Shown one piece after another: positions 1 to 42,486 of a stretch of 42,486 nt of DNA (position 1 is its first letter; every line of letters begins with the position of its first letter). A model generated the notes under the pieces. The model worked only from the letters and a program-made list of their open reading frames with translations, ran no database searches and was not told where the DNA came from. Source of the stretch: an uncultured Novosphingobium sp. (lineage in GTDB: Bacteria > Pseudomonadota > Alphaproteobacteria > Sphingomonadales > Sphingomonadaceae); NCBI GenBank assembly GCA_938005655.1, contig CALLNA010000284.1, positions 1 through 42,486 on the forward strand, in the 5' to 3' direction. The position numbers were made by a program, and so were the translations under genes.

Positions 1-194
1 GACCTTGCGGGTCCGCTGATCGCCGGCCGCAGCGGGAGGACAAGGAAGCGATGGCCTCTCGCCTACCCGCACCCGCCGCGTTTCGGAGCGGCGTTGCTAT
101 CCGCCGATCCGATGGCGAGGGTGTATAACCGATATGGTTCTATATGTTAAGCTCTTTTTCCCCTTTCCCCACCAGGGGAAGGGATCGCAGGTGT

Positions 195-2786
195 TTAGCG
201 CGCAAACCTGCCCGCGACCGCCAGATCGCTGAGGGCCGAGGAGGTTCCCAGCCAGAGGGTATAGTCCCCGGCGGGGCTCACCCATTTCTGCTCCGCCTCG
301 CTCCACACGCCGAAGGGGTGGTTGCTGGCGGCGGGATCGATCGTCACCGTGACCGTCTGCGACGCGCCGGGCGCCAGCTCGACGCGCTGGAAGCCGACCA
401 GGCGGCGCGGCGGCTGGGGCGCGCCGACGGCGCTGGCGCCGGGCGGCAGCGCGACATAGGCCTGGACCACCTCGGCCCCGGCGACCTTGCCGGTGTTCGT
501 CACCCGCACCCTCGCGGCGTAGCGGCCGGTCGCGGCATCGTGGGCCAGGACCGGCTTGCCGAGGGCGAAGGTCGTGTAGGACAGGCCGTGGCCGAAGGGG
601 AAGGCCACGCAGGGGTTGCGGCCGCGCACGGCGGCGCACTTGCCGCTCAGGTTCGCGTCGTACCAGCGGTAGCCGATCGCCAGCTTCTCGGCATATTCGA
701 CCGTCTGGCTCTTGCCGTCGGCGCCGGGCGTGCCGGGGAACTGCGTGGGCGTCACGCCGTCGAGGAAGCCCTTGCCGGCATAGGGGAAGGTCACCGGCAG
801 CTTGCCCGAGGGGCTGCGCCGGCCGAGCAGCAGGTCGGCGACGATGTTGCCGTCCTCCTGCCCGGGAAACCAGGCTTCGAGGATCGCCGGCCCGCGCGGG
901 CCGACCAGCGCCGGGGCCATCGCCACGCCGGCATTGTCCTTGAGCACCAGCACCGCCTTGCGGGCCATGGGTCGGCCGGTCGTGGAGCGCGCGGCGAGCA
1001 CCGCCTCGATCATCGCCAGGGTATGGCTGTTCCTGGCCAGGGCGGCGCGGGCGTTCTTTTCGAGATTGGCCACGGCGATCACGTCCGAGCGGTCCGCGTA
1101 CCAATCGAGGCCATGGCCTTCCGCCGCGCTTCCGGCGAGCACCTTGCCGTCCGGCCCGGTGAAGGTCGCCCGGTCAGCGCCTTCCTCGGAAATCGTTCCG
1201 GCCATCATCACCACGGCATCGGCCTTCCCCGCCTCGGCCAGGGCGTCGGCGAAGCCGGCTTCCGCGCCGTCGATCGTCGCGGTCTTGTTGGCATCGTCGA
1301 CGAGGATCAGCTTGACCGTGGCGCCCGCGTTGCCCTCAGCCTTCAGCGCGTTGCGGATGCCCTCGACCGGCGTCACCGAATAGTGCGGCACCACGTCCGA
1401 GCTGCCCCCGCCCGAGCCCATCGGCTTGCCGGTCAGCGCGCCGCCGGCCACGGCCTGCCGGGCATAGACCTGGCTCGCCTTGCCGATCACCACGACCGAG
1501 CGGAGCCCGGGGCGCAGCGGCAGGGCGCCGTTGTTCTGGAGCAGCACGGCCGCGCGGACGCCGACGTCGTGCGCCTTGCGGCCGTTGCCGGCGACGTCCA
1601 TCGGCGTCTGGACCAGCGGGCGGTCGAAGATCCCGGCCTTGAACATCTGGGTGTAGCGCCGCTCCAGCGCCTGGTCGATCTCGGCCACGGCGATCTCGCC
1701 CTTGCCGAGCGCGGTCTGGAGCCGGGTGGGCGACCACTGGATCGGCTGCGGCATCTCGTGGTCCATCCCCGCCTTCAGCGGGGCGACCGTGCTCTTCATC
1801 GCGAAGAAATCGGTCTGGACATAGCCGGTGAAGCCCCAGTCGCGGCGCAGCACGTCGGTCAGCATCTCCCTGTTCTCGCAGGAGGACACGCCGTTGACGT
1901 AGTTGTAGGCGCACATCACCGCGGCGACCTTGCCGTCCTTCACCGCCATCTCGAAGGGCAGCAGGTACAGCTCGCGCAGGACCTGCCGGTCGATCGTCTC
2001 CTGGATCGTCTGGCGGTTGGTCTCCTGCTCGTTGGCGATGTAGTGCTTGGGCATGGCGATGATGCCCCGGGCCTGGACGGCCTTGATCTCCGCCGTGCCC
2101 ATCACCCCGGTCAGGTAGGGGTCCTCGCCGAAGTATTCGAAGTTGCGGCCGAGGATCGGCAGGCGGGCGAGGTTCAGGCCCGGCGCCTCGAAGACGTGGA
2201 GCGCGAGGTCGTTCAGCTCCGTCGCGATCACCTCGCCGTAGGTCGCGGCCACCGCCGGATCGAACGAGGCGGCGACGCCGATCGCCGAGGGCAGCGCGGT
2301 CGCCTTGGCCGAGGTCGGGTGGGTATAGGCCGCCGCCATGCTCGCGCCGAAGATGCCAGAGGCGTTCTTGTCGATGACGCTGGGCGAGACGCAATCGTTC
2401 TGGCCGACGCCGACCGGGCCGTTGCTGATCCGGAAGGTCGGGATGCCGAGCGCGGCGATCCCGCTGACGTGGCGGGCGCCGTAGCAGTCGGGCAGCTCGG
2501 GCAGGATCTCCGGCCTGCTGCCGGTGAGCTGCTGCATCTTCTGCTCCAGCGTCATCGCGCCGAGCAGCATCCGCGCGCGGCGATGCGCCACCGCCTCGCG
2601 CGCGGCATCGTCCGCGGCGGCCTGCTGCTCGGCCACGACGCCCGGGGCCATCCAGGCGTTGGCCGAAGGCGGGGTCTGGGGCTGAGCTTGGGCTTGGGCG
2701 CAGGCCGGCAGGGCCGCGCCCGCAAGGAGCAGCGCCGCCCACCGCGCGCCGCGCGGCAGTCCCTTGCGATAGCGTTGCTGGGCCAT
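195..2786 (-). CDS. Secreted glycoside hydrolase family 3 (beta-glucosidase/xylosidase-like) with C-terminal Fn3-like domain
   Basis: GH3 motifs GRNFEYFGEDP, PKHY, VMCAYN, VQTDF (nucleophile Asp), AWFPGQEDG, FPFGHGLSYT. Start placed at ATG 2786 because AGGAGG lies just upstream and a signal-peptide-like segment follows. Confidence 0.93.
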   Translation of the reverse strand: MAQQRYRKGLPRGARWAALLLAGAALPACAQAQAQPQTPPSANAWMAPGVVAEQQAAADDAAREAVAHRRARMLLGAMTLEQKMQQLTGSRPEILPELPDCYGARHVSGIAALGIPTFRISNGPVGVGQNDCVSPSVIDKNASGIFGASMAAAYTHPTSAKATALPSAIGVAASFDPAVAATYGEVIATELNDLALHVFEAPGLNLARLPILGRNFEYFGEDPYLTGVMGTAEIKAVQARGIIAMPKHYIANEQETNRQTIQETIDRQVLRELYLLPFEMAVKDGKVAAVMCAYNYVNGVSSCENREMLTDVLRRDWGFTGYVQTDFFAMKSTVAPLKAGMDHEMPQPIQWSPTRLQTALGKGEIAVAEIDQALERRYTQMFKAGIFDRPLVQTPMDVAGNGRKAHDVGVRAAVLLQNNGALPLRPGLRSVVVIGKASQVYARQAVAGGALTGKPMGSGGGSSDVVPHYSVTPVEGIRNALKAEGNAGATVKLILVDDANKTATIDGAEAGFADALAEAGKADAVVMMAGTISEEGADRATFTGPDGKVLAGSAAEGHGLDWYADRSDVIAVANLEKNARAALARNSHTLAMIEAVLAARSTTGRPMARKAVLVLKDNAGVAMAPALVGPRGPAILEAWFPGQEDGNIVADLLLGRRSPSGKLPVTFPYAGKGFLDGVTPTQFPGTPGADGKSQTVEYAEKLAIGYRWYDANLSGKCAAVRGRNPCVAFPFGHGLSYTTFALGKPVLAHDAATGRYAARVRVTNTGKVAGAEVVQAYVALPPGASAVGAPQPPRRLVGFQRVELAPGASQTVTVTIDPAASNHPFGVWSEAEQKWVSPAGDYTLWLGTSSALSDLAVAGRFAR

Positions 2787-2916
2787 GGACGATCCTCCTG
2801 TCGCGCGATCCGGGTCAAAGGCTGGCGCCGCATCCCAGCGAAAAGGGCCTGCCATTCCTGGCAGACCCGAGCGGAGAGCGGCGCAAGGCCCGGTGTCGCA
2901 CCCGCGACGGCGGCGA

Positions 2917-5238
2917 TCAAGCGAAAATTGGCCTTACCGATTTTCCGTCGCGCGCCAGGCGCGCGATCCGGCGGGAGTCCGCCGCGCTCGGCAGGGGATG
3001 GCCGATCAGGTGGCCCTGGACCTCGGTGCAGCCCTCGGCGCGGACGCAGTCGAGCTGTTCCCGGGTCTCGACCGCCTCGGCCACGGTGGTCACGCCGAGC
3101 CGCTTGCCGAGGTCGGCGATCGCCCGGACCACGGCGGCGCAGTCGGGCCGGTCGACCGCGTCGCGGACGAACGAGCCGTCGATCTTGATCTTGTCGAAGG
3201 GGAAGGCGCGCAGGTGGGCGAGCGAGGAGAAGCCCGTCCCGAAATCGTCGAGCGCCACGCGCACGCCCAGGCCGCGGATGCGGCGCAGGTCGCCGAGCAC
3301 GTCGTGCTCGTCGTCGAGCAGGGCGGTCTCCGTGACCTCGATCTCCAGCCGGTTCGGCGAGAGGCCGGTCGCGACCAGCGCGGCCAGCACCCGCTCCGGC
3401 AGCACGCCCTTGCCGAGCTGGCTGGCCGAGATGTTGACGGCGACGCGCACGCCGTCCCCCCAGCCCGCCGCCTCGCGGCAGGCCGCTTCCAGGACGAAGT
3501 CGCCGAGCTGGTCGATCAGGCCGCTCTGCTCGGCGACGGGCACGAACTCGCCGGGCGAGATCCAGCCGCTCTCGGGATGGTGCCAGCGCACCAGCGCCTC
3601 GCGGGCCACGACCGTGCCGGTCTCGATCTCGACGATCGGCTGGTAGAACACGAACAACCCGTCGCGGTCGCGCAGCGCGGCGCGCAGCTTGGTCTCCAGG
3701 CTGACCCGCTCCTGTACGCGGCTCTCCATGCCGGGCTCGAACATCCGCGCCTGGCCCTTGCCCGCGTCCTTCGCCGCGTAGAGCGCGATGTCGGCGCGGG
3801 TCAGCAGGGTCTCGCCGGTGTCGCCGTGCTCGGGGGCGAGCGCGATGCCGATCGAGGCGCCGATCTGGATATTGCCGTAGGCCAGCTCGTAGGGCGCGCT
3901 CAGCGCCTCGACGATCCGCCCGGCGAGGTCCTCGGCCATTCCCGCGTCGTCGTGCGGCAGGAGCACGGCGAACTCGTCCCCGCCGAGCCGGCCGACCGAG
4001 ACCGCGGGCGTCCCGCAGATCGCCTTGAGCCGCTCGGCGACGGCGTTGAGCAGCACGTCGCCGACGCCGTGGCCGCGCGTGTCGTTGACCTGCTTGAAGC
4101 CGTCGAGGTCGACGTAGAGCAGGCCCATCCGGTTGCCCGGCCCGGCGAGGCGGCGGTCGACCGCCTCGTAGAAGGTCGTGCGGTTGGGCAGGCCGGTCAG
4201 GGTGTCGAAGTGGGCGAGGTTGCGGATGCGGTTCTCCGCCTCGACCTCCCGGGTGACGAGCGCCCAGGTCAGCATCGGGCCGAGGTAGGCGCCGTCGCGG
4301 GCGGTGATCGCCGAGACCTTGAGGTCGAGCACCTCGGGGCCGAGCCTGATCCGGGCGCTGTGCGGCAGGTTCGCCGGATCGGCGAGGATGCGCCGCTGGT
4401 ACTGCGGATGCTTGCGGAAGACGTCGATCGGCGTGCCGAGCAGCTCGTCGGCGCGGATCGGCAACAGGTGCTCGATCTGTCCGACCAGTTGCTTGGAGGT
4501 CTCGTTGGCGTAGTTGATCCGCAGCGTGTCGGGGGCGAGGGTCATCACCGCGACCGGCATGTCGTCGATCATCCGCAGCAGGCGGCTCTGCTCGTCGTGC
4601 TTGCGCCGCGCCTCGGTCCGCGCGTCGACCATGCGCGCGAAATCGCGGTTCTGGATCAGGATGATCAGCGTCGTCGCGACGATCACCGGCAGGAAGGTGC
4701 CCGCCACGAGGATCAGCGAAAGGATGCCGCTGGCCGCGAAATAGCCGGTGATGACCACCGCGTTGATGATGGCGACGGTCAGCACCGCCGCGCGCAGGTT
4801 GGTCAGGCACAGCATCGAGATCAGCGCCGAGACGGCGAGGAAGAAGGCGACGTGCGCCCGCTCGTAGGGGCTGCCGTAGGGAAAAAGGGCGAAGGCCCAG
4901 GTGAAGAACACCACGACCAGCGCGCCGGTCAGCCAGGTGGTCTGCCGCAGCTCCTTATGCACCCGGGCGAAGTCGAACGGGCTCTCCCGGCGGCGCCACC
5001 ACTGCATCAGGCGCAGGCCGCAGCTCGCGGTCAGGGCCAGCGGCACGAGGATGGTCAGCGAGGTCGGCGCCGTGCCGACAAACGTCCCGGCGAGGCCCCA
5101 CATGTTGACCAGGAGCACCAGGTAGAGCAGCGGGATCATCCGCGACAGCGAGGCGGCCTGCTCCTTGAGCAATTCCGGATTGTCCGACCGGGCGGGGAAA
5201 GTGGCGGCGACGTGGGCGGCCAGGGCCTGCACCGTCAT
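2917..5238 (-). CDS. Membrane-bound diguanylate cyclase/phosphodiesterase (about 5-6 TM + PAS + GGDEF + EAL)
   Basis: N-terminal hydrophobic helices, PAS region, DTLTGLPNR, DLDGFKQVND, intact GGDEF, YQP..REALVRW, EVTE, DDFGTGFSSL, IKIDGSF, AEAVET. Confidence 0.93.
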   Translation of the reverse strand: MTVQALAAHVAATFPARSDNPELLKEQAASLSRMIPLLYLVLLVNMWGLAGTFVGTAPTSLTILVPLALTASCGLRLMQWWRRRESPFDFARVHKELRQTTWLTGALVVVFFTWAFALFPYGSPYERAHVAFFLAVSALISMLCLTNLRAAVLTVAIINAVVITGYFAASGILSLILVAGTFLPVIVATTLIILIQNRDFARMVDARTEARRKHDEQSRLLRMIDDMPVAVMTLAPDTLRINYANETSKQLVGQIEHLLPIRADELLGTPIDVFRKHPQYQRRILADPANLPHSARIRLGPEVLDLKVSAITARDGAYLGPMLTWALVTREVEAENRIRNLAHFDTLTGLPNRTTFYEAVDRRLAGPGNRMGLLYVDLDGFKQVNDTRGHGVGDVLLNAVAERLKAICGTPAVSVGRLGGDEFAVLLPHDDAGMAEDLAGRIVEALSAPYELAYGNIQIGASIGIALAPEHGDTGETLLTRADIALYAAKDAGKGQARMFEPGMESRVQERVSLETKLRAALRDRDGLFVFYQPIVEIETGTVVAREALVRWHHPESGWISPGEFVPVAEQSGLIDQLGDFVLEAACREAAGWGDGVRVAVNISASQLGKGVLPERVLAALVATGLSPNRLEIEVTETALLDDEHDVLGDLRRIRGLGVRVALDDFGTGFSSLAHLRAFPFDKIKIDGSFVRDAVDRPDCAAVVRAIADLGKRLGVTTVAEAVETREQLDCVRAEGCTEVQGHLIGHPLPSAADSRRIARLARDGKSVRPIFA

Positions 5239-5467
5239 GCGCGGCGCCCGCCCGCCGCGAGGACGCAGCGCCCAAGATCATGCCTGCCGGCAATGTCGTC
5301 CAAGACTGCTGCCCCCAATCCGCGGTTTCAGCCTCGCCCTAGGGCCCGGCTGGTTAACATTCCGCCAAGCGGGTTCCCGGGAGGTTGCCGTGATCGCCCC
5401 GCCGATCACGCATATCCGGAACCTCGGACCGGTTTTCCTCGACCGGTCATGCGGTTATCCTGCGCGA

Positions 5468-5932
5468 ATGCTGCGATACCTCGTTCACGCGGCCCTGTGT
5501 GGCGGCCTCGCTGCCGGCGTGACCGTGGCCGGCGCGGCCCAGGCCCGTCCCCGGGGGCTGGAGGGCGCCACAATCCTCCTGACCGCCGACGAGGGCACCC
5601 AGGGCGTCGAGATCGTCGCGCAGTGCCTGAGCGAGGCGGGGCTGCGCCAGGCCGCTCCGGCCGACTATCTCGTGCAATTCAGCCGCGCCTTGCGCCCGCG
5701 CAAGACGGCCGTCGAGCTGGCGGCGAAGGACGCCGCGCCCGCACCGCGGCGCAAGCTCCGCTCGGGCCGGACCGTCGAGGTCGCCACGGTGGCCATTTCG
5801 GAGGTCGCCTCGGGCAAGGTGCTGCGCCGGGCCGAGGTCGTCGCCAAGGTGCGCCGCCGCGGCCGGACCCCGGACGCGATCGTGCGGAAGCTGTGCGACG
5901 TCATCAAGCGATCGGTGGCGGAACCGGGCTGA
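5468..5932 (+). CDS. Hypothetical exported protein
   Basis: ATG 5468 followed by signal-peptide-like MLRYLVHAALCGGLAAGVTVAGAAQA; host-like codon usage; 3' end overlaps the convergent kinase gene by 29 bp. Confidence 0.6.
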   Translation: MLRYLVHAALCGGLAAGVTVAGAAQARPRGLEGATILLTADEGTQGVEIVAQCLSEAGLRQAAPADYLVQFSRALRPRKTAVELAAKDAAPAPRRKLRSGRTVEVATVAISEVASGKVLRRAEVVAKVRRRGRTPDAIVRKLCDVIKRSVAEPG

Positions 5933-8273
5933 CGGAGCCGACATCGGCCGGCATCTCCACCGTGAAGGCCGTCGGCCCCTCCTCGGAGGACCGGCACGTC
6001 ACGGTGCCCCGGTGCCTGACCGCCACGGTATGGACGAAGGCCAGCCCCAGGCCCACGCCGTGCGTGCCCGCCGGGGCGGTGCTCTGGAAGCGCCGGTAGA
6101 GCGCGGCCATGCGCTCGGCGGGAATCCCCGGCCCCTCGTTTGTCACCGTCGCGCCGGCCCATCGGCGGCCGTCCACCGTGAAGGCCCGGCAGGAGACCGT
6201 GACGACCGCCGCGGCCGGGCTGAACTTGACCGCGTTGTCGATCAGGTTGCCGAACATCCGCGCCAGAAGCGAGGCGTCGCCCGACACCCACAGCTCCGGC
6301 TCCGCGAAGTCGTAGGCGAAGGTGATCCGCTTGGCCGAAGCCTGGGGCCACAGCGCTTGCGCGGCCTCGGTCAGCAGCGCCGCGAGGTCGACCGGCTCGA
6401 CCTTGACCTCGACCGTCTGCGCCCGGGCGAGATGGACGAAATCGTCCGCCAGCTTCAGCGTGCGCCCCGCATAGCCGCGAATCCGCTCGGCAGCGTCCGC
6501 CGGGAGGGCCGCCATGCCCAGGCGGTCGATCAGCGAGATGATCGAGGACTGCGGCGCGCGCATGTCGTGGGACAGCAGCTCCAGGGCGTCGTTGCGCTGG
6601 CGCTGGGTGGTGACGACGTCGGTGTTGTCGACGATCCTGACGACGTAGCCGACCAGTTCCTGGGCACTGTTGCGCTGGGGCTGGAACCGGACGTCGAACG
6701 ACTGCCCCGCGACGGTCTCGGCGCCGCAGTTCCAGGGGATGCCCTTGACCTGGATGGCCGCCGCGAAGCGGATCGGCGCGCGCCCGGTCGGCCGCAGCGA
6801 ATGGAGATAGGTGAGGAGGTCGTCCGCATAGACCAGGTCGCCGGGCCCGTTGAGTTCGCGGAACAGCCGCACGGCCTTGTCGTTGGCGAACAGGACCAAG
6901 CCCTGGAGGTCCGTGACGATCACGCAGTCGGGCATTTGCGAGAAGCGGTCGCGCAGGAACTTGCCGAGGTCCCGTTCGCGCTCCACCGCCCGGCTCAGCA
7001 AGTGGATCTGCCGGTCGAGCACGTCGGCGGGCGGCTCCGTCCGCTGGCCGCCCTCGAACAGGCCGCCGTCGCGGTCGGACCGTTCCAGTTCCTGCGAGAG
7101 GTAGCGGCTGGCGAGGCTCAGCTTGCGCCAGGTCCAGGCCGGATAGAGCAGGACGATCACCGCCAGGGCGCTCGCCGGGGGGACCCAGAACGAGGCGAAA
7201 TGCAGCGCCGCGATCGACGCCGCCAGGACCGCGGCGGCCAGGCCGACGATCAGCAGCAGGGTCCACCGGGGCGCCAGGAAGCGCAGCCCGACCATCGCCG
7301 CGACGATCGGCAGCAGCGACAGGAACAGCGTCGCCAGCGCGCCCGCCGGCACGACCGCGCGATGGGACAGCAGGGTGCTGACCAGGTTCGCCTGGATCTC
7401 GACGCCGGGCATGAGGCTGCCGTCGACCCCGGTCGGGGTCGCATAGACGTCGCCGATGCCGCTGGCCGTGACGCCGACGAGGACGCGGCGGTCGCGAAGG
7501 AACTCGGCGGGCAACTCGCCCCGCAGGACGCTGGCGGCGGAAACGGTGGGGAACGACCCCGCCGGTCCCGCGAAGGCGATCAGCACGGGATCGCGCCCGA
7601 CGAGCTGCGCGCCGGGCGGCTCCCTGGCCGGCGGCTCCCCGCCCGGCGACTCCTTGCCCGATGGCTGGCTGTCCGATGGCTGGCTGTCCGATTGGCGGGC
7701 GATCCCGGCCAGCAGCGCGGCCAGCGACGGCCAGTGCCGTCGCCCGTCGGAATAGGACAGGTAGGCGCGCCGGATCAGGCCGTCGCGGTCGGGCGCGATA
7801 TTGACGTGGCCCAGCGCGCTCGCGCGATCCTTCAGCAGGTCCAGCGGCGGCGTCAGCCCGAATTGCGCGCCGTCCGGCCCCGGCACGTCGAACTGCACGG
7901 GAAGATAGGTCGCCGCGCCGCCCAGCGCGCGGGCCAGTGCCGCGTCGCCGCCCACCTCCCGCGCCCCGACGAGCAGGATATCGACGCCGACCGCCCTGGG
8001 CCGTCCCTTGCCGATCGCCTCGATCAGCGCGGCCAGGCGATCCCGCGGCCAGGGCCATTCGCCCTCCTCGGCGACGCTCCGGTTGTCGACCGCGACGATC
8101 AGCACCGACGGGTCCGTGACGCCGGGCAGGCGGTTCTGGACGGTGTCGTAGAGCATGAAATCCAGCCGGCTGGTCGACTGGAACGCCACGATGAGGGACA
8201 GCACCGCCGCTGCCGCGGTCAGGACCAGCCACCATTCCAGGGCCAGGCGCTGATAGAAGCGGCTCGGATTCAT
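5904..8273 (-). CDS. CHASE2-domain sensor histidine kinase (CHASE2, TMs, PAS-like, HisKA, HATPase)
   Basis: CHASE2 motifs IVAVDNRS..GEWPWPR, VGVDIL, DRDGLIRR, MPGVEIQAN; H-box LSHDMRAP; N-box NLIDNAVKFS; G2 GVGLGL; ATGA overlap with the upstream gene. Confidence 0.92.
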   Translation of the reverse strand: MNPSRFYQRLALEWWLVLTAAAAVLSLIVAFQSTSRLDFMLYDTVQNRLPGVTDPSVLIVAVDNRSVAEEGEWPWPRDRLAALIEAIGKGRPRAVGVDILLVGAREVGGDAALARALGGAATYLPVQFDVPGPDGAQFGLTPPLDLLKDRASALGHVNIAPDRDGLIRRAYLSYSDGRRHWPSLAALLAGIARQSDSQPSDSQPSGKESPGGEPPAREPPGAQLVGRDPVLIAFAGPAGSFPTVSAASVLRGELPAEFLRDRRVLVGVTASGIGDVYATPTGVDGSLMPGVEIQANLVSTLLSHRAVVPAGALATLFLSLLPIVAAMVGLRFLAPRWTLLLIVGLAAAVLAASIAALHFASFWVPPASALAVIVLLYPAWTWRKLSLASRYLSQELERSDRDGGLFEGGQRTEPPADVLDRQIHLLSRAVERERDLGKFLRDRFSQMPDCVIVTDLQGLVLFANDKAVRLFRELNGPGDLVYADDLLTYLHSLRPTGRAPIRFAAAIQVKGIPWNCGAETVAGQSFDVRFQPQRNSAQELVGYVVRIVDNTDVVTTQRQRNDALELLSHDMRAPQSSIISLIDRLGMAALPADAAERIRGYAGRTLKLADDFVHLARAQTVEVKVEPVDLAALLTEAAQALWPQASAKRITFAYDFAEPELWVSGDASLLARMFGNLIDNAVKFSPAAAVVTVSCRAFTVDGRRWAGATVTNEGPGIPAERMAALYRRFQSTAPAGTHGVGLGLAFVHTVAVRHRGTVTCRSSEEGPTAFTVEMPADVGSVSPVPPPIA
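7611..7700. repeat. In-frame degenerate 15-bp tandem repeat (about 6 units) inside the CHASE2 domain
   Basis: Units gccgggcggctccct / ggccggcggctcccc / gcccggcgactcctt / gcccgatggctggct / gtccgatggctggct / gtccgattggcgggc encode ARQSD-SQPSD-SQPSG-KESPG-GEPPA-REPPG. Confidence 0.75.
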
Positions 8274-9598
8274 CGGCGGCGGGCGACCTCGAAGCTTTGC
8301 TCGGGCATCCAGGTCTCGATGACCTGTCCGGCCCCGGGAATGGTCGACATGACCCGCCAGGAGTAGGAGCCCGGCGGCAGCCTGGTCAGGGCGATGCTCG
8401 TGTCCTTCAGGCCCGGCTCGTCCACCAGCGGCACGGTGTCCCCGCTGCGCCGCAACTGGAAGCGGAAGATCGGCTCGCCGTCCGCCTCCGCGCTCCACTT
8501 GAACTGATAGCGCCCCCGTCCGCTGCGCAGCAGGGTCCCGATGATGCCGTTGCGGCGGCGCTCGAAGGCATAGGTCCGCGAGGCGCCCTCCAGCCCCCGG
8601 GCGTCGACGCCCGCCACCCGCGCGAAGTAGGTTCCCGCCGGCAGCGAGGGCAGCGCGAAGGCCGGCTGGCCGGACTCGTCCTCGGCGATGGAATCGAGCA
8701 GCCCGGCATCGCGCGCGATCTCGATCCGATACTTTCTTGCGCCCGGCAGCGGGGCGAGCGCGAATTCCAGCCGCTCCCCGGTCTGCGGCCGCCCCGCGTC
8801 GACGAGCGCGGGCGCATCGAGCAAGGCCGAGACCTCGGTCCCGAGCCCCGCCCCGAGCGCGATCCCGTGCCGCGTGACGACCAGGCGCTCGCCGCTCGCC
8901 GGCGCGCTCGCGGGCTGCACCGCGACCTTGCCTTCGTCGACCTCGGTCAGGGCGATGCCGGTCGTCTCGTCATAGGCCGAGCGGAACACCGTGCCCCGCA
9001 CCGCCGCATGGCTGACCGGCGTCGTGACCCGGAACGTGCTGCCCGCGTCCGGCATCGGCGTGACCGTGGCCCGGGCCCTGCCGTTCTCCAGCCGGAACTC
9101 CCGCTCGACCGCCCCGGTCAGCAGGACGCGCCGCAGGCGCAGGATCCGGACCGCGCTCTGCGAGGGGATGGCGACGGTGCTCTGGTCGGACAGGCGCAGG
9201 GTCACGAACGAATTGCGGCCGGTGGCGATGGCCGCCCCCTCGCCCAGGGTCTCGCCCCGGACCGCCGCGTGGGCCCCGCCAGGGCCGCTCACCGAGACCT
9301 GCCCGCTGAAGGCCTCGACCCTGGCCGGGGTCTCCGCGTCGCGCAGCGCGCGCCGGGGGATGCGCAACCGGGTCTGCGCGTAGATCAGGTCGAGATCGCG
9401 AATCCGGTTGAGCCGGGCGACCTCGCGCGCCGTCCGCTGCCCGGCGACGAAGGCCGCGCCCAGCGAGTAGAGGGTGTCGCCGGGCCGAATGCGGTAGAGC
9501 ACGGTCTCGGGATCGGCCTCGCGGGCCCGCGCCGGCCCGGCGGCGAGCAAGGCCAGGAGCCCGGCCATGGCCAGGGTCGAGAGCCGCCTTCCCGTCAT
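8270..9598 (-). CDS. Periplasmic LysM + FecR-domain protein with C-terminal Fn3/Ig-like modules
   Basis: Signal peptide; LysM YRIRPGDTLYSL...NRIRDLDLIYAQTRLRIP; FecR motifs IATGRNSFVTLRLSD, FRVTTP..HAAVRGTVF, EVDEGKVAV; ATGA overlaps on both sides. Confidence 0.88.
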   Translation of the reverse strand: MTGRRLSTLAMAGLLALLAAGPARAREADPETVLYRIRPGDTLYSLGAAFVAGQRTAREVARLNRIRDLDLIYAQTRLRIPRRALRDAETPARVEAFSGQVSVSGPGGAHAAVRGETLGEGAAIATGRNSFVTLRLSDQSTVAIPSQSAVRILRLRRVLLTGAVEREFRLENGRARATVTPMPDAGSTFRVTTPVSHAAVRGTVFRSAYDETTGIALTEVDEGKVAVQPASAPASGERLVVTRHGIALGAGLGTEVSALLDAPALVDAGRPQTGERLEFALAPLPGARKYRIEIARDAGLLDSIAEDESGQPAFALPSLPAGTYFARVAGVDARGLEGASRTYAFERRRNGIIGTLLRSGRGRYQFKWSAEADGEPIFRFQLRRSGDTVPLVDEPGLKDTSIALTRLPPGSYSWRVMSTIPGAGQVIETWMPEQSFEVARRR

Positions 9599-10284
9599 TC
9601 CGCCCCCTCCTCCAGCCGATAGCCATAGCCGTAGATCGTGGTGAGCCTGAACCCGTTCGCCGGCTCGAGCCGGAGCTTCGCCCGGATGCGCGAGACGTGG
9701 CTGTCGAGCGTGCGCGTCGAGACCTCGGGATCGATCCCCCAGACCGTCTCCAGAACATAGGCGCGCGACAGGGCGCAGTTCAGGTTCCGGAAGATCAGCA
9801 GGCTCAGGTTGAATTCCTTCTGGGTGAGGACGATCTCCTCGTCGCCGATCGTCACGGTACGGCCGGCGCTCTGGAAGACGTAGCGCCCGAAGCACTCGTT
9901 GCGCTTGCCCGGCACGCCGACCGAGCGCCGCAGCAGGGCCTCGACCCGGGCGAGGAGCACGGCGGGCCGGAACGGCTTGGTCACGAAATCGTCGGCCCCC
10001 GCCCGCAGGCCCGCCACGATGTCCTCGTCGGCGGCGCGATTGGTCAGCAGCAGCACGGGAACCCGGCTGCCGATGCCGTTGCGGATCCATTCGAGCACCT
10101 GGAGCCCGGACAGGTCGGGCACCTGCCAGTCGAGCACGAACAGGTCGAAGTGCTCCCGGTGCAGGGATCGCGTCAGGTCGCGGCCGCTGGTGAAGCTGAC
10201 GCTGTCGAACCCCGCGTCCCCGATCAGCCGTTCGACCGTTTCCAACACGGCGACATCGTCGTCCAAAAGCGCGATGCGCGTCAT
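9595..10284 (-). CDS. OmpR/PhoB-family response regulator
   Basis: REC motifs LLDDD, VLDWQVP, GADDFVTKPF; winged helix LTQKEF...TRTLDSHVSRIRAKL...TIYGYGYRL. Confidence 0.95.
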   Translation of the reverse strand: MTRIALLDDDVAVLETVERLIGDAGFDSVSFTSGRDLTRSLHREHFDLFVLDWQVPDLSGLQVLEWIRNGIGSRVPVLLLTNRAADEDIVAGLRAGADDFVTKPFRPAVLLARVEALLRRSVGVPGKRNECFGRYVFQSAGRTVTIGDEEIVLTQKEFNLSLLIFRNLNCALSRAYVLETVWGIDPEVSTRTLDSHVSRIRAKLRLEPANGFRLTTIYGYGYRLEEGAE

Positions 10285-10375
10285 CAGATAATGACTCCCG
10301 GCAAGCCGCCCCATGCACTTGTGCGCTGCCTCGACAGCGCCCCTTAGCAAGTTTCCGCCGATTCCCGAGCGCGCA

Positions 10376-10401
10376 TTTGCATGATTTTACAATTGTTCAC
10401 A
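10376..10401. promoter_or_regulatory. Putative OmpR-family tandem binding site (three direct repeats at 10-bp period)
   Basis: TTTGCA (10376), TTTACA (10386), TTCACA (10396) in the AT-rich spacer between the regulator and the divergent small ORF. Confidence 0.45.
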
Positions 10402-10500
10402 TCTCCTCCCGCCCGCTTCGTGCGATGATGCGGCATCGCCGGCGGACGGAACGCCGCCTTGCCGGAAAGCACGCGCGAAGCAGGGACAGGGAACGACGCC

Positions 10501-10704
10501 ATGGGCGAAAGTCGAGGAAGCGGTCCGCTGACCACCCCGGAGACGGCCGGCCTCGGCGACATCCGCACGGCCATAACCCACCTCAAATGCGCGCTGACGG
10601 CGCTCGACCGCACCGACGCCCAGATCGCCGCCATCTACGCCGAAATGGCCCTCAGCCTGTGCATCGACGAAATGCACCGGACCGACATCACCCACGCGGG
10701 ATGA
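10501..10704 (+). CDS. Small hypothetical helical protein (67 aa)
   Basis: ATG 10501 with purine-rich GGGAAC upstream; host codon usage; amphipathic helices. Confidence 0.55.
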   Translation: MGESRGSGPLTTPETAGLGDIRTAITHLKCALTALDRTDAQIAAIYAEMALSLCIDEMHRTDITHAG

Positions 10705-10744
10705 CCTGACCGCGACAGGCAAGTGTCCGTGCCGTGAGACGCGC

Positions 10745-11374
10745 TCAGCGGGCGTTCAGGGCGGAGATCATGTCCCCGGCCTTGCGCGCCACCTCGGCCG
10801 GCGCGTCGCCGGGGCGGAACAGGCTTCCGCCGACGGCGACGCCTTGTGCGCCGGCTGCGAACCAGTCGGCCAGGTTGGCCGTGGAGACGCCGCCGACCGC
10901 CCAGATGCCGACCTCGCGCGGCAGGACCTCGCCGATGGCCTTGAGGTGCTGCGGGCCGAGCGAGCCGGCGGGGAACAGCTTCAGCCGGCGGGCCCCCGCG
11001 CCGATCGCGGCGAAGGCTTCGCTCGGGGTCATGAAGCCCGGCATCACCTCCAGGCCCAGCGCGACGCCGCGCGCGATCACGTCGGGGGCAGTGTTGGGCG
11101 TGACCATCAGGCGCGCGCCGAGGGCGGCGAGGCGCTCGACGGAGGGGATGTCGAGCACGGTGCCGGCGCCGATCGCGGCAATGTTACCGAACTCGGCCTG
11201 GATCGCGGCGATGCTCTCGAAAGGATCGGGCGAGTTCAGTGGGACCTCGATCATGCGGACCCCGGCCTCGACCAGGGCCGCGGCGATTTCCACCGCTTCG
11301 CCGGGGACCAGGCCGCGCAGGATGGCGACCAGCGGCGGGGCGCCCTCGGCAAGGAGGCGGTCAATCGTCGGCAT
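10745..11374 (-). CDS. dgoA: 2-dehydro-3-deoxy-6-phosphogalactonate aldolase
   Basis: LVAILRG, IEVPLNSP, IGAGTV, LKLFPA, AVGGV; adjacent to dgoK. Confidence 0.92.
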   Translation of the reverse strand: MPTIDRLLAEGAPPLVAILRGLVPGEAVEIAAALVEAGVRMIEVPLNSPDPFESIAAIQAEFGNIAAIGAGTVLDIPSVERLAALGARLMVTPNTAPDVIARGVALGLEVMPGFMTPSEAFAAIGAGARRLKLFPAGSLGPQHLKAIGEVLPREVGIWAVGGVSTANLADWFAAGAQGVAVGGSLFRPGDAPAEVARKAGDMISALNAR

Positions 11375-12245
11375 CGAGTTCTCCCAGTCCGGCCAGGACG
11401 CAAGCGTCGCCGTCGAGCCGCAGCGGCGCGGCCGGGGCGTCGATAGCGCGGGCATAGCGAGCGGTTAGCGCCGCATCGCCGATCAGCGTGATGTCCAGCC
11501 CTGGCAACCCGGCCTGCCGGGCCTCGGCCAGCTCGCTGCCGATCAGCAGGCCGGAGAGGAACTCGCGCGCCCAGGCGTCGCCGCAGCCGTCGCGGAGCTG
11601 GCGCGAGCGGGCTTCGAACAGCGCGCCGACCGGGCCGCCCTGCCCGGCGCGTTCAAGGCCGGCGGCGAAGCCCCCCCCGGCGTCGCCGCCCTCCGCGCGG
11701 GCGGCGAGCAGGCTCGAGCCTTGCAGCAGGGCGTAGAGTTCCCCCGTCAGGAAGGTGCGGAAGCCGGTAATCGCCCCGTCGCGCACCGTGGCCCATTTGC
11801 TGTGGGTGCCGGGGAGGACAAAGGTCCGCGCTCCCGCGCCCAGCTCGGGGCGGAGGCGCAGGGCGCCGTAGATCTGCGCTTCCTCGCCGCGCATCACGTC
11901 CGGCCGCCCTTGCGCGTCGCGGCAGGCGAGGCCGGCGCCGAGGCGCAGCGCGGCGCCGTGCCATTCCGCCGCGAGGGCCGCGCGGCGCCACTGGCGCGCG
12001 GCGGCGGGGCAATCGGCATAGGGCGCCTCGCGCAGGCCGTTGCGCGCGCCGGCCATGCCGCAGAGCGTGATCCGCTCCAGCCGGCCTGCCGCGAGCCAGG
12101 GCGCGAGAGCTTCGCGCAGCGCCTCGTCCGGGGTCGCGCGCAGTTGCCCGATGCCCGGCCCGGTCAGCCGGTCCAGCGGCGCGCCGGTCCCCTCCACGCG
12201 CCACAGGCGCAGGCGGGTCGTGCCCCAGTCGCCGAAGACCCGCAT
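11361..12245 (-). CDS. dgoK: 2-dehydro-3-deoxygalactonokinase
   Basis: DWGTTRLR, CGMAGARNG, DVMRGEE, LPGTHSKW, TFLTGEL, LSGLLIGSE. Confidence 0.93.
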   Translation of the reverse strand: MRVFGDWGTTRLRLWRVEGTGAPLDRLTGPGIGQLRATPDEALREALAPWLAAGRLERITLCGMAGARNGLREAPYADCPAAARQWRRAALAAEWHGAALRLGAGLACRDAQGRPDVMRGEEAQIYGALRLRPELGAGARTFVLPGTHSKWATVRDGAITGFRTFLTGELYALLQGSSLLAARAEGGDAGGGFAAGLERAGQGGPVGALFEARSRQLRDGCGDAWAREFLSGLLIGSELAEARQAGLPGLDITLIGDAALTARYARAIDAPAAPLRLDGDACVLAGLGELDADD

Positions 12246-12249
12246 GGGC

Positions 12250-13122
12250 CTAGGCCAGCCGCACGGCGGGCAGGACGCGGCCCGGCGCGGGCGCGGTGAA
12301 GGCGAACAGGCCGCCGGCCGCCGGCTGGCGCGCCAGCGCGGCCTCGTCCAGCCCGACCCGGGCCGAGGTGACATAGGCGGTGCGCAGGTCCGGCCCGCCG
12401 AAGGCGAGCTTGGTCGGCCGGGCGCAGGGCATGGCGACCTGGAGCAGCAGGGTTCCGTCGGGGGCATAGCGGCGCACGGCCCAGCCGTCCCACAGGGCAA
12501 CCCACAGGCAGTCCTCGCTGTCGACCACCACACCGTCGGGATAGCCCTCGTCCTCGGTCAGCCGGACGAAGACCTCGCCCTCGGCGGCGAGCGCGCCGTC
12601 CTCCAGCGCGATGCGCCAGATCGTCCGCCGGCCGGAATCGACATGGTAGAGCGTGCGGCCGTCACAGCCGAGCGCCGGGCCGTTGGTCACGACCGCCCGC
12701 CAGCCGCTGGCGCGGACCTCGCCCCGGTCGAGGCAATGCAGGGCGCCGGTCGGCTGCTCCTCGGCATCGTCCATCGTCCCGAACCACAGCCGCCCGGCAT
12801 CATCGACCGTGGCGTCGTTGGTGCGGTTATGCGGCGGCATGGCCAGCGTGGCGAGAGGCCGGCCGAGCGCCTGCCCGTCGCCGTGGAACAGCCCGCCATC
12901 CGAGCCGACCACGAAGCCGCCGCCCGCCGCGGGCAGGATGAAGCTGGGCTGGCCGCCGACCTCGCGGGTCTCCCGCGCGCCGCTGGCGGGATCGAAGCGG
13001 TGGAGCCGGCCGCGCTTGATGTCGACGAAGCGCAGCGCCGCCTCCCCCGCGCACCACACCGGGCCTTCGCCCAGCATGGCGCCCAGGTCCCAGACGAGAT
13101 CCGGCTCGGGACGCGGGCTCAA
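12250..13122 (-). CDS. SMP-30/gluconolactonase family aldonolactonase
   Basis: LGEGPVW, RTNDA, WFGTMD, NGPA, GYPDGVVVDSEDCLWVALW, FGGPDL; probable TTG start overlapping the upstream stop (TTGA). Confidence 0.9.
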   Translation of the reverse strand: MSPRPEPDLVWDLGAMLGEGPVWCAGEAALRFVDIKRGRLHRFDPASGARETREVGGQPSFILPAAGGGFVVGSDGGLFHGDGQALGRPLATLAMPPHNRTNDATVDDAGRLWFGTMDDAEEQPTGALHCLDRGEVRASGWRAVVTNGPALGCDGRTLYHVDSGRRTIWRIALEDGALAAEGEVFVRLTEDEGYPDGVVVDSEDCLWVALWDGWAVRRYAPDGTLLLQVAMPCARPTKLAFGGPDLRTAYVTSARVGLDEAALARQPAAGGLFAFTAPAPGRVLPAVRLA

Positions 13123-14261
13123 GGCCGGCAGGCTTCGCCGCTCGCCGCCCAGGCGACCGCCTGCTCCAGCATCTGGACATAGACCGCGTCGCCATAGCGC
13201 TCGGGCCGATGGCCGATAGCCGAGTAGAACATCCGGCCCTTGTGTGCGCCGCTGCCGATGCAGCGGCTCCAGGCGATCGGGTGGTCGCCCATGCGCAGGC
13301 TCATCCCGGCCATGCCCTCGGGCTTGTAGGTGCTCTCGTCCAGCGTGGCGATGATCCGCGAGCCCGTGGCGCGGGGGTTGTTCTTGAACGAGTACCACTC
13401 GTCGTTGGCCTCCCACTCGGCGGGCAGGCCGCGGGAGACGGGATGGGCGGCGTCGTCCAGCTTGATCCGCGCGGTCTGGAACTGCGGGTTCATCGGGTGG
13501 GCGAGGAACCGCGCGCCGAGCAGCTCGTCGACGTACCAGTCCCAGAAATAGACCGGATCGCCCGCCGTGCCGTGGACGCCGACGAAGCCGCCGCCGTTCT
13601 CCATCCAGGCCTGGAAGGCGCGGCGCTGGCTGAGGGTGAGGACGTCGCCGCTGATGTTGTTCCAGATCACCGCGTCGAACCGGCGCAGGATCGCGGGGGT
13701 GAAGGCGCTGCCCTTGTCGGTCGTCACCAGGGCCCAGCCCTTGCGCTTCGCCATGGCGACGAAGGCGGCGTGGGCGGCATCGACCGAGGGGCCATCGCGG
13801 AAGCCGTTGATCTTCTCGAACAGCAGCACGCGCGGGCGGCCCTGCGGCAGGGTGAAGCGGGGCGGCACCACGTCGTAGCGCGCGCAGCGGGCCACCTTGT
13901 CGGCCCGCGTCACGGGAATCGCGGCCAGCTCGCGGTCGAGCGCGGCGAGGTCCGGCTGCTGCATGCGGAGGAAGCCGGCGGCCTCCTTGAGGCTGAGGAT
14001 CGCGGCGAAGCTCGGCGGGGTCGTGCCCATGAATTGGGCCGGCAGGCGGGTGCCGACGCCGGGCAGCGCCTTGTCCGCCACCGCCTTGGCCCGCGGGTTG
14101 AGCAGGATGTCGATCAGCGGCGAGGCCGTGGAATAGGGCGCGTCGCGCAGCGGGCAGTCGACCAGCGGAGCGGCGGCGGCGCTGGCGGCATGGGCCACGG
14201 CCGGGCCGGCGGCGGCGAGCAGGCAGGCCGCGCCGAGCAGGGTCTTGAGGATATGCTTCAT
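13119..14261 (-). CDS. Exported ThuA-like domain protein with an extra N-terminal helical domain
   Basis: Signal peptide; ThuA-like motifs FDAVIWNN, GGGFVGVHG, LGARFLAHP, DEWYSF, DHPIAW, RMFYSAIGH. Confidence 0.85.
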   Translation of the reverse strand: MKHILKTLLGAACLLAAAGPAVAHAASAAAAPLVDCPLRDAPYSTASPLIDILLNPRAKAVADKALPGVGTRLPAQFMGTTPPSFAAILSLKEAAGFLRMQQPDLAALDRELAAIPVTRADKVARCARYDVVPPRFTLPQGRPRVLLFEKINGFRDGPSVDAAHAAFVAMAKRKGWALVTTDKGSAFTPAILRRFDAVIWNNISGDVLTLSQRRAFQAWMENGGGFVGVHGTAGDPVYFWDWYVDELLGARFLAHPMNPQFQTARIKLDDAAHPVSRGLPAEWEANDEWYSFKNNPRATGSRIIATLDESTYKPEGMAGMSLRMGDHPIAWSRCIGSGAHKGRMFYSAIGHRPERYGDAVYVQMLEQAVAWAASGEACRP

Positions 14262-15571
14262 GCCAGGTTCTCCGAAGGCAGGGCGGCGGTGGGCTTGCTG
14301 CCCCACAGCGCGTAGAAGATGATGTAGACCTCGCAGGCGACGGTCAGCCAGAACGAGTTCTGGAGGCCCACGGTATCGGCCAGCCAGCCCTGCACGACGA
14401 CCAGCGCGCCGCCCGCGATCGCCATGATCAGCAGGCCCGAGCCCTCCTCGGTCAGCGGGCCGAGGCCCTTGATGCCGAGCGCGAAGATCGTCGGGAACAT
14501 GATCGAGTGGCCGAGCCCGACCAGGATCAGCGCCCACATCCCCAGCGGGCCGTGGAGGGTCGCGGCGGCGATCATCACGACCATGGCGAAAAGGGCGAAG
14601 ACGGCCAGGGTCCTGTCGGCGGGAACCTTGCGCATGATGAAGGCCCCGGCGAAGCGGCCGACCATCATCCCGCCCCAGAAGAGCACGAGGTAGTTCGCCG
14701 CCTGGGCGTGGGTCATGTTGCCGATCTCGGGCTGCGAGACGAAGTTGATGAACAGGTTGGCGACGCCGATCTCGGCGATCAGGTAGATGAAGATCGCGAC
14801 GACCCCGAACACCAGGTTGCGGTGCTTCCACAGCGAGAGGTGCTTGCGCTCCGCGGCGGCGGCGCGGCGGGTCTCCTCGCCCAGGGTCGGGAGCTTGGCG
14901 CGGGCGATCACGAAGGCGATCACCACCAGCACGACCGCGACCAGCACGTAGGGAAGCTGCGTCGCCTGGGCATCGGCCATGCGCTGCTCCAGACTGACCG
15001 CCGTGCCCTCCAGCGTCGTGCCCGAGACCGTCCGGCTGAGGATCAGGTAGCCGCCGAAGTAAGGCGCGAAGAAGGTGCCCATCGAGTTGAACGCCTGGAC
15101 CAGGGTCAGGCGGCTCTCCGAGGTCTCCGGCGGGCCGATCACCGCGACGTAGGGATTGGCCGCGACCTGGAGCAGGGCGATGCCGCAGGCGACCACGAAC
15201 AGGGCGACCAGCGTCACCTCATAGGACGGTATCCGCGCCGCCGGGACCATGCCCAGCGCGCCGACCGCCATGATCGACAGGCCGATGACGATCGCCTTCT
15301 TGTAGCCGACCCGCTCGATCAGGAAGGCGGACGGCACCGAGGCGACGCCATAGGCGATGAACCACACGCTCTCGATCAGGGCGGTCTGGGTGTAGTTCAG
15401 CTCGAACACGCTCCTGAGGTGCGGCAGCAGCGTATTGTTGATGACCGTGATGAAGCCCCACATGAAGAACAGGGTGGCCAGCAGGGCCAGCGACTTGCCG
15501 TAGCCGCCGGAACCCGCGCTGGGCTGGCCGGCGGCGGCACCGGGACGGGCCGTGGGTGGGGCTGCGGGCAT
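14258..15571 (-). CDS. Sugar MFS transporter, FucP/GluP family
   Basis: [44 protein letters not shown]; about 12 TMs; GAGAGG RBS. Confidence 0.92.
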
Positions 15572-15590
15572 CGGGCATCCTCTCGTCGGG

Positions 15591-15636
15591 TTGATCTTGT
15601 TCTTGTATGAGTATATCCGGCATCCCATGCCGTCAA
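15591..15636. promoter_or_regulatory. Overlapping divergent promoters with a putative GntR/FadR operator (TTGTATGAGTA, 15603-15613)
   Basis: 55-bp divergent spacer; minus-strand TTGACG-N15-TATACT; plus-strand TTGATC...TATATC; TTGTATGA-type box; FadR gene in the locus. Confidence 0.5.
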
Positions 15637-17429
15637 CTCCGCTCACGCCCCGCAAGCTGCGCTCAGCCGCCTGGTTCGACAACCCCGCAAACGTCGACAT
15701 GACCGCGCTCTACCTGGAGCGCTACCTGAACTTCGGCCTGTCGTTCGAGGAGCTGCGCTCGGGCCGCCCGATCATCGGCATCGCCCAGACCGGCAGCGAC
15801 CTTTCGCCCTGCAACCGGCACCACCTGGTCCTGGCCGAGCGGGTCCGCGAGGGCATCCGCGAGGCGGGCGGAATCGCCATCGAGTTCCCGGTCCACCCGA
15901 TCCAGGAAACCGGCAAGCGTCCGACCGCCGGCCTCGACCGCAACCTCGCCTATCTCGGCCTGGTCGAGGTGCTCTACGGCTATCCGCTCGACGGGGTGGT
16001 CCTGACCATCGGCTGCGACAAGACCACGCCGGCCTGCCTGATGGCGGCAGCGACGGTGAACATCCCGGCCATCGCCCTCTCGGTCGGCCCGATGCTCAAC
16101 GGCTGGCACAAGGGCGAGCGGACCGGCTCGGGCACGATCGTCTGGAAGGCGCGCGAGCTGCTGAGCAAGGGCGAGATCGACGCCGACGGCTTCATCAAGC
16201 TCGTCGCGTCCTCCGCGCCGTCCACCGGCTACTGCAACACCATGGGCACGGCGACGACGATGAACAGCCTGACCGAGGCGCTGGGCATGTCGCTGCCCGG
16301 CTCGGCGGCGATCCCCGCCCCCTACCGCGACCGGCAGGAGAACGCCTATCGCACCGGCAAGCGCGTGGTCGAGATGGTCGCCGAGGACCTCAAGCCGTCC
16401 GACATCCTGACCCGCGAGGCCTTCCGCAACGCCATCGTCGTCAACTCGGCGATCGGCGGATCGACCAATGCGCCGATCCACCTCGCCGCCCTCGCCCGCC
16501 ACGTCGGCGTCGACCTGCCGCTGCGCGACTGGCAGGAGCACGGCCACAAGGTGCCGCTGCTGGTCAATCTCCAGCCGGCCGGCGAATACCTCGGCGAGGA
16601 CTACTACCGCGCGGGCGGCGTGCCCGCCGTGGTCAGCGAGCTGATCGGGGCCGGGCTGATCCACGAGCAGGCCCCGACCGTCAACGGCTGCACCCTCGGC
16701 GACAACTGCCGCGACGCGATAATCGAGGACGAGAAGGTCATCCGTCCCTTCGCCCGGCCGCTGGTCGCCGATGCCGGCTTCGTCGTCCTCTCGGGCAACC
16801 TGTTCGACAGCGCGATCATGAAGACCAGCGTGATCTCGCCCGAGTTCCGGGCCCGCTACCTGTCGAATCCCGCCGATCCCGAGGCCTTCGAAGGGCCGGT
16901 CGTGGTCTTCGACGGGCCGGAGGACTACCACGCGCGGATCGACGATCCGGCGCTCGGCATCGACGCCAATACCCTGCTGGTCATGCGCGGGGTCGGACCG
17001 ATCGGCTATCCCGGCGCGGCCGAGGTCGTGAACATGCGCGCGCCGGCCTACCTGCTGCGCGAGGGCGTCGCCAACCTGCCGTGCATCGGCGACGGGCGGC
17101 AGTCGGGCACCTCGGGCAGCCCCTCGATCCTCAACGCCTCGCCCGAGGCGGCGGCGGGCGGCGGCCTCGCCCTGCTGCGGACCGGCGACCGGGTGCGGAT
17201 CGACCTCGGGCTCGGCACCGCCGACGTGCTCGTGCCCGAGGCCGAGCTGGCCGCGCGCCGCGCCGCGCTGGAGGCGGCGGGGGGCTATGCCTATCCCGCC
17301 TCGCAGACCCCGTGGCAAGCGATCCAGCGCTCGCTCGTCGGCCAGATGGAGAGCGGCGCGATCCTCGAAGGCGCCGAGCAGTTCCAGCGCATCGCCCAGA
17401 CCCGCGGCCTGCCTCGCGACAATCACTGA
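15627..17429 (+). CDS. IlvD/Edd-family sugar-acid dehydratase (galactonate/arabinonate dehydratase-like)
   Basis: [20 protein letters not shown]-terminus typical of the XylD-like branch; [28 protein letters not shown]. Confidence 0.92.
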
Positions 17430-17446
17430 CCGGAAAGACGACGACG

Positions 17447-17734
17447 ATGGACGCTCCGCTTTATCCCCCCGCCGCCCGCTTCGTGCAGCCGGTGCGGGTC
17501 GCCTATACGATCAGCACCAGCAACACGCCGATCGCCGAGCTGATGAAGATTCCCGCCGCCTGGGCGATCGTCGTCAAGGAGGTGCCGAACATCGAGGCGC
17601 GGCTGAGCGTGCCGATGCTGAAACCCCACCTCGGCAACTTCTCGCTGCGCTCGCTGGTCCAGTTCGGCTTCAGCACGGCCGAGCAGCTCGACCGCGTCGA
17701 CGCCCAGCTCAAGGCCCTGGGAGACGTGAAATGA
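17447..17734 (+). CDS. Small hypothetical protein (95 aa), stand-alone helical domain
   Basis: ATG 17447; stop overlaps the GH2 start (ATGA); resembles the N-terminal extra domain of the ThuA protein. Confidence 0.75.
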   Translation: MDAPLYPPAARFVQPVRVAYTISTSNTPIAELMKIPAAWAIVVKEVPNIEARLSVPMLKPHLGNFSLRSLVQFGFSTAEQLDRVDAQLKALGDVK

Positions 17735-20229
17735 CCGGCGCCGCCTTCACCCTCGACCGCCGCGAGGCGCTGACCCTGGCCGCCGGCGCCTCGCTCCTGC
17801 CGCTGGCAAGCGAAGCCCTGGCCGCCCCTAAGGCCGCATCGAGCCAGAGCGCGGAAGGCCCGCTCGCGGCCCGGCGCGACCAGCCGTTCAACCTCGGCTG
17901 GCGCTTCTTCCGCGGCGAGAGCCCCGGCGCCGAGCAGCCCGGCTTCGACGACGGCGCCTGGCGCGGCGTCGACCTGCCGCACGACTGGAGCATCGAGGAC
18001 GTTCCGGGCGGCACCACCGGCCCCTTCACCAAGGAGTCCAAGGGCGGCACCGCCACCGGCTTCACCGTCGGCGGCGAAGGCTGGTATCGCAAGCGTTTCC
18101 GCATCGATGGCCTGCCCGCCGGGGCGCGGGTCGAAATCCTGTTCGACGGAATCTATCTCGACAGCGAGGTCTGGCTGAACGGGCAGCGCGTAGGCGGCTG
18201 CGTCAACGGCTACCAGCCCTTCGCCTGCGACCTGACGCCCCACCTGCGCCGCGGCGAGGACAACGTGCTCGCGGTGCGCGTGCGCAACCTCGGCAAGAAC
18301 AGCCGCTGGTACGCGGGCTCGGGCATCTATCGCGAGGTGCGGATCGACGTCATGCCCCCCGGGGCCCGGCTCGCCCGCTGGGGCGTCGGCGCCTGGACCC
18401 GGCGGCTGGAAGGCGGCACGGCGAGCATGGACGTCGCCACCCGGATCGAGCAGGCCGACCCCGCACTCCAGCTCGTGACCCGCCTGCGCGACGCGAGCGG
18501 CAAGGTCGCCGCCGAGGCCGCCACGCCCGCCGCGGGCGAGGTCAGGCAAACGCTCTCAGTGCGCGCGCCGCGCTTGTGGTCGCCCGACGATCCGCAGCTC
18601 TACACCCTCGAGACCGAGCTGCGGCGCGGCGCGGCGGTGGTCGACCGCATCGCCCAGCCCTACGGCATCCGCATCGTCACCTTCGACGCGCGGAGCGGCA
18701 TGGCGATCAACGGCGCGCGCATCGTGCTGCGCGGCGGCTGCCTGCACCACGACAACGGCCTGCTCGGCGCCTGCGCCTTCCGCGACGCCGACGAGCGCCG
18801 CCTGCGCCTGCTCAAGGCGCGCGGCTTCAACGCGATCCGCAGCGCGCACAACATCGCCTCGCGCTCGCTGCGCGAGGCCTGCGACAGGCTCGGCATGCTG
18901 CTGATCGACGAGGCCTTCGACGCCTGGTTCTCGGCCAAGGAGCCCGAGGACTTCTCCGTCCACTTCCGCGACCACTGGCGGGAGGTGGTCGAGACCATGG
19001 TCCTCGCCGCGCGCAACAGCCCGAGCGTGATCCTGTGGAGCATCGGCAACGAGATTCCCCAGCGCGCCACCGACGAGGGCGTGGAATGGGAATGGAAGCT
19101 CGCCAACGCGATCAAGCGGATCGACCCGACCCGCCCCGTCACCGCCGGCCTCAACGGCCTGCTCGGCGCGCCGATGACCGCCGGGGCGGAGACCGCGCGG
19201 CCGGGCTTCGCCGGCAAGGTCGACAATGCCTCGGCAATCTTCCTCGACGTGCCGGGCTACAACTACCGCCTGGAGGACATCGAGCCCGAGGGGGCGACGC
19301 ATCCCGAGCGGGTTGTCTATGCTTCCGAGACGTTCCCCAAGGAGGCCTGGGACTATGCCCGGCTGACGGAAAACATGCCCGGCTTCCTCGGCGAGTTCCT
19401 GTGGACGGCGATGGACTATATCGGCGAGGCCGGGGTCGGCGCGGCGACCAACATCTCGGTCGGCGGCGTCGCCTACAACCTGCCGAGCTGGCCCTGGGTC
19501 AACGCCTGGTGCGGCGACGTCGACCTGATCGGCAACCAGAAGGCCCCGTCGCGCTATCGCGACGTGGTCTGGGGCCTGAGCCGGCTCGAAATGGCGGTCC
19601 AGCGCCCGGTGCCCGAGGGCAAGCGCGAGTTCATCTCGCAATGGGGCTGGTCCGACGAGCTCCAGAGCTGGAACTGGGCGGGCAGCGAGGGCAAGGCGCT
19701 GGCCGTGCGCCTCTACACCCCCGGCGACCGCATCGAGCTGCTGCTCAACGGCGCCAAGGTCGGCGAGCAGGCGCTGGCCGCCGCCGACAAGCTGCGCGCC
19801 GAGATAAAGGTGCCCTATGCCCCCGGCGTGCTCGAAGCCGTGGCCTACCAGGGCGGCCAGGTCATCGCCCGCAAGCGCCTGGAGACCGTCGGCGCCCCGG
19901 CGAAGCTGCGCCTCACCGCCGAGCGGACGAGCCTGCCCGGCGACCGGCAGTCGCTGGGCTACGTCCATGTCGAGATCGTCGACGCCCAGGGCCGTCCCCT
20001 GCCCGACGAGAAGCGCAAGGTGACGATGACTATCGACGGCCCCGCCGACCTCGCCGGCTTCGGCAGCGCCAACCCCTTCGCGGTCGGCTCGTTCCAGCAG
20101 CCGGAGGCCGAGACCTTCCACGGCCGCGCCCTCGCGATCCTGCGCGGCCGGAGCGCGAAGGGCGGCGTCCGCATCTCGGCCCGGGCCGAGGGGCTGGCGC
20201 CCGCCTCCACCCATCTCACCCTCATCTGA
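17731..20229 (+). CDS. Glycoside hydrolase family 2 (beta-galactosidase-like), Tat-exported
   Basis: Twin-arginine leader LDRREALTLAAG; LPHDWSI, SRWYAGSGIYR, GGCLHHDNG, NAIRSAHN, WSIGNE (acid/base), YASET, WTAMDYIGE. Confidence 0.92.
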   Translation: MTGAAFTLDRREALTLAAGASLLPLASEALAAPKAASSQSAEGPLAARRDQPFNLGWRFFRGESPGAEQPGFDDGAWRGVDLPHDWSIEDVPGGTTGPFTKESKGGTATGFTVGGEGWYRKRFRIDGLPAGARVEILFDGIYLDSEVWLNGQRVGGCVNGYQPFACDLTPHLRRGEDNVLAVRVRNLGKNSRWYAGSGIYREVRIDVMPPGARLARWGVGAWTRRLEGGTASMDVATRIEQADPALQLVTRLRDASGKVAAEAATPAAGEVRQTLSVRAPRLWSPDDPQLYTLETELRRGAAVVDRIAQPYGIRIVTFDARSGMAINGARIVLRGGCLHHDNGLLGACAFRDADERRLRLLKARGFNAIRSAHNIASRSLREACDRLGMLLIDEAFDAWFSAKEPEDFSVHFRDHWREVVETMVLAARNSPSVILWSIGNEIPQRATDEGVEWEWKLANAIKRIDPTRPVTAGLNGLLGAPMTAGAETARPGFAGKVDNASAIFLDVPGYNYRLEDIEPEGATHPERVVYASETFPKEAWDYARLTENMPGFLGEFLWTAMDYIGEAGVGAATNISVGGVAYNLPSWPWVNAWCGDVDLIGNQKAPSRYRDVVWGLSRLEMAVQRPVPEGKREFISQWGWSDELQSWNWAGSEGKALAVRLYTPGDRIELLLNGAKVGEQALAAADKLRAEIKVPYAPGVLEAVAYQGGQVIARKRLETVGAPAKLRLTAERTSLPGDRQSLGYVHVEIVDAQGRPLPDEKRKVTMTIDGPADLAGFGSANPFAVGSFQQPEAETFHGRALAILRGRSAKGGVRISARAEGLAPASTHLTLI

Positions 20230-20243
20230 CAGGTTAGCAGCGA

Positions 20244-21806
20244 ATGATCGACGGTTCGGTTCTCATCGGCTCCCAGGCCATCCGGCGCGAGGCCGCCTTC
20301 CACGCGGTCGATCCCGCGACGGGCGAGACGCTCCCGCAAGGTTTCGCCGAGGCAACGGCGGAGGATGTCGCGCGGGCCTGCGCGCTCGCCGCCGCGGCGG
20401 CCGACAGGTTCGGCGGGCTGGAGCCCCGCGCGCGCGGCGCCTTCATCGAAGCGGCGGCCGAGGCGATCCTGGCGATCGGCGACGTCCTAGTCGAGACCGC
20501 CATGTCCGAGACCGGCCTGCCCCGCGTCCGCCTCGAAGGGGAGCGGATGCGGACAGGCAACCAGCTCCGCATGTTCGCCGCCGAGCTGCGCGAGGGGCGC
20601 TGGCTCGACGCGACGATCGACCCCGCCCTGCCCGACCGCGCCCCGCCGCGCGCCGACCTCCGGCGGATGAACCTGCCGCTCGGCCCGGTCGCGGTGTTCG
20701 GAGCGTCGAACTTCCCGCTGGCCTTCTCGGTCGCGGGCGGCGACACCGCCGCGGCCTTCGCCGCCGGCTGCCCGGTCGTGGTCAAGGGCCATCCGGCCCA
20801 TCCCGGCACCGGCGAGCTGGTCGCCCGCGCCGTGCAGCGCGCCGTGGCCGAAGCCGGCCTGCCCGAGGGCGTGTTCTCCTACCTGCCGGGCCGCGCGAAC
20901 GCGCTCGGCGCGGCGCTGGTCGCCGATCCGCGGATCAAGGCGGTGGGCTTCACCGGCTCGCGCGCCGGCGGCCTCGCCCTGATGGACATCGCCGCGCGGC
21001 GGCCCGAGCCGATCCCGGTCTATGCCGAGATGAGCAGCATCAACCCGGTCGTCCTCATGCCCGCCGCCCTCGCCGCGCGGGCCGAGGCGCTGGGCGCGGC
21101 CTTCGTCGGCTCGCTGACGCTCGGCGCGGGGCAGTTCTGCACCAACCCCGGCCTGGTCCTCGCCGTCGAAGGCCCGGACCTCGACCGCTTCGCCGCCGCC
21201 GCTTCGGACGCCCTCGCCGGGATCGAGCCGCCGGCCATGCTGACGCCCGGCATCCACGCCGCCTGCGGCCGGGGCCTCGCCGCGCTGGAGACCCGTGCCG
21301 CCCGCCTCGCCACGGGCCAGGCGGCCAGCGGGCCCAACCGCTGCTCCGCCGCGATCTTCTCCGTCTCGGCCGAGGCCTTCATGGCTGATCCCGCCCTGGG
21401 CGAGGAGGTATTCGGCGCCGTCTCCCTGATCGTGCACTGCCGCGACCTGGCCGAGCTGGCCGAGGTCGTCGCCGGGCTCGAAGGCCAGCTCACCGCCTCG
21501 CTCCAGCTCGATCCCGCCGACGAAGGCGCGGCCGCCGCGATCCTGCCGCTGCTCCAGCAGAAGGCCGGCCGGGTCCTCGCCAACGGCTGGCCGACCGGGG
21601 TCGAGGTGACGCCCGCGATGGTCCACGGCGGGCCGTTACCGGCGACCTCGGACGGGCGCTCGACCTCGGTCGGCACCCTCGCCATGGCGCGCTTCCTGCG
21701 GCCGGTCTGCTGGCAGGACATCCCCGACGCCCTGCTGCCGCCGCCGCTCCAGGCCGCCAACCCGTGGCAGCTGCCGCGCCGGGTCGACGGGGAGTGGCAG
21801 GCATGA
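20244..21806 (+). CDS. NADP+-dependent aldehyde dehydrogenase, alpha-ketoglutaric semialdehyde dehydrogenase-like
   Basis: FGASNFPLAFSVAGGDTA, KGHPAHP, GFTGS, AEMSSINP, GQFCTNPG, EEVFG, NGWPTGVEV, HGGP. Confidence 0.9.
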   Translation: MIDGSVLIGSQAIRREAAFHAVDPATGETLPQGFAEATAEDVARACALAAAAADRFGGLEPRARGAFIEAAAEAILAIGDVLVETAMSETGLPRVRLEGERMRTGNQLRMFAAELREGRWLDATIDPALPDRAPPRADLRRMNLPLGPVAVFGASNFPLAFSVAGGDTAAAFAAGCPVVVKGHPAHPGTGELVARAVQRAVAEAGLPEGVFSYLPGRANALGAALVADPRIKAVGFTGSRAGGLALMDIAARRPEPIPVYAEMSSINPVVLMPAALAARAEALGAAFVGSLTLGAGQFCTNPGLVLAVEGPDLDRFAAAASDALAGIEPPAMLTPGIHAACGRGLAALETRAARLATGQAASGPNRCSAAIFSVSAEAFMADPALGEEVFGAVSLIVHCRDLAELAEVVAGLEGQLTASLQLDPADEGAAAAILPLLQQKAGRVLANGWPTGVEVTPAMVHGGPLPATSDGRSTSVGTLAMARFLRPVCWQDIPDALLPPPLQAANPWQLPRRVDGEWQA

Positions 21807-22783
21807 CGCGCTCGCTGCTCCAGTTCAAGCGCAACGGCGTGCGCGGGGTCGCCGCGCTCGACGCGCAAGGGCAGGCCTGGCTGGTCGAGGACGCGCCCTC
21901 GACGCTCGCCCTCGCCGCCGAGGCCCTGGCCACGGGCACCCCGCTGGCCGAGCTGGTGACGGAGCGCTGCCGGGAACGGCTCGATCTCGCCGAGGTTACG
22001 CTGCTCGTCCCGATCGACCATCCCGATCCGGCGCACCTGCTGGTCAGCGGCACCGGCCTCACCCACCTCGGCTCGGCCGAGGGCCGCGACAAGATGCACA
22101 AGGCCGCCGCGGCGGGCGAGAACCTCACCGATTCCATGCGGATGTTCCTGATGGGCCTCGACGGCGGCAAGCCCGCGCCGGGCGAAGCCGGGGTCGCGCC
22201 CGAATGGTTCTACAAGGGCGACGGCGCAATCCTGGTCGGCCCCGACCAGCCGCTGACCATGCCGCACTTCGCCGGCGACGGGGGCGAGGAGCCGGAGATC
22301 GCGGGCGTCTACCTGATCGATCCGCAGGGCCGCCCGGCGCGGATCGGCTTCGTCCTCGGCAACGAGTTCTCCGACCATGTGAGCGAGCGGGTCAACTACC
22401 TCTGGCTCGCCGGCTCCAAGCTGCGCCAAGCGGCGATCGGCCCCGAGCTGCTGCTCGGCGAACTGCCCGCCGACGTGCACGGCGTCAGCCGCATTCGGCG
22501 CGGCGACGCCGTGCTGTGGGAGAAGCCCTTCCTCTCGGGCGAGGCCAACATGTCGCACACGGTCGCCAACCTCGAGCACCACCACTTCAAGAACGAAGCC
22601 TTCCGCCGCCCCGGCGACCTGCACGTCCACTTCTTCGGCACGGCCACGCTCTCGTTCAGCGACGGGGTAGAGACGCGCGAGGGCGACCTGTTCGAGATCA
22701 TGGCCGACGCCTTCGCCCTGCCCTTGCGCAATCCGCTCGCCCGCGCTCCCGCCGAGCCGCCGGTCCAGGTCCGCGCGCTGTGA
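21803..22783 (+). CDS. araD1: AraD1/GguC FAH-family protein (putative 2-keto-3-deoxy-L-arabinonate dehydratase)
   Basis: SGTGLTHLGSA, TDSMRMF..GLDGGKP, PEWFYKG, GGEEPEI, GNEFSDH, SGEANMSH, HFFGTATLSF. Confidence 0.85.
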   Translation: MTRSLLQFKRNGVRGVAALDAQGQAWLVEDAPSTLALAAEALATGTPLAELVTERCRERLDLAEVTLLVPIDHPDPAHLLVSGTGLTHLGSAEGRDKMHKAAAAGENLTDSMRMFLMGLDGGKPAPGEAGVAPEWFYKGDGAILVGPDQPLTMPHFAGDGGEEPEIAGVYLIDPQGRPARIGFVLGNEFSDHVSERVNYLWLAGSKLRQAAIGPELLLGELPADVHGVSRIRRGDAVLWEKPFLSGEANMSHTVANLEHHHFKNEAFRRPGDLHVHFFGTATLSFSDGVETREGDLFEIMADAFALPLRNPLARAPAEPPVQVRAL

Positions 22784-23709
22784 GCGGGCCGCTGCGCCTC
22801 GGCATCGTCGGCTACGGCAAGATCGCGCAGGACCAGCACGTCCCGGCCATCGCCGGGAACGACGGGCTGGAGCTGGTCGCCGTCGCCAGCCGCCACAACC
22901 ATGCCCCCGGCCTGCCCAACTACGCCAGCCACCAGGAGATGCTCGCCACCGGGCCCGCGCTCGACGCCGTGGTGCTCTGCCAGCCGCCGCAGGCACGGTT
23001 CGAGGCGGCGCGCGACGCCCTGCTCGCGGGCAAGCACGTCTTCCTCGAAAAGCCGCCGGGCGCGAGCCTGTCCGAAGTCGAGGCGCTGATCGCCCTCGCC
23101 CGCCGGCAGGGGGTGGCCCTGTTCGCGAGCTGGCACTCGCGCTACGCCCGCTGCGTCCCGGCGGCGAAGCGCTGGCTGGCCGAACGCCGGATCGACCGGC
23201 TGACGATCACCTGGAAGGAGGACGTCCGCCACTGGCATCCGGGCCAGGAATGGATCTGGCAGCCCGGCGGCTTCGGGGTGTTCGATCCGGGCATCAACGC
23301 CCTCTCAATCCTCACCGAGATCGTTTCCGAGCCGATCCGGCTGATCGCCGCCGCGCTGGAGACGCCAGTGAACAGGCAGGCGCCGATCGCCGCGCGGCTG
23401 GAGCTGGCGACGGCGGACGGCGTCCCGATCGCCGCCGAGTTCGACTTCCGCCAGACCGGCCCGCAGAGCTGGGACATCGTGGTCGAGGCGGGCGGCGAGA
23501 CGCTCTGCCTGGGCCACGGCGGCAACAGCCTGAGCCTGGCCGGCGCGGGCGACGATGGCGACATCGACGGCGAATACCCGGCGCTGTACCGGCGCTTCGC
23601 CGCGCTCGTCCACGAGCGGGGCATCGACGTCGACCTCGCCCCGCTGCGACTGGTGGCCGATGCCTTCCTTCGCGGGCGCACTTGCCCTACCGACGCGTTC
23701 GAAGACTGA
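22780..23709 (+). CDS. Gfo/Idh/MocA oxidoreductase (D-galactose/L-arabinose 1-dehydrogenase-like)
   Basis: GTG start overlapping the upstream stop; GIVGYGKIAQDQH, LEKPPG, WKEDVRHWHPGQEWIW, GVFDPGINALS. Confidence 0.9.
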   Translation: MSGPLRLGIVGYGKIAQDQHVPAIAGNDGLELVAVASRHNHAPGLPNYASHQEMLATGPALDAVVLCQPPQARFEAARDALLAGKHVFLEKPPGASLSEVEALIALARRQGVALFASWHSRYARCVPAAKRWLAERRIDRLTITWKEDVRHWHPGQEWIWQPGGFGVFDPGINALSILTEIVSEPIRLIAAALETPVNRQAPIAARLELATADGVPIAAEFDFRQTGPQSWDIVVEAGGETLCLGHGGNSLSLAGAGDDGDIDGEYPALYRRFAALVHERGIDVDLAPLRLVADAFLRGRTCPTDAFED

Positions 23710-23722
23710 AAGGAGCATTCGA

Positions 23723-24442
23723 TTGGCGGAACGGGCGCGCGACGATCAGGGCCGGGCGCTGCGCATCCACCAGTCGCTCGCCCGCCAGCTCGGCACCGCG
23801 ATCCTGAGCGGCGAGTACCGGCCCGGCGACGTGCTAGGCGGCGAGATCGAGCAGTCGCTGGCGCTGGGCGTGTCGCGCACCCCCTATCGCGAGGCGATCC
23901 GCATCCTCGTCGCCAAGGGCCTGCTCGAAAGCCGGCCCAAGGCCGGGACCCACGTCACCCCGCGCGAGCGCTGGAACCTGCTCGATCCCGAGGTGCTGGC
24001 CTGGATGTTCACCGGCACCCCGGACCCCGCCTTCATCCGCGACCTGTTCGAGCTGCGCGGCCTGCTGGAGCCCGCCGCCGCGCGCCTCGCGGCCGAGCGG
24101 CGCAGCCCGGAACAACTGTCGGAAATGGCTGCCGCGCTCGCCGCCATGCGCGACCACGGCCTCGCCACGGACGAGGGCCGGGCGGCGGACCAGCGGTTCC
24201 ACCGCGCGATCCTGGCGGCCTCGGGCAACCTCGCCCTCGCCTCGCTGGCCAGCTCGGTCGGTGCGGCCGTGCAATGGACGACGCATTTCAAGCAGCGCGC
24301 CAGCAAGCGCCCGCGCGATCCGCAGCCCGACCACGAAGCCGTCTATGACGCCATCGCCGCCGCCGACCCCGGCCGCGCCGATCGAGCGATGACCGACCTC
24401 CTGCGCCTCGCCTTCGAGGACACGGCGGCCGCGCTGCCCTAG
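23723..24442 (+). CDS. FadR/GntR-family transcriptional regulator
   Basis: AAGGAG RBS then TTG; wHTH GVSRTPYREAIRILVAKGLLESRPKAGT; FCD domain WNLLDP, ELRGLLEP, DQRFH. Confidence 0.92.
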   Translation: MAERARDDQGRALRIHQSLARQLGTAILSGEYRPGDVLGGEIEQSLALGVSRTPYREAIRILVAKGLLESRPKAGTHVTPRERWNLLDPEVLAWMFTGTPDPAFIRDLFELRGLLEPAAARLAAERRSPEQLSEMAAALAAMRDHGLATDEGRAADQRFHRAILAASGNLALASLASSVGAAVQWTTHFKQRASKRPRDPQPDHEAVYDAIAAADPGRADRAMTDLLRLAFEDTAAALP

Positions 24443-24578
24443 AAGCCTGCGATCCTGGGCGCCGCGAAATGCGCGTAGTCGCCTCGATACCCGTCGTTAA
24501 CCAAGAATTTCCCAAGAAATCCTAGCCCTGCTGGGGACCGCCGCCCGAGCGGCCGCTTCTCAGGACAGTCCGCAGCCC

Positions 24579-25610
24579 ATGAAACCTGCCCGGCTTTCAT
24601 CGATCGCGCTCTGCCTCATTCTCCACGCTCCGGCCCTGGCGGAAGGGCTGGCCCCGACCTTCATCGAGACCGCGCCCACGGGCCACCAGAAGGTCTGGCA
24701 CGCGACGCTCGACCTGCGGGACCTGCCGCCGGACAGCCGCCCCTCCGCCATCGGCGCCGGAATCGACGCGCGCGGCCTGCCGCCGGGCGTCAGGGGGCCG
24801 CTGCGCGTCACCATCGCCATCAACGGCGTGGTCGCCGGACAGCGGACGATCGAGCCCGGCACGACCACCCGGATCGAGACCACGGTCGAGGATCGGCTCC
24901 TTTCCACCCGCAACCGCGTTTCCGTCGCCGTCACCGCGCTCGCGCAGTCCTGTCCGGCGGCGGCCTGCGACCTGACCGGCATCGCCCTCACCGGCCCGAT
25001 CGACTACGCGCTGGACGCAGCGGCGGCCCGGCCGGAGAGCTTCGCCCACTATGTCACGCGCTTCCGCCGGGGCGTCGCCCTCGAGGTGGCCGAGGCGCGC
25101 GATCGCCCGCTCGGCGCGATGGCGCTGGCGGCGATCGCTCCGCGCGCGCCGCTACGGCCCGAGGGGCCGTACGAGATCGTCGTCAGCCGCGACCTGCCAG
25201 CGGGGGCGCAGGCGCCGGTCCGCTTCGACACCGGCCCGGTCGGAATCGCGGATCGCGACGGCCGGGTGCTCTACGACCGCGCGGCGCTCGACCGCCTCAC
25301 ACTGGTCCAGCTCGCCCGGCGAGGAGACCGCGCGCTGCTCTGGGTGCGGCCGGGAACCGACGCCCTGCCTGCCGGGCCGCTCCAGCTCGACTACGGCGAC
25401 GTCGCCCTGTTCGGCACGCAGGGCCGCGAAATCGCCTTCGCCGCGGGCCGCGATCACGCCGTGACCGTGGCCTACGCCGCCCATGCCCTGCGCGAGGCAC
25501 GCACCGCCCTCTACTGGCGGCTGGCGGTCGCGGCCGTCTGGCTGGCGGCGAGCCTGGGCTTCGTCCTCGTCCTGCGGCGGATGGCGCCGCCCCGGCCGGC
25601 GGCGGCCTGA
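24579..25610 (+). CDS. Periplasmic protein with C-terminal membrane anchor (BcsB-like co-polymerase candidate)
   Basis: Signal peptide; beta-sandwich-like segment (VTIAINGVV...LLSTRNRVSV...C..AAC); single C-terminal TM followed by RR; first gene of a coupled operon with a GT2. Confidence 0.6.
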   Translation: MKPARLSSIALCLILHAPALAEGLAPTFIETAPTGHQKVWHATLDLRDLPPDSRPSAIGAGIDARGLPPGVRGPLRVTIAINGVVAGQRTIEPGTTTRIETTVEDRLLSTRNRVSVAVTALAQSCPAAACDLTGIALTGPIDYALDAAAARPESFAHYVTRFRRGVALEVAEARDRPLGAMALAAIAPRAPLRPEGPYEIVVSRDLPAGAQAPVRFDTGPVGIADRDGRVLYDRAALDRLTLVQLARRGDRALLWVRPGTDALPAGPLQLDYGDVALFGTQGREIAFAAGRDHAVTVAYAAHALREARTALYWRLAVAAVWLAASLGFVLVLRRMAPPRPAAA

Positions 25611-25613
25611 GCC

Positions 25614-27503
25614 ATGGGCGTCCTCTCCCCCAGCGACATCTGGACCGGCGACTACCTGGTCGAGAACGGCTTGATCTCGCTCCCCCAGCTCGACGAGGCG
25701 AGCGACCTCGCCGAGCAGTGGGACAGCTCGCTGTCCGACGTGCTGATGTCGCGCCGCTGGGTGCGCCCGATCGACTACTACCGCGCCCTGGCCGACCGCT
25801 TCGGCATCGATTTCGTGGACCTGCGCGCCGATCCGCCCGACCCGGCGGTGCTCTCTGAGGACGAGGTCGAGCGCTACGCCCGCGAGTTGACCCTGCCGTG
25901 GAAGCGGCGCGGCAACCGCCTGGTGATCGCCACGGCGCGCCCCGGCCCGGAGGCGATCCTCTATGCGCGCAGCCGCTGGGGCAGCGAGATCGACATCGTC
26001 CTGACCGCCAAGTTCGACATCCTCTGGTCGCTCCAGCGCATCTTCGGCGACGCCCATTCGCGCCGCGCGGTCCACGAGCTGGCCGAGCTCGACCCCGAGA
26101 TGTCGGCCCGCACGGTCTTCACCCGGTCGCAGATCCTGGTTGCCTGGGCGATGCTCACGGCCTTCTGCCTGGGGCTCTGCCTGGCTCCGGTCGCGACCCT
26201 GATCGCGCTCAACGCGGTCATGGGGCTGTTCTACCTCGGCAACTTCGTCTTCAAGGGAATCCTCGTCTGGTTCGGCGCTCGCCGCCAGCAGGACAACGCC
26301 ACGGCGCTCGACGCCGAGGTCAGGCTGCTGCGCGACGAGGACCTGCCGACCTTCACCATTCTCGTGCCGATGTTCAAGGAGCCGGAGGTTCTGCCGATCC
26401 TGGCCGGGGCGCTGCGCCGGCTCGACTATCCGCAGGCCAAGCTCGACATCAAGATCGTGCTCGAGGAAGGCGACCACGAGACGATCGAGGCGGCCAAGGC
26501 CCTGGGCCTGGAAGGCATCTTCGAGATCGTCCGGGTGCCCGCCTCGCAGCCGCAGACCAAGCCCAAGGCCTGCAACTACGCGCTGCGCTATGCCCGCGGC
26601 GACTACCTCGTGATCTACGACGCCGAGGACCAGCCCGAGCCCGACCAGCTCAAGAAGGTGGTCGTCGCCTTCCGCCAGTCGCCGGACAACACCGCCTGCA
26701 TCCAGTGCCGGCTCAACTACTACAACGCCGAGGAGAACTGGCTGACCCGCCTGTTCACGCTCGACTACTCGCTGTGGTTCGACCTGATGCTGCCCGGGCT
26801 GGAGCGGCTGCGGATACCGATCCCGCTGGGCGGCACCTCGAACCACTTCAAGACCGGGGTGCTGCGCGAGCTGCGCGCCTGGGACCCGTTCAACGTGACC
26901 GAGGACGCCGACCTCGGCATCCGCATGACCCAGAAGGGCTACCGCGTCGGGGTGATCGACGCGACGACCTTCGAGGAAGCCAACGTCTCGCAGTCCAACT
27001 GGGTCCGCCAGCGCTCGCGCTGGATCAAGGGCTACATGCAGACCTTCCTGGTCCATACCCGCCGCCCGATTCACCTGGTGCGGACGATCGGGCCGCTGGG
27101 GACGCTGGGCTTCATCTTCTTCATCGGCGGGACCATGCTGTCGGGCCTGCTCAACCCGCTGTTCTGGGCCATCTTCGGCTTCTGGGCGGTGACGCAGACC
27201 AGCGGCTTCGACATCGTCTTCCCGCCGCTGCTGCTCTACATGGCGCTGTTCAACCTGATCCTCGGCAACGGGATGTTCGTCTACCTGATGATGCTGGCTC
27301 CGTTCCGGCGGCGCTGGCTCAGCCTGGTGCCGTTCAGCCTGACGGTGATCTGGTACTGGGCGCTAATGTCGGTCGCCGCCTGGAAGGGCCTGTGGCAGCT
27401 CGTCACCAAGCCCTTCTACTGGGAGAAGACCCACCACGGGCTGTCGAAGTTCACCGCCGGAGAGGTGGCCGAGGCGCTGCGGCCGGAGCAGGCCCCGGCA
27501 TGA
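25614..27503 (+). CDS. Processive GT2 glycosyltransferase with N-terminal MshEN/T2SSE_N-like domain
   Basis: N-terminal GDYLVENGLI...LSDVLM...ALADRFGIDFVDL; LVPMFKE, TKPKACN, YDAED (DxD), GGTSNHF, TEDAD, QRSRW (QxxRW), C-terminal TMs, WEKTHH. Confidence 0.9.
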   Translation: MGVLSPSDIWTGDYLVENGLISLPQLDEASDLAEQWDSSLSDVLMSRRWVRPIDYYRALADRFGIDFVDLRADPPDPAVLSEDEVERYARELTLPWKRRGNRLVIATARPGPEAILYARSRWGSEIDIVLTAKFDILWSLQRIFGDAHSRRAVHELAELDPEMSARTVFTRSQILVAWAMLTAFCLGLCLAPVATLIALNAVMGLFYLGNFVFKGILVWFGARRQQDNATALDAEVRLLRDEDLPTFTILVPMFKEPEVLPILAGALRRLDYPQAKLDIKIVLEEGDHETIEAAKALGLEGIFEIVRVPASQPQTKPKACNYALRYARGDYLVIYDAEDQPEPDQLKKVVVAFRQSPDNTACIQCRLNYYNAEENWLTRLFTLDYSLWFDLMLPGLERLRIPIPLGGTSNHFKTGVLRELRAWDPFNVTEDADLGIRMTQKGYRVGVIDATTFEEANVSQSNWVRQRSRWIKGYMQTFLVHTRRPIHLVRTIGPLGTLGFIFFIGGTMLSGLLNPLFWAIFGFWAVTQTSGFDIVFPPLLLYMALFNLILGNGMFVYLMMLAPFRRRWLSLVPFSLTVIWYWALMSVAAWKGLWQLVTKPFYWEKTHHGLSKFTAGEVAEALRPEQAPA

Positions 27504-29035
27504 GCGCGGTCGCCGCCACCCTGCCGGGGATCGCCCTCCCACGGCCCACCCTTCCCGAGCGCGTCCGCCCGCGCGGCGCGGCAACCTCGCCGCTCGCGCT
27601 CGCCGTGCTGTTCGGCCTGCTGTTCGCCGTGGCGGCGCTCGGCATGATCCGTGAGACCGGCCCCTTCGCTGGCTGGCAGCCGACGTCGGGCGCCCTGGTC
27701 GGCCGCGTCCTGCTCGGGGCCGACGGCAAGATGACCGTGGGCGAACTGATCGCCGCCTATCCGCCGCTGGCGGTCCTGCCGATGATCGGCCTGCGCGCGC
27801 CCGCGGTGCTGATCGGCGTCACCACGGGCGAGCTGTTCTCCGCCCTGCTCGGCGGCGCCCTTGCCGGACTGTGGCTGGCGAGCCTGCTCCAGGCGGGCTA
27901 TCGCCGCGGCACGGCGCTGGTCCTCGCCGCGCTGCTCGTCGGCAACCCGCTGTTCCTCGGCGCGCTCGCCGCCGGGCCGGAGACCGCGCTCGCGCTGCTC
28001 GGCGCCTGGGTCTTCGCGATGGGCGCCTTCACCCTGCGCAGCCGGGGCAGCGTGAACGACCTCATCACCTGCTCGGGCGCGCTGGCGCTGCTGTTCTTCG
28101 CCGGGCCGCTGGGCGGCGCCTTCGCCTGCGCGACGCTGCCGTTCCTGCTGCTGCTCAAGCCCGCGGACATCCCCGCGCGGAGCGCGCCCTCCATCTACCT
28201 GGTGCTGCTGTTCCCGGTGATCTTCGGCCTGGCCGGCTTCGTCTTCGTCAACTGGATGATGCTGCACGACGCCTTCGGCTTCCTCCACTCCGATATCGAC
28301 CTCGCCACGCGCCGGATCGGCCAGTCGTGGCGGACGCCGGTCATCCCCGTGCTGTTCGCCGTCGCCTGCGCCCCGGCGCTGGTCGCGCTGTTCGTCGTCG
28401 CGCGCGGCCGCCGTCCGCTCCAGGCGGTCGCCTCGGCCCTGCTCGGCACCCTGCTGCTGGCGGTGACGCTCGCCCTGCAAAGCGGCGCCTGCCGCTCGCC
28501 GGTCGAGGCGCTCTGCCCGGCCGTGTCGCTCGCCGCCGCGGCGGCGATGCGCTGGCCGCCGCAACGCTCGCGCCCGCTCCGGGTCGCGCTGCTGCTCGCG
28601 CTGAGCCTGACCGGCGGCCTTTCGGCGCTACTCACCCAGGGGCGAATCTCGCCGGAGACGGGGGCGACGGCCGCCGCCAGCGAGTTCACCGGCCTGCGCC
28701 GCAGCATCGCCGAGCAGGCGCTCGGCCGGTTCCTCGCGGGCCGGTCGGACGTGCTGATCGACGCCGCCGCCCACCCCGCGGTCGTCGCCGCGCGCGGCGG
28801 CGCCGAGGGGCTGGTGACGGGCAACGACACCGCCTTCGCCCTGGCGCTGCTGCGCAAGCGGATCGCCACACGCGCCGTCGCCGTGGCCGCCGCCGATCCC
28901 TCCCGCACTGAGGACGCGCTCAGCCGCAACCTGCCCGACCTGTACGCCTCCGGCGCGCCGGGCCTGCACCTGATCTACGATCGGGACGGGTGGCGCGTCT
29001 GGAGCCGGGACAACAAGGAAGACCCGAGGCCATGA
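27500..29035 (+). CDS. Polytopic inner-membrane protein, GT-C/ArnT-like fold candidate
   Basis: About 11-12 hydrophobic helices, YPPL in the first loop, soluble C-terminal domain ending LIYDRDGWRVW; ATGA overlaps on both sides. Confidence 0.65.
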   Translation: MSAVAATLPGIALPRPTLPERVRPRGAATSPLALAVLFGLLFAVAALGMIRETGPFAGWQPTSGALVGRVLLGADGKMTVGELIAAYPPLAVLPMIGLRAPAVLIGVTTGELFSALLGGALAGLWLASLLQAGYRRGTALVLAALLVGNPLFLGALAAGPETALALLGAWVFAMGAFTLRSRGSVNDLITCSGALALLFFAGPLGGAFACATLPFLLLLKPADIPARSAPSIYLVLLFPVIFGLAGFVFVNWMMLHDAFGFLHSDIDLATRRIGQSWRTPVIPVLFAVACAPALVALFVVARGRRPLQAVASALLGTLLLAVTLALQSGACRSPVEALCPAVSLAAAAAMRWPPQRSRPLRVALLLALSLTGGLSALLTQGRISPETGATAAASEFTGLRRSIAEQALGRFLAGRSDVLIDAAAHPAVVAARGGAEGLVTGNDTAFALALLRKRIATRAVAVAAADPSRTEDALSRNLPDLYASGAPGLHLIYDRDGWRVWSRDNKEDPRP

Positions 29036-30006
29036 GCCAATCCCCGAGCATTCTGGTCGTCGACGACGACGACAACGCGGCGAACATGCTCTCGCTGCTC
29101 CTCTCGGCCGGCAACTTCGAGCGGATCACGCTCGCCGCCAATGCCGACGAGGCCTTCGAGCTGCTCGACCTCGCCGACGACGCGGAAGGCGCGCCGCCGC
29201 GCTTCGACGTCATCATGCTCGACGTGATGATGCCCGAGACCGACGGGATCGAGGCCTGCGCCCGCATCCGCGCAACGCGGCGCTACCGCGACGTGCCGAT
29301 CCTGATGTGCACCGGCATGGACGAGACCGAGCTGCTCAACCAGGCCTTCATCGCCGGCGCCAACGACTACCTGACCAAGCCGGTGAGGAAGATCGAGTTC
29401 CTCGCCCGCGTCCATTCGGCGATGCGGCTCAAGCGCGAGCTGGACCGCCGCCGCGCGCGCGAGGTCGAGCTGCGCAAGGCGCGGACCTGGAACGAGGTCG
29501 ACGACGACAGGTACTTCGACCGCGTCACCGGCCTGCCCTGCCAGGAGGCGTTCAACGCCCACGTCCGCCGCGCCGCGGACCGCGACACCCCGCACGGGAT
29601 GCTCGCGCTCCAGGTCGCCCAGGCGGCGCAATACCGCGAGGAGGCCGGCGAGGCCGCGTTCCAGGCGATGATCCGCCAGGTCGCGGCGGCGATGGCCGAG
29701 GTCCCCGCGGCGCTGCCTTGGCGGATCTTCACCTTCGGCGACGGCCTGTTCGTGGTCTTCGCGCCCAACGCCAGCCCCGAGGAGCTGGCGCGGGTCGGCG
29801 AATATGCCCGAATCGCGGTCGACGCGCTCAGGCTGCCCCACGGCCATTCCGCCGAATCCGATCACATCGCCCTCGTCACCGCCGCCGCCTGGGGACGCGG
29901 CACCGACCTGCTCACCATGCCCGCCGAGCTGATCCGCGCGCTCGACCGCCCGGCCCCATCGCCCGCGCCCGCCATCGGACCCGGCCCAGGAAGGATCGCC
30001 GCATGA
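29032..30006 (+). CDS. Response regulator: REC + degenerate GGDEF-like domain
   Basis: ILVVDDD, MLDVMMP, GANDYLTKP; linker then DRVTGLP; FGDGLF in place of GGDEF; LPH..S..DHI as in PleD/WspR-type C-termini. Confidence 0.82.
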   Translation: MSQSPSILVVDDDDNAANMLSLLLSAGNFERITLAANADEAFELLDLADDAEGAPPRFDVIMLDVMMPETDGIEACARIRATRRYRDVPILMCTGMDETELLNQAFIAGANDYLTKPVRKIEFLARVHSAMRLKRELDRRRAREVELRKARTWNEVDDDRYFDRVTGLPCQEAFNAHVRRAADRDTPHGMLALQVAQAAQYREEAGEAAFQAMIRQVAAAMAEVPAALPWRIFTFGDGLFVVFAPNASPEELARVGEYARIAVDALRLPHGHSAESDHIALVTAAAWGRGTDLLTMPAELIRALDRPAPSPAPAIGPGPGRIAA

Positions 30007-30806
30007 GAAACCTCGCCCCCATCCTCGCCACTACCGCCGCCGCCGCGCTGCTCGGCGGCGGCCTTGCCGCGCCGGCCCACGCCGCCGCCTGGACGCAGCC
30101 CCAGGGCAGCGGCCAGGTCATCGTCACCGGCATCGTCTCGGACAGCGCCAAGGGGTTCGACGCGAACGGGAACACGGTCGACATCAACGACTACGACAAG
30201 GGCGAGGCCTATGCCCTGATCGAATACGGCGTCACCGACGACCTGACCGTGATGGCGATCCCGAGCTTCAGCGACGTCCAGGTCGAGAACGGCGGCCGGA
30301 CCACGGGCCTCGGCTATACCGAACTGGGCGCGCGCTACCGCATCGCAGCGGGCGGTGGCGCGGTCGTCTCGCTCCAAGGCTCGGTCCGCATCCCCGGGGA
30401 AAAGCGCCGCGACGGCGTGCCCCAGGCCGATGCGACCGGCTCCGAGATCGACCTGCGTGCCCTCGCCGGGACCAGCTTCAAGCTGGGCGGCAAGGACAGC
30501 TTCGTCGACGCCCAGGCCGGCTACCGCATCCGCAACGGCGCCCCGCCCAACGAATTCCGCCTGGACCTGACCCTGGGCCTGCGCCCGGCCCCCAAGGTGC
30601 TGCTACTGCTCCAGTCGTTCAACGTCGTATCCGACGGCGATGGCCGCGGCGCCTTCACCCGCTATCGCTACAGCAACCTCTACGGCAGCGTGGTCTATGA
30701 CGTGACCCCGAAGTGGTCGCTGCAAGCCGGCCTGCTCGGCACGATCGCCGGCCGCAACGCCCTGCGCGAACGCGGCGTGATCCTCGGCCTGTGGCGGCGG
30801 TTCTAG
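30003..30806 (+). CDS. Predicted outer-membrane beta-barrel protein
   Basis: Signal peptide ending AHA; alternating amphipathic strands (IEYGVTDDLTV, ELGARY, DAQAGY, DLTLG, WSLQAG); C-terminal GLWRRF with terminal Phe. Confidence 0.75.
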   Translation: MRNLAPILATTAAAALLGGGLAAPAHAAAWTQPQGSGQVIVTGIVSDSAKGFDANGNTVDINDYDKGEAYALIEYGVTDDLTVMAIPSFSDVQVENGGRTTGLGYTELGARYRIAAGGGAVVSLQGSVRIPGEKRRDGVPQADATGSEIDLRALAGTSFKLGGKDSFVDAQAGYRIRNGAPPNEFRLDLTLGLRPAPKVLLLLQSFNVVSDGDGRGAFTRYRYSNLYGSVVYDVTPKWSLQAGLLGTIAGRNALRERGVILGLWRRF

Positions 30807-30815
30807 GCCGGCATA

Positions 30816-31025
30816 GGAAACATCGTCACCGACCTCCTCATCCCCACACCATCGTCAAGGTCCTGCTCTTTGCGCGCAACGCCGGAAGGGAAAGCGGGAC
30901 CCCGGATCAAGTCCGGGGTGACGAAGGGCAGGAAGGTCCGCGATCGGGCCGTATCCGGGAAGCCCGGTTTGGCATGTCGAGGCCGGGAGCGGGTCTTCCT
31001 ATCCGCCCGCGACTCCGCCCCCGCT
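30816..31025. repeat. Copy A of a REP/MITE-like palindromic element (left arm deleted, inner segment inverted relative to copy C)
   Basis: acctcctcatccccacaccatcgtca at 30832 matches 32406; 30879-30924 is the reverse complement of 32425-32470 with one mismatch. Confidence 0.75.
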
Positions 31026-31225
31026 TCCCGAAAATGCTGCCCGCTGCCGCGAGCGACACGCCTCAAATCATGCCGCCGCAAATCCGCCGCGCCCCAAACC
31101 CGCGCCGTTCGCCGCACGGCGCGCTCGACTGGCCCTCACGACCATTGCTCCCACTCCGGGCGTTCATCTGCCAGACAGTTCCGACTGAACACGCCCCGTC
31201 CGGACTATTTTGACGGAGCAGCTTC

Positions 31226-32104
31226 ATGAGTGTCATTTCCAAAGGGCAAGGCAGTCTCTTCCTGCTTGCCATGCTCGCCATGCCCGCGTCGGGCGCCGCC
31301 TATGCCCAGCCGGAGGACGCGCCCGAGGGCAATATCACGGTGAACGGCCAGGCCGTGCATGAGGAGGCGCCCGAGATGACCGAAGGGCCCCAGGTCCAGG
31401 GCATCATCTCCGCGCGCAGCGGCGACAGGATGCAGGTCACGGCCGCCGACGGCACCAGCACGACCGTCACCATCACCGACGCTACCCGGATCAAGGCCGG
31501 CAGCGGCCTGTTCGGCGGCAGCCGCAACAAGCCGACCGCGGCCTCGCTGCTCAACGGCCTGCCCGTCACCGTCAAGACCCTGCACTCGGGCGACGGGCTG
31601 GTCGCCAGCCAGATCAATTTCCGGAACAACGACCTCAAGACCGCGGCAATGATCCATAGCGGCACCGCCCAGCGCTTCGACGAGCAGACCGCGGCGACCG
31701 AGGCCCTGCGCGGCCGCATGGGCGACATCGACCAGTACAATATCAAGAGCACGACGAACGTGCACTTCGATACCGGCAAGTCGGTGCTGTCCCCACAGGC
31801 CAAGGCCGAGCTCTGCGCCGCGGCAACCGCGGCCGAAGGGACGCAGAACGCCCTGATGCTCGTCGTCGGCTATACCGATGCGCGCGGCAGCGACGACTTC
31901 AACCAGCATCTCAGCGAAGAGCGCGCCGGCCGCGTCATCAACTATCTCCAGCAAAACTGCGGCTGGAAGCCCTATCGGATGCTGACCCCGACCGGCATGG
32001 CCAAGGCCGATCCCCTGGCGAGCAACGATACCGCCGAAGGCATGGCCCAGAACCGCCGCGTCGCGGTGAACATCCTGGTCAGCAAGGGCCTCGACGGCCT
32101 GTGA
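31226..32104 (+). CDS. OmpA-family peptidoglycan-binding protein with N-terminal OB-like (DUF5666-like) domain
   Basis: GGAG RBS; signal peptide; VHFDTGKSVL, VVGYTDARGSDDFNQHLSEERA, NDTAEGMAQNRRV. Confidence 0.9.
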   Translation: MSVISKGQGSLFLLAMLAMPASGAAYAQPEDAPEGNITVNGQAVHEEAPEMTEGPQVQGIISARSGDRMQVTAADGTSTTVTITDATRIKAGSGLFGGSRNKPTAASLLNGLPVTVKTLHSGDGLVASQINFRNNDLKTAAMIHSGTAQRFDEQTAATEALRGRMGDIDQYNIKSTTNVHFDTGKSVLSPQAKAELCAAATAAEGTQNALMLVVGYTDARGSDDFNQHLSEERAGRVINYLQQNCGWKPYRMLTPTGMAKADPLASNDTAEGMAQNRRVAVNILVSKGLDGL

Positions 32105-32111
32105 GACGCGC

Positions 32112-32132
32112 GGGGTGGGCGGTGCCCACCCC
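32112..32132. terminator. GC hairpin directly after the OmpA-family gene (possible terminator or pause site)
   Basis: ggggtgggc-ggt-gcccacccc, perfect 9-bp stem; no U-tract. Confidence 0.35.
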
Positions 32133-32155
32133 AAAGGATGCCCGATGACCGAAGC

Positions 32156-32322
32156 GGAGGTCATCACGAACCTCCTCAGCCCCACCCCTTTCGTCGCCCC
32201 GGACTTGATCCGGGGCGACGAAAGGGCGGCAACGTCTGCTAACCCGATCGCATCCGGAACGGCGGCATTTCGGGGCAGGCCTGTTCCGCTATGCACCGAT
32301 AGCGCTCAACCGCGCCGCACCC
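32156..32322. repeat. Copy B of the palindromic element, collapsed to one perfect hairpin
   Basis: ccctttcgtcgccccgga-cttga-tccggggcgacgaaaggg (32186-32226, 18-bp stem); flanks align with copy C. Confidence 0.8.
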
Positions 32323-32331
32323 TGGCAATCC

Positions 32332-32378
32332 CCTGCTCGAATCGCGCCAGATAGCCGCGCGCCTTCAGGATAAGACGC
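32332..32378 (-). pseudogene. Decayed duplicate fragment of the alpha/beta-hydrolase 3' region
   Basis: cctgctcgaatcgcgccagatagccgc...tcaggata aligns with 32721-32769; both translate to YLARFEQ; contains a small indel. Confidence 0.7.
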
Positions 32379-32390
32379 TTGGCGATGGTT

Positions 32391-32610
32391 GGAAGGCCAT
32401 CGCCAACCTCCTCATCCCGCACCATCGTCACCCCGGACTTGATCCGGGGTCCCGCTTTCCTTTCCGGCGTCGCGCCTGAAGCAGCGGGGTCCCGGATCAA
32501 GTCCGGGGCGACGATGGATGGGGAGGTCCGCAACCGGATTGCATCCGGAATGCGGCTTTTGGGGCAAGGCTGTCCCGCTATCCGCCGATGCTCCTCGACC
32601 GCGCCGCGCC
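32391..32610. repeat. Copy C (most complete) of the palindromic element, with two inverted CCCCGGACTTGATCCGGGG-type units
   Basis: catcgtcaccccggacttgatccgggg (32423-32449) ... cccggatcaagtccggggcgacgatg (32491-32516). Confidence 0.8.
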
Positions 32611-34053
32611 TTATCGATCCCCCGGCGACACCACGATCGCGAATATCCGCTCCGCCAGTTGCAGGTTCTCGGCAACGTCGTCCGCAAGGATCGCTCCCGC
32701 CGCGACCGCAGCCCGCAGGGCCTGCTCGAACCGCGCCAGATAGTCGCCCACACCCTCAGGATAGAGCGCCGCCAGCACCGCGCGCGGGAGCGGCAGGGTC
32801 CGACCGAACAGGCCTTCGAACTCCCCCTCCTCCTCGTTTTCGCCGCTGTATACTTGCGCCGGGCAATCGGCCCATGGCGTGCGAACACCGCCGAGCGCGA
32901 CGTCATGGGAATCGCGCGCGATGCCCGTGGCGGGATCGCCGCCGAGGCACGGCGCGGAGGGCGGCGGCTCTCCCCCTTTCGCCCAGGCCTCCAGATGGCG
33001 CAGCGCCGCGCGGTGAACATATTGGAAGGCGGGCGAGGCGTTCATCGGGGCCTTCAGCGGCAGCCACTCGCCCGGCGGCACCGCGAGCGCAACGGCGAGT
33101 GCCGCGACGTCGCCCGAACCGTCGTCGACATTGCCCGCCCGCGCCATGTAGCTGTCGCCGTGCGCGGCGCCGGCGACCTCCCAGCAGCGATAGCGCGCGG
33201 TGTCCGGCTGGCGCACCTCGGCGGAGCGCATCCGCCCGAACGGATCGGTCTCGGGCTGGAGCACGAAGACCGGGACCCGGACGTCCACCCGGATCGGCGC
33301 CCGGCCGCTGCAGATCGATTCCCCCTCCAGCGTGGCGGCGGAGCGGTGCCGGCCGGACAGGAGGAAGCCGTCGAACAGCCCGGCCAGTAGATCGACGCGG
33401 TTGACATAGGTAGTCAGGAACCGCGCCGATTGCGACGAGCCCGTGCCGAGCAGGCAGGCCGGCGGCGCGAAGCCCAGCCGGCCCGCGGCGGCCGCCTCCG
33501 CGGCCTGAGAGAAGATGTCGAACGACCAGGCGTCCCCCGGATGGTCGAGCGCCGCATAACGCTGGGGATCAAGCGCCTTGAGGTGACGCGGCGGCGCCAT
33601 GCCTTCCGCCCCCTCGATCCCCGCGCGCTGGGCGGTCACGCCGACCCAGATCGCACCGCGGCGGATCATCTCGCGGTGCAGCCTGATCCACTGCGGCGCA
33701 GTGTCCACGCCGCTGCGGCAATTCAGCCATTCGACGACCGCGGTGCCCGACCAGCGCCGCGGATCGCTCGGCCGGAACACCACGACCCGGGTGCGATAGG
33801 CGGCCGATCCGGCGACGCGCAGCGGCCCGTCCGGGTCTGGCGCTGCGGCGAAGGCCCGCGCCTCTCCCGTGACAAGGAATTCCTCCGCCACATAGCCGAG
33901 ACGGCCGAGGTCGAAGCGCGTCCACATGACCGAGGCCGGCGGCGGCATCCGGCGCACCTCGAGCAGCGACCCCGGCCGCGCGTTGCGGCGGCGCGCTTCG
34001 CCGAGCATCATACCGGACGCGCCCGAGGCTCGTACCCGGCCGGTCGCGGGCAC
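32611..34053 (-). CDS. Alpha/beta hydrolase domain protein (Abhydrolase_10-like); start uncertain (34053 GTG or 34011 ATG)
   Basis: YVAEEFLVTG, YRTRVVVFRP..WSGTAVVEWLN, WVGVTAQ, nucleophile elbow GSSQSA, WEVAGAAHGD, ARDSHDVALGGVRTP. Confidence 0.82.
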   Translation of the reverse strand: MPATGRVRASGASGMMLGEARRRNARPGSLLEVRRMPPPASVMWTRFDLGRLGYVAEEFLVTGEARAFAAAPDPDGPLRVAGSAAYRTRVVVFRPSDPRRWSGTAVVEWLNCRSGVDTAPQWIRLHREMIRRGAIWVGVTAQRAGIEGAEGMAPPRHLKALDPQRYAALDHPGDAWSFDIFSQAAEAAAAGRLGFAPPACLLGTGSSQSARFLTTYVNRVDLLAGLFDGFLLSGRHRSAATLEGESICSGRAPIRVDVRVPVFVLQPETDPFGRMRSAEVRQPDTARYRCWEVAGAAHGDSYMARAGNVDDGSGDVAALAVALAVPPGEWLPLKAPMNASPAFQYVHRAALRHLEAWAKGGEPPPSAPCLGGDPATGIARDSHDVALGGVRTPWADCPAQVYSGENEEEGEFEGLFGRTLPLPRAVLAALYPEGVGDYLARFEQALRAAVAAGAILADDVAENLQLAERIFAIVVSPGDR

Positions 34054-34057
34054 AGTC

Positions 34058-35443
34058 CTAGACCAACCCGCGGTTGAGCGCTTCGAGCGCCGCCGCCGTC
34101 GCGGCGCGGGAGGGGCCGGCCGGGCCGGCCGCGCCGGGTCCGGAGGCCGCGCGCGCGATCGGACCCACGACCTGCGGCGTTGTCCGGCCGCAGGGGCAGC
34201 GGCCCCACGAGACCGTCACCAGGTCGGCGGTCACGACGCCGCCCCAATAGGTCTGCGCGGTCAGGTCGAAGAAGCCCGCGCGGCCCGCTTGCCGACCGCG
34301 CCGGGGCAGCAGCGCGCCGGAACCCTCGACGAACACCAGCGGCACGATCCACGGCCAGATGTGGAAACACCCCTGCTCGCAGGAGCCGAAGGCGTCGCCG
34401 ATCTCGGTCATCCCGTAGGCCTCGTAGATCGTGTCCACGCCGCCGAACCGCTTGATCGCGCCGATCATGCCGTCCGGCGCGGCGAGGCCCTTGGTGCCGC
34501 CGCCGGTGCTGATCCGGCTGCCCGGCGGCAGGCCGGGCGCCATGCCTATCCGCAGCCCCGCCGTCGCCACCTGATGCAGCAGGAGCGGGCCGCCGGCCAT
34601 GTGGACGGGCGCGTCCTGCAACTCGTCGCGGACGATCTCCAGCACGGCGCGGATGCGCTCGTCGTAGGAGGCCTGGGCCGCGACGGCCTCCTCCTGGCGC
34701 GCCTGGATATAGGGGGTGAGCCGGGGCGGCGGGACGCCCAGCCGCTCGGCCGCCATGACCCGGCCGATGTAGTGCTGCCAGTCGGTGCTGGCGCGCATCG
34801 GCAGCAGAGGGAGGAAGCGCGTGGTCGGCGTCGTGTAGTTCTCCCGCAGCATGGCCGCCGAGCGCAACATGCCCGAGCGTCCGTCCGCATAGCTGAGCCA
34901 AAGCATCGAGGCACGGTGGTCGATCGCGCGCACCGGCGCGGGCGCCCCGGGGCTCTGCCACTCGACCAGCGAGCGTTGCCGCAGCAGCTCGCTCTCCCGC
35001 TTGCCGCGCGGGATCAGCGAGAGCGCCTCGGTCGTGCCCGAACTCGTCAGCAGCGCCAGCCCGGTCTCCGCGTCGAGCGCGTCGAGCCAACGACCGATCG
35101 CCCCGAACCGCCGACCCTTCACCGCCGCCAGATCGACCAGCGTCAGGCGCGACAGCCACTCCGTCAGCGCCGGGAAGCCCAGCTCGTCGAACAGGCGATA
35201 CGAATAACTTTTGAAAAGCTGATGCGGGAACATCAGCGCGGCGACATCCTCGAGCCGCCCGATCTCCCGCACCCCCGCCGCATCGGCCAGAACCGCCAGC
35301 GGCACGATCGCATCCCGCATCGCCCCGAACCGCTGCCCAACCGCCTCCAATTGCAGAGCCTGCTGCTGCTCGATCGGCATGTGGTGCACGAAGAGCGAAT
35401 TATCGACAAAGAACCGGACCGGATCGTCCGCAAAGTATGCCAT
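34058..35443 (-). CDS. LuxE/PaaK-like acyl-adenylating enzyme (acyl-protein synthetase-like)
   Basis: LTSSGTT loop, TGGGTKG, YGMTE, VVTADLV, CPCGR; preceded by an AT-rich promoter-like region. Confidence 0.65.
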   Translation of the reverse strand: MAYFADDPVRFFVDNSLFVHHMPIEQQQALQLEAVGQRFGAMRDAIVPLAVLADAAGVREIGRLEDVAALMFPHQLFKSYSYRLFDELGFPALTEWLSRLTLVDLAAVKGRRFGAIGRWLDALDAETGLALLTSSGTTEALSLIPRGKRESELLRQRSLVEWQSPGAPAPVRAIDHRASMLWLSYADGRSGMLRSAAMLRENYTTPTTRFLPLLPMRASTDWQHYIGRVMAAERLGVPPPRLTPYIQARQEEAVAAQASYDERIRAVLEIVRDELQDAPVHMAGGPLLLHQVATAGLRIGMAPGLPPGSRISTGGGTKGLAAPDGMIGAIKRFGGVDTIYEAYGMTEIGDAFGSCEQGCFHIWPWIVPLVFVEGSGALLPRRGRQAGRAGFFDLTAQTYWGGVVTADLVTVSWGRCPCGRTTPQVVGPIARAASGPGAAGPAGPSRAATAAALEALNRGLV

Positions 35444-35560
35444 TTTATCCTCGACTGTTTATTCCAAATTAATTGGAGCAGCCGAATGACACAATAATTT
35501 AATAGATTCGTAGAAGAATAATTAAATCCATTATGGATTCATATCTGCGGCCAAGAGTTT
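35444..35560. promoter_or_regulatory. AT-rich upstream region of the LuxE-like gene with two palindromes
   Basis: TCCAA-N5-TTGGA (35463-35477) and AATCCAT-T-ATGGATT (35525-35539). Confidence 0.4.
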
Positions 35561-35825
35561 GTTGAAAAATGTGATTCAGTCGGTCGGAAGGTCGTGGTTT
35601 GGTTTTGTCGGGCATATGTCGGCACAATTTTCCGCGATGTTCCCACCCTGGAAACGGCTTGAGCAGACTGTTCCGCCGAGTTTTGAAACAGTTTCATAGA
35701 CGAAGGTCTCGGTTACCTTTCGGTAGCCAACGGCCCCGAAGTGTCCAGAGTTTTGAGTTGCTGATTATACCAAACGTGCGCTTCGGCGTTGGACAGAAGT
35801 GATCTTTCTGCGGCAAGTAATTTCT

Positions 35826-36248
35826 TTAGTAATAATATCCTTGCCGAAAGGCCAGAACGCTTTCCACGGGCACATCGCCTTTGTCTTTAGCCAAGGGCGC
35901 GTAGATGCTCACCCCGAGTTGATATGCTATGGCGCCATCGACCTCGATCTCCACATGCTTGTCCATTGCCGCCAATTTCGCAATCGCTTGTTCAAAGGAA
36001 AGGCTCATGAGTTCAATGCCGTCGACAGATGGCTTTGCAGGAGCGGCAAACTCGATCGCTTCTAGAAGCCCGGCAGCGTCGTAATAGAAAAATGCGCTCA
36101 GCGAGGGAAAGTAATCGCAAGGGTGCGCCGCTTGAGCGGAGCGTTTGAATGATTGAAAATCCGCATGTACCTGAGCGCGCACCACCTCAGGCGACATGCC
36201 AAATTCTATTTCTCCGACGCCTTTCAGCGGATGGATTTCATAGTTCAT
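35826..36248 (-). CDS. Putative cognate immunity protein (140 aa)
   Basis: Starts 2 nt after the toxin stop; small, acidic/aromatic, lower GC; N-terminus IHPLKGVGEIEFGMS. Confidence 0.75.
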   Translation of the reverse strand: MNYEIHPLKGVGEIEFGMSPEVVRAQVHADFQSFKRSAQAAHPCDYFPSLSAFFYYDAAGLLEAIEFAAPAKPSVDGIELMSLSFEQAIAKLAAMDKHVEIEVDGAIAYQLGVSIYAPLAKDKGDVPVESVLAFRQGYYY

Positions 36249-36250
36249 CG

Positions 36251-39200
36251 TTAGCGCCTTTGGGTCCGACTATAATCCAGCATCTGCTGGATGCCGCTAT
36301 CGTATTTATTACCAAATCTTGTCTGAATATCAACGATATCCATCTGTTGCGCACCCCTGAAATCCCCTTGCGCGATCAAGTCCGCCTGCGCTTGGCGATA
36401 GGCGCGTGCTTCTCGTGAGCTACCCCAACTTGCTGTAAGCCGATGGTCCTCCGTGAGCATTGCGACGGACGGCCCCTCTTCAGTAGCGAGGGGACTGATG
36501 GAATTGGCTGGCACATGATGCGCCTCATAGCCTGCCAAGCCCTTTACGTTCCTGTACGCCCCGCCAAGCTGTGTGACCTCCGGGAGCGTGCTCTCTGCGG
36601 CTACCGTCCAACTGCTGATGAGCTTAGAACCTGCAAACCCAATACCTTTGACTGTACCGAACGTAAGAGCACTGATGGTGCCATCCATAGCATAGCCCCG
36701 CGCACTGATGTCCTGATCAAGCATCAACCGCGATGCGATGCCGCCATTGCCGCCAGCTAGGAACGCTGCGCCTGCCTGCCCAATCAGGCTTTCTCCGAGT
36801 ACCAGCGGAGCGACAATGGCACTGGCCGCAGACAGGGGACCAAATAGTGCGGCACCCCCAAAGCCTCGATTTACTTCAGCCTCAGCCTGCCTGCCTCCAT
36901 TATCCCATCTGTAATCGATCTCTTTGGCAGCTGCATCCGCTATGGTGGCGATCAAGGCATCACCACGATTTCTGTCTAACGCACGGGAAAGAATCGACAG
37001 CTGAATATCGTTGGTGGTGGGCGAACTCATCCACGCAGCTACGTTTTCCCCCAGCTCTTGAAGCTGGTGAATCGCCTGAACGAATCCCTGATCCGTAGAG
37101 CCTTCCGCTAGGAGGTTGGCCGCCAACCTGCCCGCCGCATATCCATTTCTGGGATCAGCGCTCGCGTCTAGATCGAAGTAGCCGAAATTATCGTTGCCTA
37201 TCAGATGAGAAATTGCGCCTCCTGATGCGGTCGAACCAGTTGCCCCAAGCACAACGGCTCTCATGATCTGAGGATCGCTCTTAGCCAACGCAATAATACT
37301 TTGCCGTTTGGCTTCAGCAGATAGCTGAAGCAATCTATCAGAGGCTACGCCAGTCGTTTCGGCAATTTGGTTCGCCGGATTACCTACGGCCTTGTCGATT
37401 GCCGCTCGGTTGATCCAGATGCCTTCACCAATATCTTCAAATCCGGGCAGGCCGGGAGCATGGCCCGCAGCGGTTTCCTTTGCCACTGCCCCACCGAGCG
37501 CCCGTCCGACCACGCTGCCGATAGCATCGGGTAGTTCGGCGAGGATATTGTCGCCAAAGTTCGAGCCTTCGATGGCACTGCGGGTGGCGGCTCTGGCCAG
37601 CATCGCAGCACCGGAGGAGGCGATCTCGTTGCCGATCCCACTGGCGAAGAACCCGGTACCTTTGGCGAGTCCCTGCCCCACCTGGAATCCGATTCCCGCA
37701 CCCACGCCGGCTGCGGCTACTCCGGCCCAGCTGAACTTATCCTGCAATCCCGTCGCGACCCCGATCCCCTGCGTGATGGAGTTGGTGAGCATTCCGCGGA
37801 CAAGCGCTCCACCGGTGGATGTCGCTTGACCGAAGACCGCGGTGACTCCCCCGCCGACCAGGCCTCCTATCCCGGCAAGCGCCACCGCGCCCCAACTAAA
37901 CTTGTCTTGGATACCGGTCGCAATCCCGATGCCTTGACTTACCACCGAGCCTACGACCGCTCCGCCAACGCCCGCACCGATGGCCCCGACCGTGGTTAGC
38001 GTTCCGGCTGTACCGGGCAAACCCGCAAGGCCGCCGGTCAATGTGGCGGTGAGCGAGCTGCTGAAAGACGCGCCGGTCGCGACAGATGCGATGCCTGCTG
38101 TCGCAACGATCGCCACGGCGACCGCGATGATCGCAAGGAAGATCTGCCCGATTCCGCAGCCCTTTTTCTTGGGTGCTACGGGGATGGGCACGGACGGCTG
38201 GACGTCACCGATGGCTTCGGCGGCGTTGTAGGGCCGGAACGTATTCGCGTTGTAGGTGTTGCGGATGACCCCGGCCGGGATCGTCAGGCGCTGGCCTTCG
38301 ACCAGATTGGTCTCGGCGGCGAGGCCGTTGGCCTCGGCCAGCTTGTACCACAGCGACGAGTCGCCCCACAGCGCGCTGGCGATGCTGCGCAGGCTCTCGC
38401 CGGTGCGCTGCACCGTGTAGCTGCCGGCCGCCGATCCCTGGCTGTAGGAGTTGAGCGGGTCGTAGCTCTGCGCGAAGTCGGCGTAGCTCGACGCCACGGT
38501 CGAGCCGTTACGGAACGCCCCGCTGCCCTGGGTCACTCGCCGGTCGGCGATCGAGGCGGCCGCGCCCACCTTGGTCGTGCCGTTGTTGCCGGAATAGCCC
38601 CATTCGACCCCGGCGAACCGATACCAGTATTCATGCGGCGTGTTGCCGGCGTAGCCCATGTCATAGCCCGGCGCATATGCCCCGTACCACTTCGAGCTCG
38701 ATTGCGCCGCCTCGTAGCGCTGGATCACCTGGCCTTCGGCATTGGTGCGGAACGTCACCGTCCGCGGACGCCCGTCGGTGATCTGGGCAGACATCAATGC
38801 GCCCGTCACGTCATAATTCAGACCGGTATACTGCACCGTCGCGCTCGGGTTCGGCTTGTATTGGATATTGGATTGCAGCGGCCCGTCGCGCCAAGCGTAG
38901 GCGTAGGTCGTGCTCGAGGTCGTCTGATAGGCGCCATTCTTGTAGTTTGCCGCGCTGGCGCTCGCCACCGCCCCCAGGAAATACTCTCCGGTCGAGCTGG
39001 TGTAAGTGTAGGTCGTATCCGTGCGATAGGTCGCATCGTATTTCGCAGTGGAGACAGTCTCGGAAGTCACCTGCCCCGACGCGTTGTAGATCGCCGAGCG
39101 CGAGTAGACCGCGCTCGTCCCGCCAGCATAGTCGTTCTGGGTGAGCTGGCGACCCATGAGGTCGTACGTGAACAGCGACAGCTGCGTGCCGTCGGTCGCG

Positions 39201-42200
39201 CCCGACGCCGCGGCGGGCGGCGTGCCGGTATAGCCCGTCTCGCTGGTCCAGACACCTTGGGACTCGCGGATCTCGAGGAGGCGGCCCGCCCCGTCATAGT
39301 TGTAGATCTCGCGGCTCTCATGGTAGGAGCCCGGACTGTAGCCGACATAGGGATCGTAGTAGCCCGCCGCATAATCGGTGCGCGCCACCGAAGCTCGCTG
39401 GCCGAGCGCATCATAGGCGATGTCCTGCCCGCCGGCTCCGCGTACGACATGGGTGCCCGAGAGCGCGCCCTTGTCGACCACCAGGCGGTTCATGCTGTCG
39501 TAGCCGAACCAGTAGTCATCGGTGATCAGCGAGCCGGTCGCATTGCCACCCGCATCGAGCGCATAACGCGTTGCGATCGAGCGCCGGATATTGCCCGCCG
39601 CATCGTACTTGTAGGTGATCCCCGGATTGGAGGAGTCGGCGGAGATCGTAAGGAGCCGGCCGAGCGCATCATAGGTCGCGCTCTGATTGATCCACACGTC
39701 TCCAAACGCGACCGTATAGGTGTTCATGTAATTATACGGATCGGAAAAATCGACTACCGTATAGCTACCTCCATTGAACAAAAGCTCACCGAGGCGATTT
39801 CCTATGGCATCGTAATAATAATAGCTCGATTTCTGCATCCAGTCGCTGGTAGTCAGGCTCCCACTGGTCGACACGACCGACTGCGCCAGCCCGGTATTGT
39901 ACCAGCCGTAAGCGGTGTTTCCGATGGAGCCGTACGACGTGCCGATCGTTCGGAGGGAGAGCCTGCCCGCGGCGTCGTAGGTGCTGGTGGTGACGACGCT
40001 TCCGAGGTCGCTCTTATAGACCTCGCGGGTATAGATATCGGTCTTGGTGGTGCTCGTCCGGGTGGTGCCCGAGTATCCGGTGGTTTCGGCCCATCCGCCG
40101 AGGTTGACGGCGTTGCCGCCGATGGAGGTGGTGAGCGCGCCGTCCCAGGTATAGGTGGTGGTGGTCGCCTGGCCGGCGAGATCGGTCTGGGTCGTGACCC
40201 GGCCGAGCGCGTCGTAGGTAGTCTTCTCCAGACTGGAATCGTAGCCGACGATCGGGTTTTCCCAGTGCGAGGTGTCGATCCACCCGTAGTAGCCGTCGTA
40301 ATAGCCGCTATTGACCCAGACGGGCTCGCCGTAGATCGGCGAGATGACCTGGTTGTTGCCATGCTGTATTCTCTGCCCGAACTGATCGTACTTGTAGGTA
40401 TCGATGAGCCGGGTGGAATCGCCGGATATGTCGGTGGTGCGGTTGTGCTTGACCTCGATGAGCCGGCCGAGCTTGTTGTAGGTGCGCTCCTCCTGGTGGA
40501 GGTTGGTTGAGATAGCGGCGTTGTAAAGCTCGTCGCGGATCACCCGGGCGTCGCCGAGCCGGTCGTAGAGGACCTGCTTCTTGCCGCCGTCGGCGTGGAA
40601 CTCGGTCGCGATCAGGCTCTGGGAACCGTCGTAGCCGGTCGAGCCGAGGATCGCGTAGGTGGTGAGATTGCCGGTATTGGCCGCCTTGCTGGTCGCGCCG
40701 GCGGCATTGCTGCCGGTCTTGGCGTAGTTGGCGCCGCCGGCCCCCTCGCTGGCGTCACGCGTGGCGACGAGGCGGCCGCCGAGATCGTAGTAGTAGTCCT
40801 CGCTGGGCTTGACCCAATAGACCGCGCCGGTCTCGTCGGTGATCTCGACCGCGGGGCTCTCGGCCCTCAGCTTCCGGCCCATGGTGTTGTAGGTGTAGGT
40901 GACCGTGTTGCCGAGCGCGTTGGTCTCGGCCGCGATCTCGCCGAACGCGTTGTAGCTGCGATAGGTGTTGAGCGTCTGGCCCGTGACCATGCTCGAGAGG
41001 TCGCGGCCCTCCTCGATCACCTGGATTGCCTGACCCCGACCGTCATAGAGCGTCCAGGTGCCGTTGACGTCGGCATTGCCGACCGCGGCGAGCGCTGAGG
41101 CGAAGGTAGTGGAACTCGAGAACGCCGCGCCCGCCGAGACGATCATCCCGGTCTGGTTGCCGTTCTTGTCGTAGGCGAACACCTTCCACACGCCGCCGTC
41201 GGTTCCGGCGCCGGCATTGGTCGCGATCAAGCGTCCGGCGGCGTCGTAGCGGTTCTCGGCCTGCCACATCACGCCCGAGGCGTTGCTGCCCGTGCCCTGG
41301 CGCGTGACCTGGTCGAAGGCATTGTATTCGAAGCTGGCGAAGTCGATCCTGGTCAGCGTGCCGCCGACCGTACTGTAGACGCTCCGGGTCAGCGCCCGCC
41401 CGGCGAGGTCGTAGGTCGTCCCCTGCGCTTCGACGACCGTGGTCGTGGCGTTTGAGGAAAGCGTGTTGTCGACATTGACGAGGCGGTCGTAAGCCTGCTT
41501 CTTCAAGCGGCCTGCGGCGTCGTAGTAGAAGTAGGTTACATTCATCTCGGCGTTGCAGGTCGCAAGGAGCCGGCCGCCTTCGCCGTAGCGGTTGAATGTG
41601 TTGCGGTCGTCCACGTTATACGTACCGCCCCAGCCATGCTGGATAATATTCACAAGGTCACCCAGGGAGTCGTAAGTGTAGCTCGTGATCGGCTCCACCA
41701 ACTCGCCATTCGCATCGTAGTATTTGCCTCGTCCCTCCCAAGTGAGGCGGCCGGTAGAGTCATAGTTGTATCTCGCCGTCTCGACCCCGGCGATGGTCTT
41801 CGCCGTGACCTGGCCGAGCGCGTTGTAGGTGTATTCAATCACCGAGTCAGTGGTGCCCGCTGCGCTCAAGGCGCCGGTGCTCGCGTTCACGCTCCAGGCC
41901 GCAACGTTCCGGCGGATCTCCCTGGTGCGGTTGCCGGCAAGGTCGTACTCGAAGTCGGTGATCCGGTCGGCGGCGTCGGTCGCGACCGATGGCACCATGC
42001 CGAGGCCGGGCGAGCCGGTGTAGCGCGTCGCATAGCGAATCTCGCGGGTGACATTGCCCTCGGCGTCGTAGCTCCACTTGGTGAGGTACTGCTCGCCGTC
42101 GAGCTGGGCGATCTTGCGCCCCAGGCTGTCGTACCACGACCAAGTGACGGCACCGTTGGGATCGGTCGTCTTCACCACGTTGCCGTCGGCATCGTAGAGG

Positions 42201-42486
42201 TAGGTGGTGGTCAGCGCCTGGGCCGAGGCGCCTGCCCCGGCATTGGCGCCATAGGCCGAGCCGTTCCAGGACCCCGAGACGATGGCATCGGCCGCGCCGA
42301 CGACGCTGCTGGTTAGCAGGCGATTGAGGTTGTCGTAGGTGAACACGGTCTCGCGGTAGGCACCGGACGGCGGCACGGGCGGAGTGCCGCCAAGCGGCGG
42401 GGTGCCGGAGTAGCCGTTGCCCTCGTAGACCTTGGTGTCGACGAGGTTGCCGTTCGCATCGTAGGCATAGGCCGTGTAGACCCAGG
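36251..42486 (-). CDS. Giant YD-repeat (Rhs-like) polymorphic toxin with LysM, Gly/Ala-rich hydrophobic region and C-terminal His-rich nuclease-like domain; 5' end lies outside the window
   Basis: Many YD repeats (YDADGN, YDSLGR, YDAAGR, YDALGR); frame stays open to the window edge (WVYTAYAYDANGNL), so GTG 42376 is internal; LysM at about 38276-38423; tip EAHHVP...DHRLT...MDIVDI..FGNKYD. Confidence 0.9.
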   Translation of the reverse strand, partial: WVYTAYAYDANGNLVDTKVYEGNGYSGTPPLGGTPPVPPSGAYRETVFTYDNLNRLLTSSVVGAADAIVSGSWNGSAYGANAGAGASAQALTTTYLYDADGNVVKTTDPNGAVTWSWYDSLGRKIAQLDGEQYLTKWSYDAEGNVTREIRYATRYTGSPGLGMVPSVATDAADRITDFEYDLAGNRTREIRRNVAAWSVNASTGALSAAGTTDSVIEYTYNALGQVTAKTIAGVETARYNYDSTGRLTWEGRGKYYDANGELVEPITSYTYDSLGDLVNIIQHGWGGTYNVDDRNTFNRYGEGGRLLATCNAEMNVTYFYYDAAGRLKKQAYDRLVNVDNTLSSNATTTVVEAQGTTYDLAGRALTRSVYSTVGGTLTRIDFASFEYNAFDQVTRQGTGSNASGVMWQAENRYDAAGRLIATNAGAGTDGGVWKVFAYDKNGNQTGMIVSAGAAFSSSTTFASALAAVGNADVNGTWTLYDGRGQAIQVIEEGRDLSSMVTGQTLNTYRSYNAFGEIAAETNALGNTVTYTYNTMGRKLRAESPAVEITDETGAVYWVKPSEDYYYDLGGRLVATRDASEGAGGANYAKTGSNAAGATSKAANTGNLTTYAILGSTGYDGSQSLIATEFHADGGKKQVLYDRLGDARVIRDELYNAAISTNLHQEERTYNKLGRLIEVKHNRTTDISGDSTRLIDTYKYDQFGQRIQHGNNQVISPIYGEPVWVNSGYYDGYYGWIDTSHWENPIVGYDSSLEKTTYDALGRVTTQTDLAGQATTTTYTWDGALTTSIGGNAVNLGGWAETTGYSGTTRTSTTKTDIYTREVYKSDLGSVVTTSTYDAAGRLSLRTIGTSYGSIGNTAYGWYNTGLAQSVVSTSGSLTTSDWMQKSSYYYYDAIGNRLGELLFNGGSYTVVDFSDPYNYMNTYTVAFGDVWINQSATYDALGRLLTISADSSNPGITYKYDAAGNIRRSIATRYALDAGGNATGSLITDDYWFGYDSMNRLVVDKGALSGTHVVRGAGGQDIAYDALGQRASVARTDYAAGYYDPYVGYSPGSYHESREIYNYDGAGRLLEIRESQGVWTSETGYTGTPPAAASGATDGTQLSLFTYDLMGRQLTQNDYAGGTSAVYSRSAIYNASGQVTSETVSTAKYDATYRTDTTYTYTSSTGEYFLGAVASASAANYKNGAYQTTSSTTYAYAWRDGPLQSNIQYKPNPSATVQYTGLNYDVTGALMSAQITDGRPRTVTFRTNAEGQVIQRYEAAQSSSKWYGAYAPGYDMGYAGNTPHEYWYRFAGVEWGYSGNNGTTKVGAAASIADRRVTQGSGAFRNGSTVASSYADFAQSYDPLNSYSQGSAAGSYTVQRTGESLRSIASALWGDSSLWYKLAEANGLAAETNLVEGQRLTIPAGVIRNTYNANTFRPYNAAEAIGDVQPSVPIPVAPKKKGCGIGQIFLAIIAVAVAIVATAGIASVATGASFSSSLTATLTGGLAGLPGTAGTLTTVGAIGAGVGGAVVGSVVSQGIGIATGIQDKFSWGAVALAGIGGLVGGGVTAVFGQATSTGGALVRGMLTNSITQGIGVATGLQDKFSWAGVAAAGVGAGIGFQVGQGLAKGTGFFASGIGNEIASSGAAMLARAATRSAIEGSNFGDNILAELPDAIGSVVGRALGGAVAKETAAGHAPGLPGFEDIGEGIWINRAAIDKAVGNPANQIAETTGVASDRLLQLSAEAKRQSIIALAKSDPQIMRAVVLGATGSTASGGAISHLIGNDNFGYFDLDASADPRNGYAAGRLAANLLAEGSTDQGFVQAIHQLQELGENVAAWMSSPTTNDIQLSILSRALDRNRGDALIATIADAAAKEIDYRWDNGGRQAEAEVNRGFGGAALFGPLSAASAIVAPLVLGESLIGQAGAAFLAGGNGGIASRLMLDQDISARGYAMDGTISALTFGTVKGIGFAGSKLISSWTVAAESTLPEVTQLGGAYRNVKGLAGYEAHHVPANSISPLATEEGPSVAMLTEDHRLTASWGSSREARAYRQAQADLIAQGDFRGAQQMDIVDIQTRFGNKYDSGIQQMLDYSRTQRR

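What the first reader, a model, noticed from the sequence alone, without database searches (positions are those of the whole stretch)
24579..30806. Five-gene operon resembling an undescribed synthase-dependent exopolysaccharide system
Seen: five same-strand genes joined by a 3-nt gap and three ATGA overlaps. They encode a signal-peptide protein with a C-terminal TM anchor, a processive GT2 (DxD, TED, QRSRW), a polytopic GT-C-like protein, a REC/pseudo-GGDEF protein and a beta-barrel ending in Phe. Known: cellulose (BcsA/B/C), Pel, PNAG and NfrB-type systems combine a GT2 synthase, a periplasmic partner, an outer-membrane pore and c-di-GMP control. Inference: this set could make, modify and export a polymer, but it fits none of those layouts. 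No C-terminal PilZ on the synthase, no TPR scaffold and no hydrolase or deacetylase were recognised, and the GspE/MshEN-like domain is N-terminal.
Basis: partly seen in the sequence, partly recalled or inferred. Interest (0 to 1): 0.85.

Follow-up and report, generated by a model that had tools for sequence, protein, structure and literature searches.

The report
Stripped-down Xag-type sugar-polymer export operon
These five genes are a real, conserved, pared-down copy of an already named bacterial slime-polymer system (xag/sfz) that likely makes and secretes a beta-mannan-like sugar chain, and this version has halved its helper subunit and likely traded c-di-GMP sensing for phosphorylation control.

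Summary
The five genes, their junctions and motifs are as described. The same order recurs in 27 of 80 GTDB loci, and the three-gene core in 66 of 80. The system is not undescribed. One locus is the published bcsB-xagBCD cluster of Ferriphaselus R-1 (GT2 52% identical), of the xag/sfz family. Xanthomonas genes themselves were not compared. Earlier scan notes found this family on other DNA.

Gene 1 is a half-size, single-repeat BcsB homologue; gene 3 has a GT-C fold; gene 5 is a COG4313-type barrel.

Polymer: GH113 beta-mannanase genes lie beside 28 of 80 loci, against 1 of 60 relatives lacking the synthase. ManC (9 of 84) was the only recurring donor gene; WecB and GalU were found in none. A beta-1,4-mannan or glucomannan is therefore likely (about 0.55). 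That would answer the open question of the Xag polymer, but it is untested, and no GH113 was found in this 63%-complete genome.

This lineage has a decayed c-di-GMP site in MshEN (4 of 12 key residues), a REC/pseudo-GGDEF gene gained once in Alphaproteobacteria, and no acidic residue at the inferred GT-C catalytic site. Verdict: new variant of a known kind.

The parts
24579..25610 (+). Gene A: half-size BcsB-like co-polymerase (signal peptide, one CBD plus one flavodoxin-like domain, C-terminal TM anchor); homologue of sfz1 / bcsB-like CDS9
   Evidence: AF2 pLDDT 94. Foldseek top hits are BcsB, E 2.4e-8. VIA Z 8.3 to BcsB 366-724, 257 aligned, rmsd 5.4, tied with CBMs. Matches only the C-terminal half of the long homologues, 42 of 50 of which hit PF03170. 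hhalign to the R-1 protein 425-744: probability 96.9. No remnant of the N-terminal half upstream.
25614..27503 (+). Gene B: processive GT2 synthase (XagB/Sfz2 type) with N-terminal MshEN domain and no PilZ
   Evidence: Pfam/NCBIfam; motifs; 52% identical over residues 9-629 to the Ferriphaselus R-1 xagB-like protein. BcsA and NfrB lie far outside the clade.
25641..25799 (+). Degenerate MshEN c-di-GMP motif (residues 10-62): RLG replaced by WTG and by SLS, both Gln lost
   Evidence: 4 of 12 key positions kept; key residues taken from PMC5013675 passages.
27500..29035 (+). Gene C: GT-C-fold membrane protein (XagC/Sfz3 type) with a C-terminal periplasmic domain; no acidic residue at the inferred EL1 catalytic site in this copy
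   Evidence: AF2 pLDDT 89. ArnT Z 16.4, rmsd 6.1, 400 aligned; the top 20 rows are all GT-C or GT-C-fold. Atlas neighbours are PMT_2 clusters. Site counts.
29032..30006 (+). Gene D: response regulator, intact REC (D64, K116) plus catalytically dead GGDEF-fold domain
   Evidence: D64 and K116 in 39 of 39; GG[DE]EF in 0 of 39. One gain and one loss on the GT2 tree.
30003..30806 (+). Gene E: outer-membrane beta-barrel of the COG4313 / Phenol_MetA_deg (PF13557) kind; candidate export pore
   Evidence: 6 of 37 aligned members hit PF13557; profile hits PDB 4RL8, E 4.2e-5; Atlas TM 0.85 to a PF13557 cluster.

Best explanation
The five genes form a xag/sfz-family operon whose GT2 synthase likely polymerises GDP-mannose into a beta-1,4-mannan or glucomannan and would thread it through the inner membrane, with the half-size BcsB protein likely guiding it in the periplasm and the small barrel likely passing it through the outer membrane. 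Shown: gene set, order, folds and family membership via the R-1 locus. Inferred: polymer synthesis, from the processive motifs and the BcsB partner; mannose, from recurrent GH113 and ManC neighbours. The GT-C-fold protein is an almost constant partner. In this lineage it likely acts as a structural subunit rather than a side-chain transferase. The MshEN domain has likely lost c-di-GMP binding. Control is likely by phosphorylation of the REC/pseudo-GGDEF protein, which in relatives sits with an Hpt-like gene and sometimes a hybrid kinase. Whether it docks on the synthase is untested.
For: Order A-B-C-D-E in 27 of 80 loci; A, B and C together in 66 of 80. L052 is Ferriphaselus R-1 with a cyc2-like CxxCH gene upstream, matching Kato's cyc2-bcsB-xagB-xagC-xagD table; its xagD-like gene is GH113. 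GH113 lies in 28 of 80 loci and elsewhere in 13 of 50 further genomes, against 1 of 60 relatives without the GT2. In the genus: 3 of 8 GT2-positive against 1 of 368 GT2-negative genomes; conservatively 2 of 8, and kin are not independent. Both catalytic Glu are kept (29 and 28 of 31), and the only PDB matches are beta-1,4-mannanases. ManC or its cupin domain lies in 9 of 84 loci across four phyla; WecB, GalU, Ugd, Gmd, WecA and GtrA in 0 of 84. A phosphomannose isomerase adjoins sfz (PMC8250860). Xanthomonas xag-dependent biofilm is dispersed by a beta-1,4-mannanase and the polymer is uncharacterised. G000 has ManC and PMM.
Against: No GH113 in G000 (63% complete), nor in three close relatives at 90-100% completeness (G301, G420, G409). 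37 of the 50 genomes searched also have none. ManC is not adjacent here, and 75 of 84 loci lack it. GH113 specificity rests on characterised Bacillales-type enzymes only about 30% identical; a paper reads a GH113-linked clostridial operon as ManNAc. The MshEN score does not differ overall between loci with and without gene D (38 vs 35, p=0.96), because the motif also decayed in lineages without D. No Hpt or kinase gene is adjacent here. The barrel is missing from 32 of 80 loci, and this barrel family is known for small-molecule uptake (recalled). Xanthomonas sequences were not compared directly.
Confidence: 0.55

Rival explanations
1. The same xag/sfz machine makes a glucan (cellulose-like or mixed-linkage) from UDP-glucose, and GH113/ManC are accessory or act on a mannosyl decoration added by gene C.
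For: BcsB-type partner; the closest solved GT2 is BcsA. A housekeeping GalU (present in G000) need not be adjacent. Gene C keeps an acidic residue at the inferred site in 9 of 9 gamma/beta/delta and 12 of 13 Xanthobacteraceae-group loci.
Against: CelA model only 48.7 bits against a cut-off of 699; no BcsZ or BcsC match in 84 loci. GH113 structures are endo-mannanases, which cut backbones. No lipid-donor genes recur.
Confidence: 0.17
2. The polymer is an N-acetylmannosamine glycan, like E. coli NfrB/NGR or Listeria Pss (the latter recalled, not tested).
For: NfrB also carries MshEN. A C. difficile BcsA/B + GH113 + WecB operon was proposed to make a ManNAc polymer (PMC7710045 passage).
Against: WecB in 0 of 84 loci and not found in G000 with the E. 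coli query (genome incomplete). NfrB matches mainly through MshEN. No deacetylase among the recurring neighbours examined.
Confidence: 0.08
3. B makes a short or lipid-linked manno-oligosaccharide that the GT-C protein transfers to a surface protein or lipid, so no free polymer is secreted.
For: C accompanies B in 76 of 80 loci; no separate lipid-donor gene recurs; D421 (66 of 67) and D472 (58 of 68) are conserved in C's periplasmic domain; a Geobacillus orthologue is annotated GT39.
Against: BcsB-like partner in 68 of 80 loci and an endo-hydrolase point to a long chain; B has QxxRW and several C-terminal TM segments; xag mutants lose EPS and biofilm.
Confidence: 0.1
4. This reduced copy (half BcsB, no Hpt, no GH113, dead sensor) is decaying and no longer makes a polymer.
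For: Several losses relative to sister loci; the GT2 is in only 8 of 376 genomes of the genus.
Against: All five frames are intact; the same reduced form recurs intact in L002, L003, L096 and L097 with GT2 83-85% identical; 15 further half-size homologues at 46-61% identity.
Confidence: 0.07

Closest known systems
bcsB-xagBCD / sfb1-4 of Ferriphaselus and sfz1-6 of Mariprofundus (Kato 2015, PMC4643136; Koeksoy 2021, PMC8250860; passages and one section read)
   Same: BcsB-like, then GT2 with N-terminal T2SSE/MshEN domain, then a ~500-aa membrane protein, in the same order. B is 52% and C 25% identical to the R-1 proteins; A matches the C-terminal half.
   Different: A is half-size; no xagD/sfz4 hydrolase or CotH (sfz6) here; MshEN is 4 of 12 against 10 of 12 in R-1; REC/pseudo-GGDEF added. 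Sfz4 was published as GH10; the R-1 homologue scores as GH113.
xagABCD of Xanthomonas (Tao 2010 not held; PMC3609779, PMC3528676, PMC8042644, PMC3826837 passages)
   Same: Linked by Kato's statement that CDS10-12 resemble xagBCD, and by JGI naming two family members 'glycosyltransferase XagB'. Required for biofilm; polymer uncharacterised.
   Different: Sequences not compared here; XagA's identity is unresolved; reported control is transcriptional (Clp, c-di-GMP).
BcsA-BcsB cellulose synthase
   Same: Processive GT2 plus periplasmic CBD/flavodoxin-like partner with a C-terminal anchor.
   Different: No PilZ, no BcsC/TPR, no BcsZ; GT2 far outside; single-repeat BcsB; GT-C-fold partner.
NfrB-NfrA (N4 glycan receptor) of E. 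coli
   Same: GT2 fused to MshEN plus an outer-membrane pore.
   Different: MshEN is C-terminal in NfrB; the catalytic domains barely match; no NfrA or WecB in 84 loci.
Listeria Pss and Bacillus subtilis Yda systems (recalled, not tested)
   Same: GT2 + BcsB-like + degenerate GGDEF protein.
   Different: There the degenerate GGDEF is a c-di-GMP receptor and a deacetylase is present (recalled); sequences not compared.

Membership tests
xag/sfz (bcsB-xagBCD) | GT2 with N-terminal T2SSE/MshEN domain orthologous to XagB-like CDS10/Sfz2 | tested here: met
   52% identity over full length to the R-1 protein; grouped with R-1 and Mariprofundus proteins in a 50-row clade, SH-aLRT 97 (quick tree)
xag/sfz (bcsB-xagBCD) | BcsB-like gene directly upstream | tested here: met
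   but only the C-terminal repeat is present
xag/sfz (bcsB-xagBCD) | XagC/Sfz3 membrane protein directly downstream | tested here: met
   25% identity over 39-505, E 8e-22, to the R-1 gene
xag/sfz (bcsB-xagBCD) | XagD/Sfz4 glycoside hydrolase in the cluster | tested here: not met
   None in the window and none found in G000, 63% complete. Present beside 28 of 80 relatives, so treated as accessory.
xag/sfz (bcsB-xagBCD) | Direct orthology to Xanthomonas XagA-D | not tested
   No named Xanthomonas record was reached; the link is through PMC4643136, whose supplement could not be read
Cellulose synthase BcsA | C-terminal PilZ (RxxxR, DxSxxG) and CelA family score | tested here: not met
   TIGR03030 48.7 bits against a cut-off of 699
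NfrB | C-terminal MshEN, family score, NfrA/WecB context | tested here: not met
   NF008411 13.7 bits against 1170
MshEN c-di-GMP receptor | Tandem RLGxxL...LxxxLxxQ motifs | tested here: not met
   4 of 12 key positions; binding itself not measured
GT-C glycosyltransferases | GT-C fold | tested here: met
   ArnT Z 16.4, rmsd 6.1, 400 aligned; top 20 rows all GT-C fold. Foldseek best E 5e-3, same families.
GT-C glycosyltransferases | Catalytic acidic residue at the start of external loop 1 | tested here: inconclusive
   Absent in this copy and in 14 of 17 of its subclade; present in 9 of 9 gamma/beta/delta and 12 of 13 Xanthobacteraceae-group. The site was placed by sequence analogy to E. coli ArnT, not by superposition.
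Diguanylate cyclase | GG[DE]EF active site | tested here: not met
   0 of 39
COG4313 / PF13557 barrel | Family match | tested here: met
   Via homologues and structure; the window protein alone has no Pfam hit

The most novel reading that the evidence does not exclude
The xag/sfz family is a bacterial processive beta-1,4-mannan synthase system, the unidentified polymer behind Xanthomonas mannanase-sensitive biofilms and candidate iron-oxidiser stalks. This Sphingomonad lineage is its minimal form: a single-repeat BcsB, a GT-C fold turned scaffold, a small COG4313 barrel used for polymer export, and a phosphorylated pseudo-GGDEF switch that replaced c-di-GMP sensing by MshEN.
Probability: 0.3. 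Interest if true: 0.8.

Novelty: new variant of a known kind. Interest (0 to 1): 0.5.

Why it matters
A 2019 review (PMC8042644) says the nature of the Xag polymer remains to be established. My searches of the held library (listings only unless named as read) showed no biochemical study of XagB and no bacterial BcsB-linked mannan synthase; most subscription papers are not held. The GH113/ManC pattern turns that gap into one assay: GDP-mannose incorporation by a two- or three-subunit complex. If true, it gives a bacterial counterpart of plant mannan synthases and a substrate for the biofilm-dispersing mannanase. It also gives a candidate chemistry for iron-oxidiser stalks. This copy adds a natural half-size BcsB, which is convenient for reconstitution, and a possible case of regulatory replacement.

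Tried and rejected
Complex prediction of B with A: no verdict (0.51 against a control at 0.42), not used. Sequencing runs: no RNA holder listed. Metagenome scan with the half-size A alignment gave one 2-kb fragment. Profile searches of PDB sequences with the A and C alignments found nothing significant; hhalign of A6 to E. coli BcsB was weak (probability 17), so the BcsB link rests on Pfam hits of homologues and the fold search. No Pfam family for C in 50 members. No sigma-70-like promoter on the + strand and no clear terminator after gene E. Half-size A as a frameshift artefact: rejected (signal peptide, no upstream remnant, many equal-length homologues); L029 and L057 are split full-length genes and were not counted as half-size. 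A general rule 'gene D replaces MshEN': not supported across all loci (p=0.96); it fits only within the alphaproteobacterial clade. 'GT-C family wholly dead': rejected after clade-wise counts. Dow 2003 was not held under the id tried; Tao 2010 was not read. The Kato supplement could not be read and may hold the Xanthomonas identities. The tree is the quick search, not the finished careful one.
Full report
Observation. The five ORFs, the 3-nt gap and the three ATGA overlaps are as reported. The GT2 has DAED(336), TED(429) and QRSRW(466), no PilZ motif, and an N-terminal MshEN domain. Base composition matches the flanking genes. The window is contig C284 of G000, 63% complete. The nearest named GT2 relatives are Sphingomonadaceae.

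Conservation. A GTDB scan kept the best 80 of 593 stretches encoding relatives, so these are a biased top sample. With profiles built partly from these loci: C 76, A 68, E 48, true D orthologues 40, of 80. A-B-C-D-E lie in order in 27, and A, B and C occur together in 66; several loci are cut by contig ends. The core reaches Gamma/Betaproteobacteria, Bacteroidota, Chloroflexota, Aquificota, cyanobacteria and a Geobacillus plasmid. It is patchy: 0 of 60 drawn relatives and 8 of 376 genomes of the genus, G000 included.

Identity. An earlier scan note gave the xag/sfz lead; I checked it. Locus L052 is Ferriphaselus sp. R-1. It has a CxxCH-bearing cyc2-like gene upstream of A-B-C-hydrolase, the order of DM08DRAFT_00346-00350 in Kato 2015 (passages). 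B is 52% and C 25% identical; A aligns to the C-terminal half. Koeksoy 2021 names these sfb1-4 and sfz1-6 (passages and section 17). The link to Xanthomonas xagBCD is those authors' statement plus two JGI names among 120 listed hits; I did not compare Xanthomonas sequences.

Gene A. Of the best 150 profile hits, most are 540-820 aa and match A only in their C-terminal half. Of 67 proteins scanned, the 17 short top hits had no BcsB hit and 42 of the other 50 did. The model (pLDDT 94) finds BcsB first in Foldseek (E 2.4e-8). In VIA it aligns 257 residues to BcsB 366-724 at Z 8.3, tied with CBM domains. The half-size form occurs in the window, L002, L003, L007, L009, L096 and L097 with no N-terminal remnant, nested among full-length forms. 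I infer loss of the first repeat.

Gene C. The model (pLDDT 89) has the GT-C fold: ArnT Z 16.4, and the top 20 rows are all GT-C fold, including the GPI transamidase subunit at Z 13.3 (its being non-catalytic is recalled). At the inferred catalytic site in external loop 1, an acidic residue is present in 9 of 9 gamma/beta/delta, 12 of 13 Xanthobacteraceae-group, 3 of 7 Roseobacter-group, 1 of 3 Azospirillaceae, 0 of 2 Amorphus/Aurantimonas, 11 of 26 others and 3 of 17 of the window's subclade; the window has none. D421 and D472 in the periplasmic domain are conserved. GtrA was found in 0 and GtrB/ArnC (partial) in 1 of 84 loci. So C may branch the chain in some lineages and is probably structural here.

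Genes D and E. D keeps the phospho-acceptor D64 in 39 of 39 and GG[DE]EF in 0 of 39. On a quick tree of 81 GT2 rows it needs two changes: 38 of a 39-row alphaproteobacterial clade, SH-aLRT 100. An Hpt-like gene lies just upstream of the operon in 27 of the 40 D-bearing loci (Pfam Hpt confirmed for L010 only), but not here or in the closest relatives. MshEN key residues (PMC5013675 passages) number 9-11 of 12 in the related gamma/beta/delta loci, 9 in basal Azospirillaceae, 6-8 in the Xanthobacteraceae group and 3-5 in the window's subclade (7 in L019); the window has 4. That fits decay after gain of D. Against a general rule: scores with and without D do not differ (p=0.96), since Acetobacteraceae, Bacteroidota and Thermostichus lost the motif without D. 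E belongs to the PF13557/4RL8 barrel kind; export through it is inferred from context alone.

Which polymer. GH113 genes sit in 28 of 80 loci: co-oriented after C in Gamma/Betaproteobacteria and Verrucomicrobia, mostly convergent after E in Alphaproteobacteria. Of the 52 loci without one, 50 genomes were searched (L063 and L066 left out); 13 have GH113 elsewhere. Background is 1 of 60 relatives. In the genus, 4 of 376 genomes have GH113, three of them among the 8 GT2 carriers. Two of the four hits lie in frames of about 1000 aa and may be unrelated TIM-barrel proteins, leaving 2 of 8 against 1 of 368. Both glutamates are kept, and the PDB matches are all beta-1,4-mannanases. Of 24 E. coli sugar-pathway and export queries against 84 loci, only ManC recurred (9: five full-length and adjacent, three cupin-only, one 9 kb away); WecB, GalU, Ugd, Gmd, BcsC, BcsZ and NfrA gave none, and six other queries one locus each. 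Published context agrees: a phosphomannose isomerase adjoins sfz, and in X. campestris a beta-1,4-mannanase disperses biofilm that needs the uncharacterised xag polymer. Against: no GH113 in G000 or in three close, nearly complete relatives. A GH113-linked clostridial operon was read as ManNAc because it also holds WecB.

Verdict. A real, conserved operon; a reduced alphaproteobacterial variant of the xag/sfz family (about 0.9). It most likely makes a beta-mannan-type exopolysaccharide (about 0.55), with phosphorylation rather than direct c-di-GMP control in this lineage (about 0.5). It is not categorically new, and the scan has met the family repeatedly. The half-size BcsB was not found in the scan's notes by one word search. 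Interest 0.5, mainly because the polymer question becomes directly testable.

Noticed in passing
window 35826-42376 (- strand): A 2041-aa or longer Rhs-repeat ORF followed by a 140-aa ORF without a Pfam hit, in a lower-GC stretch (55-60% against 70%): looks like a polymorphic interbacterial toxin with its immunity gene.
   Followed up: no
window 30874-30927, 32186-32226, 32415-32524: Copies of an imperfect palindromic intergenic repeat (54-nt arms, 94% complementary) flank the OmpA gene; REP/MITE-like.
   Followed up: partly
window 10745-24442: Sugar catabolism cluster upstream of the operon: KDPG aldolase, DGOK, gluconolactonase, MFS, dehydratase, GH2, aldehyde dehydrogenase, Gfo/Idh/MocA, GntR. 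The four upstream genes tested had no match in the related loci, so the cluster is probably unrelated.
   Followed up: partly
window 2917-10350 (- strand): Response regulator, LysM-FecR, CHASE2 kinase and GGDEF-EAL genes in a row; not linked to the operon by any test.
   Followed up: no
L035, L041, L042, L043, L046, L048: Gammaproteobacterial versions continue GH113 - barrel-like gene - CotH kinase, with a TLC ATP/ADP transporter in three of them, as in the sfz neighbourhood.
   Followed up: partly
L019 9579-11995: Phenylobacterium locus has the Hpt-like gene directly before the GT2 and no BcsB-like gene in the fetched stretch.
   Followed up: no
L052 13413-14645: The xagD/sfb4 homologue, whose Zetaproteobacterial counterpart was published as GH10, scores as GH113 (128 bits).
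   Followed up: yes
window 34058-35443 (- strand): 461-aa ORF without a Pfam hit, next to an Abhydrolase_10 gene; by eye resembles a LuxE-like acyl-protein synthetase (recalled, untested).
   Followed up: no
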